From positions 1,568,001-1,632,000 of the forward strand of contig OZ219856.1 of assembly GCA_964291395.2 (NCBI GenBank): a stretch of DNA of 64,000 bases, written 5' to 3'. Position 1 is the stretch's first letter. Every line of letters starts with the position of its first letter. The DNA is from Alphaproteobacteria bacterium (lineage in GTDB: Bacteria > Pseudomonadota > Alphaproteobacteria > UBA2966). The translations under genes were made by a program, and so were the position numbers. The notes beneath the pieces were generated by a model. That model saw only the letters and a program-made list of their open reading frames with translations. It was not told the DNA's origin and did not search any database. Positions 1 to 64,000 of this stretch are shown piece after piece.

Positions 1-1
1 G

Positions 2-466
2 CCTGACGTGCGGAAGCGCCTGACTCCCGTGTTCGAGTCGTTCAGCAAGCAGGTTTTCGATCTTGGCACCGTGGTCGGCAACGGTCAGCGCATGAAGCTC
101 ATCAACAACTGCCTGGTTCATACGGCGTTGGTGGTTTCAAGTGAGGCTATGGTATGGGGCGAAAAGGGCGGGCTCGAGTTGAAGACGATGCTGAAAGTCT
201 TGACCGAGACATCCGGTCGTAACGTCGTCACCGATCACTTCTTTCCGGACGATGTCCTGACGGAGAAATACGCATCGGGTGGGTCAATAGACATCATTCG
301 GAAGGACATCGAACTATTCGTGGGCGAAGCCAAGGCCGCCGGTTGCCTGCACGCCGTTGCTGAAACCGCATACAACGTGATCAAGGATTGTCAGGAGCAG
401 GTACCGGGGTTGGATCAAACTATGATGTACCCCTACACGAAAAGCGGTGGCAAAGTGTCGGCCTGA
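2..466 (+). CDS. NAD(P)-dependent beta-hydroxyacid dehydrogenase (3-hydroxyisobutyrate dehydrogenase family), C-terminal part; 5' end outside window
   Basis: GNGQRMKLINN catalytic-Lys motif and IRKDI C-terminal motif; frame is open to the window edge. Confidence 0.8.
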   Translation, partial: PDVRKRLTPVFESFSKQVFDLGTVVGNGQRMKLINNCLVHTALVVSSEAMVWGEKGGLELKTMLKVLTETSGRNVVTDHFFPDDVLTEKYASGGSIDIIRKDIELFVGEAKAAGCLHAVAETAYNVIKDCQEQVPGLDQTMMYPYTKSGGKVSA

Positions 467-762
467 CGCGGGAAATACTCGAATGCTAAGCTCGTCTTGA
501 GAGAACCGACACCTGACTCGTGCTGCTCTGAAGAAGCAGATTCAAATTTCACGCCATGTAGAGGTGTGACAATTCCGACAACTGCTGATCGCCATCCTTC
601 TACAATCAGCGATAATGTGTGTTTTCCGATATGCCTTGGCGACGTCTAAGTTCCTCGCCCGACATCCCCTCTCATGAACAGGACCGAGCCGTTGTAAATT
701 GTCGTTGAGAAACTTGTGCCTCACCGGGAAGCTCCTGGATTCGCAATATGCGCCATTGGACA

Positions 763-829
763 CCTGTCCCTTCTATTTAATCGGTCATGATCCTAAATCA
801 GTCCAGATCGATTAAATAAAAGGGACAGG
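763..829. repeat. 21-bp inverted repeat (1 mismatch) with 25-nt spacer
   Basis: cctgtcccttctatttaatcg (763-783) pairs with cgattaaataaaagggacagg (809-829). Confidence 0.85.
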
Positions 830-1388
830 GACAGGTTTTCTTGTCACCCACCCGGAGATTACGCCATCCCCAAATTTCCACCACGTACGAGGCAGAGCAA
901 ACCGAGGTATCTGAAGCTAAAGGAGTTGTCTCGAAGAATTTGCTCTGACAAAGCCCCGGCTATCAATGGATGACTTCGCCGGTCCAGCGGTCGCGGTTCG
1001 CCCAGAACGGGCATTCCGGGCAGACCGTTCCATCGTAGTCAGTGAACCACACCGTGAACGCACCGACCCTATGCGCGACATGTCTACCGAGGCGCGCCCT
1101 CCAGCGTCGCGGCACGTAGTCGGAGTTCTCGGTGGCTCATCGTGCGCGTGACATCGTACCCCTTGGTGCTGCTCGGAAAGACCAGAGGCAAGGTCGCTAC
1201 ACATTCCGTCGCCGCTTGACCAGTTGCTGCCAGGCGTGTCGACGGCGTTCAATCGTAGATCAAACTTTACGTCTCCGGCACCGGTTGAAGTATTTTCAAT
1301 TGGTGGTCTTTTGGAGGGAAGCGTGGAGGGAGAACTCTGTCAGCACGGCGCTGCTGCACAATAAATTGTAGCAAAAACAGTCTGTTAT

Positions 1389-1815
1389 CTAGATATTGGG
1401 AGCTCGACGCTGGTCCATCCCCGTTCGGTCCGCGATCCGCGCCGCAACCTCCAGGTCGCCTCCGTTCCGCAGGTACTCCGTGATCCCCGTCCCCCGGAAG
1501 CTGTGCGCGCATATCTCCGCGGGCAGACCCGCACGCTGCGCACGGCGCTTGATGGTCGCGAACGCTCCATGCCGCGTGAGGCCCTCCTCGAGCAGCGCAT
1601 CGCGCGGACCGGGACCCGTGCGCCGGAACAAAGGCCCGCGGCGGTCGTGAGCGATACCTGACGCCTCGAGGTAGGCATCGACATACTCCTACATCGTATG
1701 GTGGGCGGGAACCACGTTGTATCGGCTCCCCTTCTCGTGAAGACGGAAGAACGAGCGCGGTCCCTGCGTGTAGTAGTCGCCGACCCGAAGCGAGGCCGCT
1801 TCGGGTCGGGCAACC
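1389..1815 (-). pseudogene. Tyrosine recombinase/integrase fragment
   Basis: LRVGDYYTQG..FRLHEKG and HSFRGTGITEYLRNGGDLE (HxxR box) lie in one frame separated by an in-frame TAG at 1689-1691; the N-terminus and the catalytic Tyr region are missing. Confidence 0.8.
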
Positions 1816-1879
1816 ATCAATCCGACAGACCATTCGGAAACCAAGCGAGTCCGGCTCAGTCCTCGATCAACACGGTCAC

Positions 1880-2647
1880 TAGAGCACATTTCGTTCAGAC
1901 GCGGTCATATCCTGCAGCAGCGAAGTAGTTTTGGCACTCGGCCGGGCTGAAGTTGTCTGTGGCTTGGCCGATGGCCTCCCAGAGCTCGTTGAGGGTGCGG
2001 GCGGCGCGTTGCTTGAGGGAGGCCTTGAGCTTGGAGAAGGCCATCTCGATCGGGTTGAAGTCGGGGCTGTATGGCGGCAGGAAGCGCAGTTCGGCTCCGG
2101 CGCCTTGGATGGCGTCGCGCACGGCGGCGCTGCGGTGGCAGGCAAGGTTGTCCATCACCACGATGTCGCCGGGCTTGAGCGAGGGCACCAGCACCTGTTC
2201 GACGTAGGCGAGGAAGGCGGCGCCGTGCATGGCGCCGTCGAGCACCATGGGCGCGGTCATGCCGCTCAACCTCAAGGCACCGACGAAGGTCGTGGTCCTC
2301 CAATGTCCATTAGGCACCGGCGCCCTGCACCCCTGTCCGCGCATGGCCCGGCCGCATCGTCGCGCCATCTTGGTGGACGCGCCGGTCTCATCGACGAAGA
2401 CGAGCGTGTCGGGCTCGAGATCGGGCTGTGTCTCGATCCAGGCCCGCCTGCGCCTGAGCACGTCAGCGCGTTGCTGCTCGCTGGCGGGTCATGCTGCCAT
2501 CGACAACCGCCCTCACTACCCGGCGACGCAGATCATTCGAAAGAGGTCGTATCATGCAGGCTGGCCTCCTTCACCAGCCCGCATCTTGAATCACATTTCC
2601 AAGAGATTGAAAATTCTAATGATTCTCTAAGGGCGAAAAATGCTCTA
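1880..2647 (-). mobile_element. IS630-family element, internally deleted
   Basis: Inverted ends tagagcacattt / aaaatgctcta, each in a CTAG context (TA target); first ~25 codons of orfA (MIRPLSNDLRRRVV, ATG at 2555) abut the DDE region directly. Confidence 0.85.
1895..2461 (-). pseudogene. IS630 transposase DDE domain (HTH region deleted)
   Basis: LVFVDETG, VVMDNL and LPPYSPDFNPIE motifs. Confidence 0.9.
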
Positions 2648-3030
2648 GATTACGGCAATATCCCGCGTCTCAAGTCTTGGAGTACCGTCGGCAGCCAGTC
2701 GTCCTCGGCGCGGGCGATCTTTCGCTTTCGACGCTTTCAAGGTAAGCGTTGGGTGACCCCGTCTTGACGTGCCCATGCGACTTGCACGATCCGCGTACCC
2801 ATCAGACGTTTCTGGAGGGGTTGTCGACTGCGGACTCCTGAACGCAGGAATATCTGCATCGCCGTGAGCATTACGGTCGACATACGGTAGTCCTACAAAC
2901 CCATCGATTGCAGGCAATCTACTGATTTCAGATCGTAGTGCGCTACCTCCCGGACGCGACGCGGACACATGCAATCACGCCTAATTGACCCAACACATTG
3001 GCTTGTATTGTGGCTCTGCCCCAACATGTC

Positions 3031-3161
3031 TGTTCTATAAACGGATCATTAATCTATCTTATGATCGGTTTATGGAGCACAAACTTTCCAATCCACTTGA
3101 AATCCACTAGAATGATCTATAAATAAGTCATGACCCTTATTCATGATCTATTTATGGATCA
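3031..3161. promoter_or_regulatory. Four operator-like boxes TGATC-N8-GATCA upstream of the hipB-like gene
   Basis: Boxes at 3031-3048, 3062-3079, 3113-3130 and 3144-3161; AT-rich N8 cores; spacing 31/51/31 bp. Confidence 0.75.
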
Positions 3162-3170
3162 AACAAAGCA

Positions 3171-3509
3171 ATGGCGAAGCCCGCAAACAGAAGCTATTCC
3201 CGCTATGCCCGTGAAGCCGCAGAGCTTCTCGGGCTGATGATCCATAACGCGCGCATCGAACGCGACATCACGGTCGCCGATGTCGCCGAACGAGCCGGGA
3301 TTTCGCGCGGCCTTGTGCACCGCATCGAAAAAGGCGAAATGGGCTCCTCCATCGGTGCGGCCTTCGAGGTGGCCGCCATTATCGGGCTGCGCTTGTTCGA
3401 AGCCGAACCGACAACGCTGACGCGCCATCTGTCGATGGAACGAGACAAGCTCACCCTGCTACCGAAATCCGTCCGCACGGGAACGACGAAGGTGAAAGAT
3501 GACTTCTGA
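3171..3509 (+). CDS. XRE-family HTH protein, HipB-like antitoxin
   Basis: HTH (TVADVAERAGISRGLVHRIEKG); overlaps the start of the HipA gene. Confidence 0.85.
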   Translation: MAKPANRSYSRYAREAAELLGLMIHNARIERDITVADVAERAGISRGLVHRIEKGEMGSSIGAAFEVAAIIGLRLFEAEPTTLTRHLSMERDKLTLLPKSVRTGTTKVKDDF

Positions 3510-4779
3510 TCGCCCCGACACGAAAGCGCCGGAAGAAGCCTATGTCTGGGTATGGCTGCCCGGCGCGACTGCACCGGTCGTCGCCGGTCGCATCGCGCAT
3601 GACGGCGAGCGGCTGATCTTCAACTACGGTCAGAGCTATCTGGATCGGAATGACCGCATTCCGATCTACGAGCCGGAACTGCCGCTGCGCAGCGGAGCGA
3701 TTGCGCCCGAAGTCGGGCTGAGCATGGCCGGATGTCTGCGCGACGCCGCGCCCGATGCGTGGGGCCGTCGCGTCATTCTGAACCGGACCTTCGGACGCAA
3801 GGGCAATGATGTCGACACCGCTACACTCGACGAGCTGACCTATCTACTGGAGTCCGGCTCCGACCGCATCGGCGCTCTGGACTTCCAGCGCTCCCCTTCC
3901 GAGTACGTGCCGCGCGTCGTTCAAGCCGCGACGCTCGAAGAGCTGCTGAGCGCCGCCGAGAAAGTCGAGAATGGCGTGCCGTTGACGCTCGAGCTCGATC
4001 AGGCACTGTTCCACGGTACGTCGCTCGGCGGCGCGCGCCCGAAGGCGACGATCCAGGACGGCGACACAAAGATGATCGCCAAGTTCTCGTCTTCGACCGA
4101 CACCTACAACGTGGTGAAGGCGGAATATGTCGCCATGCGCCTTGCTGCCAAGGCGGGGCTTGACGTCGCCCCCGTGCGTCTTGAGCACGTCGCCGGCAAG
4201 GACGTGCTTCTGGTCGAGCGTTTCGACCGCGCAAAGACGAAAGACGACTGGACGCGCAAGGCGATGGTCTCGGCGCTGACGCTGTTCGGTCTCGATGAAA
4301 TGATGGCGCGTTACGCCAGCTATGAAGTCCTCGCGGAAATCATTCGGCACCGCTTCACCTCGCCGAAGGCGACGTTGCACGAGCTGTACGGACGGCTCGT
4401 GTTCAATATCCTGTGCGGCAACACCGACGATCACGCCCGCAACCATGCGAGCTTCTGGGACGGCGAACACCTGACCCTGACGCCTGCCTATGACATCTGT
4501 CCGCAAAGCCGTTCCGGCAATGTGGCCAGCCAGGCGATGCTGATCGTCGGAGACAATCGGACGAGCACACTTGCGATCTGCCTCGAGGCCGCGCCCAGTT
4601 TCCAGCTCAGCGAGAAAGCCGCGAAGGACATCGTCGCCCGGCAGATCGGTACTGTCCGGGACGAATGGGACGACATCTGCCAGGAAGCCGTATTGACCGA
4701 AGTCGAGCGTAACCTGTTCGGCGAACGCATCTTTCTGAATGACTTCATCTTCGAAGGCACGCCGGACGGCCTGCGGTGA
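3499..4779 (+). CDS. hipA: HipA-family toxin kinase
   Basis: N-terminal couple domain, GTSLGGARPKA P-loop, LLVERFDR, GNTDDHARNH, LTPAYDI. Confidence 0.92.
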   Translation: MTSDRPDTKAPEEAYVWVWLPGATAPVVAGRIAHDGERLIFNYGQSYLDRNDRIPIYEPELPLRSGAIAPEVGLSMAGCLRDAAPDAWGRRVILNRTFGRKGNDVDTATLDELTYLLESGSDRIGALDFQRSPSEYVPRVVQAATLEELLSAAEKVENGVPLTLELDQALFHGTSLGGARPKATIQDGDTKMIAKFSSSTDTYNVVKAEYVAMRLAAKAGLDVAPVRLEHVAGKDVLLVERFDRAKTKDDWTRKAMVSALTLFGLDEMMARYASYEVLAEIIRHRFTSPKATLHELYGRLVFNILCGNTDDHARNHASFWDGEHLTLTPAYDICPQSRSGNVASQAMLIVGDNRTSTLAICLEAAPSFQLSEKAAKDIVARQIGTVRDEWDDICQEAVLTEVERNLFGERIFLNDFIFEGTPDGLR

Positions 4780-4878
4780 TGGGCAAGCGCCACCCGCCGA
4801 CGGAAGAGTGATCGAAGTTCTCGAACAGCTTCGATCGGCGCGCCTTCGATCGGAGTCGAAGGACGGCCAGCGGCGCCA

Positions 4879-6129
4879 TCATCCTTCGACGGTCACGTCC
4901 ACCGGGACGATGCCGTCGAAATGCTTGAGCTGGTGGTTCCACTCCTGGGCCGGCTGGACACGGCCCTTTTCGTCGGTGGCCCGGGCCAGGATCCGGTAGG
5001 AGCCGGGCTCCGAAACCTCCCACGGGGACGACCACCGCCGCCACAACCAGCGATCCCCCGTCTCCTCTACGCGGGCGGCCGTCCAGGTCCGGCCCCCGTC
5101 GACGCTGACCTCGACTCCGGTGACCGCGCCCTCGCCGCTCCAGGCCAGTCCGCGGATGAGATGCGAGCCGGGTTTCAAAGGAGAGTCGTCGTCGCGCGGA
5201 TAGACGATGAGGCTCTTGCAGCCCAAGGCCGTCATCATTTCGCTCGCCGGGTCGTCGGCGGATTTGCCGGAGACGAAGTAATGCACCTGGTGATAGCACT
5301 CGGCCATGTGATCGTGGACCTCGATCTTCTGGAGCCACTTGACCCACCAGTTGCCGGCCCATCCCGGCACCACCAGGCGCAGGGGCGCACCGTGGACGTG
5401 CAACAGGTGATCGCCGTTGTGGGCCCAGGCCAGGAGGGTGTCCGGGTGGAGCGCCTTCTCAAGGGGCAGGGCCTTGTCGAAGTTGATCACGCCGGGATCA
5501 TGGACCTCGACGTCCGCCGTGCCGAGCGCCCGGTAGAGCCGCATGGGATCGGGGCGCCCGCGATCCCAGCCCTCGGCCCGGACGCTCACCGCCGAGCCCT
5601 TCAGGCCGGCCAGTTCGAGGACCGCCGACAACGGCGTGCCGGTCCACTCACCGCCGCTGCACAGGTTGGTCGCCCGGGGCGCCGCCAAGGCCTCGTCGAC
5701 GGTCAAGTCGCCGCCGGCGCGCAGTGCGTTCCAATCCTCGAATTTATCCCGCATGCGGCGAATTCGCGGCTTCTCGTTCAGGCGTTCGCCAAGGTACTCG
5801 AAGAAATCGGCGTCGTTGCCGGCGCACTCGGTGACCGCGCGCACCGTCTTCGACGGCAGTCTCCGGATGTCCGCCAGGGTCAGGGTCAGCGGCCTCTCGA
5901 CCTCACCCAGGAGCTCGAGCTCCCAATCGTCGGGATGCACCGGTTCCGGCATCTGAAGCTGGGCCATGACGAAGAACGCGTCGACCGGGGTGATCAGGCC
6001 CTCCTGCTCCAGGATGGGGGACTGGGCGTAGATCACCCGTCCTTCCGGGTCCGTGCTCGGAAAATTGCGCAGGCGCTTACGCCCGGGCCAGCCGAAAACC
6101 CATTCACCTTCCAGGTCGTCGTCTTCCAT
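4879..6129 (-). CDS. Sulfite oxidase-family molybdoenzyme (copy 1), no signal peptide
   Basis: ECAGN Moco-Cys motif, HGAPLRLVVPGWAGNWWVKW, C-terminal Ig-like domain (VEVSVDGGRTW, ARATD); start placed after GGAGGG. Confidence 0.9.
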   Translation of the reverse strand: MEDDDLEGEWVFGWPGRKRLRNFPSTDPEGRVIYAQSPILEQEGLITPVDAFFVMAQLQMPEPVHPDDWELELLGEVERPLTLTLADIRRLPSKTVRAVTECAGNDADFFEYLGERLNEKPRIRRMRDKFEDWNALRAGGDLTVDEALAAPRATNLCSGGEWTGTPLSAVLELAGLKGSAVSVRAEGWDRGRPDPMRLYRALGTADVEVHDPGVINFDKALPLEKALHPDTLLAWAHNGDHLLHVHGAPLRLVVPGWAGNWWVKWLQKIEVHDHMAECYHQVHYFVSGKSADDPASEMMTALGCKSLIVYPRDDDSPLKPGSHLIRGLAWSGEGAVTGVEVSVDGGRTWTAARVEETGDRWLWRRWSSPWEVSEPGSYRILARATDEKGRVQPAQEWNHQLKHFDGIVPVDVTVEG

Positions 6130-6286
6130 GCCATGCCCTCCCATTTCGACGGGTGCGGTCCTTCAGGGCGAATCCGGTACCCGAAGGTCGGAGCGTGGAT
6201 CGTTCTCCGACATCAGGGAAGCAGCCGACGAGTTCGGACTCCCGATCCCGCGTTACAACGCCGAATCCACAGTCCGCGGCACCGCA

Positions 6287-7468
6287 CTAGGGTTCGAGTT
6301 GGAAAACATCGATGAGGTTGTGCGAGAAAAACTTGTTGCGGGTGTCCTCGTCGAGATCCGGGAATTCATCGAGATAGCGCTTCACGCCGCTGATTCCGCT
6401 GGAATCCCAGTGCGGATAGTCACTGGTGTAGCCGACGTTGGAGGGCATGAATTCCATGGTTTCCTTGAGCAGCGGCTCGTCGTCCTCGAAGGCGCAGATG
6501 CAGACCTGTTCGTGGAAGTATTCCGACGGCAGACGCTCGAGCGTGACCTCGCCCGGGGGACGGGACTCGACGTGCTCGTCCATGCGGCCGAGGAAGTAGG
6601 GCACCCAGGTGACGCCGGCCTCGCACATCATGACCTTGAGGCCCGGGTGCCGTTCCAGGACGCCGTGGCCGATGATGCCGATCAGTGCCGTGCACATCTC
6701 GAGTGGATGCGAGGCGACGTGGGCCATCCAGTAGATGTCGTACTTGTAGTCGGTACTGTGCGTGGCGTTGTAGGTGCCGGTGGCTTCATGGAACAGGAGC
6801 GGCATCTTGAGATCCTGCATCGTCTGCCAGACGGGATCCCAGCCTTCCTTCCACCAGTAGACGTCCTGCATGATATTGGGCCGCAGCCACATGGCGCGGG
6901 CTCCGATTTCATGGCACCGCTTGACCTCCGCCACGGCGTAATCCACCTGGAGGGGGATCGAGCCGCACCACATGTGACGTTCGCTGTGGGCAAAATCCTT
7001 GCCGGTCCAATCGTTGAGGGCCCGCATCAGGGCGTATTGAAGCTCGATGTCCTCGACGTCGGGCACGTACAGACCGGCCGTGGGAATCCACATGCCGATG
7101 TCGACACCCGTGATGTCCATGTCCTCGTCGCGCATGTCCCAGCAGTGTTGAATCGCCTCCTGCTGGTTCAGCGACACGCCGCGCGGCCGATAATCGGAGT
7201 TGCCCTCCGGGCGGCCCATGCCGCCACCCGTGGGTTTCTGGTACATGCGGCCCTCCAGCACAAAGCGGACACCGCCGCCGTTGTCGACCTGGATGTACGG
7301 GGCACGGTCCTTGAATTCCGGGTCGAGATATTTCGTGAAAGCCTCCAACGGCTCGATCAGATGGCGGTCGCCGTCGACGACGAACCACTCCTTGCCGATC
7401 TCCTTCTGGGGTTGCCGGTACTTGTCCGCGACGAGTTCGTAATTCGATTTTTCCAATGCATCCGGCAT
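6287..7468 (-). CDS. Amidohydrolase-2 family protein (decarboxylase/hydratase-like TIM barrel)
   Basis: VDGDRH metal motif, PLLFH, VLERHPGLK..EAG, TSDYPHWD. Confidence 0.85.
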   Translation of the reverse strand: MPDALEKSNYELVADKYRQPQKEIGKEWFVVDGDRHLIEPLEAFTKYLDPEFKDRAPYIQVDNGGGVRFVLEGRMYQKPTGGGMGRPEGNSDYRPRGVSLNQQEAIQHCWDMRDEDMDITGVDIGMWIPTAGLYVPDVEDIELQYALMRALNDWTGKDFAHSERHMWCGSIPLQVDYAVAEVKRCHEIGARAMWLRPNIMQDVYWWKEGWDPVWQTMQDLKMPLLFHEATGTYNATHSTDYKYDIYWMAHVASHPLEMCTALIGIIGHGVLERHPGLKVMMCEAGVTWVPYFLGRMDEHVESRPPGEVTLERLPSEYFHEQVCICAFEDDEPLLKETMEFMPSNVGYTSDYPHWDSSGISGVKRYLDEFPDLDEDTRNKFFSHNLIDVFQLEP

Positions 7469-7528
7469 GCTGACTCGCTTTCCTGTTCCGGTGAAATCAG
7501 TGAGCGGCGCGAAGCGCACACTCCAAAC

Positions 7529-7574
7529 CGCTATATAGTGCTTTCAGGATAGCAAATCATCGGCCGGGAGTCAA
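7529..7574 (-). promoter_or_regulatory. Sigma70-type promoter for the amidohydrolase gene with a downstream palindrome (candidate GntR operator)
   Basis: Minus strand TTGACT-17 nt-TATCCT (7574-7546) followed by palindrome CTATATAG (7531-7538). Confidence 0.6.
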
Positions 7575-7648
7575 AAACCCGCGCGAGACATCCGAAGGCT
7601 TCCATCGCGACGCCGGCTTCACGGCCGGCGCGGCCCTCCCGGTCGATT

Positions 7649-8425
7649 CTAGTCGACGTTCTCGCTCAGCAGCAGGCGACGATTGCCGGGCGGCACATGG
7701 ACCAGATGATAGGAAATCGGCTCGTCGCGATACCCGTGGCTCATGATGTGGAAGACCATGCCGACGGAATCAGGGGGCAGCCCAAGGGAGCGGCAGGCAT
7801 CGTCCGGCAACGTATCGCAAGACACCTCCTCCACCAGACGCAGCGTCGGTGTGCCGAAACGTGAGCGAAGGGTCTCGCGGATGTACTTCCCTTCCAAAGC
7901 GGTGACGGGCATATCGAGGAGGCTCCCGAACAAGTCTCCCGAGACGTAAAAGCGACTCAAGGCGTTGAACTCCCCACCGACGTCGATCATACGCCTGATA
8001 CACAGATAAAAGCTGGCGTCACCGAGAAACGTTCCCCATGGGGGTTCACCCGTGACCTTCTCGATGTCGAGGACCTCCTGATGGATCGGCAGCAGGGTCC
8101 TGCCGTCGGAGCCGATAAATCTGAGATGCCATGGCCCGAGCAGTGAGCGCGGACCGTTGACGAAGGTCCCGCGACAATGTTCACGGACGATGGCGCCCTG
8201 CTCGACCAGTCTCCCCAACGCCTTCTGGATAGTACCCAGGCTGGCGGGGACGGTTCTCGCCATCTCCGCCTCCGACGGAATCCGGTCGCCGGGTTTCCAC
8301 TCTCCGGCTTCGATCATGTGGGAGATATGATCGGCCAGTTGAACGTATTTCGGCCGTTTCAGGACCTCGGGCTCTTTCTCCGACGCCAGGCGCCTGGCAA
8401 GATTTTGAATCTCGGATCTTTCCAT
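7649..8425 (-). CDS. GntR-family transcriptional regulator (HutC/UTRA-like)
   Basis: PKYVQLAD..WKPGDRIPSE..GTFV wHTH plus a C-terminal domain of UTRA size. Confidence 0.88.
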   Translation of the reverse strand: MERSEIQNLARRLASEKEPEVLKRPKYVQLADHISHMIEAGEWKPGDRIPSEAEMARTVPASLGTIQKALGRLVEQGAIVREHCRGTFVNGPRSLLGPWHLRFIGSDGRTLLPIHQEVLDIEKVTGEPPWGTFLGDASFYLCIRRMIDVGGEFNALSRFYVSGDLFGSLLDMPVTALEGKYIRETLRSRFGTPTLRLVEEVSCDTLPDDACRSLGLPPDSVGMVFHIMSHGYRDEPISYHLVHVPPGNRRLLLSENVD

Positions 8426-8586
8426 CGTTTCCGCACATACCTCAGATCGACGCCGACATTTCGCTTGAACATCCTGGTTGCATGTTCGATTTCAAAACGA
8501 CCGGGCTCGGGAAGGCATTGTCGGAACGGAGTCGCTTGAACCTCCGGCAAGCCGGCTCCAGGTGCCGCGCCCGGGCCATCCGGGTC

Positions 8587-9174
8587 TCATTCCTTCACGA
8601 CCACGACGTAGTCCGATGCCGTCTTGGCGTCGGGGTCGAAGCGCGTCCGTCCGGTGTAGTTGATGTGCATGCCGTACGTGTGGAGCGAAAGCGTGGTGCG
8701 CTCGCCGTCGTTGCGGACGGTATGGATGTCGTCCCCGAGGAACGACGACAGCGTATCGACCGTCAGCTTCCGTTCGCCGACGCGCCTGAGGTCCGCGTAA
8801 CCGGGCGTCGAACCGTCATCGAGGCGCTCCCACAGGATCTCGGTCTCCTCGCCGTCCAGCCCGACAACCACGCCCCAGGTCTTGTGATCGTGAGCCGGCG
8901 TGCCCCGACCGGGCAGCCAGGAGAACAGGAATACCGGAAGGCTGTGGTCCTCTTCCTCATGCAACAGGTGCAGGCCGAAGCCCTGGTTCGGGTCGCACTC
9001 GTAGTGCTCGTCCCTGATCCACCCGGGAGTCGTGGAAATCGTCCTGGCGAGCTTCAGGATGTGAGGTTCCAGCAGCTCGACAATCCGGCGCTCGTCGGTT
9101 TCCTCGCGCACGATCCGGCGCAAGTCCTCAACGAATTCCGGGACGTCGTAGATGTTCACGTCAGCTTGCGACAT
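8587..9174 (-). CDS. Cysteine dioxygenase-family thiol dioxygenase (cupin)
   Basis: TPAHDHKTWG, DIHTVRN, SLHTYG motifs (3-His Fe site); GGAGG RBS before ATG at 9174. Confidence 0.85.
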   Translation of the reverse strand: MSQADVNIYDVPEFVEDLRRIVREETDERRIVELLEPHILKLARTISTTPGWIRDEHYECDPNQGFGLHLLHEEEDHSLPVFLFSWLPGRGTPAHDHKTWGVVVGLDGEETEILWERLDDGSTPGYADLRRVGERKLTVDTLSSFLGDDIHTVRNDGERTTLSLHTYGMHINYTGRTRFDPDAKTASDYVVVVKE

Positions 9175-9239
9175 TTTCCATCCTCCCGATCTCCATCTTC
9201 GCAATTTACAGCGTACCGCGCGAGGCTTCGAATCGTGTG

Positions 9240-9470
9240 GGCACCGATCGATCGCCTCGGTGACGACGATGCCCGCGATGCCCTCGCCGTGCTTGCTTCC
9301 GAGAAGGGGGTCGCCTTCAAACCCGGCGCAGTCTCCGAAATTCTACGCCAGACAAGCGGTTATCCCTACTTCCTTCAGGAGTGGGGCAAGCACAGCTGGG
9401 ACATCGCCGAAGCTTCCCCGATTGAGCTAGACGACGCGCAACGCGCGACAACCGAGGCGGTCGCCACCAA
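9240..9470 (+). pseudogene. Internal fragment of an AAA-type ATP-binding protein
   Basis: EILRQTSGYPYFLQEWG winged-helix-proximal motif; no start codon or Walker motifs in frame. Confidence 0.6.
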
Positions 9471-9493
9471 CAGCCGGTCGAGCCGCGCCCATG

Positions 9494-9892
9494 TCAGCTC
9501 AGCGTGTCGACCAACTCCGCTTCCGCGATTCTCCTGTCCCGCGTCAGAAGTGTCGCGCCGAGCACGCGGGCGGTCGCCACCAGAATGCGGTCGGCCGGGT
9601 CGCGATGAAAGGAATCCGGCAACGAGGCCAACTCGGCCGCCACCGCCGGAGAGATGCCATGCCGCCGCACCAGCGGCGCGGCAACGGCCTTGTCCAGCCA
9701 CTCCCGCAGGGGAATCGTCAGGCGGATCCGTCCCAGGCGGTACAGCATGGCCACTTCCCAGAGCGAGATATCCGAAACCTCGAGCGGCGAGTCCGCGCCG
9801 GCGGCCGCAATGACGTCCCGCTGCTCCCGGGACAGCCGACCCCGGTCTCCGTGCCACCAGAGCAAAATGTGCGTGTCGAGCAACGCCTTCAT
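9494..9892 (-). CDS. vapC: PIN-domain VapC toxin
   Basis: LLDTHILLW, ISLWEV, HRDPADRILVATA, LLTRD. Confidence 0.92.
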   Translation of the reverse strand: MKALLDTHILLWWHGDRGRLSREQRDVIAAAGADSPLEVSDISLWEVAMLYRLGRIRLTIPLREWLDKAVAAPLVRRHGISPAVAAELASLPDSFHRDPADRILVATARVLGATLLTRDRRIAEAELVDTLS

Positions 9893-10128
9893 CGCTTCAG
9901 GCTGTCCCAATGGTCCTCCGGAAACACCGGCCCTACGACGTCGCCGACGATGGTGACCGTTCCCTCCAATTCGGCCTGGGGATAGACGCTTCCCTCGCCG
10001 GTGACCGGCGACAACTCGGCGACCGGCCGGCCGCGCTTCAGAATCACCAGCCGTTCGCCGGTCTCGTGGACGCGATCCAGGATGGCAAGGCACCGCGCCT
10101 TGAAGTCGGACGCGTTGATCGTATTCAC
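9889..10128 (-). CDS. Phd/YefM-family antitoxin
   Basis: INASDFKARCLAILDRV..ILKRGRPVA; ATGA overlap with vapC; GTG start lies just after the -10 box. Confidence 0.88.
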   Translation of the reverse strand: MNTINASDFKARCLAILDRVHETGERLVILKRGRPVAELSPVTGEGSVYPQAELEGTVTIVGDVVGPVFPEDHWDSLKR

Positions 10129-10134
10129 ATGACC

Positions 10135-10163
10135 AGTATTCATGACCGGTCATGCCGTGTCAA
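10135..10163 (-). promoter_or_regulatory. TA operon promoter with a perfect 14-bp palindromic operator
   Basis: Minus strand TTGACA-17 nt-AATACT; catgaccggtcatg (10141-10154) fills the spacer. Confidence 0.7.
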
Positions 10164-10179
10164 CGCCGGCGCGCCCGCT

Positions 10180-11454
10180 GGTGACGTATCAGGGTTTGTG
10201 TCAGCTGAGGAGAGGGGGGTACTCCGTGGATTGTCGAGATCCACGAGAAGGAGCACCCCCATGCCGCAATCTGCGACGATCGAGAGTTTACCCGCCGCGT
10301 TCCGGATGATGAAGGCGATGCAGGCCGAAGGGGTCGAGTGGGGCGAGGATTACCGCACCGCCGCCAGGGCTGCGCTGAAGGAGGTGCTCGAGGCGCGGAT
10401 GGGCGATCTGATCGTCGGCCATCTCGATGCCATGGCGAGGCGCGAGTCGCTGACCGGCGCAACGGCCATTACCGGCGCTGGCTGATCACCGAGCTCGGCG
10501 AGATCGAGCTCTGCGTGCCGCGCACCCGCAGCTTCTCGGGCGCGGTGCTGCGCGCCTATGCAAGGCGCGCGCCGCATGTCGACCGCCTGGTGCTGGCCTG
10601 CTTCGTGCTCGGACTGTCGACCCGCAAGGTAGCCACCGCGCTCATGCCGATCCTCGGCCGGCGCATCAGTCCGGCCACGGTGAGCCGCATCGCCAGGACG
10701 CTCGATGGCGCCGTCGCCGCCTTCCACCGCAGGCCGTTGAAGGACGCTTACCCCGTGCTCATGCTCGACGGCGTGGTACTCGCCCGCAAGACCGGCGCCG
10801 GCGCGCTCAGGCGCCCCGTCCTGGTGGCGCTCGGCATCGGGGCGGACGGCAAGAAGGAGGTCATCGACTTCCGCCTGGCGGCCAGCGAGAGCGCCGCCCA
10901 GTGGGAGCGCTTCCTCACCGATCTGTACCGCCGCGGGCTCACCGGCGAAGGGATCGAGGTGATCTGCGCCGACGGCGGCCAGGGCCTGCTCGCCGCCCTG
11001 CCCATCGTCTACCCCGGCATCGCCGTCCAGCGCTGTTGGGCGCACAAGATCAGAAACGTCCTCGACAAAGTGCGCAAACCCGACCGCGACGCCGTCAAGG
11101 CCAGCCTGCACGCCATCATGAACGTCCCAAACCGGCCCAAGGCAATCTCCGCCGCGCGCCGCTTCGCCGAGCGCTGGCAGACAACCTACCCAAAGGCCGT
11201 CGCCTGCCTGCGCAACGACCTCGACGACCTGCTCACATGCTTCCGATACAAAACCCCAGACCAGCGCAAACGGGTCAGAACCACAAACGCCATCGAACGA
11301 CGCTTTCGAGAAGTCCGGCGCAGAACAAGGCCCATGGGAACCTTCCAGGACCGAACCTCAATGGACCGCATCCTGTTCGCCGTCTTCACACATGAAAACC
11401 AAAACCAGGGAGTCCCTACCCTCTTCTCCCTGACACACAACTCTTGACGTTACC
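10180..11454 (+). mobile_element. IS256-family insertion sequence
   Basis: Imperfect terminal IRs (GGTGACGT..TGTGTCAG / ctgacaca..acgttacc); 9-bp direct repeat gcgcccgct at 10171-10179 and 11455-11463. Confidence 0.92.
10261..11447 (+). CDS. IS256 transposase, frameshifted near 10446
   Basis: DRRNGHYRR, LMLDG, ICADG, QRCWAHK, RTTNAIER; N-terminus in a different frame, restored by one extra G in gagtc. Confidence 0.88.
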
Positions 11455-11522
11455 GCGCCCGCTTGGTGGGCCAGGAAGCGGGTTTACGACGCGCTGCGGC
11501 GTTTCGTTCTCACACCCCGCAT

Positions 11523-12635
11523 CTAGGGTTTGTCAGGATCCGGCATCCGCTCCCCGGGACGGCGCGGAAGCACGCGCGTCTCGCCGATACGCATGATCCA
11601 GACGCGGTCATCCGGGATGCCCGCGCGCCTGCCCGCGGCGACGAACCCCTTGGGAGCATCGTCGAACCCGTCGTCGCCGACACGCACCGTGCCCCAGTGG
11701 ATGCCCAGCAACGCGTGGGCGCCGAGATCCATGCCGAGCCGAAGGCAGGTCTCGGGAATGCAATGGGAACCGTGCATGACCTTGCGGGGCAGATAGGCCC
11801 CGATCGAGATGATCGCCAAGTCGAAGCCGCCGTGGGTCTTCGCCACTTCCCCGTAGACGGGTCCGTATTCCGCGTCGCCGCCGAAATAGAGGCGCTTGCC
11901 GGCGCTCCCCTCGATGGCGAATCCCGCCCACAGCGTATCGTTGGTCTTGAACAACGTCCGCTTGGACCAGTGAATCACCGGCAACGCCGTGAACTTCAAG
12001 CCCTTCAAGGTCGCCGAGTCGTACCAGTCCATTTCGATCACCGTTCCATAGCCCCGCTCCTCGAAGTAATGCCCGAGCCCGAGGGGCACGATGGCCGTGA
12101 TGCCCGCCTTGTGGGGCAGGATGTCCAGGGTGGGCAGGTCGAGATGGTCGAAATGGCCGTGCGAAAGGACTATGACATCGATCTTCGGCATGTCCTTCAC
12201 CGCAATACCCGGCGGAACGTAACGGCGGGGACCGTAGGGCGGTGTCGGCGTGGCAAAATCGGTCAGCCAAGGGTCCGTCAGAACGGTCACGCCATCGAGA
12301 CGGATCAGCGCCGTCATGTGACCGATCCAGGTCAGCGTGTCCTTGCCTTCGGTCGCCCGGAAGGCGGCCAGGGCGTCGTCGGGCGGAATCACGTGGCTCT
12401 CCGGGAACTCCACCCGCCAGTTTTCCCGTCCGGCGACGAGGCGGCTCAACAACCAGGGGAAACGGACATGCCAGGGATTGCGTTCGGGACTGCCGGGCGG
12501 GTTGCGGAAGCCGCCGGTCGTGTGATGGTAAGGCGCGTCCGGCTTTTGCTGGGGCGCGCAGGCGACCGCCAAAGCGAACGCGAGCGTCAAGAGGACGGCC
12601 GGAAACGACTCCCGAAAGACCAGCCGGCCTCTCAT
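11523..12635 (-). CDS. MBL-fold metallo-hydrolase (NAPE-PLD/RomA-like), probable lipoprotein
   Basis: SHGHFDHLD, TWIGH, GIHWGT; hydrophobic leader ending LAVAC; ATGA overlap with upstream gene. Confidence 0.85.
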   Translation of the reverse strand: MRGRLVFRESFPAVLLTLAFALAVACAPQQKPDAPYHHTTGGFRNPPGSPERNPWHVRFPWLLSRLVAGRENWRVEFPESHVIPPDDALAAFRATEGKDTLTWIGHMTALIRLDGVTVLTDPWLTDFATPTPPYGPRRYVPPGIAVKDMPKIDVIVLSHGHFDHLDLPTLDILPHKAGITAIVPLGLGHYFEERGYGTVIEMDWYDSATLKGLKFTALPVIHWSKRTLFKTNDTLWAGFAIEGSAGKRLYFGGDAEYGPVYGEVAKTHGGFDLAIISIGAYLPRKVMHGSHCIPETCLRLGMDLGAHALLGIHWGTVRVGDDGFDDAPKGFVAAGRRAGIPDDRVWIMRIGETRVLPRRPGERMPDPDKP

Positions 12636-13819
12636 GCCCTCAGCAGTCCCCGCTCCGCCAGGTTCCGCATCAGCTCTCCGGTCCCGAACTCCCATCGCGG
12701 TATGCGGTCCGAAAACCCCACGCGGTTGACGAGCGCCCCCAATTCGGGCGCCGAAATCGTGACGAGATCGCCGACCTCGTGCGTGAAGCCGAGTCCCGCC
12801 TCGCCGCGGTCCCGGGTCGGCGCGAACATGGTTCCCGTGAACAATGCAAACCCGTCCGGGTATTGATGGCTGGCGCCGATGGTCTGGCCGACGAGCTCTT
12901 CCGGATCCCGGCTGATCTCCGCCATGGAGCTCGTGCCGTCCAATTCGAAACCGTCTTCGCCCCGTACCCGCAGCGATACGTCGCACCTTCGGATATCGTC
13001 GAGGGTGAACCCGTCGTCGAACAGGCGGATGAACGGTCCCACGGCGCAGGAGCCGTTGTTGTCCTTGGCGCGGCCCAGCAGCAGGGCGCTGCGCCCCTCC
13101 ACGTCCCGCAGATTGACGTCATTGCCGAGCGTGGCGCCGACGATCCGCCCGTGCGCATTGACGATCAGAACCACTTCGGGCTCCGGGTTGCTCCAAGTGG
13201 AAGCGGGGTGGATACCGATGTCGGCGCCGGTCCCCACCGAGGACATGGGCTGCGCCTTGGTGAATACCTCGGCGTCCGGACCGAGCCCCACTTCGAGATA
13301 AGGGGACCAGAGATCCCGTTCGAGAAGGAGATCCTTGACGCGGGCCGCTTCCTCGGAGCCGGGACGGACGGCGGACAGGTCCGCGTCGATCTCGCCCGCC
13401 AGCTCGCGGCGAACCTCGCCCGCCAGCGTCGGATCACCCTTTGTCCGCTCCTCGATGACACGTTCGAGAAGGCTGGACACGAAGGTCACACCGGCCGCCT
13501 TGACCGCCTGGAGATCGATCGGCGACAGGAAGTACGGCACCCCGTCTCGCCGGGTATCGGCACTCGAATTGACCAGGATGTCGTCGAACGATCCGATGGA
13601 CACTCCGCCGTCGGCCGCGTCCGCGCCCTGCAGCCCATCACGCCGATTGCAGAATTCGGAGACGGTGGGCGCCGCCCCGGTAACGTCCACGACATCCTCT
13701 CCGCGCACGAGAACGACGGCCGGACCCGGTGGACGACCGGGAACCCAGGCCCGGCCGACGAGGGTGGCATCCGGGAACCCTTCCGGCAGCGCCAGTCCTG
13801 GATCGAGGGTGAGTTCCAT
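12632..13819 (-). CDS. Fumarylacetoacetate hydrolase-family protein (XylX-like)
   Basis: PIDLQAVKAAGVTF, NPEPE, GNDVNLRDVEGRSALLL..KD, TGTMFAP. Confidence 0.88.
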   Translation of the reverse strand: MELTLDPGLALPEGFPDATLVGRAWVPGRPPGPAVVLVRGEDVVDVTGAAPTVSEFCNRRDGLQGADAADGGVSIGSFDDILVNSSADTRRDGVPYFLSPIDLQAVKAAGVTFVSSLLERVIEERTKGDPTLAGEVRRELAGEIDADLSAVRPGSEEAARVKDLLLERDLWSPYLEVGLGPDAEVFTKAQPMSSVGTGADIGIHPASTWSNPEPEVVLIVNAHGRIVGATLGNDVNLRDVEGRSALLLGRAKDNNGSCAVGPFIRLFDDGFTLDDIRRCDVSLRVRGEDGFELDGTSSMAEISRDPEELVGQTIGASHQYPDGFALFTGTMFAPTRDRGEAGLGFTHEVGDLVTISAPELGALVNRVGFSDRIPRWEFGTGELMRNLAERGLLRA

Positions 13820-14030
13820 GATGGTGGATACCGGAATCTATCAATCAGTGAAATTACTTTGTATTCAACAACTTAACAATAGAAACCTGACTCCCGCGTT
13901 TGGTTCCGTAAACTTCGGCGACTCGAATGCGCCGCAGGGAGAGGGTGGCGGGCGCATGGAGAGAACCGACGCGCGCGGCCCGCCCCCTGCAGGACCACCG
14001 GAGGAACGGAAACTATCCTTCCGGTGCCGG

Positions 14031-14432
14031 TCAACCGAGCGGCGGCACCCCTTCGGCCGCGGCCGCCTCGTTCAACCGCCGGTCCAGGCTCGCGAGCGCA
14101 CAACCTTCCCGGATCGCGAGAGCCAGGTAACCGGCGTCGTAGGCGCTCAGGCCGTGAGCGCGGGCCAGCGCCATGATGAGATGGTCGTCCGCGTCGCCCG
14201 GACAACGGATCGGGAGCCGGCGCAGCCGGGCAAGGGACGCGTCGGCGTGGTGCACGCCGATCCTGCCCCGACGCTCGGCCGCCAGCAGCAGGTTACGCAG
14301 TTCGTCCCAGAAGAGGCCCGGAACCCTGGCTTCTTCATCCGCCAGGCAATCGAGCGCACGCTCAGCGAGCTCCGCTTCCTCGTCCGGCAGCAGCCAGGCG
14401 GCCGCCACCGACGCATCGGGCACGAAGGCCAT
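14031..14432 (-). CDS. vapC: PIN-domain VapC toxin
   Basis: FVPDASVAAAWLLPDE, GLSAYDAGYLALA, LASLDRRL. Confidence 0.88.
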   Translation of the reverse strand: MAFVPDASVAAAWLLPDEEAELAERALDCLADEEARVPGLFWDELRNLLLAAERRGRIGVHHADASLARLRRLPIRCPGDADDHLIMALARAHGLSAYDAGYLALAIREGCALASLDRRLNEAAAAEGVPPLG

Positions 14433-14674
14433 CAGCGGGCGTGTCCCTCGTGGCGCCAGGAGAGGAGCTCGGACGTCGTCACGGCCTGCTGCTTCGATCG
14501 TTCCCGGCGCAGGGTGGCGCACAGCGCGGCGCGGTCCCGCGGGCTGTCGATGCGGGTGACGTGGGCGATCGGCGTCGGCCCGCGGCAGATGACGAGATCC
14601 TCGCCGGCCTCGACCTCGGCCAGCAGCGCCGAGAGATGCGTCTTGGCTTCGCCGATCTTCACGCGGCGCGTCAT
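14432..14674 (-). CDS. Phd/YefM-family antitoxin
   Basis: IGEAKTHLSALLAEVEAGEDLVICRG; stop overlaps the vapC start. Confidence 0.88.
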   Translation of the reverse strand: MTRRVKIGEAKTHLSALLAEVEAGEDLVICRGPTPIAHVTRIDSPRDRAALCATLRRERSKQQAVTTSELLSWRHEGHAR

Positions 14675-15136
14675 GAGTTCGCACTCCCCGTCCAGGCTTG
14701 CGACGGAACCGTAGGCGCGGATGCGGGACTTGGTCAAGTAGTTGGTTCAATAACCGGAAGCGCCTGGCCGTCGCGAGGGCGGCCATGTCGGGCTGGCCCT
14801 CTCCCCACCGCCGAGGAGTCTCTGCCGAGTTCTCCTGAAGAAAACTTCATGACATCATGTGAATTGTCGCTTAATCGAGTCTGTCCGGGACCCCCGGGGA
14901 CCGGGTCCAAACCAAGGATGGCCGCCACAAATGCCGGAAATGAGGGATTCGTGTACCCTAGTGTACCCGACCTGGCCGGACAGCGGAGGAGGACGTCTGA
15001 AGAACGCGCCCGGTGACAGCTCTTCCGCAACCGGCGTTCCTGCAGCCATGTCATCCGGATCATTCCCGCACCTCTTTCCAGAGACGCGCACCAGACAAAT
15101 CATGTAATGGCGGAACCATACTGAAGGAAAATCAAT

Positions 15137-16069
15137 ATGGACATAGATAATGTAATAACTCATTCCATCGGAATGAATTCAATAATTTCATTATTGGTCG
15201 TTATATTCGTATTGATTGTGATTTTCAAAGGAATCAAGGTGGTTCCGCAAAGCAACGTGTTCGTCGTCGAACGGTTTGGAAAATTTACGAGAACACTCTA
15301 TGCGGGGTTGAATTTCATCGTGCCGTTCCTGGACAGGATTGCACACCGGGTATCCATCCTCGAACGTCAGCTGCCCGAATTCAGAATTTCGGTCATCACC
15401 CGCGACAACGTAGAGGTTCGACTGGAATCGACGGTGTTTTACCGCATTACCGATGCCGCATCCTCGGTCTACAGGATTCAAGACATCAACCAAGCCCTGC
15501 ATACCGCTTCGGAATCGATCATTCGATCCGCCGCCGGCAAGCTCGAGCTCGACGAGCTGCAGTCGAGCCGGGAATCCATGAATGACGAGATCGCGCACAA
15601 TCTCAAGGAGGCGGCCGCCGTTTGGGGCATCGACATCACCCGAACCGAAATCACCGACGTCATCATCGACGAGCAAACCAAAGAGGCGCAGCGCCAGCAG
15701 CTCAATGCCGAACGCGAACGCCGCGCGGTGATCGCGCGCGCCGAAGGCGAGAAACGGGCCATCGAACTCTCCGCCGAGGCCAAGCTCTACGAGGCACAGA
15801 GAGAAGCCGACGCCGTGAAGGTGAAGGCGGACGCCGATGCCTATGCCGTCAAGGTCAAAGCCGCGGCGGATGCCGAGCAAACCCGTGTCGTGGCCGCGGC
15901 AATATCCGACGACGGTCAGCCTGCCATCGAATTCGAGATCATGAAGCGCCAGGTCACCGCGCTGTCGGAGGTGGCTTCGGCCGACAACGCCAAGACGATC
16001 ATTCTGCCGACCGATGTCACCGGCGTTCTCGGCGCCCTGCAGGTATTCGCAGAAAACATCAGGAAATAG
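15137..16069 (+). CDS. SPFH/band 7 protein (QmcA-like)
   Basis: N-terminal TM helix, VVERFGKF, GLNFIVPFLDRI, AERERRA coiled coil. Confidence 0.9.
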   Translation: MDIDNVITHSIGMNSIISLLVVIFVLIVIFKGIKVVPQSNVFVVERFGKFTRTLYAGLNFIVPFLDRIAHRVSILERQLPEFRISVITRDNVEVRLESTVFYRITDAASSVYRIQDINQALHTASESIIRSAAGKLELDELQSSRESMNDEIAHNLKEAAAVWGIDITRTEITDVIIDEQTKEAQRQQLNAERERRAVIARAEGEKRAIELSAEAKLYEAQREADAVKVKADADAYAVKVKAAADAEQTRVVAAAISDDGQPAIEFEIMKRQVTALSEVASADNAKTIILPTDVTGVLGALQVFAENIRK

Positions 16070-16073
16070 AGGG

Positions 16074-16385
16074 ATGGAAGTCTACCTGTCGTTGTCGTAC
16101 TGGCTGTTTCAGTTCGAGGTGTGGATCATCCTCGGCATCGTCCTGATCATCGTCGATATCTGGGTCGGGTTCGGCATGATCATTCTGCCCGTAGGCGTCG
16201 CCGCTCTATTGCTGGCCGCGCTGCTCTTCGGCGAGTCGCGGCAGCTGTTCGGCGAGATGGATCTGTTCCCGTCCTGGCGCGTCGTATTGATCTGGTTCGC
16301 GGGCCTTTCGATCCTCTCCGTCGGCCTGATACGGGTCGTGTTCCAACGCTCCAGAAAAAGCGGAACCGATATCAACAAATATTGA
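16074..16385 (+). CDS. Small NfeD-like membrane protein
   Basis: WIILGIVLIIVD hydrophobic pattern; directly follows the SPFH gene. Confidence 0.65.
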   Translation: MEVYLSLSYWLFQFEVWIILGIVLIIVDIWVGFGMIILPVGVAALLLAALLFGESRQLFGEMDLFPSWRVVLIWFAGLSILSVGLIRVVFQRSRKSGTDINKY

Positions 16386-16632
16386 GCGGACTTGCGCCTG
16401 AGATCGGCGGAAGCCGAATCCGCTCGTTCAGGGCTTCCCTGAATTCCACCACAGGTGTAAGCGTCCGGTCTCGCCGCCCGGCCGGTATCAGACGCGGGAG
16501 CTTCCGTCAGGCGATCGTACGGGCGGCCGTCGTCGATGATCTCGACACATTCTTGATGAGGGGCGGTCCGAAACCGCTCTATCGAGGTTTCGAACGGCGC
16601 CTCGTCGAAAATTCTGCAATGGAGGAACGATC

Positions 16633-17052
16633 ATGAGAAAAGTCGTCAAGGAAGTCCCCGGCTATGAGTTGCATGACGAAGTCAATTCACCGGCGGGCCA
16701 CCACACGAAACAGGGCTGGCGCTCGGATGCGATTCGCAGCGGTCCCTTCATCTTCGTCGCCGCCCTCGGCACCCGTCCCGACACGCATGTCCTCGGTGAA
16801 ACCGTGGAAGAGGAAGTCCGAATCATCTTCGAGCACTTCAAGACGGCGCTTGACGTCCATGGCGCCACCATGGAGGACATCGTCCACTTGACCATGTACT
16901 TCACCCACCGTGAACGTGACTGGCCCATCCTCGAGAAGGTTCGCCGCGAATACTTCCCAAAAGACCCGCCCGTCTCGGTCGGCGTGGGCGTTACCGACCT
17001 GGCCCAAGGCGGGGCGGTCGAGATCGACGCCATGGCAGTCGCCCCCAGCTAG
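16633..17052 (+). CDS. RidA/YjgF-family protein
   Basis: AIRSGPFIFV, GATMEDIV, RREYF..PP, VEIDAMA; GGAGG RBS. Confidence 0.85.
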   Translation: MRKVVKEVPGYELHDEVNSPAGHHTKQGWRSDAIRSGPFIFVAALGTRPDTHVLGETVEEEVRIIFEHFKTALDVHGATMEDIVHLTMYFTHRERDWPILEKVRREYFPKDPPVSVGVGVTDLAQGGAVEIDAMAVAPS

Positions 17053-17088
17053 AGTTGCTACCGCCGGGCTGCTCGAAGACGGACGGAG

Positions 17089-17138
17089 ACGGTGTCGTAC
17101 CACGCCGGAGCATTTGCGAAGGCAGGGTACGACACCGT
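17089..17138. repeat. Perfect 13-bp inverted repeat with 24-nt loop
   Basis: acggtgtcgtacc (17089-17101) and ggtacgacaccgt (17126-17138). Confidence 0.8.
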
Positions 17139-17424
17139 TCCAGAGTTGATCTCTCCCCGTGACAGGGCGCGGTTTCCTCTCCGGTGGAAGTGACGGGACG
17201 AAGACGAACTTCTATAAGGACGTGTCCGCTCGGGCGATCACTCGCCAAGTGTGATCGATTGCGGAGACTGTCCTCGATGAACACCACCGCCCGTCTCGCC
17301 TGTCTCTTCCTCGCCCTCGCGCTCGACGCCTGGTAGGGCGGCGCTCAGGGCGGCGGAAAGTCAGCGATGCGGCGGCTGTTCGTGACGCCGGGCGCGAGGA
17401 GCGTTGGGACGACGTCAGGAACGG

Positions 17425-18924
17425 TCAAACGGCGACACGGTCCGCGGTCCACGTGCCGGCGTTCTCCAGAACGAGGTGGGGTTCGTCGTACTGGTCACGA
17501 AGCAGACCCTCATAGAGCCGCCCCTCTGCAGCGCGATCGAGAGGCACCTCCGCCCCGGACAGTCGTGAGAGTGCTTCGTCGAGCGCTGCAACCGTTCCGC
17601 TGCCTTCGTCAAACTGCGCCTTCTTGCGCCAGACGATGTCGGCGGGCAACAGGTCCTCGCACGCCTTGCGCAAGATCCATTTCTCCGTCGTCTCCCGAGT
17701 GTCGTCGCCGGTGATCTTCATCTTCAACGAAGCCGGAATCGACTGAGCAAAATCGATGAGGTCCTCATCGAGGAACGGGGTGCGGGCCTCGAGGCCCTGG
17801 GCCATGGTGATCCGGTCCACCCGTTGCAGGTTGCTGTTGTGCATGGACCCGAGTGAGCGCGTGATTTCGTCGGCCAACGCCCGCGGCGCGCCGGCGTAGC
17901 GATGATGGTAGGCATACCCCGCAAAGAGCTCGTCGGCTCCCTCGCCCGTCAGCACCGCCTTCACGTGCTGACGGGCGAGCGTAGTCGCGAAATGGGTCGG
18001 TAACGCGCTGCGCACGAGATCCACGTCGGCACTCTCGAGGTGATAGATCACGTGGGGAAGCGCGTCCACCAGATCACCGACCGAGTAAACCAGCTCCCGA
18101 TGATCGGACCCGATATGGTCAGCCACGGCGCGAGCGGCGACGAGGTCAGCGCTGCCCGCCACGCCGACAGAGAAGGTCTTGAGCGGCCGGTCGATGGCAT
18201 CCGAGGCCAGGGCCGCGATGAGCGAAGAGTCCAACCCACCGGACAGGAACGCACCGACCTCGACGTCCGCGACCATCCATTTTCGCACGGCCGCTTCGAG
18301 AACCAGGCGCAATTCGTCCCGGATCGATTCGGGATTCTCTCCGGGCAACAGCTCGGCGGCACCCTGAGGCACGCGATGCCAATCTCGGCGACCGTCCAAG
18401 CTGTCGAACATCGTGCCGGGCTCGATAGCCTCGACCGCACGAAACCCCAGACCGTCGAACGCCTTCAACTCCGATGCAAAGGCAAGGCCTTCGCCAAGGC
18501 GCGCCATGAACACTGGTTTGATGCCAAGCGGATCGCGTGCAGCGATGATTCGATCCGGAGTCGCCAGAACAAATGAGAACATGCCATCGAGTCTGGTAAT
18601 CCATCGAACTTCTTTCGAGCGGAAAAGGTGCAGGATGGTCTCGCTGTCGCTCTGGGTTTCGAAGGCGCTCTCGCCCAGAATCGCCCGCAGGTCGGCGTGG
18701 TTGTAGATCTCGCCGTTGGCCACAAGCATGTCTTCGTCGTTGGAGATGGGCTGGGTTCCGTTCTCGGGTCCAATAATCGCGAGACGGCAATGGGCCATCA
18801 CGACGGGCGCATTCAGTGCTCTACTCACGCGCACGTCGTCGGGACCGCGATGGGCGATCCTGTCGATCATCCGATGCGCGAGATTGAGGTTGTCGATCTT
18901 CCAAAGGCAGATATAGCCGCACAT
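17425..18924 (-). CDS. Asparagine synthase B-family amidotransferase
   Basis: N-terminal MCG nucleophile, HRGPD, NGEIYNH, SGGLDSS, TGEGADELFAGY. Confidence 0.92.
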   Translation of the reverse strand: MCGYICLWKIDNLNLAHRMIDRIAHRGPDDVRVSRALNAPVVMAHCRLAIIGPENGTQPISNDEDMLVANGEIYNHADLRAILGESAFETQSDSETILHLFRSKEVRWITRLDGMFSFVLATPDRIIAARDPLGIKPVFMARLGEGLAFASELKAFDGLGFRAVEAIEPGTMFDSLDGRRDWHRVPQGAAELLPGENPESIRDELRLVLEAAVRKWMVADVEVGAFLSGGLDSSLIAALASDAIDRPLKTFSVGVAGSADLVAARAVADHIGSDHRELVYSVGDLVDALPHVIYHLESADVDLVRSALPTHFATTLARQHVKAVLTGEGADELFAGYAYHHRYAGAPRALADEITRSLGSMHNSNLQRVDRITMAQGLEARTPFLDEDLIDFAQSIPASLKMKITGDDTRETTEKWILRKACEDLLPADIVWRKKAQFDEGSGTVAALDEALSRLSGAEVPLDRAAEGRLYEGLLRDQYDEPHLVLENAGTWTADRVAV

Positions 18925-18963
18925 ACTTGACTGGTTTGAACCCTTCCGGTCTCTACCCGACGT

Positions 18964-19812
18964 TTACACGATGTCGCTGAGCGGCAGGACGTCGGCTTCG
19001 TCGGCCGGCCGCGCACAGAGCAGCCGCGTTTGAAGATACTCGCGAGACGTCGACGGCGACGGCGCGTGATCGCACATGCCAGAGACGAAATGGAGATGGT
19101 TTTCGCCGTTCGCAACGCGTCTTTGCGGGAACGTCTCGTTGTCCCAGATCTCGACCCGCAGGCCGAAGTCGGAAAATACCCGGAAAAAGGGCTCCAACGG
19201 AGTCCCGACCAGCGGAAACGCGATAATCCACGGCAGAACGGCCGGCCCGACGTTCGCGAGGATGTTTCCCATGGTTCGCGGACCGATATAGCCCATGCCG
19301 CCCGTAATGGTGACCAGGTTCGCTCCCAGCAGGTGGCGGCGCAGTTCCGTGCTTGGCTCACCGTCCTCGAGGTCCTCGGATGCGCCGTAATCCACCAGGC
19401 CGACCGATTCCGCGTACCGAATGGCATGTTCTGCCTTGTCGATCGCGACCACAGGGCCGATGGACCCGTTGTCATGACGACGCGACACGAAGAAGCGCCT
19501 GTCCCAATCCTCGAGAGAAACGCCGGCATGCAACGGCGGGGCACTGTTCGCGTCATAGAGTGTGTAGAGGTCGTCCAGAGTGACGCGGAAGCGCAGCAGG
19601 GCGGCATTGACCCCATACCCTGCACAGAGATCCACCATCTTGATGCGGCGCAAGTTTCGATGGGCCGACAGGAGTTTCGCGCAGCGGTCGAAGATGGGAA
19701 TTGCGTGCCTATGAATGCGATAATCAAGTGAACGCAAGGTCGTGAAGTACGGTCGTGGATCCTGACAATTGTAGATCCGGTCGAAGTTCTCTTTCCCTGA
19801 AACGACGGACAT
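18964..19812 (-). CDS. Conserved hypothetical protein, class I SAM-methyltransferase-like
   Basis: VDLCAGYG glycine motif, acidic residue after strand 2 (AIDK), TGGMGYI. Confidence 0.55.
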   Translation of the reverse strand: MSVVSGKENFDRIYNCQDPRPYFTTLRSLDYRIHRHAIPIFDRCAKLLSAHRNLRRIKMVDLCAGYGVNAALLRFRVTLDDLYTLYDANSAPPLHAGVSLEDWDRRFFVSRRHDNGSIGPVVAIDKAEHAIRYAESVGLVDYGASEDLEDGEPSTELRRHLLGANLVTITGGMGYIGPRTMGNILANVGPAVLPWIIAFPLVGTPLEPFFRVFSDFGLRVEIWDNETFPQRRVANGENHLHFVSGMCDHAPSPSTSREYLQTRLLCARPADEADVLPLSDIV

Positions 19813-20062
19813 TCAAACAATTCCTTGGGCGAATGGATGTTTCATGAAGACGACAATCACGAAGGTGCGGCTTCGATGTACCGTGTGATGACGAGTCGCG
19901 GGTGGCTACGCGCCCGCCAGGTAAATGACGATTGCGCGCTTCGGCGGTATATTTTTTGATGGGAATACAGCCTAACCGCATGAGCTGAAAATTTCAACTG
20001 AAACTATTTCAAAGCAAAATATCAGAGGTCAATTCTACCGACGCACGCGAAGAGGTATCCCG

Positions 20063-20623
20063 ATGACCGGTGGTGCACAGGAAGAACGAGAGCACCGCAG
20101 CGACGAGCGCCGCACGGACGCGGTGCTGATTGCATTGCGGAAGATCATCAGGGCGGTCGGCCTCCACTCGCGACAGGTCACGCGAGTGTGCGGTCTGACA
20201 ATCCCGCAGATCGTGGCACTCCGATCAATTCAGGAGTTGGGGGAGGTCACCTCCAGCCGCCTCGCTAACCGCATGAGCGTGAGCCTCAGCACGACAACCA
20301 CGATTCTCGATCGGCTCGAACACCGAGGTCTGGTCGAGCGTTACCGAAGCGCCACAGACCGGCGTGTGGTCCATTCGCGACTGACGCCCGAGGGAAATCT
20401 CGTACTGCAAAAGGCTCCGGCTCTTCTGCACGAGCGGTTCATCGAGTGCTTTTCGTCACTCACCACGGACGACCAGGACCGAATCCTCGAAACTCTGGGC
20501 GAGGTGGCGCGGATGTTGGGCGCCGAGGCGCTCGACGCGTCCACGGTGCTGGATGTCTCGCCAATCATTGCTCCGGGCGAGGACGAACTCTCCTCCGCCG
20601 ACCACTCCCAATCGGCGGTGTAA
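20063..20623 (+). CDS. MarR-family regulator (EctR/CosR-like)
   Basis: LIALRKIIRA..LHSR..GLTIPQ, DRLE..GLVER..DRR, ARMLGAEALDAS tail. Confidence 0.85.
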   Translation: MTGGAQEEREHRSDERRTDAVLIALRKIIRAVGLHSRQVTRVCGLTIPQIVALRSIQELGEVTSSRLANRMSVSLSTTTTILDRLEHRGLVERYRSATDRRVVHSRLTPEGNLVLQKAPALLHERFIECFSSLTTDDQDRILETLGEVARMLGAEALDASTVLDVSPIIAPGEDELSSADHSQSAV

Positions 20624-20763
20624 TCACGTTCAACATCCGGCATCGTCCGAGGAGCAGCCGGACGGCTCAACCACCCCCTTCCGGTCAGACCACGGCTCGC
20701 CATGTCATCAAGCCTCTCCAGCCCATTGAAACGCCAGGCACGGTGCCGGGGGGCGATTGACTT

Positions 20764-22218
20764 TCAGACGATTGCGCCCTGCTCCAGCAGAATCTCGCGA
20801 AGGCGGGCGGTATCCACGTCGCGAGGAGCGATTCCCTGCTTGGCAGCCATCGCGGCGGCAACCCCGGCCGCGTGACCATAGGCTTGGCAAGTGGCACCAA
20901 TCCGTGCCGATCCCGAGGCTTCACGGGTCGCGGCCAGGCAGCGGCCCGCCACCAGAAGTCCGTCGACCCGTTTCGGCACCAGACAGCGGTAGGGAACGTC
21001 GTAGTCGCCACCGTCCTTGACGTAGAGGTGGAGACGGACGTTCGGCTTCTCCGTCGACTGCACGCTCATGGGATAGGCACCGCGCGCGATGCCGTCGGGA
21101 AAACGGCGCCCCTCGGCCACGTCATCCCGCGTCAGTTCGTATTCGCCTTCGATGCGCCGGGAAGCCCGGATGGACACCTTGGGCATGCTGCCGAGAAGAT
21201 AACTGTCGGCGAACCCCGGCAGATAGCGCCGGAAGATATCGAGAATCATGCGGACCTGTTGCTGTCCTTCGAACTCGGCACGGGACCAGGCCGACCCGTC
21301 CGTCGCGTCGAACTTGATCGCCGTGGCGTTGACGTAGAGCACGTCCTTGCGGACGGGTGAGGGTGTCACCTGGACCCGGCTGCCAAGAAAACGAAGCTTG
21401 CCCCAGCCGGCCTTGTCGGTGTCGGTGATCTCCCACTCCGCCCAATCCTTCTCGGGGATGTAGTCCCGAACGATGTTTGCGAGATAGAGGTACGGGGCGT
21501 CGTAGATCGTCTCCACCTGATCGGCCATGATCTTCTCCGGCGTCAGGCCGGGGATCGTCTGAAAATAGGGATCCTCGAGGAGAGTCATCTTGTGGGGTTC
21601 GCGACGGATGTCGGCGATAAAGGCGTCGGTATCGACAGAGGCGATGCGAAACATCAGGGTGGCGTTGAGCGCCGTCTCGGGCGTGTCCTGACGGATCGTG
21701 ACGCCCGCCCGCGCCGCCACGTCGGCATCGCCCGTCGAGTCGATCACGACCTTGGCCGTCAGCCGCTGCATGCCCGACTTGTTGTGGATGACGACCCCCG
21801 TAACGGTTTCATCATCCATGATCGGATCTACAAAGACCGAATGGAGGTACATCTCGACCCCCGCCTCGTCCATCATCTCCAGCAGGACGAGCTTCATGAC
21901 GTCCGACTCCAGGGGCGTGAACGTGCCGCAAATTCCCGAGGGATTGGGCAGATGGCCACCCTGCATCGCGCCGCCCGCCGCGACCATACGGTCGACGATC
22001 TCCTGCGCGATACCGCGAACGATCGGCTCCTTGCGATTGTTGTGAAACGAGATCGAATTACCCAATTCGAACGCCGTGCCACCCGGATGACCGAAGCGTT
22101 CGACGAGGGCCGTGCGAGCGCCCGCGCGCGGCGCGGCGAGCGCCGCGTTCATGCCGGCGCTCCCCCCGCCGACCACAATCACGTCATAAGCTTGATCCGT
22201 CATCCCGCCCCCGGTCAT
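20764..22218 (-). CDS. FAD-dependent oxidoreductase
   Basis: DVIVVGGGSAG, VIDSTGDAD, SRRIEGEY, YDVPYRCLVP..LLVAGRC. Confidence 0.88.
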   Translation of the reverse strand: MTGGGMTDQAYDVIVVGGGSAGMNAALAAPRAGARTALVERFGHPGGTAFELGNSISFHNNRKEPIVRGIAQEIVDRMVAAGGAMQGGHLPNPSGICGTFTPLESDVMKLVLLEMMDEAGVEMYLHSVFVDPIMDDETVTGVVIHNKSGMQRLTAKVVIDSTGDADVAARAGVTIRQDTPETALNATLMFRIASVDTDAFIADIRREPHKMTLLEDPYFQTIPGLTPEKIMADQVETIYDAPYLYLANIVRDYIPEKDWAEWEITDTDKAGWGKLRFLGSRVQVTPSPVRKDVLYVNATAIKFDATDGSAWSRAEFEGQQQVRMILDIFRRYLPGFADSYLLGSMPKVSIRASRRIEGEYELTRDDVAEGRRFPDGIARGAYPMSVQSTEKPNVRLHLYVKDGGDYDVPYRCLVPKRVDGLLVAGRCLAATREASGSARIGATCQAYGHAAGVAAAMAAKQGIAPRDVDTARLREILLEQGAIV

Positions 22219-22605
22219 GTTTGCCCTCTCCACAGCGCGCGTCCGCCAGCCCTGCGCCCAACCCGCGAGTTTAACACGGAATTTTGAAGATCGTTGATTA
22301 TCAATGCGTTACGGGTCAATGATTCCGCGTAGGGTACTACATTCCGCCTTCTTTCGACGCATCCGGGGGACATAGTAGCCGTCAACGGCCGCGGACCGTC
22401 CAACAATCCCGTCCATCAACTTGTATCGGATTGCCCTATGCTCTTCCTCTTTCCGGATAGGCAGCGCCCAATCTCCGCTCCACCACGGCGCATCGGCGGA
22501 ATACACGTGCCCAGAACGCGGCAGATTGCCTACCGGTCGGTATTGGAGCACGATCAACCCTGTCGAAGGAGCTCGAATGGAGAACCCCACCCAAAGGAAA
22601 ATTCC

Positions 22606-23367
22606 ATGCTGACGCCTGAAGAGGTCGCGCAGTACCACGAGACGGGTCAGGTGACACCGGCATTGCGGCTCGACCTCGACGTCATCTCTGCCATCGAGGA
22701 GAAGGTGGAAGCGCTGTTCGCAAAACGGACGGATTTCGCGGAACTCGACCTCGCCGACAGTCTGGTCGAAGTCGACCGAAGCTGGATCGAGTTCGGGAAG
22801 ATTCCAGAGATCCTAGACAGCGTCGAACAGCTGCTCGGCGAAAACCTCATCGTCTGGGCGATGGAGTGTTTCCGCAAGAAAGGCGAGCGCAGCAAGGCCG
22901 TTCCCTGGCATCAGGACGGCTGCTACTGGCCCATCCGGCCGCTCGAGTCATGCACGGTGTGGATCGCCTTAGACCATGTGACACCCGAGAACGGCTGCAT
23001 GCGTATCATTCCCGGATCACACAAGGGCCGGCGGTTGTTGACGCATGGGATCACCGAAGGCGATCACGTCAACCTGAGGCAGACCGTCGCCGCAGACGAG
23101 ATGCCCGATGTCGAGGCGGTCGATATCGTGCTCGAGCCCGGCATGATGTCCTTTCACGACGTCTACACGGTTCATGGTTCCGCGCCGAACAATTCCGGGA
23201 CGCGGCGCGCCGGTCTGTCGGTTCGCTATATGCCGTCGAGCTCATACTACGACCGGCAGCTCGCCCTCGAACTCGGCGGCTCGCCCAAGAATGCAGTCCA
23301 CGAGCTCCATCTGGTTCGCGGCATCGACGAATGCGGCCGGAACGATATCTGGCGGCCAGCCGCCTGA
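22606..23367 (+). CDS. Phytanoyl-CoA dioxygenase-family Fe(II)/2OG enzyme
   Basis: WHQD, VWIALD..NGCMRIIPGSH, HGSAPN..RR. Confidence 0.88.
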   Translation: MLTPEEVAQYHETGQVTPALRLDLDVISAIEEKVEALFAKRTDFAELDLADSLVEVDRSWIEFGKIPEILDSVEQLLGENLIVWAMECFRKKGERSKAVPWHQDGCYWPIRPLESCTVWIALDHVTPENGCMRIIPGSHKGRRLLTHGITEGDHVNLRQTVAADEMPDVEAVDIVLEPGMMSFHDVYTVHGSAPNNSGTRRAGLSVRYMPSSSYYDRQLALELGGSPKNAVHELHLVRGIDECGRNDIWRPAA

Positions 23368-23379
23368 GCGGTGTCGGTC

Positions 23380-23470
23380 AGCAGGCTTCTGAAAAAACCG
23401 CCCCGTGCGGGTGATTTGGCGGTTGAAGCTCTTCATCGACGCCCGGGCCTCGATCAGCGTGCCGCCCACC
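23380..23470 (-). mobile_element. IS5-family remnant (terminal IR plus short transposase fragment)
   Basis: agcaggcttctgaaaaa IR-like end; minus strand GTLIEARASMKSF resembles the DGTLIEAWASxKSF transposase motif. Confidence 0.55.
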
Positions 23471-23477
23471 CTGACGG

Positions 23478-24404
23478 TCAGCGTACGCCCATGCGCCGCT
23501 CCTTGGCGCGGACGAGCGCACTCACGACATCGTTATATGGTGTCGCAACCCCCACGGCCCGTCCCTCCCGCGGAATCGCGCCGTTGATGACATCAATCTC
23601 CGAAGCGCGGCCCGCCAAGAGATCGAGGAGCATGGAGGGGGTCGCATTCGGGATTTTCTCGCCAAAGCCGCGGACATAGGCCACCGGATCGTCGATATCG
23701 ACGGCAATGTGCTTGGCCTTGGCGACGTTGAAGGCTTCCGTCGCGCATCCGGAAGCGACGGTCCAAGCGTCCGGGTCTTCCATTACTTCTCCGACGGACC
23801 GCTCGGTAATCGTGCAGGTACCCGAGTAGCAGACGTTGCAGATCAGCTTTTCCCAAACGAGCTGATCGATGTCGTCGAACGTGCGGACGTTGAACCCGGC
23901 ATGCCTCCACACGCCGGCGATCTCTTCGAGGGCCAGCGTCACGGGAGAGCCTCGGTTGCCGAGACGGATCAGCTCCATACCGTTGTGGTGGGCCAGGCCC
24001 GGGCCCCGGATCGAGGCGCCGAACCCCTCCGCCACGCCGATGACGATCGGTGCGGCGCCCAAGGCCTCGGCCGCCTGGTCGGGGCCGCCCAATCCGTTCT
24101 GAATGGAGATCACGTGGGCACCCTCACCAAGGAGCGGCGGCACGCCTTTGGCCGCCGCGGCGACATGCATCGCCTTGGTAGCGAGGATGACCAGATCGCA
24201 AGGACCAACATCCGACGGTGTCGTCGTTGCGTTCAGAGGAATGGTTCGATCCCCGCTGACGCCCTCCAGCCGTAAACCGCACGTCCGAATGGCGTCGATA
24301 TGCTCGACCCACCGGTCAACGGCCCAGACCTCATGTCCCGCTTCCGACAGCAACCCCGCGTAGATACACCCCATGGCGCCGCAGCCGACGACGGCGATTT
24401 TCAT
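23478..24404 (-). CDS. 2-dehydropantoate 2-reductase (PanE/ApbA family)
   Basis: GCGAMG, LATK, QNGLG, WEKL..N, SMLLD..GR..EID..NG. Confidence 0.88.
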   Translation of the reverse strand: MKIAVVGCGAMGCIYAGLLSEAGHEVWAVDRWVEHIDAIRTCGLRLEGVSGDRTIPLNATTTPSDVGPCDLVILATKAMHVAAAAKGVPPLLGEGAHVISIQNGLGGPDQAAEALGAAPIVIGVAEGFGASIRGPGLAHHNGMELIRLGNRGSPVTLALEEIAGVWRHAGFNVRTFDDIDQLVWEKLICNVCYSGTCTITERSVGEVMEDPDAWTVASGCATEAFNVAKAKHIAVDIDDPVAYVRGFGEKIPNATPSMLLDLLAGRASEIDVINGAIPREGRAVGVATPYNDVVSALVRAKERRMGVR

Positions 24405-24564
24405 GTCACTATCCTGGTTCCCGTTCCGTTCAACTTGATTTATTCAGTCAACTGAAAAAGGGGAGAGGTAATCCACAGCTCCCCCGCGTCTTCACCATGC
24501 CGGCACTGCCTGAAGTACGCCGCCAATGCCTGGCGCGCCGGAGGTTGTCCACGAGGCCGTTCGC

Positions 24565-25503
24565 TCAGGCCGCGGTCGCCTTGGGCAGGCGCATCCACCC
24601 ATATCCCTCATGACCGAACGAGAAGCATTCCGGATGCAGCATCTCGGCCATCATCTCCAGCGAGTCCTCGAGCCTCGGGCCAGGTCGGTTGAAGTAGGCG
24701 TTCCCGTCGGTGACGTAGGTCCGCCCTTCCCTCACCGCCCGAAGGCTCAGCCAACGGGTGTGCTCGGAGAGCAGGTCCGCCTCCTCGCGCGTGCGGTCGA
24801 GGTCGTAGCCGCAGGGCATCAGGACGATCACGTCGGGATCGGCGTCCATGAGAGATTCCCATTCCAACCACGGCGAATGTTCACCGGCATCCCCGAACAG
24901 GTTCTCGCCGCCCGCCGCACTGACGAATTCCGGAATCCAGTTGCCGGCAGCCATCAAGGGGTCCGTCCACTCGATACAGGCAACGCGCGGGCGGTGGTCG
25001 AGTCCCGCCGCACGCTCGGAGATCTCGGCAAAACGGCCTTGCATCCGGTCGACGACGTCGGCTCCGGCTTCGACGGCGTCGAGCGCCCCGGCGACCCGGC
25101 GGATGTCGTCATAGACGTCTGCCGTGGAGGCCGCGGTGAGCGTGACGATAGAGATGTCGCTGCCGACCCAGTCACGGAGCGCGGCCTGGACATCGGGCAG
25201 CGAAACGGCACACACCTCGCACTGGTCCTGCGTCACGACGATCTCGGGCGACACACGCTTCAGCGTATCGATCAATACTTCATAAACCGATAGAGCTTCC
25301 CTAACTATCTCTTTGACTTTTAGGTCGATTTCAAGGCTGCTTCCATCCAGTTTCACGCGGGGCCGGGTGCAGACCGGAAGCGCTTCGATACCAGATGGAA
25401 AATCACACTCGTGGGAGCGGCCGACCAACGCGTTCCGGTGTCCCAGGGCGGAAACGATCTCCGTGGCGCTGGGGAGCAACGAGACGATCCGAGGTGATGT
25501 CAT
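24565..25503 (-). CDS. BtuF-like/cobalamin-binding protein family, no signal peptide
   Basis: RIVSLLPSATEI, GRSHECDFP, TQDQCEVCAV, FNRPGPRL. Confidence 0.8.
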   Translation of the reverse strand: MTSPRIVSLLPSATEIVSALGHRNALVGRSHECDFPSGIEALPVCTRPRVKLDGSSLEIDLKVKEIVREALSVYEVLIDTLKRVSPEIVVTQDQCEVCAVSLPDVQAALRDWVGSDISIVTLTAASTADVYDDIRRVAGALDAVEAGADVVDRMQGRFAEISERAAGLDHRPRVACIEWTDPLMAAGNWIPEFVSAAGGENLFGDAGEHSPWLEWESLMDADPDVIVLMPCGYDLDRTREEADLLSEHTRWLSLRAVREGRTYVTDGNAYFNRPGPRLEDSLEMMAEMLHPECFSFGHEGYGWMRLPKATAA

Positions 25504-25645
25504 GAAGGCCCTACGTGCAGTCAAGGCAGGCGACGGGTATCGGCAAAACGTAGACAACGATGGTATTGGTTCCGTGGCCGATTTGCGACATGTTCCGCGA
25601 AGTTAGACGGCGCGCCGTGCGAGTCAATCCGGGTCTGCTCTCATC

Positions 25646-26383
25646 ATGGATCTTAAGCGGGAAGACATCCTCGAGGGGCGCATCGAAGAAGCCGCGATGG
25701 AGGCGGAACGCCTCGGCCTTTTCCGCCGCATGACACCCGACGAGCGCCTGCAGTCGAAGCGCGACATCCTCTCCATCCTTCCCGCGGGCGAGGACGTGTG
25801 GCTGTTCGGATACGGCTCCCTCATGTGGAATCCCATCATCCACTACCTGGAACGCCGACCCGGGCACATCTTCGGCTATCACCGGTCCTATTGCCTGCGT
25901 ACCGCCATGGGACGGGGCACGCCGGAGCGTCCCGGTCTGACGCTCGGCCTGGAACGCGGCGGATCCTGCCGAGGACTCCTGTTCCGAATCGCGGGAGACA
26001 TCGCCGAGAACGAACTCGACTTCGTGTGGAACCGCGAGATGATCAGCCGGGCCTACACGCCTCGACTGGTGACCGCACACGCCGGCGGCGACGCGGTCCG
26101 CGCCATCGCCTTCGTCATCAACACCCGACACGAAGGATACGCCGGCAAACTGACGATGGGGGAAACGGCGGACGCCGTTGCGAAGGCGCACGGCCCCCTG
26201 GGCCGTTGCAGCGAATACCTCGAGAATACCGTCCTGCACCTGGATGAACTCGGGATCGCGGACGGCCCCATGCACAAGCTGTTGGCGTGCGTCCGCGCCC
26301 GGATGGCGGAACTCGGCATCGACATGAAATCCGCACCCACCGAAAACGGCTCTCGATGGCTTCGCGGGACCGGCAGTCGGTAA
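25646..26383 (+). CDS. ChaC-family gamma-glutamylcyclotransferase
   Basis: WLFGYGSLMWNP, GRGTPERPGL, WNREM. Confidence 0.9.
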   Translation: MDLKREDILEGRIEEAAMEAERLGLFRRMTPDERLQSKRDILSILPAGEDVWLFGYGSLMWNPIIHYLERRPGHIFGYHRSYCLRTAMGRGTPERPGLTLGLERGGSCRGLLFRIAGDIAENELDFVWNREMISRAYTPRLVTAHAGGDAVRAIAFVINTRHEGYAGKLTMGETADAVAKAHGPLGRCSEYLENTVLHLDELGIADGPMHKLLACVRARMAELGIDMKSAPTENGSRWLRGTGSR

Positions 26384-27678
26384 ACGCGCTCGCCGACCTC
26401 GTCCGGCTGCCGGCCCATGAGGCGGCGGCGATGATCGCCGCCGGACGCTTGAGTTCGGAGGCGTTGGTATCGGCCTGCGTCGAACGGATCGCGGACCGAG
26501 ACGATGAAATCCGGGCATTCGCTCACTTCGATCCGGACCACGCCCTCGATCAGGCCCGTGCCCGTGACCGACGGGCTCCCGAGGGCCCGCTTCATGGCCT
26601 GCCGTTGGCGGTCAAGGACACGATCGATACCGAGGACTTCGCGACGGAATTCAATTCCCCCATTCATGCGGGGTCCCGCCCCGGCCGGGATGCCGCCTGC
26701 GTGGCGATCGCCCGTCACGCGGGCGCGGTGATCATCGGCAAGACCGCGACGGTCGAGTTCGCCGCGGGCGGCCGCAATCCCGATACCCGCAATCCGCACC
26801 ATCCGGCCCACGGCCCCGGCGGGTCGTCCAACGGTTCGGCGGCGAGCGTCGCCGACTTCATGGTTCCCCTGGCGCTGGGAACGCAGACGGGTGGATCCAT
26901 GATCCGGCCCGCCTCCTTTTGCGGCGTCTACGCCATGAAACCGACCTGGGGCGCGGTCAGCGTCAACGGAATCCGGATCAATTGCCCGAGTCTGGACAGC
27001 GTGGGCTGGTACGGCCGGGATGTCGGCGACCTCGCCTTGCTGGCGTCGCTCTACGAAATACCGGGCACGACCGATATCCCTGCCATGGAACCGGACGATC
27101 TGCGGATCGGCGTGTGCCGGTCTCCCGTTTGGGATCGGGCGAGCCCGGCTTCGCAAGCCGCGCTCGAGGAGGCGGCGTCGAGGCTGGAACGCGCCGGCGT
27201 GCGAACCGTGCCCCTGGCATTGCCCGAGGAATTTCAAGCCCTCCCCGATGCGGTGGCCACGATGATGCGAGGAGACGCGCGCGTCGCGTTCCTCCAAGAG
27301 TACTGGGCGGATCCGAACGGTCTGCACGACGATTTCAGGACCGACGTGGAAAACCGGCGTCAGCTGACGCCCCAGGACTTGACCCGGGCGTACGACACCG
27401 CGGCTGGTTGCCGGGCCGCCTTCGCGAGGGTCGTCGCCGACGTGGATGCCCTGATAACCCCGAGCGCGCCGGGCGAGGCGGTAATGTTCGAAGAAGGTCA
27501 CGGCGACCCCGCATTCAACGTCATCTGGAGCGCCCTGCACGCACCGGTCATCAACCTGCCCGGCTTGACCGGACCGCAAGGCCTGCCCGTGGGCATTTCA
27601 CTCGTGGGTTCCCGCTACGCCGACGGTCGGTTGCTCGGCATTGCCGAGGCCGTGGCGGAACTGATCGACGCCGGGTGA
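26356..27678 (+). CDS. Amidase-signature family enzyme
   Basis: GPLHGLPLAVKD, PGGSSNGSA, GTQTGGSMIRPASFCG. Confidence 0.92.
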   Translation: MASRDRQSVNALADLVRLPAHEAAAMIAAGRLSSEALVSACVERIADRDDEIRAFAHFDPDHALDQARARDRRAPEGPLHGLPLAVKDTIDTEDFATEFNSPIHAGSRPGRDAACVAIARHAGAVIIGKTATVEFAAGGRNPDTRNPHHPAHGPGGSSNGSAASVADFMVPLALGTQTGGSMIRPASFCGVYAMKPTWGAVSVNGIRINCPSLDSVGWYGRDVGDLALLASLYEIPGTTDIPAMEPDDLRIGVCRSPVWDRASPASQAALEEAASRLERAGVRTVPLALPEEFQALPDAVATMMRGDARVAFLQEYWADPNGLHDDFRTDVENRRQLTPQDLTRAYDTAAGCRAAFARVVADVDALITPSAPGEAVMFEEGHGDPAFNVIWSALHAPVINLPGLTGPQGLPVGISLVGSRYADGRLLGIAEAVAELIDAG

Positions 27679-27764
27679 AACGTCGCGGCCCCGGACGGGC
27701 GAAGACAATCCGCCAGGTTCTGCGCTACAGTGGCCGGATACCGCAGCATTGGGGAGACCCGTCC

Positions 27765-28163
27765 ATGGCAATCAAGGAAGCTGAAGACGTCACCGCCGAC
27801 CGGCAAACGGCCTCCATCGCCGAGCTCATGCAGCGGTACTTCGAGGCCATCCATGACGGGGACGTGCCCGCGCTGCGCGAGATCTTCCACCCCGAGAACC
27901 GTCTGGCGGGTCTGCGGGGCGACGAGGAACGATTTTCCTCGCTCGAGCAGTTCCTGGCCCGGGTCGAGAATCGGCCCAAACAGGACGCGTTCAACTACCG
28001 ATTGTTGTCGGTCGACCGTTCGGGCCGCGCCGGGGTCGCCAAGATCGCGTACCGCTATCACGGGGTCGATTTCGTCGATTACATGGCTGTCCTGGAACTG
28101 GACGGCCGGTGGCGAATCGTCGCCAAGTCCTTTGACGGTTATTACGTGTCCGAGGACGAGTAG
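27765..28163 (+). CDS. NTF2-like (putative lumazine-binding family) protein
   Basis: YFEAIHDGD..L..IFHP, FVDYM..DGRWRIVAK; GGAG RBS. Confidence 0.75.
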   Translation: MAIKEAEDVTADRQTASIAELMQRYFEAIHDGDVPALREIFHPENRLAGLRGDEERFSSLEQFLARVENRPKQDAFNYRLLSVDRSGRAGVAKIAYRYHGVDFVDYMAVLELDGRWRIVAKSFDGYYVSEDE

Positions 28164-28201
28164 CCCGTGACCGGTTGGGCCCCGCAAGCCTTTAGGAAAG
28201 C

Positions 28202-29320
28202 ATGATGAGCGTCCAGGAACGCATCGACGCCATTCCCGACCTCGATGCACCGGCGTGGTGGCCCGACGGCTCTCCGCCCATGCCCGGCCGCGAAGTGACC
28301 GGCCCCCAAGCCTGGTACGGCGCGGACATGGCGAAGACGGACGAATGGATCTACACGCTCTCACCCGCAGAGATTTCCGAGATCGACACGGCGTTGGAGG
28401 GCGTGAAGGACAGAGCCGACGATCTACTGAACGTCACCAAGGAAGACTTCCCGCTTCCGACGTTCGGGCCGGTCATCGAAGATCTGCGCCATGAGATCCT
28501 GTTCGGCCGGGGTTTCACGCTGATTCGGGGCCTCGAGATCGAGCGCTACACGAAGCGCGAGGCCGCCGTGATCTTCTGGGGCGTCGGCCGACATTTCGGA
28601 GAGCCCCGCTCGCAGAACGGCAAGGGCCATCTGCTGGGACACGTACACGACCTGGGAAACGACGTCGGGAATCCCGGTCACCGGGGCTATCAGACGACGA
28701 TCGAACTCACCCACCACACCGATTCGACCGACATCGCCGGTCTGATGTGCCTGCGACCCGCCAAATCCGGCGGAGAGAGCAGCCTGGTCAGCTCGACGAC
28801 CATCCACAACGAGATGTTGCGTCGGCGCCCCGACCTGGTCGAGGAATTGTTCAAACCATTCCATGTCGACCGCCGGGAAGAGATTCCCGAAGGCAAGCTC
28901 CCCTATTACCTCATGCCCGTGTTCAACTGGCATCAAGGCAAGCTTTCCGGATTCTACTCCTGGCTTCAGGTCGAGATCGCCTCGCGGCATCCCGGCGTGC
29001 CGGCGTTGACGGACAAGCAGCGAGAGGCCGCCGCGATGATCCACGAACTCGCCTGGGAACCGCGGATCAATCTCATGACGAGCTTCAAGCCCGGCGACAT
29101 GCAGCTCGTGCATAACCACACGATATTTCATTCTCGGACGGCCTACGACGACTGGGACGAGCCGGACAGGAAACGCCACCTGCTGCGGCTCTGGCTCTGT
29201 CCGCCGGTCGCCCGCGAGCTGCCCGTTCAATTTACCGGTCGCTATGGGGGGATCGCGGTTGGAGACAGGGGCGGGATCAGGGTTCCCGGCGTGCCGTTGA
29301 AGGCACCGCTGGACCCGTAA
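28202..29320 (+). CDS. TauD/TfdA-family Fe(II)/2OG dioxygenase
   Basis: HTD, GGES.LVS, HNHTIFHSRTAY, RHLLRLWL. Confidence 0.9.
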   Translation: MMSVQERIDAIPDLDAPAWWPDGSPPMPGREVTGPQAWYGADMAKTDEWIYTLSPAEISEIDTALEGVKDRADDLLNVTKEDFPLPTFGPVIEDLRHEILFGRGFTLIRGLEIERYTKREAAVIFWGVGRHFGEPRSQNGKGHLLGHVHDLGNDVGNPGHRGYQTTIELTHHTDSTDIAGLMCLRPAKSGGESSLVSSTTIHNEMLRRRPDLVEELFKPFHVDRREEIPEGKLPYYLMPVFNWHQGKLSGFYSWLQVEIASRHPGVPALTDKQREAAAMIHELAWEPRINLMTSFKPGDMQLVHNHTIFHSRTAYDDWDEPDRKRHLLRLWLCPPVARELPVQFTGRYGGIAVGDRGGIRVPGVPLKAPLDP

Positions 29321-29412
29321 GACCGTCAGCAGACCTCGTCCAGGTCTCGCCCGTGAAGGCCGCCTGCGAGATTGCCTTCGTGCCTCGGTGCCTTCGTGAT
29401 TGACGGTACGCG

Positions 29413-30183
29413 CTACTGGATGATCTGACCGCCGTCGACGACGAGCTCGGCGCCATTCACGAAACTCGCTTCGTCCGAGGCCAGATAGCACACCGCGTTG
29501 GCGATGTCCTCGGCCTGTCCGAGACGTCCCAGGGGAATCCTCCGGCGGCGTTCCTCCCGTCCCTGCTCGGGATCGTCGAAGATGAAATTGAGAACCGTTT
29601 CGCCCATCGCCGTTTCGATGATGCCCGGGTGGACCGAATTGCAGCGAATTCCGTAACCCTGCTTCCCGCAGTAGGCGGCCACGGACTTGGTAAGCTGCCG
29701 GACGGCACCTTTGCTCGCCCCGTACGGGACGAGCGCGGGAACCGCATAGATGCCGGCGATCGAGGACAGGTTGACGATCGCGCCACCACGATCCTTCATC
29801 GCCCTGATGGCGTGTTTGCAGCCCAAAAGGACGCCGTCGACATTGACCTTGCTGATGGCGTGCACTTCGTCCAGCGACAGATCTTCCGGGCTTTGCGGCG
29901 CGCCGGTACCGAGGATGCCGGCATTGTTGACCAGGATGTCGACCTTGCCGAAGCGATCGACGGTCTCCTTCATGACGGTTTCCCATTCGCTCTCGTCCGT
30001 CACGTCGTGGCCGAGGAATACGGCGCTCTCGCCAATCTCTTCGGCGACCCCGCGACCCGCGTTCGCGTTGACGTCCGTCACCACGACGGTCGCCCCCTCC
30101 GCCGCGAATTTCTTGGCCGTCGCTTTTCCGATACCCAATCCTCCGCCGGTGACGATCGCCACCTTGTCCGCCAGACGCGCCAT
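29413..30183 (-). CDS. Short-chain dehydrogenase/reductase
   Basis: TGGGLGIG, NNAG, YGASK, NSVHPG. Confidence 0.93.
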   Translation of the reverse strand: MARLADKVAIVTGGGLGIGKATAKKFAAEGATVVVTDVNANAGRGVAEEIGESAVFLGHDVTDESEWETVMKETVDRFGKVDILVNNAGILGTGAPQSPEDLSLDEVHAISKVNVDGVLLGCKHAIRAMKDRGGAIVNLSSIAGIYAVPALVPYGASKGAVRQLTKSVAAYCGKQGYGIRCNSVHPGIIETAMGETVLNFIFDDPEQGREERRRRIPLGRLGQAEDIANAVCYLASDEASFVNGAELVVDGGQIIQ

Positions 30184-30209
30184 GATCCCGTTCTCCCTCT
30201 CTTGTCGAT

Positions 30210-31595
30210 TCAGCCCCGGTTCAGCTCGCGAAGTCTTTCGACAACGAACTCCCTGCGTGCGCTTTCATCCAGTTCGTCCGCCTGGTAAAGGACGTCGGTG
30301 ACCCGGCGGCCCGCATCACCCAGGCATTGCCGGTCCGCTTCCCGATCCGCCTCTCCTGGAACGGTCAGCACCGTATCCTGCGCATAGGTGTAACGGGGAT
30401 TGGTGCGCCGCAAACCGCTCGCCCGCGAGCCGACCGCGGATTCGGGCGGCCACGCGGACGGCGTCTCCCTTCGCACCGCCCGTCGCAGCAGTTGCCTCAG
30501 CAGGGTCACGCCGGCGTCGGTGCTGGCGCGGTGCTCCAGGGCGTGTATGGCGATGGGACGCTGACCCGCCTGGGCTTCCCAGTCCCCCGGCGTGCGCTGC
30601 TTCGACTCGTAGTCGGGACGTTCGGCCTGACCGCCGAAATCGATCGAGTTGATGCCGACGCGCGTGCGGTCCCCACCCGGAAGGTCGTCGCGGAAAAAAC
30701 GCCAGCCGTAGAACGTGCACGACGTATCGTCGTGCGGAACGATCCAGCGCGTGACGTAGACGCGCCGGAAGAACACCTCCTCGCCGCCGATGTCGAAGAC
30801 GGTCCCGAAGTGGGCTTCGTTGGGGAATCTGAAGTGCACGTGCCGCACCCAGACCTTGTCGTCGGGCAGCCGGCGGTTGGAGATGTAAACCAAACCGCTC
30901 CCCTGGTGCGTTTCCTCATACTCGACGTGCGGGATTTCCCCGAACGAGCTGGAGAGCTGGAGCCCGGTCACGCGGCTGTGCAGAAACACGGAATGGACCG
31001 GATCCATCATGTTTTCATAGGTCTGGAGCCAGTTGTTGCCGTGATTGACCAGGAACGGGATCTTCTCGACATCGTCGCGGTCGAATGTCTCGCGCAAGGG
31101 AAACGCCGGTTTCTCCGCCGGCGGCCCCATATAGGCGAACACCAATCCGTCCCGCTCCAGGGCGGGATAGGCGCCGTGCGCCAAGGAGTCCTTGAGGCGG
31201 GAGTCCGGCGGTTCTCCGGGGGTTTCGAGGATCCTGCCGTCGATCCCGTACAGCCAGCCGTGGTAGCAGCAGCGGATTCCGTGCTCCGAAATGATGCCGT
31301 ATTCCAGGGACGTGCCCCGATGACTGCAGTGCCTGTGGAGCACGCCCACGGCCCCCGATTTGTCCCTGAACGCCACCAGGTCTTCGCCGAGAACCTTCAA
31401 CGCCAGGGGCAGGTCCTCCAGGTGCCGGGACAGGCAAACCGGCTGCCAGTGACGGCGCATGTACTCGCCCATGGGCGTACGCGGACCGACTTCCGTCAGC
31501 TCGGGATCGTAGGCCGGCACGTCGCGCAGGTAGTAGCCGGAATACGGCTCCCTGCGGTCCTGCCTCGAGGTTTGCGGCGTCACATTCCTCACCAC
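30210..31595 (-). CDS. Rieske non-heme iron oxygenase (phthalate dioxygenase/LigX-like alpha3 type); start approximate
   Basis: CSH-X16-CCYH Rieske motif, ENMMDPVH..LH mononuclear Fe motif. Confidence 0.9.
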   Translation of the reverse strand: MVRNVTPQTSRQDRREPYSGYYLRDVPAYDPELTEVGPRTPMGEYMRRHWQPVCLSRHLEDLPLALKVLGEDLVAFRDKSGAVGVLHRHCSHRGTSLEYGIISEHGIRCCYHGWLYGIDGRILETPGEPPDSRLKDSLAHGAYPALERDGLVFAYMGPPAEKPAFPLRETFDRDDVEKIPFLVNHGNNWLQTYENMMDPVHSVFLHSRVTGLQLSSSFGEIPHVEYEETHQGSGLVYISNRRLPDDKVWVRHVHFRFPNEAHFGTVFDIGGEEVFFRRVYVTRWIVPHDDTSCTFYGWRFFRDDLPGGDRTRVGINSIDFGGQAERPDYESKQRTPGDWEAQAGQRPIAIHALEHRASTDAGVTLLRQLLRRAVRRETPSAWPPESAVGSRASGLRRTNPRYTYAQDTVLTVPGEADREADRQCLGDAGRRVTDVLYQADELDESARREFVVERLRELNRG

Positions 31596-31629
31596 CCCGC
31601 CATCGTCCTCCCAGGGTCGCGGTCCCGAA

Positions 31630-33897
31630 CTACCGGTAGACGTAGATCGGGCTCGACCACGCAAGATGCCCGTCTTCCTGGGTTACGCGCACGAACAGCG
31701 GGTTGTCGCCACCGTCTTTGAGATCGATCGGCCGTTCGAGGCGCATGGCGCGGTGAGGATTGTCCTCCGGAAGCCGGAACACCCGCACGCGGCGGCCGAG
31801 GCCTCCGGCATCGGACACATGATCGTCGTACCCGACATCGCTCAAGGGCAGGTCGAGCTTCACCAGAGGCGTATCGAGCTTCAATTTGCCGCCGTCCGCG
31901 TCCGTGATCCAGGCGTCGAATCCCCCCAGATTTCCGGTCGTCAGGGCACGCCACCGGAGCGTGTCGTCGCCGATCCGGTCGATGGTCTTGTCCCGGTTGA
32001 AGAAATTGATCGTGCCATGCCGTTCGATCCTTGCGCCTTCGAAGGTCGCCGTTCCGTCCCAGATGACCTGCCGGAAACGACCCCGATACTCCGCCCCTTC
32101 CCAGATAACCCGGATACGGTCACCGAGTTCGTCGATGCCGTAGGGACGGATGGTCTCGACGTGATCCAGTCCGTTGAAGATGTCGAGGCGCTCGATCGGT
32201 GCCGACGCGAGCACGTCCATGGTCAACGTCACACCGCCGGACGGCAAATGGACGATGTCTCCCATCATCGCCTCGGTCGCCGGCCGCCCGTCCACCGGAC
32301 CGAGGTCGGGGTTCTCGTGATAGAGGGTTCCCGCCTCGTCGAAACCGGCGCGCACGTCCATGACGAGGCGTCCGCCCGTGGTCGCGTAGTGATGACGCTT
32401 GCGGAGGCAATCGAATACGGCCGGGCGCGTGAGTTCGGGCATGAGCAGACAGGTCAGGCCGCCGATAGCGCCGAAATGCGCAGCGCCGGGATAACTCGCG
32501 CCGGGACGGCCCTTGTGGCCGTCCGAATTCCCGACGATCCCCACGCGATAACCCATTTCGAAAGCGTCATGGACGAGCCATTCGAAAGTGCCCCACGAGG
32601 AGTGGACCTCCATGGAGCGTTCCACGATGCCGTCGTGCGCGAGCTTCACGTCGGCGTAGCGGCCGCCGCAGTGGGCGAAGCAGACGACGTTCTCATCCGC
32701 TTCCCGCAGGGTCTCGAAGAGGTCCGCGGCGGTATTGCAGTCCGTGTCGATGTCGGACTTGTCATCCACCAGCGCATGCGACGACCGGCGGATGGGACGG
32801 TCATCCGTCATGTAGTACACGTTGCGGTCGCCGCCGAGCGCCGTGTTCCCGGACCACTCGTATCCCGGCAGGGTGACAAAGTTTCCGGGTTCGTCGAATT
32901 CGGCGGTAAGTTCACTCAACGTGCTCCAGAAATCCTTGGTGATCTGGAAGTCGTTGCCCTGGTGTCCCGCCACGTCGACGAATGCGCGGTCGCGCGCGAA
33001 CTCGAAATACTGGCGCGCGCTGTTGGTGCCGATGGTTTCCTCGCTCTGCCCGTGCATGTCGCCCCAATAGGGCCGCAGGGCCGCCTTCTCGACGATGCGA
33101 AGCGCATTGGCGCTGCAGAGCACGGCGCCCGAGTCATCCAGGAGCTCGATGTCGACGTTCCCGGGTTCGTCCACCGACAGGCCTTCCACGTGATACGCGA
33201 ATTCGCCTGCCGGGAACCGGATTCGCTCGGGCAGGCCGTCGACCGGCCGGGATGACCGCAAGGTCAGCGTCCGGTCGGCCTGATTCGTCGGATTGCCCCA
33301 TTTGTCCTCGGCCTTGATCGAGAGGCGAAATGCATCACCGACATTTCGCGACGTCGGGCAGACCGCGACCCAGCGGTCCACCGGTCCCGGGATCAGCTTG
33401 ATCATCGGCTGGACCGGAAGCTGCTGGTAGTTGTAGGTGGCGATAGGGTCGACCAGGACGCGGAACTCGAACGTATCCTCGCAGAATGTCTGCAGGCGCA
33501 TGCCGGGTGAGCCCTGGCTGGTATCGCCGAAGGTGATGGTGATGGTGTCGCCCTTTTTCATGAAGCCGCGAACGACCTTTACGTAGAGGGTGCGGTCCCA
33601 GGGCCGGATATTGCCCTTGGGGTCGTAACGGTATTCCAGAACCGCGTTGTTGCTGGCGACGACCGTCGTGTAGTTGGGTCCCTTCGGATCGTCGAACTGC
33701 GGGCGGGTCTGGTCGGCCGCGAATCGGAAAACGACGCGCAGGCTTCCGGAGTCGTCGATGCCGAAATATCCGCAGGTGTACGTCAGGGTAAACGTTTGAT
33801 AGGAGCCCGCCTCGAACTCTCCGACGGGAACGAGCTCGGCGTGGCCGAGCTCCCGCGGTTCAATCGGGTCCTCGAAGATTCCGGCGGTCGTGGGCAT
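31630..33897 (-). CDS. DUF3604/PHP-like domain protein
   Basis: YWGDMHGQS, GYEWS..GGDRNV, GNSDGHKGRPG, YATTG, AWSSPI. Confidence 0.8.
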   Translation of the reverse strand: MPTTAGIFEDPIEPRELGHAELVPVGEFEAGSYQTFTLTYTCGYFGIDDSGSLRVVFRFAADQTRPQFDDPKGPNYTTVVASNNAVLEYRYDPKGNIRPWDRTLYVKVVRGFMKKGDTITITFGDTSQGSPGMRLQTFCEDTFEFRVLVDPIATYNYQQLPVQPMIKLIPGPVDRWVAVCPTSRNVGDAFRLSIKAEDKWGNPTNQADRTLTLRSSRPVDGLPERIRFPAGEFAYHVEGLSVDEPGNVDIELLDDSGAVLCSANALRIVEKAALRPYWGDMHGQSEETIGTNSARQYFEFARDRAFVDVAGHQGNDFQITKDFWSTLSELTAEFDEPGNFVTLPGYEWSGNTALGGDRNVYYMTDDRPIRRSSHALVDDKSDIDTDCNTAADLFETLREADENVVCFAHCGGRYADVKLAHDGIVERSMEVHSSWGTFEWLVHDAFEMGYRVGIVGNSDGHKGRPGASYPGAAHFGAIGGLTCLLMPELTRPAVFDCLRKRHHYATTGGRLVMDVRAGFDEAGTLYHENPDLGPVDGRPATEAMMGDIVHLPSGGVTLTMDVLASAPIERLDIFNGLDHVETIRPYGIDELGDRIRVIWEGAEYRGRFRQVIWDGTATFEGARIERHGTINFFNRDKTIDRIGDDTLRWRALTTGNLGGFDAWITDADGGKLKLDTPLVKLDLPLSDVGYDDHVSDAGGLGRRVRVFRLPEDNPHRAMRLERPIDLKDGGDNPLFVRVTQEDGHLAWSSPIYVYR

Positions 33898-33933
33898 CGT
33901 CTGTCCTGGTTTCGAATTTCGGGTCGGGGATGG

Positions 33934-34374
33934 TTATACGCCGACGATCTCGGCCGAGTCTCCCACCCGGATCCCGCCACCCGACACCACGCGGCAGGTA
34001 CGGCCGCCGCGCCAGTCGGGCGTGAGCGCCCGTCTCAGGCCGTCGTACTGTTCGTCCATGCGCTCGCAGGGGTCGGTCTCGCCCGTGATCTCGAGCAGGC
34101 ATTCGCCGATTCTGACGCGGGCACCGGGGGCGCGCGGCAGAACCATGCCGTCGAGCAACAGGTTCGCCCGGCGCATGGTCCAGGAAAGGTCGGCGTCCAG
34201 CTCGTCACAGGCCGCCTGCCAGTCGGCGGTCGAGAGAATCGTGACTTGGCGCTCCGCGAAATCTCCGTGGCGGTCGCCCGCGATACCCGATTCGACGCTG
34301 ACCGAAACGGAGTCGACCTCCTCCATCGCGGCGCGCTGTGCGCCCCGTATCGCAATGCCTTTCAGCAGACCCAT
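33934..34374 (-). CDS. MOSC-domain protein
   Basis: RQVTIL, RRANLL, LEITGETDPCERMD, WRGG..GGIRVGD. Confidence 0.85.
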   Translation of the reverse strand: MGLLKGIAIRGAQRAAMEEVDSVSVSVESGIAGDRHGDFAERQVTILSTADWQAACDELDADLSWTMRRANLLLDGMVLPRAPGARVRIGECLLEITGETDPCERMDEQYDGLRRALTPDWRGGRTCRVVSGGGIRVGDSAEIVGV

Positions 34375-34575
34375 GGTGCAGACGCGCCTCCCGCGCAACT
34401 CCGGGATGTTGATGAAGACCGTGAGACGCCATTGTCGGGGGTCGGCATCGAAGGCGTCAAGCGAACCGGTTGCGCCAGCGGGCACGGTTGACGCGTGGGA
34501 GGCAATACCGTCATCAATGGGCCCGGCCGTGTACCCGATACGGGTGGGAACGAAATCGAGAGGAGGAGGACCGGA

Positions 34576-35196
34576 ATGCTGAAGGTCTGGGGCCGGGAAA
34601 CGTCGATCAACGTCCAGAAGGTGATGTGGCTCGTGGGAGAACTGGGCCTCGAGTATGAACGGGTCGACGTCGGCGGGCCGTTCGGCGGTCTCGACCAGCC
34701 GGACTACATGGCGATGAACCCGACGAGCCGCATCCCGACGATCGAAGACGACGGTTTCACGCTGTGGGAATCGCACGCCATCGTGAGATACCTCGCACAG
34801 AAGCACGGGGCCGGTTCCTGGTGGCCGGATGATCCTCGTATCCGTGCCGTGGCGGATCAATGGATGGACTGGCCCTACAACGTCGCCTATCCGCAATTGA
34901 TCAGGGCATTCCTCGGGCTTTACCGGACGCCCGAAGACGAACGAGACGACGACGCGATCGCACGGGCCCTGGAGACCTGTGCCAAGGAATTGGGCGTGCT
35001 CGACGCGTATCTGGCGCGAAACGCCTACGTCGCGGGAGACGCACCGACCATGGGCGACATTCCCGTCGGCTGCATCACCTACCGGTGGTATGCCATGGAT
35101 ATCGAACGACCCGAATACCCGAACCTGGCGGCCTGGTATGCACGGCTCCGGGAAAGTCCGGCCTTTCGCGAGCACGCCATGATCCCGCTGAGCTGA
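34576..35196 (+). CDS. Glutathione S-transferase (GstB-like)
   Basis: WGR..SINVQKV, MNP..IP, LWESHAIVRYL; strong AGGAGG RBS. Confidence 0.92.
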   Translation: MLKVWGRETSINVQKVMWLVGELGLEYERVDVGGPFGGLDQPDYMAMNPTSRIPTIEDDGFTLWESHAIVRYLAQKHGAGSWWPDDPRIRAVADQWMDWPYNVAYPQLIRAFLGLYRTPEDERDDDAIARALETCAKELGVLDAYLARNAYVAGDAPTMGDIPVGCITYRWYAMDIERPEYPNLAAWYARLRESPAFREHAMIPLS

Positions 35197-35306
35197 GCAT
35201 ATGCCTGCATACGGCCGCCCCCCGGAAACACGGGTTGCCGGAGAGCGGTCGCGCCTCCGGTCCTTGATCCCGGCTCGCTGCAAGGGCAGCAAGTGACACA
35301 CGGTAC

Positions 35307-36041
35307 GTGATCGACCCCCTCCTCACCCCGGCGTTCGGGTTTTCCGTATTCGCGGTCAGTCTCGGCGGAATCGTCCGGGGATTCTCGGGCGCGGGATCGG
35401 GCCTCATCATGATTCCCTTGATGTCGCTCGTGTACTGGCCGCCCCAGGCATTGACGATGGCCATCATGATCGGGGTCGTCGGCGCGATTCAGCTCGTTCC
35501 CCAGACGATCCGCCATGTCCGCTGGCGCGACGTGGGACCCATGACCGGAACCGCGGCGGTCGCCATTCCCGTCGGCACGGCGTTTCTGTTCATCGTCGAC
35601 CCGGAGATCACCCGGCGCTGCATCGGCGCCATCGTCCTGCTGTCGTCGCTCGTCCTGTTGAGCGGCTGGATCTATCGTGGTCCGCGCAATCCGGTCACCA
35701 GCGCCTCGGCCGGCGTGGTGGCCGGCCTGATGAACGGCTTCGCCGGGGCCGGCAGCGTGATCCCGACGCTCTACTTCGTGGCGAGCCGGGAGCGCGCCGT
35801 CGTCCTCCGCGCCAACATCTTCACGGTGGTCACCCTGTTTCTCGTCATCACGGCGGTCTCGCTGGCGTTCCGGGGAACGGTGACGCGCGAATCGGTCACC
35901 ATCGCCGCGGCACTTCTGATTCCCTACGGATTCACGATCTGGATCGGTTCCCGCCTGTTCCAGCGCTCCACCGACCGTGTCTATCGGTTGGCCGTCCTGT
36001 GGCTTCTCGCCGCCATCGGGGCATTCGTCGCGATCTACTGA
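35307..36041 (+). CDS. TauE/SafE-family membrane protein (sulfite exporter family)
   Basis: GGIVRGFSGAGSGLI repeat motif, about 8 TM segments. Confidence 0.8.
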   Translation: MIDPLLTPAFGFSVFAVSLGGIVRGFSGAGSGLIMIPLMSLVYWPPQALTMAIMIGVVGAIQLVPQTIRHVRWRDVGPMTGTAAVAIPVGTAFLFIVDPEITRRCIGAIVLLSSLVLLSGWIYRGPRNPVTSASAGVVAGLMNGFAGAGSVIPTLYFVASRERAVVLRANIFTVVTLFLVITAVSLAFRGTVTRESVTIAAALLIPYGFTIWIGSRLFQRSTDRVYRLAVLWLLAAIGAFVAIY

Positions 36042-36225
36042 AGCTGTTCCGGTGTTCGGTCCGACAACCGATTTGCCGCGCCGCAATAGGGCGCTGGTTG
36101 CCACATTGGCGCATGGTGGTAGTGTGACGCCATCGCCTCATGACGGCGCTGGAATCCGTTGATCGGCCAGTCGAGGGGAACGACGTGCACTTCTGATTTC
36201 ATCCGACATCAAGGAGACGACAATC

Positions 36226-37167
36226 ATGACATCACTCCGTATTTTGACTGCTGCTGCGGCCCTATCGATCGGCGTAGGCGCCGCCCAAGCGGCGGACCCG
36301 CCGGCCTGCAAAGAGGTCCGCTTCTCGGACGTCGGTTGGAGCTGCATCACGGCGACCACATCGATCGCCGCCAGCATCCTGGAAGGCCTGGGCTACGAAG
36401 CCAAGGTCGACGTCCTGTCGGTGCCCGTTACGTTCCAGAGCCTGGCGAACAACGATCTTGACGCCTTCCTCGGCCTTTGGCTGCCGACTCAGGAGAGCAT
36501 GATCAGCCCTTACTTCGAGAAGGGCCAGATCGAGAAAGTCACCGTCAATCTCGAGGGCGCGAAGTATACCCTGGCAGTGCCCAAGTATGTCCATGACGCG
36601 GGCGTCAAGAGCTTCGCCGACCTGGCCCAGCACAAGGACAAATTCGATGGCAAAATCTACGGCATCGAGCCGGGCAACGACGGCAACCTGATCATTCAGG
36701 ACATGATCGACAAGAATGCCTTCGGCCTGAGCGGTTGGGAAGTCGTGGAGTCGAGCGAACAGGGCATGCTGAGCCAGGTGCAGCGGGCCACCAAGCGCAA
36801 CGAGTGGATCGTCTACCTGGGATGGGAGCCTCACCCCATGAACCGGCGCTTCGCCATGGCCTACCTGGACGGTGGGGACGATTACTTCGGCCCCAACTTC
36901 GGTGGCGCGACGGTCTACACCCTGGCCCCGGCGGGTTACGTGCAGAAGTGTCCGAACGTCGGCAAGCTGCTGCAGAACCTGGGCTTCACCCTGGCCATGG
37001 AGAACGAGATCATGGGCTACATGCTGGACGACGGCATGGACCCGGGGGCCGCCGCGATGAAGCTCGTCAGGCAAAATCCGGAACTCGTGGACAAGTGGCT
37101 CGCGGGCGTTACCACGCTCGACGGCAAGGAAGGCGCCGCGGCGGTCAGGGTACATCTGGGCATGTAG
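36226..37167 (+). CDS. choX: Choline-type ABC transporter substrate-binding protein
   Basis: Signal peptide, VRFSDVGW, GIEPGNDGN, ESSEQGML, GWEPHPMN. Confidence 0.88.
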   Translation: MTSLRILTAAAALSIGVGAAQAADPPACKEVRFSDVGWSCITATTSIAASILEGLGYEAKVDVLSVPVTFQSLANNDLDAFLGLWLPTQESMISPYFEKGQIEKVTVNLEGAKYTLAVPKYVHDAGVKSFADLAQHKDKFDGKIYGIEPGNDGNLIIQDMIDKNAFGLSGWEVVESSEQGMLSQVQRATKRNEWIVYLGWEPHPMNRRFAMAYLDGGDDYFGPNFGGATVYTLAPAGYVQKCPNVGKLLQNLGFTLAMENEIMGYMLDDGMDPGAAAMKLVRQNPELVDKWLAGVTTLDGKEGAAAVRVHLGM

Positions 37168-37262
37168 CGCCGACGCCCTGGCCCCGATCAATCGAACACG
37201 TATCCCGGGGGCGCCCGCTCAATGGGCTCGGACATTGTCCGGGCGTCCCCCGATGAAGGGCA

Positions 37263-38135
37263 ATGGGTGATGCCATGGATTGGCTGACCACGCAGATCTC
37301 CGATCACAAGATTCCGCTTGGCTCCTGGATCGCCGGTTTCTTCGACTTCCTCATAAACAATTTCGCGACCTTCTTCGACTTGCTATCGGCCCTGCTTGAA
37401 TTCGTCGTAGAAGGCCTGACGACGCTGATGCAGGCGTGCCCGCCTTTGGCCCTGATCGCCTCGGTCGCGGTGTTGGCCTGGTGGCTGCACCGCTCCCTGT
37501 GGCTGGTGCTGGGCATCGCGGCGTTTCTGCTGTTGATCATCAACCAGGGGTACTGGGAGCAGACCCTGGAAACCCTGGCCCTGGTGTTCTTCGCCACCTT
37601 GATCTGCATGCTCATCGGGATTCCGATCGGTATCGCCGCGGCACATCGGCCGTGGCTTTATGCGGTGATCCGGCCGATCCTCGACCTGATGCAGACCATC
37701 CCCACCTTCGTCTACCTCATCCCCACTCTGATCCTGTTCGGGCTCGGCGTAGTGCCGGGACTCATCTCGACGGTGATCTTCGCCATCCCGGCACCCATCC
37801 GGCTGACCTACCTTGGCGTGCACTCGGTACCCCAACAGCTTCTGGAGGCCGGCAAGGCTTTCGGTGCCAACAGGCGGCAACTGCTCTGGAAGGTGGAACT
37901 GCCCCACGCGATGCCGACGATCATGGCCGGCCTGACGCAGGCCATAATGTTGTCCCTCTCCATGGTCGTGATCGCCGCGCTCGTAGGCGCCGACGGCCTG
38001 GGCAAGCCGGTGGTGCGGGCGCTCGGAACCGTCAACATCAAGATGGGCATCGAGGCCGGCCTGGCGATCGTCATCGTCGCCATTCTGCTCGACCGCATCT
38101 GCAAGCATCCCGGCCGGAGACACACGGTCGGCTGA
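37263..38135 (+). CDS. choW: Choline-type ABC transporter permease
   Basis: KIPLG, LDLMQTIPTFVYLIP, EAA-like loop (EAGKAFGA). Confidence 0.9.
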   Translation: MGDAMDWLTTQISDHKIPLGSWIAGFFDFLINNFATFFDLLSALLEFVVEGLTTLMQACPPLALIASVAVLAWWLHRSLWLVLGIAAFLLLIINQGYWEQTLETLALVFFATLICMLIGIPIGIAAAHRPWLYAVIRPILDLMQTIPTFVYLIPTLILFGLGVVPGLISTVIFAIPAPIRLTYLGVHSVPQQLLEAGKAFGANRRQLLWKVELPHAMPTIMAGLTQAIMLSLSMVVIAALVGADGLGKPVVRALGTVNIKMGIEAGLAIVIVAILLDRICKHPGRRHTVG

Positions 38136-38138
38136 ACG

Positions 38139-39332
38139 ATGCCAGCCATCGCTTTCCAGGACGTCGACATCATCTTCGGCAAGGAGACGGACCGGGCACT
38201 TGCACTCCTCGACGCCGGCCGCACGAGGGATCAAATCCTGGAGGAGACCGGCCAGGTGGTCGGAGTCGCGGGCGCAAGCCTGACGGTGGAAACCGGAGAA
38301 GTCTGCGTCATCATGGGGCTCTCGGGCTCCGGCAAGTCAACTCTGGTGCGCTCCGTAAACGGCCTCAATCAGGTGACTCGAGGCCGGGTGCTGGTGCAGG
38401 ACCGGGAGGCGGAGATCGATATCACGTGCTGCGATGCCCAAACCATCCGCCGCCTGAGGACGGAGCGCATCGCCATGGTGTTCCAGCAGTTCGCGCTGCT
38501 GCCCTGGCGCACCGTGGCGGAAAACGTCGGTCTTGGCCTGGAATTGCGGGGCATGCCGCGCCGCGACCGCGCCGCCATCGTCGACCAAAAGCTCTCATTG
38601 GTAGGTCTGGAGCAGTGGCGAGACAAGTACGCCCACGAGCTCTCTGGCGGCATGCAGCAGCGCGTGGGCCTGGCCCGCGCCTTCGCCACCGATGCCGACA
38701 TTCTGCTCATGGACGAGCCGTTCTCCGCCCTTGACCCGCTGATCCGGGAGAAGCTGCAGGACGAGTTGCAGATACTGCAGCGCCGGCTCAAGAAGACGAT
38801 CCTGTTCGTCAGCCACGACCTGGACGAGGCGCTGAAGCTCGGCACCCATATCGCCATCATGGACAGCGGCCGCATCGTCCAGTTCGGCGAACCGGAGAAT
38901 ATCGTATTGCAGCCCGCCAACGAGTATGTGGCCGAGTTCGTTGCCCACATGAATCCGCTGAACGTTCTGCGTGGCGGCTCCCTGATGACGCCGGTGGAAG
39001 CGCTGCGGCGGGAAGATGACGAGGTGCTTCTTGACCGGGACGGCCGCGTCCGCGTGTCTCTGGACCGGAACGGCGCCCCCACGGCGGTCAGCATCGACGG
39101 CCGACCCGCCTCTCTGATGACCCACGACCAAGTCCGCAACGGGGCCGGCGTCGACGGCGCCACCATGGTGACCGCGCCGGCGGCCATGTCCATGCGCACG
39201 GCGATCGAGTTGCGCCGCGCGAGCGGCATACCGGTGGCGGTGCTCGAAGACGGCAGGTTGGCCGGGGTGTGTGGAGATGAGGAGATCTACCGCGGCATCC
39301 TGCGCCAAGCCGGTGGCCCGGCGAGACCATGA
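38139..39332 (+). CDS. choV: Choline-type ABC transporter ATP-binding protein
   Basis: GLSGSGKS, LSGGMQQRVG, MDEPFSALD, HMNPLNVL. Confidence 0.9.
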   Translation: MPAIAFQDVDIIFGKETDRALALLDAGRTRDQILEETGQVVGVAGASLTVETGEVCVIMGLSGSGKSTLVRSVNGLNQVTRGRVLVQDREAEIDITCCDAQTIRRLRTERIAMVFQQFALLPWRTVAENVGLGLELRGMPRRDRAAIVDQKLSLVGLEQWRDKYAHELSGGMQQRVGLARAFATDADILLMDEPFSALDPLIREKLQDELQILQRRLKKTILFVSHDLDEALKLGTHIAIMDSGRIVQFGEPENIVLQPANEYVAEFVAHMNPLNVLRGGSLMTPVEALRREDDEVLLDRDGRVRVSLDRNGAPTAVSIDGRPASLMTHDQVRNGAGVDGATMVTAPAAMSMRTAIELRRASGIPVAVLEDGRLAGVCGDEEIYRGILRQAGGPARP

Positions 39333-40183
39333 GGCGAGCGCTGCTGACTCTCTGCCTCGGTCTCGTGACCGCCAGCGCGGAGGCCCACTACGTCGATCTC
39401 GAACAGGCCCTGATCCGCGATCGCGTCCTGACCTTCGGCCTGGCCCTGGTCGGGGAACCGTTCTCCTACCGGCGCGACGGCACGATCCGGGGATTCGAGG
39501 TGGCGGTGGCCAGGGCGGTCGCCGCAGCCCACGATCTCGAGCTGAGACTGGTTCGGCTGGCACGGGACGAACTGAAGCGGGCACTCGACGACGGACGAGT
39601 CGATGCCGTGAACAGCCTGGCCCTGGCAGCCGAGGACCACACCCTCTCGATTTTGCCTTACCTCAGGGTCGGTGATCACGTGATGATCCTCAAGGGAAAC
39701 CCGTTTCGCATCCGCACGCCCGACGATCTTTCGGGACGGGTGGTCGCCGCGACGTCCGGGTCCAGCGCCGAGATCTATGCCCGCGCGCTCAATGACCGTT
39801 TTCTGACCGCGGGCCGGCCGGCCATGCACATCCACACGTTTCCCGAGCAGCGCCATACCCACTTTCCGGTCTCCATGGGTCACGCCAGCGCCTATTTCGT
39901 GAAGAGCGTCAGCGCCGTCGGTATCAGCCGGGATCCGCACGCGCGCACGCGGTTGCTGCCGGGCGCGTTCCAGCCGCGGCGGGAAGCGGGATTCGCCCTG
40001 AGGCCGGACAACCGCGTGCTGCATCACGCCGTCGAACACGCCGTCGCGGCCATGGTGGCGACCGGCAAGCACGAGCGGCTGATGCGGCAATTCGGGCTGC
40101 CGATCGAGCTGAGCCCGTATCCCCGCGACGGCGACCACCAGAGCGGTCCCGGTTCGGCCGCAACCGTTCCGGCCGAGAAATAG
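39329..40183 (+). CDS. Amino-acid-type (family 3) periplasmic substrate-binding protein
   Basis: Signal peptide, EPFSY..GFEV.VA, L..GRVD; ATGA overlap with choV. Confidence 0.75.
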   Translation: MRRALLTLCLGLVTASAEAHYVDLEQALIRDRVLTFGLALVGEPFSYRRDGTIRGFEVAVARAVAAAHDLELRLVRLARDELKRALDDGRVDAVNSLALAAEDHTLSILPYLRVGDHVMILKGNPFRIRTPDDLSGRVVAATSGSSAEIYARALNDRFLTAGRPAMHIHTFPEQRHTHFPVSMGHASAYFVKSVSAVGISRDPHARTRLLPGAFQPRREAGFALRPDNRVLHHAVEHAVAAMVATGKHERLMRQFGLPIELSPYPRDGDHQSGPGSAATVPAEK

Positions 40184-40263
40184 GACGGTCATTGCGTCAA
40201 ACGCAGAGATCGTAGAACCTTGTTCCTCAGGAAGGCCAACCGCTGGGACAAGGAGTTTGCGAC

Positions 40264-41517
40264 ATGGCGCGAAGAGAGATCGAGGGCGATTGGGTCTTTG
40301 GGTGGCCGGACCGCAAGCGGGCCGAAATCATGCCCAGCAAGGACGTCGAGGGCCGCGTCATCTTCGCCCGCTCTCCGGTGCTCGATCTGGAAGGGATGAT
40401 CACGCCGGTCGATGCCTACTACGTCATCGCCCAACTCGACATGCCGGATCCCATCCATCCCGACGACTACACCTTCTCCGTTTCCGGCGAAGTGGAGAAC
40501 CCGGCGGAGTACGTGCTGGAGGATTTGCGCAAGTTTCCCTCGCGCACCGTCCGCGCGGTGACCGAGTGCGCCGGCAACGACGGTGAGTTCTTCTCGTACA
40601 TGCAGGAAGGCAGCAACATGAAGAAGCCTTCCTTGCGCGTGAAGCAGGACGAGGAAGGCGGCTGGAACCAGATGTCCGACGATGGCGGAATTCCCGACAT
40701 CGAGGACATCCTCGAAGCCATCCCGACGACCTGTCTGGTGAGCGGAGGGGAATGGACGGGCGTACCCCTGCGCGAGGTCCTCAACCGCGCCGGTGTCAAG
40801 GACGGCGCCGTCGCCATCCGAGTCCAGGGCTGGGATACCGGCCGCCCCGATCCGGTCACCCAATACCTGTCGGTCGGCCGGACGGATTTCGAGGTGGTGG
40901 ATCCGGGGATCATCAACTACGACAAGGGCCTTCCCATCGAGAAGGCGATGGACCCGGACACGATCCTCGCCTGGGCCCACAACGGCGAGTACCTGACCCA
41001 CGTGCACGGCGCGCCGCTCCGCATGGTCGTGCCGGGATGGGCCGGGAACTGGTGGGTCAAGTGGATCGAGAAGATCGAGGTCATGGACCACATGCCCGAC
41101 TGCTATTACCAGACTCACTATTTCGTCTCGGGCGATTCACCCGACGATCCCGACAAGAAGCCCATGATGCAGCTTGGGGTGAAGACCCTGATCAAGTACC
41201 CACGCGACGACGACGGTCCCCTGCCCCGCGGCGAGCACGTCATCCGCGGCATGGCCTGGAGCGGCGAAGGCGCCGTCGTGCGGGTCGAGGTGAGCACCGA
41301 CGGGGGCGAAACCTGGAACGACGCCTACGTCGAGGACTCCCGCGACAAGTGGCTGTGGCGCCGCTGGTCCCATGTCTGGGACGCTTCGGAGGCCGGCGAG
41401 TACCGCATCATGGCGCGGGCGACCGACGAGAACGGCCGTGTCCAGCCCCAGACCGGGATGAATTTCCAGCGCAAGCATTTCGACTGGATCGTGCCGGAGG
41501 TGGTGACCGTGGAGTGA
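40264..41517 (+). CDS. Sulfite oxidase-family molybdoenzyme (copy 2), no signal peptide
   Basis: ECAGN, HGAPLRMVVPGWAGNWWVKW, VEVSTDGGETW; collinear paralogue of 4879-6129; AGGAG RBS. Confidence 0.9.
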   Translation: MARREIEGDWVFGWPDRKRAEIMPSKDVEGRVIFARSPVLDLEGMITPVDAYYVIAQLDMPDPIHPDDYTFSVSGEVENPAEYVLEDLRKFPSRTVRAVTECAGNDGEFFSYMQEGSNMKKPSLRVKQDEEGGWNQMSDDGGIPDIEDILEAIPTTCLVSGGEWTGVPLREVLNRAGVKDGAVAIRVQGWDTGRPDPVTQYLSVGRTDFEVVDPGIINYDKGLPIEKAMDPDTILAWAHNGEYLTHVHGAPLRMVVPGWAGNWWVKWIEKIEVMDHMPDCYYQTHYFVSGDSPDDPDKKPMMQLGVKTLIKYPRDDDGPLPRGEHVIRGMAWSGEGAVVRVEVSTDGGETWNDAYVEDSRDKWLWRRWSHVWDASEAGEYRIMARATDENGRVQPQTGMNFQRKHFDWIVPEVVTVE

Positions 41518-41719
41518 CGGTCACCTTCGACGGAGAGGTACGAATTTGGTCCGCGAATCGGGTTGCGCAGGCGGCGAAGATAGATAGTATGTGGTCGGTC
41601 CGATGACCGACACATGCGTTGTCGATCGCTCCCGCGGGGTTCAGGGCGGATATCCGGCCGGTTTCTTCGCCCGCGTACGACGGGTCACAACGGCAACGAA
41701 GGGGAAAGGAAGGCATAAC

Positions 41720-42969
41720 ATGCGAGACGGTTTCAAGAGTGCTCTCAATCGGCTTCAGGTGAGCCGGCGTGACTTCATGCGCGTGGCCGGCCGCTTCGGC
41801 ATGACGTCGACGCTGTTCGGCGCGGCGTCCGTGGCCACCGGCGCCATCACGCTGCCCAAGCTGGCCAGCGCGGCCGAATCCAATTATGAGAAGCGTTTCA
41901 AGAAGGAGCCGAAACACACCCTCAAATTCGGCCCCGACGGCCTCAGCGCGGAGCGTCTTCTGATCCAGCGCTCGGGCGAGTTGTTCTGGTCCCAAGACAT
42001 CGAGGAGCGTACCGACGGCGAAATCCGCATCGAGTTCATCGGCAGCGGCCAGATCTGCAACCAGCTCGATTGCATCAAGAAGTGCCAGCAGGGAATCATC
42101 GACATCTACTCGTCGTCGACCCAGAACGCCGCCGGCTCGGCTCCCTACCTCAACGTTCTCGACTACGCCTACGTGTTCCCGACCCGGGCGTCCCAGTACT
42201 ACTTCTTCTATCACCCGAAGAGCGAGGCAACTGCTTCGCGAGCCCATGCGCCGCATTCACGGCATCGTGTGCCTGCACACCCATGCCGAGCTGCGCAACA
42301 TGATGATGGGCCTGAAGTACAACGACTCCAAGGATCTCACCAAGATCGAGGACCTCTTCGGCACCAAGAACAGGGTGACGGGCACGCAGTTGGGCCGCAT
42401 CGCCATGCAGCTCATGAACCTCAACCCGGTTCCCATCGCCTGGGAGGAGACGCTCGACGGCCTCAAGCAGGGCTTGGTGGACGGCGCCGAGACGTGGTCG
42501 TCGGCTTCGGCGTTCGCCAACATGGGTCCGGTGGTCGCGCAGGACGTGGGACTGGAGTTCTTCTCGGGCAACCACCTCTCGGGGATGCGGATTCAGACGT
42601 ACGAGTCGCTGTCGCCGGAACTGCAGGATGCCGTGATGGAATCCGCCTACACCTCGCAGGTCATGGTCCAGCACGCCAACGAGGCATCGTTGATCAACGT
42701 GGTCGGCGCCTCGTCGCCGCAGCACCCCAACACGCACTATTCGCAGCACAACGTGCGTTTCGTGCCGTTCTCGGCCGAGGAGAAGAAGAAGTGCCAGGAG
42801 CTGTGCTCGCCGGAATTCGTGCCGGAGCCGTGGGAGAAGTGGCGCAATCGGATCAACAAATGGGCGAAGGGCCTGGATACCTACACGGAGGTCTTCAATA
42901 TCGCCCGCGAGATCCCGGAAACGATGCTGGCGGAGCACGTCGAGCCCCGGCGTTGGTGGAAGAAGCTAG
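41720..42969 (+). CDS. dctP: TRAP transporter substrate-binding protein with Tat signal; frameshifted near 42227, 3' end uncertain
   Basis: SRRDFMR twin-arginine, IEERTDGEIRIE, PIAWEETLDGLKQGLVDGAE; two frames joined by removing one G in gaggca. Confidence 0.82.
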
Positions 42970-42985
42970 TCCGTTCGATTAAGGT

Positions 42986-43005
42986 GCGGGGGCCGTCGCC
43001 CCCGC
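42986..43005 (+). terminator. GC stem-loop after dctP (terminator or mRNA-stabilising hairpin)
   Basis: gcggggg-ccgtcg-cccccgc. Confidence 0.45.
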
Positions 43006-43069
43006 GCCTTCATTTCCCATCAGGATTCTACGGCGGGTCGGCAAGGCTCCGCCTAACCATCTGGAGTTG

Positions 43070-43604
43070 ATGATGGCCCCGTTGCTTGCGGCGCTGCGCT
43101 GGATCGACCAGAACCTGGAGAAGTGGATTATCCTCGCGGCCTACATGACCATGGGCGGGATAATCTTCGTCGAGGTTATCCGCCGCTTCGCGTTCTCGCT
43201 TCAGGCGCCCTGGAGCACCTCCGTTCCCGTATACCTCTTTCTCTGGGTGACGTGGCTCGGCTGCGCCTACAACGTCAAGATCCGCACCCACCTGAGCTTC
43301 GACGAGCTGCGGCTCAGGATGCCCTACAATGCCCAGTTCCTCTGCCTGATCCTCGACGCGGTCTGCTGGATCGTGTTCTCGCTGATCGTGGTCTACTTCA
43401 CGATCGAACAGGTCCAGGTCGTGCACATGAACTTCGCCATCGTGCAGGGCACCGACGACATCATGCAGTGGTGGTTCTACATCCATCACCCCGATCGCCT
43501 GGGCGCTGATCATCTACCGTTCCCTGGAGAACCTCTGGCAGGACTACCAGCAGTTCCAGCGCAAGGAGCCCTTCCAGATCGTCCACTCCATACTGGGCGA
43601 CTGA
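43070..43604 (+). CDS. dctQ: TRAP transporter small permease; frameshifted near 43484
   Basis: EVIRRF..APWS..YLFLWVTWLG..HL; removing one C restores a C-terminal helix and a stop at 43604 before the dctM RBS. Confidence 0.82.
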
Positions 43605-43618
43605 GGGAGGACGACGTC

Positions 43619-44955
43619 ATGGATGCACTGCTCGTCACCCTCGTCAGCGCTGGTATCATGGTGCTGTTCGTACTGGGCGTACCCATCATTCTGATCATCG
43701 GCCTGTGGACCGCCGGCGTCAGCCTCGTCATCGACTTCACGCTCTCGAACATCGGCGTCACGCTGTTCGAGGGGGTGAACTTCTACGGCCTGCTCGCCCT
43801 GCCCCTGTTCATCCTGACCGGCGACTTCATCAACGCCTCCGGCATCGCCAAGAAGCTGACCGACTTCGCCTACTCGGCGCTCGGCTGGCTGCGCGGCAGC
43901 CTGGCGATGGCCACGATCGGTGCCTGCGGCCTGTTCGCCGCCATCTCGGGGTCCAACTCGGCCACCACGGCGGCGATCGGCTCGATCATGTACCCCGAGC
44001 TCAAGAAGGGCGGCTACGACGAGAATTTCGCCGCGGCAACCTCGGCCGCGGGCGGTACCGTGGGCATCATCATCCCGCCCAGCATCGTGTTCATCATCTA
44101 CGGCTTCCTGATGCACCTGTCGATCAGCGACCTGTTCATCGGCGGCCTGCTGCCGGGCGTCCTGATGGTCATGGCGATGATGGTCGCGTGCTGGGGCGTC
44201 TGCACCTTCAAGAAGTGGGGCCAGCTCATCGAGTTCGACATCAGGCGCATCGCGCGCGATACCGTGGGCGCCTACCTCGGCTTCATCGCCATCTTCATCA
44301 TCATCTTCGGCATCTACTCGGGGACCTTCTCGCCGACCGAGGCCGCGGGGATCACCGCGGGCTACTGTCTGTTCTCCGGCCTCTTCATCACGCGGCAGAT
44401 GAAGTGGAAGAACCTGCCCGCCGTGATCATGCGGTCGGGACAGATCACCGGCCTGCTGGCGCCGTTGATCGCCATCTCGATCGTCATGCAGCAGGTGCTC
44501 TCGTTGCTGGGCGCGCGGGATTTCGTGTCCGAGATGATCAGCGGATTGGGCGGCTACTACCCGGTCCTGTTCGCCTGCATGTTCTTCGTGCTGGCGGCGG
44601 GGACCTTCCTGGAGAGCGTCCCCAACACGATCATCCTGGCCCCCATCCTGGCGCCGATCGCGGCGGGGATCGGGGTCGACCCGATCCACTTCGCGGTCAT
44701 ATTCCTGGTCGGCGACGCGATCGGCTTCATCACGCCGCCTTACGGGCTCAACCTGTACGTGGCAAGCGGTATCACCGGCATCCCGTACTTCCGATTATTG
44801 AAGTTCGTGATGCCGTACCTGCTTGCCCTGCTCATAGCGTGGATGTTCATCGCCTGATCCCCGAGCTCTCCACCTATCTCGTGGAACTGGGCGTCCAAGG
44901 CGCCGGGGTCAGGGGTACGGGCGGGGGCGAGGCGGGCTCGTTCGGCCAGCAGTGA
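43619..44955 (+). CDS. dctM: TRAP transporter large permease; frameshifted near 44854
   Basis: LLALPLFIL, AISGS, GIIIPPSI, FSPTEAA, ITPPYGLNLYV; tail LIPELSTYL continues in another frame. Confidence 0.9.
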
Positions 44956-45089
44956 CCATGGGTTGACCGCTCGACCGGAGGCCGGCGGGGTGCGTGCGCC
45001 CCGCCGGATCCATCCCGCACCGCGCGGATTCGCGCTCGCAAACGTCGTCCAGATGCGCTAAATCACGTGTCAGGAAATGGAGGGTTCCG

Positions 45090-46325
45090 ATGGCTCGAAA
45101 CGCGAAGCAATGGAACGCGCATCCCGATCCCAGCCGGATCGAGTGGGCGGACAGCCGAATCTACAGCGACGAGGAGATCTTCGAGGAAGAGCTGGAGAAG
45201 ATCTGGAAAAAGGTCTGGATTCCGGTCTGCCACGAATCCGAACTTCCGGAACCTTACGACTTCCGGACCATGTCGATCGCGCGGGAGCCGGTAATCGTCT
45301 GCCGCGACGCGGACGACAAGATCCGGGCCTTCCTCAACGTCTGCCCGCACCGGGCCAACCTGATCGAGCGCCGGCCCTCCGGCAGCTTCAAGGAAGGCAC
45401 GCCGTCCGGCAACCCGAAGAACATGACCTGCATGTTCCATGCCTGGCAGTTCGACATGAAGGGCCGCTGCGTGCACATCTCCCGCGGCGAGGAAGGCTAT
45501 CAGGACCGGCTGTCGCCCAAGGACGTGGGCCTGCGCCGCCTACGCTGCGAAGTGGCCTTCGGCGGGATGGTCTGGGTGACGCTCCACGATCACATCGAGC
45601 AGAGCGTTCAAGAGTGGGTGGGCAGCGCGCTCGACTGCATTCTCGAGCCCATCGAGGCCGAGCCCCTGGAGATCTTCCACTACCACAAGTCGGTCATCCC
45701 CTCGAACTACAAACTGTGGCACGACACGAACAGCGAGTTCTATCACGACTTCGTCCACTACCATAACCGCGTCACGGGCTTCAACGACGCCTATTTCGCC
45801 CGCAAGAACATGACCTTCGACAACGGTCACGTCGTCGTCGGCTCCTTCGAGGTGCAGTACGACCAGTACGAGGGGTTCGAGTCCCGTGAAGCGCTCAGCT
45901 TCCCGACCCTGCCGCCGAACAACTGGTACATGATCGATATCTTCCCGGGCATCAACTACAACCTCCGCGGCTCGGCCCTGCGCGTCGATCTGATGACGCC
46001 GTTGTCCGCCAACGAGGTCATGATCGAGTTCCGCGGCCTCGGTCTCAAGAAGGACACGGAAGAAGAGCGCCTTACGCGCGTCCGGCACCACAACACCATC
46101 TGGGGTCCGATGGGCCGGAACCTGCACGAGGACCTCCTCAGCATTACGGGTCAGGGCGTGACCATGCGTCCGGGGACGGAGCCCCGGCACATTTTGCACG
46201 GGCGTCACGAGAACGAGACGATCCACGACGAAGTCGGGATGCGCCACTACTACGACGAATGGTCCCGCTGGATGGGCAGGCCCTTGCACAATCCGACCAA
46301 CCGTCCCGCCGTGGCGGCCGAGTAG
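45090..46325 (+). CDS. msmA: Methanesulfonate monooxygenase hydroxylase alpha subunit
   Basis: Rieske motif CPH-X26-CMFH (26-residue spacer counted; known MsmA signature), NYKLWHDTNSEFYHDFVH. Confidence 0.87.
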   Translation: MARNAKQWNAHPDPSRIEWADSRIYSDEEIFEEELEKIWKKVWIPVCHESELPEPYDFRTMSIAREPVIVCRDADDKIRAFLNVCPHRANLIERRPSGSFKEGTPSGNPKNMTCMFHAWQFDMKGRCVHISRGEEGYQDRLSPKDVGLRRLRCEVAFGGMVWVTLHDHIEQSVQEWVGSALDCILEPIEAEPLEIFHYHKSVIPSNYKLWHDTNSEFYHDFVHYHNRVTGFNDAYFARKNMTFDNGHVVVGSFEVQYDQYEGFESREALSFPTLPPNNWYMIDIFPGINYNLRGSALRVDLMTPLSANEVMIEFRGLGLKKDTEEERLTRVRHHNTIWGPMGRNLHEDLLSITGQGVTMRPGTEPRHILHGRHENETIHDEVGMRHYYDEWSRWMGRPLHNPTNRPAVAAE

Positions 46326-46340
46326 CCGCGTATCCCGCCG

Positions 46341-46841
46341 ATGGCCATGGCAAAGCGCAGCGCCGCCGTCGAGGCGGTGAAGGACACCGTCTACCGCACC
46401 TGCCTGCTGCAGGATGACGAGCGTTGGTCGGATTGGCTCGAACTCTGCGACGAGGAGTTCCACTACAAGATCACGGCCTACAGCCCCGAGATCCGCAGGG
46501 ACGTGCTCTATCTCGACGGGGACCGAGGGCAGATCGCGCAGATGTGCGAGCTGTTGCCCAAGCACAATACCGACCACTCGCCGCTCAAGCGTCACGCGGT
46601 CGTCTATACGGTCGACATCGACGACGACGGCGGATCGGCCAAGGCCGTGACGTCGTTCGTGATCTATCAGAACATGCTCGACGGCGTAAATTCGCACATC
46701 GACGCCGGCGAGAATCACCTGTTCGCGGTCGGGCGTTACCTCGACAGTTTCGCGATCAGGGATGACGAGGCCCGATTCGTCGCCCGCGAGGTTCGCCTCG
46801 AGACGCGGCGCCTCGACAAGGGAACCCACTGGCCTCTCTAG
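46341..46841 (+). CDS. msmB: Methanesulfonate monooxygenase hydroxylase beta subunit
   Basis: NTF2-like beta subunit (YKITAYSPEIR, LPKHNTD, V.LETRRL) directly after msmA. Confidence 0.82.
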   Translation: MAMAKRSAAVEAVKDTVYRTCLLQDDERWSDWLELCDEEFHYKITAYSPEIRRDVLYLDGDRGQIAQMCELLPKHNTDHSPLKRHAVVYTVDIDDDGGSAKAVTSFVIYQNMLDGVNSHIDAGENHLFAVGRYLDSFAIRDDEARFVAREVRLETRRLDKGTHWPL

Positions 46842-46868
46842 CGCCCTCCCCTCCCTGGAGCCATCGCC

Positions 46869-47243
46869 ATGACATGGAAACGGGTCTGCGCGACCGGTGA
46901 CGTCGCCGAGAACGGTCTCAAGCTGTTCGACGTCGACGGCATCTCCATCCTCATCGTCAACCACGGCGGCGACTTCAAGGCGATTCCTCCGCTCTGCCCG
47001 CACATGGAGGAACCGCTCGCACAGTCGGGCATCTGCGACGGCAAGGTCCTCACCTGCACCAAGCATCTGTGGCAGTGGGACCTTGCGACCAACGAACCCC
47101 AGGCGGAGACGGAAAAGCCCCTGCTGATGTACGACCTCAGAGTCGCGGTCGACGACATCGAGGTCTTCGTGGAACAAGAACTCGAATACGAGTTCGACGA
47201 GGACGACGATTACGACGACGACGACTCGTTCTGGGATGACTGA
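46869..47243 (+). CDS. msmC: Rieske ferredoxin with acidic tail
   Basis: CPH-X17-CTKH; position after msmAB. Confidence 0.82.
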   Translation: MTWKRVCATGDVAENGLKLFDVDGISILIVNHGGDFKAIPPLCPHMEEPLAQSGICDGKVLTCTKHLWQWDLATNEPQAETEKPLLMYDLRVAVDDIEVFVEQELEYEFDEDDDYDDDDSFWDD

Positions 47244-47436
47244 GGCCTCTGATCGGGAGCAAAGGGCGCGTTCCGTTCCGTGGCCTCCCTCCCGTTCTCC
47301 CAATTCGTAAAAATTTACTGAATTGGTGACCTCATGTTGGCGCACGCTACATGGTTGGTATAACATAATAAAGGCGCGGGCCAGCGGCGCGGGCAACGCC
47401 GACCGCCGCCAACGAGACCACGACAGGGGAGAGGCC

Positions 47437-49551
47437 ATGTGGAACGTTCTTGAACCCGGCACGGCCGGGCCGCTGTCCCGGCGGGAAACCGTCTCGAAAC
47501 CGGTTCGCGGCTCCCTGGTCCTGGCGGCGAGCGCCCTCGCCCTCACCGGACTCCTGCAGGCGCCTCCCGCGCAGGCGGTCGAGTTCGGCATCGGCGAGCT
47601 AAGGGGGAGCCTGGATACCACCATCTCGCACGGCGCGACCATCCGCGTCGGCAGGCGCAGCGACATTCTGGCGGCCGGCGCCAACGACAACGACGGCAAC
47701 CTCAACTACGACCGCGGCGTCGTCAGCAACACCTCCAAGTTCACCAGCGATCTCGACCTCGAGATAGGCAACTTCGGCGCCTTCGCCCGCGTCACCGGGT
47801 TCTTCGACTTCGAGAACGAGAACAACGAGCGGGAGCGCACCCCGTTGAGCGACGAGGCGATGGATCGGGTGGGGAAAGACATCGACGTGCTCGACCTTTA
47901 CGCCACCGGCGCGTTCGAGGTCGGCGGCGCGGCGCTCGATCTGCGGCTCGGCAGACACGTGCTCAACTGGGGCGAGAGCACCTTCATCCAGAACGGCATA
48001 AACGCCATCAACCCGTTCGACGTGAGCAGGCTGCGCACGCCGGGCTCGGAACTGCGCGAAGCGCTGCTGCCGGTCTCGATGTTCTCGGCCTCGGTGGCGC
48101 CGACCGACACTCTGTCGGTGGAAGGCTTCTATCAGCTCGCCTGGGAGGAGACCGAGATCGACCCGGTCGGCAGCTTCTTCTCGGTCACCGACTATGTCGG
48201 CCCTGGCGCGACGAGGGCGGTGATTCCGTTATCCGACGGCGTGAACGACGAGGGATGGATTTGGGCCTCACGCCGGCTATCAATGCCGACCTCGCCGGTT
48301 TCGGCGTCAACGTCCCGGGGGGCGGGCTCGTCCCCATGCCGCAACCGCTTCAGCCGGACTTCGATGCCGGCTTCCTGAACGTGATACGCGCCTCGGACCG
48401 GGACCCCGGCGACTCGGGCCAGTGGGGAGTGGCGCTTCGTCACTTCGCCGAGGACCTGAACGCCACCGAGTTCGGCTTCTATTTCATCAATTACCATAGC
48501 CGCCTGCCGATCGTCAGCGCACGCACCGGCAGCCTGCGGAACGCAAGGTGCCGGTCTATTCGCGGCCCAGGCCGTGAGTGCGCGGATTCCCGCCACCGTC
48601 GGGGCGGTGACCCAGGCAGTGACAGGAGCGGTTACTCCGGCGGTGACCGCAGCGGTAACCCAGAGTGTCACAGCGACGCCTCCAGGAATCGCGGCGATCC
48701 CGCCGCCGCCCAGGGCACATCGCACGCGGAAGTGCGTCGGCCAGGTAACCGAGCAGGTGGCCACTCGGGTGTCCGCACAAGTTGAGGGCCGCCGGGCCTC
48801 GCGGTCGACCGCTACGCGAAGACGGGCACTACTTCATCGAGTATCCCGAGGACATCCAGCTTTTCGGCCTGAGCTTCAACACCCTGCTCGGGGCCTCGGG
48901 CTGGGCGTTGCAGGGCGAGTACTCCTTCCGCCCCGATACGCAGCTGCAGAGAGCCGAACGACGCCCTGTTCGCGGACGGCCTCGCACCCATAAGGACGGC
49001 CTTGTCACTCGCCAGCAGCGATCCGGCAGCCCTCGGTAACGTCCTCTCCACCTACGCGCCATCACAGGGTTCAGGGCTACGTCGAGCGCGACGTGAGTCA
49101 GGCGCAGGCCACCGCCACGAAGGTGTTCGGCCCCACGTTCGGCGCCGACGGCATGGCGTTCGTGACGGAAGTCGCCCTGATGCACGTGCACGGCATGCCA
49201 GACAAGAATGCGACGCCCCTGGAGAGCCCGGCCGGAGGCAGACTTGAGGACACCGAGGCGGACGCCGACGCCACCTCCTGGGGCTACCGGCTGGCGGCAC
49301 GGCTCGACTACAACAACGCGATCGGGGCGGCGAACCTGTTCCCGTATCTCCAGTTCGGACACGACGTGGGCGGCAACAGCCCCGCGCCGATCGGCTCGTT
49401 CGTGGAGGGCCGGACCGCGTTGACCCTCGGACTGCGCGCCGATTATCTCAACCGCTGGGAGGCCGGCATCGGCTATACGCGGTACGGGGGCAAGGGCACC
49501 GAGCGGAGCGACCGCGACTTCGTCTCCGCCTCCGTCAGGTACTCGTTCTGA
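47437..49551 (+). CDS. DUF1302-family outer-membrane protein (AupA-like); multiple frameshifts between 48255 and 49075
   Basis: Signal peptide, NDNDGNLNY, WGESTFIQNGIN.INPFD, YFIEYPEDI.LFGLSFN, DRDFVSASVRYSF terminal Phe. Confidence 0.85.
48604..48675 (+). repeat. Six degenerate 12-bp tandem units encoding AVTx
   Basis: gcggtgacccag/gcagtgacagga/gcggttactccg/gcggtgaccgca/gcggtaacccag/agtgtcacagcg. Confidence 0.8.
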
Positions 49552-49563
49552 GGTTTCGAGGTC

Positions 49564-50943
49564 ATGAACGTCATGAATCCCGTGAAAGCAACCACCCTTC
49601 GATCCGGCGTCGCATTCGCCCTCGGCTGCGCCGTCGCCTTCCCCGCCGCGGCCGAGATCGGCGCCGACGAGATCGCGCGGCTCGGCCGCGACCTGACCCC
49701 GCTCGGAGGAGAGCGGGCGGGCAACGCCGACGGGACCATCCCCGAATGGACCGGCGGCATCACCGAGCCGCCGCCCGGCTATGTCCTCGGCGAGCATCAC
49801 CGCGATCCCTATGCCGGTGACCGGCCGCTCTTCGTCATCAACGCGGCCAACCTCGACGAGCATCGCGACCGGCTCTCGGTCGGGCACCAGCGCATGCTGG
49901 AGACCTATCCGACCTTCGAAATGCCGGTCTATCCGACCCGGCGCAGCGCCTCCGCCCCCCAACGGATCTACGACGCCACCCGGAGAATCGCCGCCACCGC
50001 GAAGCTCGTGGACGACGGCAACGGCGTCGGCGGCGCGGCGGTCGGCATCCCGTTCCCGATCCCGGGCAACGGCCTGGAGGTGATCTGGAACCATCTGCTG
50101 CGCTACCGGGGAGAGGCGGTGGAATGCGTCATCGGCCAGGCCGCGGTGACCCGCGGCGGCGCCTACACCATGGTCAAGTACGGCCTCGAGATCGAGCTGC
50201 GCTACTCGCTGCCGGACATGACCCCGGAACGGCTCGGCAACACGATGATCCTGTTCAAGCAGAAGGTGCTGGCTCCGGCGCGCCTCGCAGGCGACCTCCT
50301 GCTGGTGCACGAGACCATGAACCAGGTCCGCGAACCCCGCAACGCCTGGGTCTACAATCCCGGCCAGCGCCGGGTGCGGCGCGCTCCGAACGTCGCCTAT
50401 GACAACCCGGGCACCACGTCGGACGGGCTTCGCACCGCCGATCAGTTCGACATGTTCAACGGCGCGGTCGACCGCTACGACTGGCGGATCGTCGGCAAGC
50501 GCGAGATGTACGTGCCTTACAACTCCTACAAGCTCCACAGCGGCGATCTCGCCTTCGCCGACATCCTCACCCCCCTGCACGTCAATCCGGAGCATCTGCG
50601 CTACGAACTGCACCGGGTCTGGGTGGTGGAGGCGACGCTCAAGGAGGGCGCGCGTCACATCTACAAGCGGCGCACCCTGTACGTGGACGAGGATGCCTGG
50701 CAGATCCTGCTCGCGGACATCTACGACAACCGCGATCAGCTCTGGCGGGTGTCGGAAGGCCACGTCATCAACTACTACGAGAAGCCGCTGATCTGGCCGA
50801 CCCTCGAGGTGCATGTCGATCTCCAGGCGGGACGCTATCTCGCCCTCGGGCTCGACAACGAGTTTCCGATGTGCACCTACGATGCCGATTTCACCCCGAG
50901 GGACTTCACGCCGGCCGCCCTGCGCCGCGAGGGCCGGCGATGA
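49564..50943 (+). CDS. DUF1329-family protein (AupB-like)
   Basis: LTPLGGERAGNADGTIPEWTGG, YPTRRS, YNPGQRRVRRAP, RYELHRVWVVEA. Confidence 0.92.
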   Translation: MNVMNPVKATTLRSGVAFALGCAVAFPAAAEIGADEIARLGRDLTPLGGERAGNADGTIPEWTGGITEPPPGYVLGEHHRDPYAGDRPLFVINAANLDEHRDRLSVGHQRMLETYPTFEMPVYPTRRSASAPQRIYDATRRIAATAKLVDDGNGVGGAAVGIPFPIPGNGLEVIWNHLLRYRGEAVECVIGQAAVTRGGAYTMVKYGLEIELRYSLPDMTPERLGNTMILFKQKVLAPARLAGDLLLVHETMNQVREPRNAWVYNPGQRRVRRAPNVAYDNPGTTSDGLRTADQFDMFNGAVDRYDWRIVGKREMYVPYNSYKLHSGDLAFADILTPLHVNPEHLRYELHRVWVVEATLKEGARHIYKRRTLYVDEDAWQILLADIYDNRDQLWRVSEGHVINYYEKPLIWPTLEVHVDLQAGRYLALGLDNEFPMCTYDADFTPRDFTPAALRREGRR

Positions 50944-50985
50944 TCCCGGCGCCGGCCGGCTGAAACCGGGATATTCGCATGTCTC

Positions 50986-51930
50986 GTGGCTAAACGCGGA
51001 CGGTCCGGCTGGCCGCTTGCGGTCGCCTTTTGCCTGGCGCTCGCGCCGGCCGGCGTCGGCGCCCAAGACGCGGTGGAGGCGACGCTGGCGGTCGAGTCCC
51101 TGCTGCTCGACGGGGCGGCGGTCGGTTCCCGGCTGATCGTGGTAGGCGAACGGGGTCACATCCTGGTTTCCGCCGACGGCGGCGCGACCTGGACGCAGGC
51201 CCGGGTCCCCATCCGCGCTCTGCTCACCGCGGTACACATGCACGACGAGCGCACCGGCTGGGCGGTCGGACACGACGCGGCGATCCTGCGCACCAGCGAC
51301 GGCGGCTCGACGTGGCGGATGGTGCACCACGCGCCGGAAGAAGAGCGCCCCCTGCTCGACGTCTGGTTCCGCGACGAGCGCACCGGCTTCGCCGTGGGGG
51401 CCTACGGCTATTTCCTCGCCACCGAGGACGGCGGAGAGACCTGGACCTCGCGCACCATCGGCGAGGACGACTTTCATCTGAACGCGCTGGTTCCGGCCGG
51501 GAGCCAACGTCTGTTCATCGCGGCGGAGGCGGGGGTCGTTTACCGTTCCGACGACGGCGGCGAGACCTGGCGCAAGCTGCCCTCCCCCTACGCGGGGTCG
51601 TGGTTCGGAGCGCTCGCGCTCGACGAGGACGAGGTGCTGCTGATGGGGCTCAGAGGCCACCTGTTCCGTTCCGGGGACGCGGGCGAAAGCTGGACACGAG
51701 TGCCCACCGGGACCAACGCGACCTTGACCGACGCCGTCCGCTTGCAGTCCGGGGCAATGCTGATCACGGGCCTCGAAGGGACCCTGCTCAGCAGTCGGGA
51801 CGGCGGGCGCAGCGTGTCGTTCACGAGGCTGCCGTCGCGCCAGGGGATTTCGGCCGCGTTGCCGCTCGCGGATGGCGGCGTTCTGCTGATCGGAGAATTC
51901 GGCGTCCGGCGTCTGTCCCGGGATGGATAA
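50986..51930 (+). CDS. YCF48/BNR-repeat beta-propeller protein
   Basis: VGERGHIL and repeated SxDGGxTW Asp-box motifs. Confidence 0.9.
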   Translation: MAKRGRSGWPLAVAFCLALAPAGVGAQDAVEATLAVESLLLDGAAVGSRLIVVGERGHILVSADGGATWTQARVPIRALLTAVHMHDERTGWAVGHDAAILRTSDGGSTWRMVHHAPEEERPLLDVWFRDERTGFAVGAYGYFLATEDGGETWTSRTIGEDDFHLNALVPAGSQRLFIAAEAGVVYRSDDGGETWRKLPSPYAGSWFGALALDEDEVLLMGLRGHLFRSGDAGESWTRVPTGTNATLTDAVRLQSGAMLITGLEGTLLSSRDGGRSVSFTRLPSRQGISAALPLADGGVLLIGEFGVRRLSRDG

Positions 51931-51945
51931 CCTTCCGAGGTTCCC

Positions 51946-54279
51946 TTGACGGCACGAATCGAGAAGCTGCTGTTCGCCCACCGCCGCCTCGTGCTCGCGG
52001 CGTTCGTGCTCGCCACCCTGGGGATGGGATGGTTCGCGGCAGGGCTGCGGGTCGATGCCGGCTTCACCAAGCTGGTGCCGCTCGAACACGAGTACATGCG
52101 CACGTTTCTGGAGCATCGGGACGAGTTCGGCGGCGCGGACCGCGTGGTGATCGCTCTGGTGACGCGCCGCGGCGACATGTTCACGCCCGAGTTCTTCGCG
52201 GCGCTGCGCGAGGTGACCGACGCGATGTTCTTCCTGCCCGGTATCGACCGGACCCAGGTCTATTCCGTCCTCACCCCGAACGTGCGCTTCATCGAGGTGG
52301 TGGAAGACGGCATCACCGCCGGCAACGTGGTGCCGGCGGACTTCGAGCCGACCGAGGCCGGCCTCGCCCAGGTGCGCGAGAACATCATCAAGGCCGGCAT
52401 CGTCGGCCGCCTGGTGGCGAACGATTTCACCGGCGCGATCGTCAGCGGCAAGCTGCAGGAGTTTCATCCGAACACCGGCGAGCGACTCGACTACATCGAG
52501 GTCGCACGCGAGCTCGAACGCATCCGCCACGAGGCGCAGGCGCGTGCCGACGTGGACGTGCACGTGGACCTGCACGTCATCGGGTTCGCCAAGATGGTGG
52601 GGGACATCGCGGCGGGCGCCACGCGGGTGATAGCGTTCTTCGGAATCACCTTCGTGATTACCGCTCTGTTCGTGTACGCCTACACACGGTCGATCCGCCT
52701 GACCATACCGCCGCTGGCGTGCTCCCTGGTGGCGGTCGTCTGGCAGCTCGGCGGGCTCACCGCGCTGGGCTTCGGGGTCGATCCGATGTCCATCCTGGTG
52801 CCGTTCCTGGTGTTCGCGATCGGGGTCAGCCATGGGGTGCAGATGGTGAGCGCGGTGCGCGCGGAGACGATCGACGGCTCGAGCGGCCTCGACGCCGCGC
52901 GGGCGAGCTTCCGCCGCCTGCTGCTGCCGGGCGCGGTGGCGCTCGCCTCCGACTCCGTCGGCTTCATCACCATCTCGCTCATCGAGGTGCAGGTCATCCA
53001 GGAGATCGCGATCACCGCGAGCCTCGGAGTCGCCGCGATCATTCTCACCAACCTGGCGCTGCTGCCGGTGCTGCTCTCGTACTTCGAGGTGAACGACGCT
53101 GAGCGGCGGGCGGCGCTGGCACGCGACAATCTGCTGCGGCCGGTGTGGTCGAGGGTGGCACGTCTGGCGCATCGGAGACCCGCCGCGGTGGTGATCGGAG
53201 TGGCCGCGGTGCTGCTGGCGGCCGGCGCAGGTTACGCTCCGCAAGTGCGGGTAGGCGACGAGCATCGGGGCGTGCCGGAGCTTCGGGCGGATTCCAGGTA
53301 TAATCTCGATTCCGCCGTGATCACCGAGCGCTTCGAGATCGGCGTGGACGTATTGACGGTGATCGCGGAAACCGTGACGGAGGGTTGTATCGACTACGAG
53401 GTGATGCGCACCCTCGACGACTTCGAATGGCACGCGCGCAACGTGGACGGCGTCCAGTCGGTGCTCGGTCTCGCCGGCGTCGCCCGCAACATCAACGCGA
53501 GCTGGAACGAGGGCAGTCTCAAGTGGCGGACTCTGCCGCGCAACCACTACACGCTCGTACAGGCCGTGTCCCCGGTGCCGACGAGCAGCGGCCTGCTCAA
53601 CACCGATTGCAGCGTGATGCCGGTGTCGGTCTACACCGCCGACCACAAGGCGGAGACCATCGAGCGCATCGTCGACGCGGTGAAGGACTTCAACAACGCG
53701 AATGGGAACGAACGCATCGCCTTTCGGCTCGCGGCCGGCAACGTCGGGGTGATGGCGGCGACCAACGAGGAGGTCGAGGCGTCCCAGTTCCCGATTCTCG
53801 GCTACGTCTACGCCGCGGTCATCGTTCTGTGCCTGCTGTCCTTCCGCTCGGTGACGGCGACGGTGTGCATCATCGTACCCCTCGGCGTGGTCTCACTGCT
53901 CGCCTACGCGCTGATGGCGCTTCTGGAGATCGGCCTCAAGGTCTCCACGCTGCCGGTCGTGGCGCTCGGCGTCGGGATCGGAGTGGACTACGGGATCTAC
54001 ATCTACGGGCGGCTGCGCACCCACCTCGCGGAGGGACTCGACTTCGCCACGGCGTACGAAAGAACGCTGGGCACCACGGGGGCTGGCGTGGTACTCACCG
54101 GCCTCACCCTGGCGGCGGGAGTCGCGACGTGGATCGTGGCGCCTCTCAAATTCCAGGCCGACATGGGCACGGTGCTGACGTTCATGTTCCTCGTCAACAT
54201 GGTCGGCGCCGTGGTGCTGCTGCCCGCGCTGGGTGCCTGGCTGGTCAGGCCGAAGAAGGCGAGGACGCATGGACCGTGA
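51946..54279 (+). CDS. MMPL/RND-family transporter
   Basis: LVPFLVFAIGVSHGVQ, LGVGIGVDYG, FQADMG; two TM bundles. Confidence 0.9.
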   Translation: MTARIEKLLFAHRRLVLAAFVLATLGMGWFAAGLRVDAGFTKLVPLEHEYMRTFLEHRDEFGGADRVVIALVTRRGDMFTPEFFAALREVTDAMFFLPGIDRTQVYSVLTPNVRFIEVVEDGITAGNVVPADFEPTEAGLAQVRENIIKAGIVGRLVANDFTGAIVSGKLQEFHPNTGERLDYIEVARELERIRHEAQARADVDVHVDLHVIGFAKMVGDIAAGATRVIAFFGITFVITALFVYAYTRSIRLTIPPLACSLVAVVWQLGGLTALGFGVDPMSILVPFLVFAIGVSHGVQMVSAVRAETIDGSSGLDAARASFRRLLLPGAVALASDSVGFITISLIEVQVIQEIAITASLGVAAIILTNLALLPVLLSYFEVNDAERRAALARDNLLRPVWSRVARLAHRRPAAVVIGVAAVLLAAGAGYAPQVRVGDEHRGVPELRADSRYNLDSAVITERFEIGVDVLTVIAETVTEGCIDYEVMRTLDDFEWHARNVDGVQSVLGLAGVARNINASWNEGSLKWRTLPRNHYTLVQAVSPVPTSSGLLNTDCSVMPVSVYTADHKAETIERIVDAVKDFNNANGNERIAFRLAAGNVGVMAATNEEVEASQFPILGYVYAAVIVLCLLSFRSVTATVCIIVPLGVVSLLAYALMALLEIGLKVSTLPVVALGVGIGVDYGIYIYGRLRTHLAEGLDFATAYERTLGTTGAGVVLTGLTLAAGVATWIVAPLKFQADMGTVLTFMFLVNMVGAVVLLPALGAWLVRPKKARTHGP

Positions 54280-55627
54280 TCCCCCGACGGGACGCTTCGC
54301 CCGCGTTCGCGAGCGCCTCGGCCTTGTGAGGAAGTCCGGGCTGTTGCTAGATTTTTGGCGCCATCCGGGCGAACGAAGGCAGCGCATGAAGAGAATAGCG
54401 TGGATCATGCTGCCGATCGGGCTACTGGCTGTCGGCGTCGGCGGGATGTCGCACCTGATCAGCAGCAAGCCGCGACTTGAGCCGTCACCGCCAACGGAAC
54501 GGGTTTGGACGGTTGACGCCGTAACGGTGCGCCTGGAGGACGTACAGCCGCAAATACAGCTGTTCGGCAAGATTTTTGCCGCCCGCGAAATACAGCTACG
54601 GGCCCTTGTTCCGGGTCAGGTTATCGAGGTGCACACCGATCTGGTGGAGGGCGGGATCGTCCGCCGCGGTGAGCTGATCCTTGCCATTGACGAGTTCGAA
54701 TACCGTTCCGGCCTGAAGGAGAGCAAGGCGCGGCTGGCCGAAGCAAAGGCGCGGCTCGTCGAGCTGGAGGCCCGGCGGGTGGCCGAGGTGCAGGCCTTGG
54801 AGCGCGATCGAGACATCCTCGCCCTGCTGGCACGAGATCTGAAGCGCGCGGAGCAGCTTTCGGCTCGGGGTAATATTTCGGACCAGGCCTTGGACCACAA
54901 GCGCTTGGAACTGAGCCGTCAAGAACGTGCGATCGCGCTCAGGCAGAACGGGATCGCCGCCGAGTCGGCGCGCCTCGAACAGGAGAAAGCGATCATAGAG
55001 CGCCTGGACGTGGCCGTGCAGAGGGCGCGATACGATCTCGAACGGACCCGACTGCAGGCGCCGTTCGATGGGATTTTCCGGGACACGACGGTACAGGTGG
55101 GCCAACGCCTCGGCGTCAACGACAAGATCGGCAGCCTGGTCGACACCGGCCGCTTCGAGGCGCGCTTTCATATCCCGGATGCCCTGTACGGACGCCTCAC
55201 CGGCACGAACCAGGGGATCATCGGGCGGACGGCGCGGGTAATCTGGCGGGCGGGATCACGAGAGACCGCCTTGGACGCGGTGGTCGAGCGAGTGGGCGCG
55301 CAGATCGACCCGGCGAGCGGCGGTGTCGAGCTGTTCGCGCGAATCGAAGACCCGGAAGCCGCCTCGCTGCTGCGGCCGGGCGCCTTCGTCGAAGTTCTCA
55401 TTCCCGACCAGTCCTACGCCAATGTCGCGAGAGTTCCGGAAACGGTCTTGCATCCGGGCAACATTGCCTATGCCGTCGAGGACGGCCGGATGGTCCCGCG
55501 GCGGACGGAGATCGTGGGCCGGATCGGAAACGACGTACTGCTGCGCGGCGAGATCTCGGATGGCGAACGGATGGTAACCACCCAATCGGTGACGATGGCG
55601 CCCGGCCTGCGGGTCGAGGTGCGCTAG
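54269..55627 (+). CDS. RND periplasmic adaptor (membrane fusion protein); alternative start 54386
   Basis: TM anchor, V.GQV..GGIVRRGE lipoyl half, long coiled coil, LQAPFDG, LRPGAFV. Confidence 0.88.
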   Translation: MDRDPPTGRFARVRERLGLVRKSGLLLDFWRHPGERRQRMKRIAWIMLPIGLLAVGVGGMSHLISSKPRLEPSPPTERVWTVDAVTVRLEDVQPQIQLFGKIFAAREIQLRALVPGQVIEVHTDLVEGGIVRRGELILAIDEFEYRSGLKESKARLAEAKARLVELEARRVAEVQALERDRDILALLARDLKRAEQLSARGNISDQALDHKRLELSRQERAIALRQNGIAAESARLEQEKAIIERLDVAVQRARYDLERTRLQAPFDGIFRDTTVQVGQRLGVNDKIGSLVDTGRFEARFHIPDALYGRLTGTNQGIIGRTARVIWRAGSRETALDAVVERVGAQIDPASGGVELFARIEDPEAASLLRPGAFVEVLIPDQSYANVARVPETVLHPGNIAYAVEDGRMVPRRTEIVGRIGNDVLLRGEISDGERMVTTQSVTMAPGLRVEVR

Positions 55628-55648
55628 CCGGCCAAGCGGCCGATACCG

Positions 55649-58600
55649 ATGTTCGGCAAGAACCTGATCCGACTGTTCGTGCGCCATCGCAATGCCGCCA
55701 ACCTGTTGATGGCATTGATATTCATTGCCGGCGCCTATGCGTTGTCGAAGCTGAATACCCAGTTCTTTCCCGACTTCGGCATCGATGTAATCTCGATTGA
55801 GGTGGCTTGGCCGGGCGCGAGTGCCCGGGACGTCGAAGCCAACATCGTTGCGGCGATCGAGCCGGAGGTGCGGTTTCTGGACGGGGTTGACCGGGTGACC
55901 TCCTACGCGACGGAGGGTTCGGGACGGCTGGTCGTCGAGTATGAGGCGGGTACCGACATGCAGTCGGCGCTGTCGGACGCCGAGGCCGCGGTACGGCGGA
56001 TCAGCACGCTGCCGGAGGAGAGCGAGCGGCCGCTGGTACGCCGCATCATGCGTTACGACACGATCGTACGTCTGGTGCTGTCGGGTCCGTACTCGGAGGC
56101 GATGCTGAAGCGTCAGGCAAAGCGGATGCGCGACGATTTGTTGGCGGCCGGGGTTGACCGGGTGACGTTTTTCGGCGCGCGCGACGAAGAGATCCTGGTC
56201 GAGGTCGAGCCGCGGGTCCTGCGTCAGCTCGATTTGACGCCGACGGCGGTGGCGGCCCGCATCGAAGCCAGCAACCGCGACATCCCGTCGGGGAATCTCC
56301 AGGGTTCGGTAGAGAAGCAGTTGCGCAGCCTCGGCCTGCGGACCACGTCGCGTGATCTCGGAGACATAGAAATCAGGGCGCTCGACAACGGCCAGAAGAT
56401 TCATTTGCGCGACATTGCATCGCTGTCAGAGGCGTTTGACGACGATGCACCCATCGGTCTGCGCAACGGCCGTCCCGCGATCGAGCTGCACGTGCAGCGG
56501 TCCCTCGCCGCCGACGCCCTCGATGAAGGGGAGATCGTCGACCGCTACCTGGCCGAGGCACGGGGCAACTTTCCGCCGCAACTCCGTATCGAGCAGTACG
56601 ACGCCCAGGCGGGGCTGATCGAGCAACGCATCGAGATTCTGCTGAGCAACGGGCTTAGCGGATTGATCCTGGTGGTGGGGGTGCTTGTCGTGTTTCTCAA
56701 CGGCCGCACCGCGTTCTGGGTGGCAGCCGGAATTCCGACCGCCTTCATGGCCGCGCTCGGAGCGATCCTGGTGCTGGGCGGAAGCATCAACATGGTTACT
56801 CTGTTCGCGCTGATCATGACGCTCGGGCTCATCGTCGACGACACGATCGTCGTGGGCGAGCACGCGGCGGCACGGCGCGAGGCGGGGGCAAGCGCGCGGC
56901 AAGCGGCGGAAGCGGGCGCGCTGCGCATGCTGGCGCCCGTGATGGCCGCTTCTCTGACGACGGTTGCCGCATTCATCCCGCTTGTCGCCATGGGCGGCAT
57001 CATCGGCCAGATCGTGGGTGCCATTCCACTGGTGGTGGTTGCGGTCATCCTCGCCAGCCTGGTCGAGTGTTTTCTCGTATTGCCCGGCCATCTGCGGGAG
57101 TCATTGGAGAGACACGGCGGCAGGCGCAACGTGCTGCTGCGACGTTTCGATTCCGGCTTCGAGCATTTTCGCGCCGGCCCGTTCCTGAGGCTTGTCCGGT
57201 TCTGCGTACGCTGGCGCTATGCGACGATGTCCTGCGCCATTTCGATCTTCCTCCTGTCGGTCGGGCTGACGCTCGGCGGCCGAGTGGGATTTCATTTTTT
57301 CCCGACGCCGGAGGCCGATGTGGCGATCGGCAACGTCGTGATGACGCCCGGCGCGCCGCGCCGCGACACCGCAGCCATGGTCCAGGAAATGTCGGATGCC
57401 GTCGAAAGGGCCGTCTCGAGCCTTACCGAGGACGGCGCGGAACTGGTAGCCATGAGTTTCGGCAGCGTCGGCCGCAGCGGCGGCAGGCCGGCCACGCAGA
57501 TCGGGGGCGACCAGTACGGCGCCTTGACGGTGGAATTGGTCCCGTCCGACCAGCGCACGGTGCGCACGAACGAATTCATCGAGGCGTGGCGCAAGGAAAT
57601 TCGCCCGCCGCCCAATGTCGAGCATATCAGTCTCAATGCCCGCACCGGCGGCCCGCCGGGCCGCGAAATCGACATTCGCCTGCGCGGAGGCACGGCCGAC
57701 AATCTCAAAGCGGCGGCGGCCGAAGCCAAAGGCCTGTTGAGGCGTTTCCCCGGCATCAGTTCCATCGAGGACGACCTTCCCTATGGCAAGCAGGAGCTGG
57801 TTCTGGAAGTGACCCCCCGGGGCAGGGCCCTCGGCTTCACCACCGAGAGCGCCGGAATGCAGGTGAGAAACGCGTTCCAGGGCGTCATAGCCCAACGCTT
57901 CGCTCGCGGCGACGAGGAGGTCGAAATCAAGGTACGGTATCCGCGCGGGAGCGCGGACGGCGCCTCGTTCCACAGCCTGTTCCTACGCGCGCCCGACGGT
58001 ACCGAGGTGCCGCTGAGCGAGGTCGTCACCCTGCGCCAGGAACGCGGCTTCTCCCGTCTCCGCCGCGAAGACGGGGCGCGGGAGGTCGCGGTCACGGCCG
58101 AAATCGACGAGACGGTCACCAGCCTCGGCGCCCTGCTTCCGGCCATCACCGAGGGCGGGCTCGCCGACATCGCAGAACGCTATGGGCTCAGCCACCGGTT
58201 CAAAGGAAAGGCGGAGGAACAGGCCGAGTCCGCCGCCGACATGGGCACCGGCGCCGTTATCGGCCTGGTCGCCATTTACATCATCCTGGCGTGGGTGTTC
58301 GCCAATTTCAGCCGACCCGTCATCGTCATGGCCATCATCCCGTTCGGTTTCGTCGGAGCGGTGCTCGGCCACCTGCTGCTCGGCTTCGACCTCACCATCC
58401 TCAGCATGATCGGCCTGTTGGGCCTTTCCGGCATCCTCGTCAACAACTCCATCATCCTGGTCCGCACCGTCGACGAATACATCGACGACGGAACACCTTT
58501 GCGCGACGCCATCGTCGCCGGGTGTCGAGACCGGCTGCGCCCGGTGCTGCTCACGTCATTGACCACAATCGGCGGTCTGGTGCCGCTGCTGTTCGAGGGT

Positions 58601-58774
58601 AGTTTTCAAGCCCAATTCCTGATCCCGATGGCGATCACGATCGTGTTCGGGCTCGCCGTCGCAACCTTGATCGTGCTGATCATCATCCCCGCCCTCCTCG
58701 TCATCGACGAGGATATCCGCGCTTTCCTCAGGCACCTTCGACGCAGACGGAGCCTCGCCCGAATGCCCGGATGA
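55649..58774 (+). CDS. AcrB/AcrD/AcrF-family RND permease
   Basis: LGLIVDDTIVVGE, GILVNNSI, RLRPVLLTSLTT. Confidence 0.93.
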   Translation: MFGKNLIRLFVRHRNAANLLMALIFIAGAYALSKLNTQFFPDFGIDVISIEVAWPGASARDVEANIVAAIEPEVRFLDGVDRVTSYATEGSGRLVVEYEAGTDMQSALSDAEAAVRRISTLPEESERPLVRRIMRYDTIVRLVLSGPYSEAMLKRQAKRMRDDLLAAGVDRVTFFGARDEEILVEVEPRVLRQLDLTPTAVAARIEASNRDIPSGNLQGSVEKQLRSLGLRTTSRDLGDIEIRALDNGQKIHLRDIASLSEAFDDDAPIGLRNGRPAIELHVQRSLAADALDEGEIVDRYLAEARGNFPPQLRIEQYDAQAGLIEQRIEILLSNGLSGLILVVGVLVVFLNGRTAFWVAAGIPTAFMAALGAILVLGGSINMVTLFALIMTLGLIVDDTIVVGEHAAARREAGASARQAAEAGALRMLAPVMAASLTTVAAFIPLVAMGGIIGQIVGAIPLVVVAVILASLVECFLVLPGHLRESLERHGGRRNVLLRRFDSGFEHFRAGPFLRLVRFCVRWRYATMSCAISIFLLSVGLTLGGRVGFHFFPTPEADVAIGNVVMTPGAPRRDTAAMVQEMSDAVERAVSSLTEDGAELVAMSFGSVGRSGGRPATQIGGDQYGALTVELVPSDQRTVRTNEFIEAWRKEIRPPPNVEHISLNARTGGPPGREIDIRLRGGTADNLKAAAAEAKGLLRRFPGISSIEDDLPYGKQELVLEVTPRGRALGFTTESAGMQVRNAFQGVIAQRFARGDEEVEIKVRYPRGSADGASFHSLFLRAPDGTEVPLSEVVTLRQERGFSRLRREDGAREVAVTAEIDETVTSLGALLPAITEGGLADIAERYGLSHRFKGKAEEQAESAADMGTGAVIGLVAIYIILAWVFANFSRPVIVMAIIPFGFVGAVLGHLLLGFDLTILSMIGLLGLSGILVNNSIILVRTVDEYIDDGTPLRDAIVAGCRDRLRPVLLTSLTTIGGLVPLLFEGSFQAQFLIPMAITIVFGLAVATLIVLIIIPALLVIDEDIRAFLRHLRRRRSLARMPG

Positions 58775-58894
58775 CCGGGGCTCGGTTCCCTTCCCCTTCC
58801 TGCGGCCGGACTTCGCGTGCCGGACCACTCTGGACATTCCCTGACATGGGACCAATGATGCCTCCGGAATATCTCTGAAAGGCATTGACGATCA

Positions 58895-59824
58895 ATGGCC
58901 GCACCGCAGAAACGCCTGGGATTCATCGGACTGGGCGCGATGGGCAAGCCCATGGCGCGGAACATCGCGAAACGTCTAGGCATCTCCGTCAATCTGTACG
59001 ACGTGCGCGCCGAGGCCATGGCCGACTCCGACGAATGGGGCGGCATCGTCCGTGCTTCACCGGCCGAGGTCGCCGCCGTGAGCGACGTGATCTTCACCAT
59101 GCTGCCTGCGGACGAGCACCTGCGGGCGGCTGCCCTCGGCCCCGACGGAGTCATCGAGAGCGCGCGGGACGGCTTGACCTTGGTCGACTTCAGCACCCTC
59201 GGTCCGGCGACCATCCGCGAGGTCGATGCGAAATTTCGCGAGAAGGGCGCCCGATGCCTCGCCGCCGCCGTGACTCTCGGCGTGCCGCGCGCCATCGCAG
59301 GCACGCTTTCGGTTTACGTGGACACGGCGGTCAACGAAGACGAGGATCTCATGGCCTTCGTGCGGGGGTGTTCGGCCACCGTGCTGCCCATCGGCGAGAC
59401 CGGCAGCGCCAAGGTGATGAAGCTCGTGAACAACTTCCTGACCGGGGTGGGCACCGTGATCATCTCCGAAGTCATCGGCCTCGGGGTCAAGGCCGGTGTC
59501 CCCGCGGAGACGCTGTTCCGGCTTCTGATGAAAGGGTCCGGCGCAAGCTACCTCATGGAGAAGGAGATCATGGAGACGGTGCCCAAGGGGGACATGGGTC
59601 CCGGCCGATTCAGCGTCGATTTCATGGTCAAGGACCTGAAGCTCGCGCAGGAGATGGGCCGCCAGCACGGACACCCGAGCCACTATATCGCGGCGGCCCT
59701 CGCGGCCTTCAACGGCGCCCGGGCCTATGGGCACGGAAACGATTACGTGGGCTCGGTCGTTCGCTGGCATGAGACCGCCGCGAACATGGAGCCGGTCGGG
59801 CCGACGGAAAAGGTACAGACATGA
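58895..59824 (+). CDS. NAD(P)-dependent beta-hydroxyacid dehydrogenase family protein
   Basis: GFIGLGAMGKPMA, MKLVNN, F..DFMVKDL. Confidence 0.88.
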   Translation: MAAPQKRLGFIGLGAMGKPMARNIAKRLGISVNLYDVRAEAMADSDEWGGIVRASPAEVAAVSDVIFTMLPADEHLRAAALGPDGVIESARDGLTLVDFSTLGPATIREVDAKFREKGARCLAAAVTLGVPRAIAGTLSVYVDTAVNEDEDLMAFVRGCSATVLPIGETGSAKVMKLVNNFLTGVGTVIISEVIGLGVKAGVPAETLFRLLMKGSGASYLMEKEIMETVPKGDMGPGRFSVDFMVKDLKLAQEMGRQHGHPSHYIAAALAAFNGARAYGHGNDYVGSVVRWHETAANMEPVGPTEKVQT

Positions 59825-60729
59825 AGATCGGTACCGTCGGCATCGGCGCCATGGGAGCACCCATGGCCCGGAACCTCGCCCAGGGCGGCGATTCCGTTCT
59901 CGCATTCGATGTCGCCCCCGAGAAGGTGGACGCGATCGCCGGCAACGGTGTCGAACGGGCCGGGGCCGTGGCCGATATAGCGCGAGAGTGCGAGCTGATC
60001 GTCCTGATGACCCCGGACGACAAGGCGCTGCGCGACGTCATGCTGGGAGACGGCGGAATCCTGTCCGTCGGGTCGTTCTCCGGGTGCGTCGTCGACCTCA
60101 GCACCACGTCCGAGAATCTCGCCCGCGAGATCGGCGCGGCGGCCGCCGCGCAGGGGGTGGGATACCTCGACGGCGCCGTCATCGGCGGCAGCGTCGCGGC
60201 CGCGCGCAACGCGGCGTCACCGGTCGTCGTCTCGGGCGACGAGGCCTTGCTCGAGCGCTACCGGCACGTGCTCGAACGTCTCGGCTCGGTCGACTATGCC
60301 GGCGTCCAGGGCAACGCGAAAATCGTGAAGATCTGCAATAACCTGCTGCTCGGCATGCACACGGTGTCGGGAGCCGAAGCGCTGTCCGTCGGAGAAGCCG
60401 CGGGGCTTGCGCTTGAAGACATGGTCGCCTGGCTCGACGTGAGCTCCGGCAACACCGCGGCGATGCAGGTGATGTTCGGGTATTTCGTCGAGCACGGTAC
60501 GTTTCCCGAAGGAAACGCCTCGTTCAAATTCTTCGACAAGGACATGGCGCTCGGTTGTGCGCTGGCCGAACGCCAAGATTACCCGGCGTCCCTGGCCCTG
60601 CTGACGCGCGAGCTGCTCGCGACCGCCGCCCAGATGGAAGGAGCCGGTGCCCCTTTCGCTTCGGTCCTCGCCTATTACCGGACCATGCAGCGCGCCGTCG
60701 CCGGGGGCGACAAACCGTCGTCCGCCTGA
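59821..60729 (+). CDS. NAD(P)-dependent beta-hydroxyacid dehydrogenase family protein
   Basis: GIGAMGAPMA, LDGAVIGG, VKICNN; ATGA overlap. Confidence 0.88.
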   Translation: MKIGTVGIGAMGAPMARNLAQGGDSVLAFDVAPEKVDAIAGNGVERAGAVADIARECELIVLMTPDDKALRDVMLGDGGILSVGSFSGCVVDLSTTSENLAREIGAAAAAQGVGYLDGAVIGGSVAAARNAASPVVVSGDEALLERYRHVLERLGSVDYAGVQGNAKIVKICNNLLLGMHTVSGAEALSVGEAAGLALEDMVAWLDVSSGNTAAMQVMFGYFVEHGTFPEGNASFKFFDKDMALGCALAERQDYPASLALLTRELLATAAQMEGAGAPFASVLAYYRTMQRAVAGGDKPSSA

Positions 60730-60790
60730 GGCGTCTCCGGCGCGCGGGCGCGATCATTCCGACGAAGCGGGAGACTTCCGCGGGGGAGAC

Positions 60791-61654
60791 ATGGCCGAGG
60801 AAAAACGCCGCAAGGTCACGCTCAACCACATCCGCGGCAAGAAGGAACGCGGCGAACGTATCACCTCGATCGGCGTCTACGACGCCCCGATGGCGGCGAT
60901 CGCCGACCGGGTCGGCTTCGATCTCCTGATCAACGGCAATGCCGGCCCCATGTCCCTGCTAGGCCACCCGGACCCCACCACCGTCACGTTCGAGGAGCAG
61001 CTCTTCCTCACCAAGGCCGTGAGCCGGGTCACGGAGTACGGCTTCGTCGTGGGGCACCTCCCGTTTCTCACCTATCACGCCTCCAAGGAGCAGGCGATCG
61101 TCAACTCCGGCCGCATGATCAGCGAAGGCGGCGCCGATTCGGTCAAGTTCGAGGGCAACAAGTACACCGCCGAATACGTGGCGGAGGTCGTTCGCGCCGG
61201 CATCCCGGTGATGGGCCATATCGGCATGCAGGCATCACGCCGTTCGGAACAAAGCGGGTTCGGCATCAAGGGCCGCACATCGGAGGACGCCGCCGAGATC
61301 GTCGAAGGCGCACGCGCCTTCGTCGAGGCCGGCGCCTGGGGCTTCATTCTGGAGCAGGTGCCGACGGAACTCGCGGCGTTCCTGACCGAGGACCTACCGG
61401 TGCCGGTCATCACCCTGGGCGGCGGCCGGGTCAACGACGGGGTCTATCACATCAGCGGAGACGTCGTAGGCTACAGTGCCTTCCCCATTCCCAGGAACCG
61501 CGGCGCCTACGCGGACGTCGGCAGCGTCATGGAGGACGCGCTGCGCCGCTACCGGGACGAATCGGCCGCCGGCAGCTATCCGCCGGAAGAGAACACCTTC
61601 CACATGCAGCCCGCGGAACACGAGAAATTCCTCGCCCTGGTGGCGAAGAAGTGA
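60791..61654 (+). CDS. Divergent PanB (ketopantoate hydroxymethyltransferase)-family protein
   Basis: YDAPMA, LPFLTY, VKFEG, GIPVMGHIG, ILEQVP; canonical GDS and DxPF motifs altered. Confidence 0.85.
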   Translation: MAEEKRRKVTLNHIRGKKERGERITSIGVYDAPMAAIADRVGFDLLINGNAGPMSLLGHPDPTTVTFEEQLFLTKAVSRVTEYGFVVGHLPFLTYHASKEQAIVNSGRMISEGGADSVKFEGNKYTAEYVAEVVRAGIPVMGHIGMQASRRSEQSGFGIKGRTSEDAAEIVEGARAFVEAGAWGFILEQVPTELAAFLTEDLPVPVITLGGGRVNDGVYHISGDVVGYSAFPIPRNRGAYADVGSVMEDALRRYRDESAAGSYPPEENTFHMQPAEHEKFLALVAKK

Positions 61655-61699
61655 CGGGGGTATCGCCGAGCAGCACGGAGAACTCCCGCGGCGCCGCGG

Positions 61700-62458
61700 T
61701 CAACCGGCCAGATACCCGCCGTCGACGTAAAGCTCGGCCCCCGTGATGTACGACGCCTCGTCGGAGGCGAGGAACAGGACGGCGTTCGCCACCTCGATGG
61801 GCTCGCCGGTGCGGCCCAACGGTATGCGGGCCATCCACTGCTCCCGCAGGGCCGGATGAGTCGTGAGCTTCACGGTGCGCATGGGCGGCATGATGCCGGG
61901 GTGCACGCTGTTGACCCGAATGCCGTGCCGGCCGTTCTGCACGGCGGCGGCCTTGGTGATGAGGCGTACGCCGCCCTTGGTCGCGTTGTAGCCGATATGG
62001 ACGACGTCCTGCCCGATGTTCCCCGATATGGACGAGATATTCACGATGGAGCCGCCGCCATTCTCGCGCATGACGGGGACGACGGCCCTCATGCCGAGAA
62101 AGACGCCGCGCAGGTTCACGTCCATGAGCGTGTTGAAGGCGCCGAGATCCATGGAGTCTTCGGTGGAACTGCCCGTGAAGCCCGCGTTGTTGACGAGGAT
62201 GTCGACCCGCCCTTCCCGCTCCACCGTCCGGGAAACGACGGCGCTCCAGTCATCTTCCGAAGCCACGTCGAGGCGCGCGAAGGTCGCCTTGCCGCCGCTG
62301 CCGGTGATTTCGTCGGCCACCTCCCGACCCGTGTCCTCCGTCACGTCGGCGGCAACCACCGTCGCGCCTTCCCGCGCGAACAGTCTCGCCTCTTCCGCTC
62401 CCATGCCGCTTGCCGCACCGGTGACAATGGCGATCTTTCCGTCGAGCCGCATCGACAT
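61700..62458 (-). CDS. Short-chain dehydrogenase/reductase
   Basis: TGAASGMG, NNAG, YNATK, NSVHPG. Confidence 0.93.
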   Translation of the reverse strand: MSMRLDGKIAIVTGAASGMGAEEARLFAREGATVVAADVTEDTGREVADEITGSGGKATFARLDVASEDDWSAVVSRTVEREGRVDILVNNAGFTGSSTEDSMDLGAFNTLMDVNLRGVFLGMRAVVPVMRENGGGSIVNISSISGNIGQDVVHIGYNATKGGVRLITKAAAVQNGRHGIRVNSVHPGIMPPMRTVKLTTHPALREQWMARIPLGRTGEPIEVANAVLFLASDEASYITGAELYVDGGYLAG

Positions 62459-62602
62459 ACCTCCCCTGACTTGCGTTCGAATTCCCGCTCCCTTATGGAG
62501 CAGCGGGTGTGTCGAATCAATCGCCGCCGACCGTCACTCCCGACCCGTCGGTCCCGAGACCGGTGAAACCCGGTGACGACATCGAGAGTCCGAGGAACGA
62601 TC

Positions 62603-63433
62603 ATGTATGACCTCTCCGGCAAAACCGCTCTCGTCACCGGCGCGGGAGGTGAAAAGGGCTTCGGCCGCGCCATCGCGAACAGGCTCGCAAAGGAAGGCGC
62701 CGGCGTCGCGGTCAACGACATGACGGCCAACCCGTACGGCAGGGACGATTGGGGCGGCATCGACGCCGTCGTCGAAGAGATCCGATCGGGCGGCGGCGAG
62801 GCCATGCGGGCGCTCGCGGATGTCTCCGACGCGGCCGCCGTCGATTCCATGGTGGACGAGGTCGTCTCGCGCTTCGGCCGCCTCGACATTCTGGTGGCGA
62901 ACGCGGGATCGCGCCCGGGCAGGGACCGGGTGCCGTTGGTCGAACTCACGGAAGAGGCCTTCGACGAGGTTCAACGCGTCAACGTGAAAGGGACGTTCCT
63001 GTGCTGCCGCGCGGCGGCCCGGCACATGGTCGCGCGCGACGGCGGCGGCCGCATCATCATCATCGCCTCCACCGCCGGAAAACGCGGCGTGGCCCGCTTC
63101 TCGGCCTATGTCGCCTCCAAGTTCGCGCTCGTGGGATTCACCCAGTCTCTCGCCCTTGAATTGGGACCGAGCCGGATCACCGTGAACGCGATCTGCCCGG
63201 GTTTCGCGATGACCGAGCGCATGACCGAGATCGCCGGCGCCCTGAAGAGCGAGGGCGAAAGTCTCGAGGAGAAACTGGCGAGCATGCACCGGGAACGATC
63301 GGACTCGACACCGCTCGGGCGGACCACGGAGCCCGAGGATGTCGCCAACATGGCGGCGTTCCTCGCCTCCGATCAGTCGAGCTTCGTGACTGGTCTGGCC
63401 CTTTCCGTCGCCGGCGGCAACGTCATGTCCTAG
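62603..63433 (+). CDS. Short-chain dehydrogenase/reductase
   Basis: TGAGGEKGFG, ANAG, YVASK, NAICPG; GAGGA RBS. Confidence 0.92.
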   Translation: MYDLSGKTALVTGAGGEKGFGRAIANRLAKEGAGVAVNDMTANPYGRDDWGGIDAVVEEIRSGGGEAMRALADVSDAAAVDSMVDEVVSRFGRLDILVANAGSRPGRDRVPLVELTEEAFDEVQRVNVKGTFLCCRAAARHMVARDGGGRIIIIASTAGKRGVARFSAYVASKFALVGFTQSLALELGPSRITVNAICPGFAMTERMTEIAGALKSEGESLEEKLASMHRERSDSTPLGRTTEPEDVANMAAFLASDQSSFVTGLALSVAGGNVMS

Positions 63434-63459
63434 TGTCCGATGGGTAACGCCGGGCCCCG

Positions 63460-63888
63460 CTACGGATAAACGATGCCGTGCCGCCCGTCCCCGAAGCTCG
63501 GCACCGTATCGGAAACGACCCCGTAGTCCGCCGCATCGTCGACGTGAATGTTCGCGGCAAACTCCAGTCCCGACGGCTGATCGATCGTGCCCGCCGCGAT
63601 CCCTATCGTGGAGCTGTCGTCGGGATCGAAGAACAGGCTGGCGCCGCACCTGGCGCAAAATCCGCGTCGGGCCTTCTCGGACGACCGGTACCAGGCGAGG
63701 CAGCCGTCGTCCTCGATGGTCAGATCCTCGCGCACGGCCCGGGTCGCCTGCCAAACGGCGCCGACGGCGCGGCGGCACATCTCGCAGTGGCACTGGAGGA
63801 GTTGGCGCCGGACGGCGCTCGCCTTGTAGCGGACACCGCCGCAAAGGCAGTGCCCGGAAACATTCTTGACGGCATTGGAGTTCGGCAT
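63460..63888 (-). CDS. GFA (CENP-V/glutathione-dependent formaldehyde-activating) family protein
   Basis: GHCLCG, CHCEMCRR, RGFCARCG zinc motifs. Confidence 0.88.
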   Translation of the reverse strand: MPNSNAVKNVSGHCLCGGVRYKASAVRRQLLQCHCEMCRRAVGAVWQATRAVREDLTIEDDGCLAWYRSSEKARRGFCARCGASLFFDPDDSSTIGIAAGTIDQPSGLEFAANIHVDDAADYGVVSDTVPSFGDGRHGIVYP

Positions 63889-64000
63889 GACGGGCCTCCG
63901 GTTCACATGGGAATTTCCCGGACCACGGCAAATTTGAACCCTTCGCGACGATGCCGCAAGAGACCGCCAAACGGGGCCACGTATGAGGGTTGGCGCCAGC

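Follow-up and report, generated by a model that had tools for sequence, protein, structure and literature searches.

The stretch of DNA analyzed here, referred to as the window (64,000 nucleotides of contig OZ219856.1, from an alphaproteobacterium of the UBA2966 lineage), carries two genes for proteins of the sulfite oxidase (SUOX) fold. An open reading frame check placed copy 1 at 4879–6144 on the reverse strand, where 421 amino acids are encoded from the first ATG; an alternative start at position 6129 corresponds to Met6 of this protein and fits the N-terminus of the family about equally well. Copy 2 lies at 40264–41517 on the forward strand and encodes 417 amino acids. In a pairwise alignment the two proteins are collinear, with 253 of 413 residues identical (61%) and 2 gaps. 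Thus, the two collinear paralogues of about 416 amino acids that had been proposed in a preliminary description of this DNA correspond to real reading frames. The two genes, their motifs, and their neighbors are listed below with the basis of each assignment.

4879–6144, reverse strand: copy 1, a sulfite-oxidase-fold molybdoenzyme without the pocket arginines (Pfam, NCBIfam, HMMER against SorA)
5335–5355, reverse strand: GNWWVKW of copy 1 (sequence)
5668–5808, reverse strand: clade-specific insert of copy 1 (absent from canonical enzymes)
5809–5829, reverse strand: ECAGNDA of copy 1, the loop with the molybdenum-ligand Cys (sequence)
5959–5976, reverse strand: FFVMAQ of copy 1, in place of the canonical [FY]xRxH anion-pocket motif (sequence)
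6287–7519, reverse strand: Amidohydro_2-fold protein, 142 bp upstream of copy 1 (Pfam PF04909)
7649–8425, reverse strand: GntR-family regulator, upstream of the Amidohydro_2/copy 1 pair (Pfam)
35307–36041, forward strand: TauE/SafE-family permease, upstream of copy 2 (Pfam PF01925)
36226–40183, forward strand: choline-type ABC transporter (binding protein, permease, ATPase) and a family-3 binding protein (Pfam, TIGR03414)
40264–41517, forward strand: copy 2, same subfamily as copy 1 (Pfam, NCBIfam, AF2 model, Foldseek)
40417–40434, forward strand: YYVIAQ of copy 2, in place of the canonical [FY]xRxH anion-pocket motif (sequence)
40564–40584, forward strand: ECAGNDG of copy 2, with Cys102, Asp106, and Gly107, which replaces the second pocket Arg (sequence)
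40585–40731, forward strand: clade-specific insert of copy 2, residues 108–156 (absent from canonical enzymes)
41044–41064, forward strand: GNWWVKW of copy 2 (sequence)
42246–47243, forward strand: TRAP transporter (DctP, fused DctQM) and Rieske oxygenase (alpha, beta, ferredoxin), 3′ of copy 2 (Pfam)

Surroundings of the two genes

Copy 1 and the Amidohydro_2 gene are probably part of the same operon. The best solved relative of the Amidohydro_2 protein is PtmU3 (6omp, E 1e-27), followed by DitZ. The nearest relative of copy 1 is the gene of locus L053, whose product is 92% identical, and copy 1 groups with L053 and L066 with a support of 100/100. A protein of the same Amidohydro_2 BLAST cluster is encoded directly before the L053 gene, and one gene lies between the two in L047 and L066. 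The GntR regulator upstream of the pair also has counterparts, as gene clusters of the Burkholderiales type are likewise headed by GntR regulators.

Copy 2 is 90–91% identical to the proteins of loci L001–L004, and much of its surroundings is conserved with them. The TRAP transporter and Rieske oxygenase block exhibits 88–91% DNA identity to L001, and the same clusters are found in syntenic order in L001–L004. The TauE-family permease gene, 4.2 kb upstream of copy 2, belongs to a BLAST cluster common to L001–L004 and L014 and has 85% DNA identity to L001; the spacing between this gene and copy 2 is about 4.2 kb in the window versus about 1.9 kb of unrelated DNA in L001. The intervening ABC transporter is of the choline type (TIGR03414, 461 bits versus a cut-off of 379); there is a 4-bp overlap between the stop codon of its ATPase gene and the following start, and 80 bp separate the block from copy 2. 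A TauD-fold gene lies 11 kb from copy 2, and its sole NCBIfam match, a weak one, is to trimethyllysine dioxygenase. A MOSC-domain protein is also encoded close to copy 2, and a sequence search of the PDB with it gave no match. Scans for promoters and terminators in the vicinity of the two copies yielded nothing exceeding shuffled controls.

It had been proposed earlier that both copies sit beside organosulfur genes. Copy 2 does have a conserved TauE permease upstream, but copy 1 has no sulfur gene beside it and the ABC transporter is of the choline type, and the argument from an organosulfur neighborhood is weak. The absence of an export signal and of a heme domain, also proposed, is borne out: the Kyte-Doolittle mean is 1.46 or less in every 15-residue window of the first 60 residues, so no hydrophobic stretch resembling a signal peptide is present, and a Pfam scan detected no heme domain in either copy. 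Both enzymes are thus predicted to be cytoplasmic.

A distinct clade with a remodeled active site

Several lines of evidence place both proteins in the sulfite oxidase superfamily, as first proposed from the sequence. The Pfam domain Oxidored_molyb matches with E values of 3e-38 (copy 1) and 2e-42 (copy 2), in two stretches split by the insert, and Mo-co_dimer matches with 8e-15 and 5e-15, respectively; all of these matches exceed the Pfam gathering scores, and no other Pfam domains were found in the two copies. The AF2 model of copy 2 (pLDDT 87.6, pTM 0.87) has SorA (2blf) as its top Foldseek match (E 4e-34, TM 0.78), and SorA is also the best hit in a sequence search of solved structures (E about 7e-38 to 1e-37). 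SoxC of the SoxCD sulfane dehydrogenase (2xts) and SorT (4pw3) share the same fold (E 2e-30 and 2e-29), as do animal (1sox) and plant (1ogp) sulfite oxidases with the same molybdenum and dimerization domains (E 1e-29 and 4e-27). Eukaryotic assimilatory nitrate reductase, a weaker match (E 2e-25), and MsrP/YedY, a distant one (TM 0.52–0.56) that lacks the dimerization domain, belong to the same superfamily and illustrate how the fold can serve a reductase acting on something other than sulfite.

Compared to these characterized enzymes, however, the two copies fall below every NCBIfam equivalog cut-off. Copies 1 and 2 score 203 and 193 bits with SoxC (TIGR04555, cut-off 420), the best of these models, 176 and 183 bits with SorA (NF052245, cut-off 600), 146 and 151 bits with SorT (NF052247, cut-off 570), and 36 and 47 bits with MsrP (NF003767, cut-off 207). 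In a family phylogeny, an analysis called for in the preliminary description, every one of 200 bootstrap trees kept the clade apart from the five canonical sulfite oxidases included, and it did not group with any characterized clade. Together with the fixed loss of the pocket described below, these results agree with the distinct subfamily that had been suggested. Both genes are predicted to be members of a large, uncharacterized clade of cytoplasmic SUOX-fold molybdenum-cofactor enzymes. It comprises 478 matching stretches in GTDB species genomes, and individual clusters at 90% identity hold up to 1248 member sequences. A search of the ESM Atlas returned generic sulfite-oxidase or nitrate-reductase family clusters only. 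A tblastn search of a plasmid collection found no clade member among 380 records, all below 60% identity, and the 40 matches listed are canonical sulfite oxidases only, 30–35% identical. A search for longer fused forms gave no informative clade fusion, only four canonical-type proteins (32–34% identical) fused with rhodanese and metallo-beta-lactamase or with NB-ARC/TPR domains.

The sulfite-binding residues provide the clearest difference between the clade and its relatives. PDB titles of sulfite oxidase structures name R138 and Y322, and the sulfite pocket of the animal enzyme also has R190 and R450, the latter in the C-terminal domain of the chicken protein. Nitrate reductase keeps the pocket arginines. 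The pocket positions of the window copies were fixed by HMMER alignment to the SorA chains 2blf (wild type), 2ca3 (R55M), and 2ca4 (mutant). Cys104 and the active-site Tyr236 of SorA (Tyr322 in chicken sulfite oxidase) align with Cys102 and Tyr286 (numbering of copy 2), and the GxPxRxxxPG core aligns as well. In contrast, R55, H57, and R109 of SorA are replaced by Met (copy 1) or Ile (copy 2), by Gln, and by Ala or Gly, respectively. The pocket motifs of SoxC and SorT also differ from those of the clade.

A census of 199 unique family sequences indicated that these replacements are fixed throughout the clade. The first Arg position is occupied by Val (119), Ile (58), Asn (10), Met (4), Leu (2), Thr (2), or Gln (1), with 2 gaps, and the second, position 107, by Gly (93), Ala (64), Thr (28), Ser (8), or others; Arg is found at neither. 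The His position is Gln in 196 of the 199 sequences. Cys102 and Asp106, the latter adjoining the second lost Arg position, are each invariant (199/199), and Tyr286 is kept in 198. Four canonical bacterial enzymes have the pocket motifs [YF][VEI]R..H/N and C[AGS]GN(T)G[RS]; the first Arg is present in all four, and the second Arg and the His in three each. In the clade, the Arg/His/Arg anion pocket has been replaced by an aliphatic residue, Gln, and Gly together with an invariant Asp, whereas the catalytic scaffold, consisting of the molybdenum-ligand Cys, the Tyr, the molybdopterin-binding core, and the dimerization domain, is retained. A reading of these proteins as pseudoenzymes was rejected on the strength of the invariant Cys ligand, Tyr, and molybdopterin-binding core.

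Two further features set the clade apart. First, the Cys loop is followed by a charged segment of about 45 amino acids (38–49 in the clade, 45–49 in the two window copies) that is missing from the four canonical enzymes; in the model of copy 2 it forms short helices at residues 108–113, 134–140, and 146–152, with a block pLDDT of 61–90. Second, the sequence GNWWVKW is found in both copies, with N262, W263, and W267 invariant among the 199 sequences and W264 present in 169 (Ser in the other 30). The motifs FFVMAQ/YYVIAQ and ECAGNDA/ECAGNDG, the inserted segment, and GNWWVKW had all been pointed out earlier, and each was found at the positions listed above. At the C-terminus, WNFQ(R)KHFD corresponds in a loose alignment to the canonical WNxRG, the region of the third pocket Arg, with R403 in 152 and K404 in 197 of the 199 sequences. 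Other invariant basic residues are R97, H246, K404, H405, R367, R385, and R392, and these could rebuild an anion site.

Electron transfer flavoprotein genes in related loci

The members of the sulfite oxidase family known to date use hemes, cytochromes c, MsrQ, or oxygen as electron partners. Compared to SorA of the Starkeya novella sulfite:cytochrome c oxidoreductase SorAB, the clade enzymes have no signal peptide and no gene for a SorB-type cytochrome; electron transfer flavoprotein (ETF) is encoded instead. SoxC and SorT are likewise periplasmic with cytochrome partners, unlike the clade, and animal sulfite oxidase has a heme b5 domain that the clade lacks. A cytochrome c gene adjoins the canonical enzyme in loci L082 and L083, in contrast to the clade members. 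The ETF partner was overlooked in the preliminary description and is new here.

The neighborhood census covered the best 80 of the 478 related loci. In 58 of these 80, tblastn placed an ETF-beta gene directly downstream on the same strand, starting between −15 and +245 bp from the stop of the clade gene, and the stop often overlaps the ETF-beta start. ETF-alpha follows ETF-beta in 55 of the 58, and the remaining 3 end at a contig edge. Four further loci have ETF within 3.2 kb, which brings the total to 62 of 80; of the remaining loci, 7 have less than 1 kb of DNA after the gene and are uninformative, and 11 have no ETF. Downstream of the L005 homologue, the next two genes have matches to the Pfam domains ETF and ETF_alpha. 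These counts do not represent independent events, as the 80 loci include many near-duplicates (13 from SAR116/Njordibacter and about 28 from Burkholderiales). The link occurs, nevertheless, in every major branch of the clade tree, and its carriers include SAR116, Burkholderiales, Binatia, and relatives of SAR202. A full-length ETF-quinone oxidoreductase is encoded in 4 of the 80 loci (L027, L042, L046, and L051), after the ETF genes in three and beside the module in the fourth. Collectively, these gene orders suggest that the conserved genomic partner of the clade is a heterodimeric ETF rather than a c-type cytochrome or heme domain.

No ETF genes were found in the 64-kb window or in the available DNA around L001–L004 and L053, and we therefore infer the ETF partner of both window genes from their paralogues. 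The genomes that hold the copy 2 orthologues L001, L002, L003, and L004 each contain an ETF-linked paralogue as well (L031, L029, L028, and L032, respectively; 4/4).

Genes for known ETF partners usually adjoin those of the ETF itself (PMC12042025, in the part available). The flanking partners named there are acyl-CoA dehydrogenases, ETF-quinone oxidoreductase, and FixCX, and no word starting with "molyb" occurs in the text (PMC12042025). The clade resembles Bcd-EtfAB, CarCDE, LctBCD, and FixABCX in that the client gene adjoins etfB and etfA, with bifurcation compared by profile similarity only. While the client is a flavoprotein dehydrogenase in the bifurcating-type systems, it is a molybdenum enzyme in the clade. 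The ETF-alpha profile scored 295 bits with CarE, 292 with 5ol2, 284 with 7koe, and 281 with 4kpu, versus 239 with the human and 205 with the Paracoccus protein; the ETF-beta profile scored 235 bits with CarD and 198 with 4kpu, versus 140 with Paracoccus and 134 with human. Two of the top-scoring ETFs are annotated as belonging to a caffeyl-CoA reductase and a lactate dehydrogenase complex, and we take the top-scoring solved ETFs to be of the bifurcating type. By profile similarity alone, the ETF of the clade thus appears most similar to bifurcating types.

Possible functions of the clade

The presence of an ETF partner instead of a cytochrome, together with the loss of the sulfite-binding residues, suggests that the job of these enzymes is probably other than sulfite oxidation. 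The reading that we favor, and to which we give about an even chance, is that the clade consists of ETF-coupled cytoplasmic SUOX-fold oxotransferases whose substrate is probably not free sulfite and that the window copies are paralogues without ETF. Such an enzyme would transfer an oxygen atom between molybdenum, cycling between Mo(VI) and Mo(IV), and a substrate that is probably either neutral or zwitterionic or else attached to an organic carboxylate, which may be activated with CoA. If a single reaction has to be named, our guess would be that an organic S(IV) group, for instance that of a sulfinate, is oxidized; the organic sulfinates, S-oxides, and N-oxides put forward in the preliminary description are speculative candidates. 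Electrons would pass one at a time between molybdenum and the ETF flavin and from there reach the quinone pool via ETF-quinone oxidoreductase. Given the likeness of the ETF to NADH-using bifurcating types, electrons may also flow in the other direction. The window copies would be satellite paralogues in oxygenase- and transporter-rich islands and would presumably rely on the ETF of a third paralogue whose gene lies at another place in the genome.

An alternative that we consider possible but rather unlikely is a cytoplasmic sulfite:ETF oxidoreductase that detoxifies the sulfite released by desulfonating enzymes through a rebuilt site of lower affinity. Sulfite is a low-potential donor and would be compatible with ETF. 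The TauE-family permease conserved upstream of copy 2 and in L001–L004 and L014 is consistent with this function, as are the genes for TauD, LLM (NtaA/DmoA family, 517 bits), SfnB-family, and FMO proteins beside L044, L045, L047, L048, and L053. However, sulfur-type genes (TauE, TauD, LLM, or FMO) are found in only 11 of the 80 loci, and 69 have none as a neighbor. The neighbors are heterogeneous across the related loci, and such diverse contexts would fit a general detoxification module. On the other hand, the Arg/His/Arg pocket is lost across all 199 sequences with an invariant Asp adjoining the molybdenum-ligand loop, and locus L061 has a canonical-type sulfite oxidase (L061:2191) besides its clade member. 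SAR202 genome papers annotate such genes as sulfite oxidase (PMC5395668, in the part available), in line with a sulfite-oxidizing role.

The favored reading of an ETF-coupled oxotransferase can also be stated in a stronger form, namely as a new ETF-dependent class of molybdoenzymes, in which a SUOX-fold oxotransferase, working with a bifurcating-type EtfAB (and ETF-quinone oxidoreductase), would take the place of an acyl-CoA dehydrogenase in these gene clusters and have as its substrate not sulfite but an organic compound, such as an organosulfinate or CoA-activated acid. In this full form we regard the claim as unlikely. If true, the sulfite oxidase family would gain a new electron partner as well as new chemistry, and the enzymes concerned are plentiful in the genomes of marine SAR116 and SAR202 and of soil Burkholderiales.

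Electron flow in the opposite direction, from NADH via a bifurcating-type ETF to molybdenum in a cytoplasmic reductase that deoxygenates an S-oxide, an N-oxide, or an N-hydroxylated compound, appears decidedly unlikely to us. By profile similarity, the ETF does score highest against ETFs taken to be of the bifurcating type. The family already includes the reductases MsrP and nitrate reductase, but MsrP is its most distant member (36–47 bits; TM 0.52–0.56). The pocket, aromatic and acidic instead of basic, and the MOSC-domain protein near copy 2 would be compatible with a reductase, whereas the ETF-quinone oxidoreductase genes after the ETF genes in three loci and beside the module in a fourth point to the oxidative direction.

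We know of no enzyme of the sulfite oxidase family that acts on carbon centers or CoA esters, and it is highly improbable that, in modules resembling beta-oxidation, the clade enzyme simply stands in for acyl-CoA dehydrogenase as client of the ETF by acting on a CoA thioester: carboxyltransferase (CT), biotin carboxylase (BC), ADP-forming CoA ligase, CoA-transferase III, crotonase, or MaoC genes are found in 39 of the 80 loci, but the pattern occurs in only three to four independent lineages, and the stand-alone alphaproteobacterial modules L026–L032 lie among housekeeping genes without CoA enzymes. The gene orders behind this proposal are those of Burkholderiales (GntR< CT> SO> ETFb> ETFa> CT> BC> ligase>, where SO is the clade gene) and SAR116/Njordibacter (TetR< MaoC> SO> ETFb> ETFa> MFS>), together with L054, in which genes for a hotdog dehydratase and an AMP-forming acyl-CoA synthetase lie directly upstream. 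Acyl-CoA dehydrogenase is absent from the CoA-gene clusters, and ETF partner genes usually lie next to ETF genes (PMC12042025, in the part available). An unnamed 230-aa reading frame of the Burkholderiales clusters gave no PDB sequence match in either orientation.

The sulfite oxidase family is small and well studied, its members being sulfite and sulfane dehydrogenases, nitrate reductase, and MsrP, and Workun 2008 and Kappler 2011 are said to be classifications of it. Full-text literature searches returned no paper on a sulfite-oxidase-family enzyme paired with ETF, and an earlier, purely phylogenetic naming of the clade is possible. With the pocket lost throughout, a predicted cytoplasmic location, and a position in front of ETF genes, the clade would widen both the range of the fold and its metabolic wiring. 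Current pipelines and the genome papers, in the parts available, give these genes the name "sulfite oxidase" or "YedY-type DMSO/TMAO reductase," so that conclusions on the sulfur cycle that rely on such names in abundant marine bacteria may be mistaken.

Loss of the sulfite pocket

Two genes in the window, whose overall G+C content is 64%, encode the molybdoenzymes considered here.

4879-6144, minus strand: copy 1, 421 aa, with an alternative start at 6129 (Met6)
40264-41517, plus strand: copy 2, 417 aa

Both ORFs show a third-position G+C of 0.86-0.87, a bias typical of real genes, and their products are collinear and 61% identical (253/413, two gaps). For each, Pfam reported a Mo-co dimerisation domain and a sulfite-oxidase molybdenum domain matched in two stretches, with no other domain, and both N-termini are charged and free of any hydrophobic stretch. 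A preliminary description had presented the two genes as collinear paralogues with no export signal or heme domain; because ORFs, domains, N-termini and motifs all agree, it was correct, with every quoted motif in place.

The sulfite pocket of sulfite oxidases is made by two Arg residues and a His. Among solved structures, HMMER gave the SorA chains of Starkeya novella as the nearest in sequence (E about 1e-37). Three variants were printed side by side, the wild type (FFVRYHL), the entry titled R55M (FFVMYHL) and the mutant chain 2ca4 (FFVRYAL), so that R55 and H57 could be read directly from the alignment. They correspond to Met and Gln in copy 1 and to Ile and Gln in copy 2. In the same HMMER alignments, C104 (printed chain numbering) matches the Cys of ECAGND, S108 an invariant Asp, R109 Ala (copy 1) or Gly (copy 2), and Y236 the Tyr of Q(V/T)HY. 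PDB titles (R138Q, Tyr322Phe, C185S, R55M and Y236F) accord with this established role of the pocket residues.

For comparison, four annotated canonical bacterial enzymes were taken from a plasmid collection: those of Deinococcus radiodurans (first motif YVRSHF, Cys motif ECAGN-GR), Paraburkholderia ('soxC', with a cytochrome c gene; YERHHS, ECSGNTGS), Paracoccus (with a cytochrome c-552 gene; FIRMNG, ECGGN-GR) and Rhizobium (FVRNHF, ECAGN-GR). The 38-49 residues that follow the Cys motif in the window proteins are absent from all four. A census was made of 199 unique family sequences, drawn from 122 (protein search plus the two window copies) and 80 (related loci) after removal of duplicates, and Arg occurred at neither pocket-arginine position in any of them. 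The first position holds V (119), I (58), N (10), M (4), L (2), T (2) or Q (1), with two gaps; the second holds G (93), A (64), T (28), S (8) or a few others; and the His position is Gln in 196. None of the 199 sequences lacks Asp106, Cys102, His246, Trp263 or Arg97; Tyr286 occurs in 198 and Lys404 in 197.

An AlphaFold2 model of copy 2 from a 128-row alignment reached pLDDT 87.6 and pTM 0.87 (an earlier model from 27 rows, pLDDT 77.7), with the insert predicted as three short helices of middling confidence. Foldseek placed SorA first (E 4e-34, TM 0.78), followed by chicken sulfite oxidase, SoxC, SorT, Thermus and plant enzymes and nitrate reductase, while YedY was a far weaker, distant match (E 2e-11). 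SorA is the best solved match by both sequence and fold, and its R55/H57/R109 pocket is replaced in the window copies.

Extent of the clade and its ETF neighbours

A protein search (E <= 1e-10) returned 4841 proteins, some of which may be canonical enzymes. Among the best 120, identity to copy 2 ranges from 59 to 100%, and their source names are all generic ('molybdopterin-dependent oxidoreductase', 'DMSO/TMAO reductase YedYZ catalytic subunit', 'sulfite oxidase'). Relatives are encoded in 478 stretches of the GTDB species genomes; the best 80 loci (designated by L numbers), a redundant set with genes called as ORF picks, were analysed. Their hosts include alphaproteobacterial MAGs (90-91% identical to copy 2), SAR116/Puniceispirillum, Candidatus Njordibacter, many Burkholderiales, Xanthobacteraceae, Binatia, SAR202/Dehalococcoidia and others.

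The proposal of a distinct subfamily was borne out: the window copies score far under the NCBIfam equivalog cut-offs, and in a mixture-model tree of 41 rows a single branch separated clade from outgroup in 200/200 bootstrap trees. In a quick tree of 87 rows, a branch with 100% support divided the 82 clade rows from five others, namely the four canonical enzymes plus the canonical-type gene of locus L061. In the maximum-likelihood tree of 41 rows, Paraburkholderia SoxC, a long branch of the outgroup, was misplaced to the clade side. The distinctness of the clade is solid, as judged against a small outgroup of five long-branched sequences.

The L061 gene (2191-3416, minus strand) groups with the Paracoccus enzyme, adjoins a DoxX-family gene and shares its locus with a clade member and electron-transfer flavoprotein (ETF) genes.

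When the ORFs of the loci were clustered and annotated, the genes after the molybdoenzyme proved to be ETF-beta (Pfam ETF) and then ETF-alpha (ETF and ETF_alpha), and ETF was then counted by tblastn.

ETF genes around the clade gene in the 80 loci
58 of 80: ETF-beta directly after the gene, same strand, starting 15 bp before to 245 bp after its stop codon
55 of these 58: ETF-alpha next after ETF-beta (the other three reach a contig end)
4 of 80: ETF at a distance of up to 3.2 kb (in divergent orientation in L044, L045 and L048; two genes away in L047)
7 of 80: gene followed by under 1 kb of DNA
11 of 80: ETF clearly absent from the available DNA

The stop codon of the molybdoenzyme gene often overlaps the start of ETF-beta (-15 to -1 bp), suggesting that their translation is coupled. 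The ETF link was found in each major branch of the clade tree, and the ETF-less state requires at least eight changes and therefore looks like repeated loss or dispersal. A full-length ETF-quinone oxidoreductase (ETF-QO) gene comes after ETF in L027, L046 and L051; in L042 it adjoins the module. In L072 and L080, two clade members from different subclades stand in tandem before a single ETF pair.

Profiles of the clade-linked ETF subunits scored highest against ETFs of the bifurcating type, which include 4kpu, 5ol2 and 7koe as well as the ETFs of the caffeyl-CoA reductase and lactate dehydrogenase complexes; by profile score the clade-linked ETF resembles these. According to PMC12042025, bifurcating ETF genes whose function is known have their partners (acyl-CoA dehydrogenases, ETF-QO or FixCX) on either side, and its text contains no word beginning 'molyb'; in the clade loci a molybdoenzyme stands beside ETF. 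Full-text literature searches turned up no account of ETF as the partner of a sulfite-oxidase-family enzyme and no sign of a functional study of the clade. A phylogenetic label may already exist in the family classifications reportedly made by Workun in 2008 and Kappler in 2011. SAR202 genome work speaks simply of 'a sulfite oxidase' (PMC5395668).

Direction of the reaction and candidate substrates

The clade combines a sulfite-oxidase fold with a Cys ligand, loss of the basic pocket, a cytoplasmic location and ETF genes as conserved neighbours. Its fold and cofactor chemistry are familiar; what is unfamiliar is its pocket, location and electron partner. Oxygen-atom transfer would take place at the molybdenum, and electrons would be exchanged between the enzyme and ETF, probably in the oxidative direction, toward quinone, which is favoured because of the ETF-QO adjacency. 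ETF is a low-to-mid-potential carrier, so an oxidative substrate should be a strong reductant, as sulfite, sulfinate, phosphite and aldehyde are by potential.

The invariant Asp by the Cys loop, the Gln that replaces His and the Trp/Tyr-rich wall speak against a small trianion-like oxyanion as substrate. An organic S(IV) compound, for instance a sulfinate, would suit both the chemistry and the idea of the preliminary description, and is put forward as a tentative candidate. A low-affinity cytoplasmic sulfite:ETF dehydrogenase is of similarly tentative standing; sulfite is among the reductants suited to ETF, and the altered pocket speaks for another kind of substrate. An S- or N-oxide reductase driven by NADH and ETF would use the same flavoprotein in reverse, but the ETF-QO adjacency favours oxidation, and we consider it unlikely.

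The neighbouring genes say not much that is consistent about the substrate. CoA-type enzymes occur in 39 of the 80 loci. In Burkholderiales, an opposite-strand GntR gene precedes carboxyltransferase, molybdoenzyme, ETF-beta, ETF-alpha, carboxyltransferase, biotin carboxylase, two-subunit ADP-forming CoA ligase and Fe-alcohol dehydrogenase, with crotonase and phosphodiesterase divergent. The SAR116/Njordibacter order is opposite-strand TetR, then MaoC, molybdoenzyme, ETF-beta, ETF-alpha and MFS, and in L054 the genes immediately upstream encode a hotdog dehydratase and an acyl-CoA synthetase. No acyl-CoA dehydrogenase was found in these CoA-type clusters, a gap that a CoA-ester-directed enzyme acting in its place would fill, although we hold this reading to be quite improbable.

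Both copies had been said to lie beside organosulfur genes. TauE, TauD, LLM or FMO genes were present in only 11 of the 80 loci (L047 additionally has an SfnB-family protein and an NtaA/DmoA-family monooxygenase), so the argument holds for a minority, and the window itself offers one TauE-family permease only. Other loci carry xanthine-dehydrogenase-type subunits, amidases and aminotransferases, the neighbours in L026-L032 are housekeeping genes, and the transport genes encode either carboxylate systems (TctC, TRAP) or MFS carriers.

Near the MaoC-molybdoenzyme-ETF operon, SAR116 loci L005, L007, L008, L010 and L011 carry a zinc alcohol dehydrogenase and a PF00756 esterase, taken to be glutathione-dependent formaldehyde dehydrogenase and S-formylglutathione hydrolase, together with a creatinase-like M24 peptidase and an arginase-family gene.

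Surroundings of the window copies

No ETF gene was detected by tblastn across the whole 64-kb window. In all four genomes that carry copy 2 orthologues (L001-L004), an ETF-linked paralogue lies on the same contig (L031, L029, L028, L032), and one of them has all three types (L003, L053, L028). We therefore infer that the window's organism probably carries a third, ETF-linked copy beyond the window, whose ETF the satellite copies would borrow.

Gene order is the same around copy 2 and its four orthologues (TauE ... molybdoenzyme, TRAP transporter, Rieske oxygenase), except that in the window alone genes for a choline-type ABC transporter and a family-3 binding protein are inserted between TauE and copy 2. 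Copy 1 is 92% identical to the L053 protein, and both have an Amidohydro_2-fold gene upstream, whose product has as its closest solved relative PtmU3, a non-heme di-iron hydroxylase. A gene of the same sequence cluster lies one gene further upstream in L066, where ETF-beta follows the molybdoenzyme gene, and in L047.

1895-2461, minus strand: DDE_3 transposase fragment, 188 aa
3171-3509, plus strand: HipB-like HTH gene, overlapping the start of the next
3499-4779, plus strand: HipA-family kinase gene
10338-11447, plus strand: Mutator-family transposase
30210-33897, minus strand: overlapping pair, 484-aa Rieske protein and 755-aa DUF3604 protein
33934-35301, minus strand: 455-aa protein with C-terminal MOSC domain, divergent from TauE
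41553-43070, plus strand: region of DctP of the TRAP transporter
47323-49551, plus strand: DUF1302 gene in three ORFs

The HipBA-type toxin-antitoxin pair (3171-4779) lies tail-to-tail with copy 1. The flanking transposases suggest that copy 1 resides in a mobile or recently rearranged island. Near copy 2, the MOSC domain is another module linked to the molybdenum cofactor, and sequence search gave no solved relative of its protein; the Rieske and DUF3604 clusters reappear near copy 2 orthologues in L003 and L014. The DctP ORF was called from 42246 (profile positions 122-245), DNA homology with L001 begins at 41553, and an ORF of 463 aa (41591-42982) runs across it in a different frame, a discrepancy that may reflect a frameshift or an unusual start. 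The split DUF1302 gene (profile positions 2-266, 329-373 and 401-541), followed by an intact DUF1329 gene, represents either a pseudogene or assembly indel errors. Between the molybdoenzyme and DctP, L001 (9256-11462) and L002 hold about 2.2 kb that is absent from the window, L003 and L004; its ORFs matched no Pfam family and included no ETF.

Follow-up and report, generated by a model that had tools for sequence, protein, structure and literature searches.

The window, a 64,000-nucleotide stretch of an Alphaproteobacteria bacterium (GCA_964291395.2 OZ219856.1:1568001-1632000), carries a genuine, lineage-restricted form of the gene cluster with which bacteria degrade methanesulfonate (MSA) (Table 1). 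Compared with the usual cluster, the importer and the sulfur-handling enzyme differ and the linked reductase is missing. Pfam matches and ORF coordinates bore out the gene order given in a preliminary description of this DNA, which runs from a molybdoenzyme (here, the Mo enzyme) through dctP with its twin-arginine (Tat) leader, dctQ, dctM, msmA, msmB, and msmC to a DUF1302 gene. The gap ahead of dctP, put there at about 200 nt, measured 202 nt, with the dctP ATG at 41720. Transposase and toxin-antitoxin genes within the window mark this as a plastic region.

TABLE 1 Genes of the MSA island and of its surroundings in the window
Feature	Coordinates	Strand	Remarks
PF12831 FAD oxidoreductase	20767..22308	-	Flavoprotein-like
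Second Rieske oxygenase	30213..31682	-	
TauE/SafE-family sulfite exporter	35268..36041	+	Start codon uncertain; Pfam PF01925, E 2e-22
Mo enzyme	40264..41517	+	417 aa; Pfam PF00174 (Oxidored_molyb) + PF03404 (Mo-co_dimer)
dctP, TRAP solute-binding protein	41720..43070	+	Tat leader; +1 insertion ~42226
dctQ, TRAP small membrane subunit	43067..43603	+	Pfam DctQ, residues 30-139; +1 insertion ~43481
dctM, TRAP large permease	43619..44955	+	Pfam DctM 2.8e-91; -1 deletion ~44853
msmA, MSA monooxygenase hydroxylase alpha subunit	45090..46325	+	Intact; CPH-X26-CMFH
msmB, hydroxylase beta subunit	46341..46841	+	Intact; Pfam Ring_hydroxyl_B/SnoaL_4
msmC, Rieske-type [2Fe-2S] ferredoxin	46869..47243	+	Intact; Pfam Rieske
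DUF1302 gene	from 47323		After msmC; Pfam
PanB-like hydroxymethyltransferase	60605..61654	+	Pfam PF02548; recurrent msm neighbour
GFA, glutathione-dependent formaldehyde-activating enzyme	63463..63999	-	Pfam PF04828; conserved neighbour

A genome scan gave 581 MsmA relatives, and the best 80, which we kept, yielded 79 loci, all from other genomes. In five of these loci (L001 to L005, the variant loci), MsmA is 94-98% identical to that of the window; we refer to the other 74 as ordinary loci. The earlier suggestion of a variant architecture stood: TauE, the Mo gene, and msmABC occur together without msmD or msmEFGH in all five close relatives and in 0 of the 74 other loci (best 80 of 581 relatives). 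TRAP genes lie between the Mo gene and msmA in four of the five (L001 to L004), and in L005 the end of the Mo gene is 85 nt from msmA. TauE is the conserved upstream member of the island, with copies 78-79% identical upstream of the Mo gene in L001 to L004. FMO-like genes were seen upstream in L002 and L003. GFA also lies near msmC in L003 and L005. The PanB-like family, which may have a role in C1 handling, is found directly 3' of msmC in L003 and, according to the available excerpts of PMC4433239, also in the Filomicrobium fragment (Table 1 of that paper). The variant loci form one clade and therefore represent one evolutionary event, and all of the linkage data come from that clade.

MsmAB, by its sequence an ordinary MSA monooxygenase hydroxylase, forms the catalytic core with the Rieske ferredoxin MsmC. 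The msmA product shows about 70% identity to proteins annotated by JGI as "methanesulfonate monooxygenase large subunit," and its identity to the matches listed is 68-75%, except for cluster P0002 at 93%. Its Rieske motif (C85-P-H87 ... C114-M-F-H117, with a 26-residue spacer) was invariant in a 14-sequence alignment, and CXH-X26-CXXH is by definition the MsmA Rieske motif in the excerpted text of PMC4433239. An anthranilate or benzoate dioxygenase identity for MsmA was rejected, with NCBIfam scores far under the cut-offs. Of 197 MsmA columns with conservation of 95% or more across 75 ordinary rows, only 6 differ in all 6 rows of the variant clade. MsmB is 86-88% identical to its counterparts in L001 to L005 and 52-70% identical to the product of the gene after msmA in ordinary loci. 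The intergenic gaps are 15 nt (msmA-msmB) and 27 nt (msmB-msmC). MsmC of the variant clade retains 28 of 29 conserved columns. MsmC of the window has an acidic C-terminal tail, as does MsmC of ordinary loci. MsmAB(C) of the window is predicted to cleave MSA to formaldehyde and sulfite.

We scanned 14, 54, and 7 candidate ORFs of the window against Pfam and found no protein with Fer2, FAD_binding_6, and NAD_binding_1 domains and none with Pyr_redox_2 and Reductase_C domains. When the window was searched by tblastn with three MsmD queries and one of the glutathione-reductase (GR) type, the only matches at E ≤ 1 were two at chance level (25-26 bits). The observation that the window lacks a ferredoxin reductase thus held for both the FNR and the GR types across the 64 kb, where the sole flavoprotein-like gene is the PF12831 FAD oxidoreductase. 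The second Rieske oxygenase of the window is likewise without a linked reductase. Neither MsmD nor MsmE was found in L001 to L005, despite at least 9.0 kb of sequence past msmC in each. At least 1300 nt past msmC is available in 69 of the 74 ordinary loci, and msmD lies directly 3' of msmC in 68 of these 69 (best 80 of 581 relatives). An automated count had given 67 with MsmD within 2.5 kb of msmC; we added L037 by hand because it had been dropped only through a second MsmC-like match. Loss of linked msmD is therefore exceptional, being seen in 1 of the 69 ordinary loci (best 80 of 581), which has another reductase nearby. Reductases do get swapped, since L023 carries one of the Pyr_redox_2 and Reductase_C (GR) type 1.4 kb from msmC. 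Strain TR3, with an msmABC operon plus an msmABD operon, offers a precedent for unlinking in the excerpts of PMC4433239.

The Mo enzyme appears from its sequence to be a cytoplasmic sulfite-oxidase-fold protein of an uncharacterised subfamily, without a cytochrome partner. Its N terminus, MARREIEGDWVFGW, is conserved in relatives and has only 16 open codons upstream. We found no signal peptide on it, and the conserved N terminus of its relatives is likewise leaderless. There is also no CxxCH motif in 56 candidate ORFs of the window, and the gene after the Mo gene is dctP. Because of the missing signal peptide and the missing CxxCH motif, the electron acceptor of the Mo enzyme must be cytoplasmic. 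A sulfite-oxidase-family gene is present in 15 of the 74 ordinary loci (best 80 of 581 relatives); 14 of these 15 genes have a twin-arginine pattern, and all 15 are followed by a CxxCH ORF.

The fold resembles that of SorA (2blf; TM 0.64/0.71), and all 118 rows of the Mo family have the Mo-binding Cys102. However, the protein scored 193, 183, and 151 bits with the NCBIfam models for SoxC, SorA, and SorT against cut-offs of 420, 600, and 570, so all were missed. Two active-site positions, Arg55 and His57 in SorA numbering, are replaced (the PDB title describes 2ca3 as the R55M mutant). At column 55, Arg occurs in 0 of 118 Mo family rows versus 15 of 15 SoxC/SorA-type neighbours of ordinary loci; V or I stands there in 107 of the 118 rows, with Ile in the window protein. 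At column 57, Gln is found in all 118 rows, that of the window included, versus His in 14 of 15 SoxC/SorA-type neighbours. Tyr replaces Arg/Lys at columns 281 and 286. The family invariants are Asp106 (next to the Mo-binding Cys), His246, and Gln57, with His248 in 117 of 118 rows. An insertion specific to the family spans residues ~111-157 (~34-45 residues extra). Because the curated models were missed, the basic residues at 55, 57, 281, and 286 are gone, and Asp106 is invariant, sulfite may not be the substrate.

This raises the possibility that the Mo enzyme has a different sulfur compound of the pathway as its substrate; it might, for instance, oxidise an organic sulfinate in the cytoplasm, turning methanesulfinate into methanesulfonate, with the reductase of msmABC supplied in trans. 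The rebuilt anion pocket, the insertion, and the failure of every curated sulfite-dehydrogenase model are consistent with such a role. So are the FMO-like genes mentioned above and the surroundings of Mo2, a 61% identical paralogue located elsewhere in the window, at a distance from all msm genes. Its neighbours are an amidohydrolase, a GntR gene, and a cupin, with no ferredoxin, and the cupin, which shares an operon with Mo2, resembles cysteine dioxygenase, a sulfinate-making type of enzyme. However, that match is weak (E 7.7e-4, under the cut-off), the conserved neighbour TauE carries the name of a sulfite exporter, and in ordinary loci it is enzymes oxidising sulfite or sulfane that occupy the corresponding place. 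We consider this reading unlikely.

The preliminary description had proposed another model, in which the Mo enzyme oxidises a sulfur product or precursor, such as sulfite or methanesulfinate, and passes the 2 electrons to MsmC, replacing MsmD and making MSA cleavage NADH independent. If true, the Mo enzyme would represent an uncharacterised family of cytoplasmic S(IV) dehydrogenases, and the net reaction would be CH3SO3- + O2 -> HCHO + sulfate, with neither MsmD nor NAD(P)H taking part. The potential of the sulfite/sulfate couple lies far below that of Rieske-type ferredoxins, which favours this model. The stoichiometry would also fit, since each S(IV) oxidised gives 2 electrons and each turnover needs 2 in the excerpted account of PMC4433239. 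In its favour, too, all five variant loci show linkage between the Mo gene and msmABC, with the Mo gene abutting msmA in L005, the variant clade alone among the 79 loci (best 80 of 581) has no linked reductase at all, and the signal-less Mo enzyme has no CxxCH protein among the 56 window ORFs. The proposed co-occurrence of this Mo subfamily with msmD absence stood in part: the linkage in the five relatives is real, but it has a single origin, and the Mo family, which extends well outside msm loci, is much wider than the variant clade, comprising 120 or more clusters at ≥59% identity versus one variant-type MsmA cluster above 75%. Mo2 has no ferredoxin neighbour, MsmC has not been remodelled (28 of 29 conserved columns), and the swap of the reductase in L023 and its unlinking in TR3 are precedents that also speak against the model. 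Among longer proteins, 7 matches to the Mo enzyme included no fusion with a ferredoxin or a Rieske protein; these 7 were ≤34% identical and were fused to rhodanese/beta-lactamase or plant nitrate-reductase domains. Known enzymes of this fold pass their electrons to high-potential acceptors such as cytochrome c or O2, which also counts against the model. Ordinary loci retain MsmD alongside TauE and a Mo enzyme. Thus, the presence of a Mo gene nearby is no sign that msmD has been replaced, and the pairing of TauE with a sulfite-oxidase-family enzyme in those loci would serve sulfite disposal alongside MsmD. Transfer of electrons from the Mo enzyme to MsmC is, in our judgment, very improbable.

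The TRAP domains PF03480 (DctP), PF04290 (DctQ), and PF06808 (DctM) were found in adjacent genes. DctM scored 315 bits with TIGR00786, over the cut-off of 268, and DctP has the twin-arginine motif SRRDFMRVAG. The three genes are present and co-oriented, as had been described, but each has a 1-nt indel that was overlooked. In dctP, the Pfam match is divided between two frames; our frame-state model switches at 42226/42227, where alignment with four of four intact relatives places the insertion, and PF03480 matches the intact L001 gene at 4.8e-24. The insertion in dctQ removes the last ~40 codons and joins the rest to the dctM frame in a 596-codon ORF; relatives read ...WWFYSITPIAWALIIYRSLENLW...ILGD*, which the window encodes only in another frame. 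In dctM, a deletion (CCC to CC) brings in a stop at 44855-44857, with the loss of 33 C-terminal codons that relatives keep. The TRAP frames are uninterrupted in L001 to L004. The DUF1302 gene is also broken, with pieces in different frames and at least 2 more indels. The indels reflect either decay of the importer in this genome or a local fault in the assembly; if all three are genuine, the TRAP system does not work in this organism.

We give an even chance to the reading that the island is a decaying remnant in this genome, with its TRAP importer frameshifted and msmABC and the Mo gene either being lost or serving only an internally formed substrate. Three independent indels against four of four intact relatives, the damage to the adjoining DUF1302 gene, and the plastic surroundings all point this way. 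Across the 64 kb, the frame-state model found no other in-gene frame switch without a gene boundary, and the Mo enzyme, MsmA, MsmB, and MsmC align over their full lengths, a clustering of indels unlike random sequencing error. However, two of the three indels (G to GG and CCC to CC) lengthen or shorten a homopolymer, as is typical of assembly error, and msmABC and the Mo gene are intact and evidently constrained.

For the clade as a whole, we lean slightly towards a lineage-specific rearrangement of the MSA island in uncultured Alphaproteobacteria, with TRAP import, an MsmC reductase in trans, and sulfite disposal by the Mo enzyme, TauE, or both. The putative TRAP system would import MSA in place of the ABC importer MsmEFGH. 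MsmE had no match in the window and occurs in 54 of the 74 ordinary loci (best 80 of 581 relatives), and an MFS gene is found in 13 of the 79 loci (best 80 of 581) and also on pMNOD01; importers of msm loci vary anyway. The partner that reduces MsmC would be a flavoprotein reductase of the conventional NAD(P)H-dependent kind, its gene lying in another part of the genome, with an unlinked msmD or a reductase common to other Rieske oxygenases as candidates. Because the loss of msmD is so exceptional, this reductase in trans is an assumption and not an observation. Sulfite released in the cytoplasm would be disposed of by the Mo enzyme, TauE, or both, a task for which the counterpart in ordinary loci would be TauE with a periplasmic SoxCD/SorAB pair. 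Formaldehyde would pass to the neighbouring GFA, GST, and PanB-like functions.

Oxidation of dimethylsulfide in the atmosphere yields MSA as a major product, and msmA and msmE serve as marker genes for the breakdown of MSA by bacteria. In the excerpted text of PMC5068391, a marine enrichment had msmA without msmE, from which that study concluded that other importers must exist. The DctP-type TRAP system of the variant clade is a concrete candidate for such an importer. DctP proteins of its subfamily are rare: at E ≤ 1e-30, 31 representatives were found out of 1.84 billion. Our literature search found no paper combining "methanesulfonate" and "TRAP transporter." As the variant clade shows, msmD is not a reliable marker. 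The family to which the Mo enzyme leads is large and unstudied; its members are cytoplasmic proteins with a sulfite-oxidase fold and a rebuilt active site, and the msm context is a first handle on their substrate and electron acceptor.

Individual components of the island can be compared with characterised proteins. Isethionate (8t9t) and DHPS (24gc) receptors, sulfonate-binding members of the same DctP family, were among the PDB matches of the window DctP. They are distant (E 1e-7 to 1e-9), and the window protein, of a rare subfamily, has ~415 aa versus ~330. Its Arg in ...KNRVTG... aligns with the Arg of 4x8r, which we take to be the ligand-binding Arg of DctP receptors. The Mo enzyme shares its Mo and dimerisation domains, Cys, and fold with SorAB, SorT, SoxCD, and the heme-free plant and Deinococcus sulfite oxidases, and, as in the plant enzyme, a heme domain is lacking. 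Its identity to this set of enzymes is 21-27% in structural alignments and 30-35% by tblastn. Unlike SorA, SorT, and SoxC, it is predicted to be cytoplasmic, with Arg55 and His57 replaced and an insertion of ~34-45 residues.

Among whole clusters, the msmABCD and msmEFGH genes of Methylosulfonomonas methylovora M2 and Filomicrobium sp. Y, as given in the excerpts of PMC4433239, share with the window the X26 MsmA and the order of MsmA, MsmB, and MsmC, and in Filomicrobium Y, TauE and a sulfite-oxidase-family enzyme lie nearby, as in the window. Compared with what those excerpts describe, the window is without msmD and msmEFGH, has TRAP genes upstream, and has a Mo enzyme without a Tat leader or a cytochrome c partner. 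Plasmid pMNOD01 of Methylobacterium nodulans reads MFS, msmA, msmB, msmC, an msmD-like 2Fe-2S protein, TauE, a Mo oxidoreductase, and cytochrome c. Like the window, it has a non-ABC importer beside msmA and TauE with a Mo enzyme in the island; unlike the window, it keeps the reductase, and its Mo enzyme has an FFVRYHL motif and is followed by the cytochrome c gene. L023, a Magnetovibrio sp. MAG, resembles the window in having msmABC without an FNR-type msmD but differs in its nearby GR-type ferredoxin reductase and in keeping msmE. In the same excerpts of PMC4433239, Marinosulfonomonas methylotropha TR3, a cultured MSA degrader, likewise has an msmABC unit without msmD, but its reductase is encoded on the second msm operon.

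Domain scans recovered every gene that the preliminary description had listed on the plus strand at 40.2 to 47.3 kb, as well as the DUF1302 gene after msmC, and the gap that it had put at about 200 nt between the Mo gene and dctP measured 202 nt. MsmA is ~70% identical to many proteins named methanesulfonate monooxygenase large subunit by JGI, and its Rieske residues (C85-P-H87 and C114-M-F-H117) enclose a 26-residue spacer, which is described as the MsmA signature in PMC4433239. Thus, judged by sequence, the earlier identification of these genes as genuine msmABC, encoding the hydroxylase and Rieske ferredoxin of methanesulfonate (MSA) monooxygenase, is sound. Scans of the locus region for promoters, terminators, and Rfam families returned nothing beyond chance level. 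GFA, GST, and PanB-like genes were recurrent neighbours. Between the Mo gene and the upstream TauE gene, of the sulfite exporter family, lie an SBP_bac_3 protein and an ABC transporter of the choline type, for which the choX/W/V models score above their cut-offs (36226-40183, plus strand). As shown by the transposases, the HTH + HipA-like pair, and the antitoxin pair tabulated below, the window begins with 12 kb of plastic DNA rich in mobile elements.

Features of the window and of one comparison locus, L023 (coordinates are those of the respective sequence)
Feature	Sequence	Position	Strand	Remarks
DDE_3 transposase fragment	window	1898-2488	-	
HTH + HipA-like pair	window	3147-4776	+	
Mo2, second signal-less Mo enzyme copy	window	4879-6129	-	61% identical
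Phd/YefM-type antitoxin pair	window	9500-10149	-	
Mutator-family transposase	window	10209-11444	+	
Second Rieske oxygenase alpha subunit	window	30213-31682	-	
DUF3604 protein	window	31633-33933	-	
Small MOSC-domain protein	window	about 33937-34380	-	
Mo enzyme	window	40264-41517	+	417 aa; Mo-binding and dimerisation domains of sulfite oxidase family
dctP, DctP-family binding protein	window	ATG 41720	+	leader SRRDFMRVAG
dctQ, dctM	window	between dctP and msmA	+	DctQ and DctM domains
msmA, Rieske oxygenase alpha subunit	window	45090-46325	+	
msmB, beta subunit	window	46341-46841	+	
msmC, Rieske ferredoxin	window	46869-47243	+	124 aa
DUF1302 gene	window	47323-49548	+	after msmC; split
DUF1329 partner of DUF1302	window	49564-50943	+	intact
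Glutathione-reductase-type (GR-type) ferredoxin reductase (Pyr_redox_2 + Reductase_C)	L023	13708-14949	-	near msmC

An MsmA scan of one genome per species gave 581 relatives. Retaining the best 80 of these 581 yielded 79 loci, each with flanks of up to 10 kb. We mapped onto all of them the window's own proteins together with MsmD, the usual FNR-type reductase, and MsmE, from the usual ABC importer, both of Filomicrobium insigne (L038). Among the 79 loci, the window's pattern was common to five (L001-L005), all from uncultured Alphaproteobacteria, with MsmA 94-98% identical and Mo enzymes 84-91% identical to that of the window. TauE lies upstream of the Mo gene in L001-L004, with a spacing of only ~420-600 bases in L001-L003; the L005 contig starts inside the Mo gene. 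L001-L004 lie on the complete or near-complete records CAXXKS010000001.1, OY282368.1, OZ251449.1, and OZ241357.1. TRAP genes are present in four of the five; L005 has none in the 85 nt that separate the end of its Mo gene from msmA. MsmD and MsmE are absent from all five, despite at least 9 kb after msmC in each. The variant architecture proposed from the window by itself thus recurs.

Among the 74 ordinary loci, 71 have MsmC and the other three end shortly after msmB. MsmD directly follows msmC in 68 of the 69 with at least 1300 nt beyond msmC; the automated count was 67, and L037, missed through a second MsmC-like match, was added by hand with its MsmD in place. The sole exception, L023, has its GR-type reductase 1.4 kb away, and the reductase class is naturally swapped there. 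Of the 74 loci, 54 have MsmE. A transporter gene of the MFS type, related to that beside msmA on Methylobacterium nodulans pMNOD01, occurs in 13 loci (e.g., L014, L022, L046, L017, and L024) and at L080 (5351-6655, minus strand). Many msmE-less loci have this gene with msmA, so importer type varies widely among msm loci.

Other arrangements were seen among these loci. At L009 (2593-9880), an additional msmAB pair comes after msmABCD, an arrangement reminiscent of the operon duplication in strain TR3, and L010 has two MsmD-like genes in tandem (10832-13556). Flavin-containing monooxygenase (FMO-like) genes lie just upstream of TauE in L002 (1-1491, minus strand) and, as two in tandem, in L003 (717-3675, minus strand). 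Between the Mo gene and dctP, L002 (3876-6703) and L004 (4347-6729) have in common a segment of 2.4-2.8 kb (~80% identical) that is missing from the window, L001, and L003. Its G+C content, profiled in L002 only, is lower (47-57%), and its ORFs (190-419 codons) matched no Pfam family.

The six variant rows group together as a single clade in the MsmA tree (SH-aLRT 100), and no internal branch is longer than the one leading to it (0.34). On this tree, the pattern therefore stems from one event, and its co-occurrences are not countable as independent. As to the question raised earlier, whether the Mo subfamily co-occurs with msmD absence, the Mo gene is linked to msmABC in all five variant loci, but these amount to one clade and one event.

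That no ferredoxin reductase occurs anywhere in the window, as stated in the preliminary description, held up in two kinds of search. Neither an FNR-type nor a GR-type ferredoxin reductase turned up when 14, 54, and 7 candidate ORFs of the window were scanned with Pfam. In tblastn searches of the window and the five closest loci, queried with one GR-type reductase and three MsmD proteins taken from other loci, just two matches passed E<=1, both of them at chance level. The sole flavoprotein-like gene of the window encodes a PF12831 oxidoreductase (20767-22308). A MOSC-matching ORF (33937-35322, minus strand) is actually a small MOSC-only protein, and having this domain only it was ruled out as a hidden reductase. 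It belongs to a minus-strand row (29416-34380) with an SDR, a second Rieske oxygenase alpha subunit, and a DUF3604 protein; no ferredoxin or reductase gene was found near this oxygenase. A Rieske oxygenase near a molybdenum-cofactor-type protein is seen twice in the window.

L001-L004 conserve the start of the Mo enzyme, M-A/T-RREIEGDWVFGWPDRKRA, but not what lies upstream of it, and only 16 open codons precede the start in the window, so the enzyme has no export signal. No CxxCH motif was found in 56 candidate ORFs of the window. The enzyme is nearest by sequence to SoxC (2xts) and SorA (2blf), and its model (mean pLDDT 82.5) superposed on SorA with TM 0.64/0.71, but it scores far under the curated cut-offs for SoxC, SorA, and SorT. 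An ESM Atlas search returned generic sulfite-oxidase-family clusters only. We aligned 118 family members, namely, the window's two copies and 116 of the 120 listed matches (four outside 400-430 aa were dropped), and added 15 sulfite-oxidase-family genes near ordinary msm loci. Both sets have the Mo-binding Cys without exception. All 15 ordinary-locus enzymes have Arg55 (SorA numbering), whereas none of the 118 family members does, and in 107 of these the residue is Val or Ile. The family has Gln at the His57 position in all 118 members, Tyr at the basic positions 281 and 286, and an insertion of its own at roughly residues 111-157; within it, Asp106 and His246 are invariant (118/118 each) and His248 is nearly so (117/118). 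The ordinary-locus enzymes show a twin-arginine pattern in 14/15 (some starts are uncertain) and are followed by a CxxCH ORF in 15/15. They are SoxCD/SorAB-type periplasmic pairs, a type described for Filomicrobium Y in PMC4433239 and annotated on pMNOD01.

The Mo family is large, with at least 120 clusters, none of those listed being under 59% identity, whereas variant-type MsmA forms a single cluster at >75% identity. Its paralogue in the window, Mo2, lies away from the msm genes. Therefore, the function of the Mo family cannot be specific to MSA monooxygenase. All 401 records from a plasmid search with the Mo protein are <60% identical (30-35% in the listed matches), so plasmid records give no annotated context for the subfamily. 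Mo2 shares a minus-strand gene row with an Amidohydro_2 protein (6290-7543), a GntR regulator (7652-8491), and a cupin (8590-9342) with a weak, below-cut-off match to cysteine dioxygenase (E 7.7e-4); by gene content, this row may be a second cytoplasmic sulfur-oxidation module. This cupin and the rebuilt pocket hint at a different S(IV) substrate for the Mo enzyme, for example a sulfinate, a reading that we consider unlikely.

The MsmAB-MsmC core is ordinary, with TRAP genes in the importer's place and TauE and the cytoplasmic Mo enzyme conserved upstream. In what we infer to be the likeliest scheme, the TRAP system would bring in MSA. TRAP receptors that bind sulfonates are known (PDB matches), and the window's DctP-type receptor is a member of a rare subfamily, for which a search among 1.84 billion gave 31 representatives at E<=1e-30. 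MsmC would take its electrons from a flavoprotein reductase encoded elsewhere, and the Mo enzyme would oxidise sulfite or deal with it in some other way, with TauE exporting it. Supply of the reductase in trans is supported indirectly by strain TR3, for which PMC4433239 describes genes split into msmABC and msmABD operons, by the other reductase class of L023, by the second Rieske oxygenase without a linked reductase, and by how little MsmC and MsmA are altered in the variant clade (28/29 and 191/197 conserved columns kept). An acidic tail of MsmC was rejected as an adaptation to a new donor because ordinary MsmC has it too. A new substrate for variant MsmA is unsupported, since the 6/197 changed columns are mostly conservative; the stem branch is, however, long.

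The preliminary description had instead proposed that the Mo enzyme oxidises a sulfur compound and passes the electrons to MsmC in place of MsmD. This is chemically tidy, and the variant clade alone, among the loci compared, has no linked reductase of any kind. However, TauE and a Mo enzyme also accompany an intact msmD in ordinary loci, and the Mo family, which extends widely beyond msm contexts, does not have the residues that bind sulfite in studied enzymes. Nor does any fused form point to a ferredoxin partner: the seven matches among longer proteins, with rhodanese/beta-lactamase or plant nitrate-reductase domains, are all at most 34% identical and thus uninformative for the subfamily. 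We regard this transfer as very improbable, and action on sulfinate as somewhat likelier.

The preliminary description listed the TRAP genes but overlooked a one-base difference from four relatives in each of them. Alignment with the relatives placed an additional G in dctP at ~42226 and a missing C in dctM at ~44853, which brings the stop 33 codons early. In dctQ, an additional base at ~43481 removes ~40 codons from the end and joins the gene to the frame of dctM, hence the single 596-codon ORF of the window. The DUF1302 gene has at least three frame segments, with positions 2-266 of the Pfam profile in 47311-48375, positions 383-541 in 48994-49548, and the middle in other frames. A simple frame-state model based on GC at codon positions detected the dctP and dctQ switches and, across the 64 kb, no further in-gene switch without a gene boundary. 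Since Mo, msmA, msmB, and msmC also align end to end with their relatives, the indels are concentrated in two transport-related units, a clustering more in keeping with gene decay than with random error. Two of the three TRAP indels are, however, homopolymer changes, and we put real decay at about an even chance or slightly better.

In the library searched, no publication mentioned both methanesulfonate and a TRAP transporter; a marine study (PMC5068391) reports having inferred alternative MSA importers beyond those recognised. The locus is a variant of the known MSA system, new as a variant and not a new kind of system. Whereas ordinary msm loci have MsmD in 68/69 cases, the window and L001-L005 have neither MsmD nor MsmE, and TRAP genes lie upstream of msmA in the window and L001-L004. 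On pMNOD01 an MFS gene stands beside msmA, where the window has TRAP genes instead.
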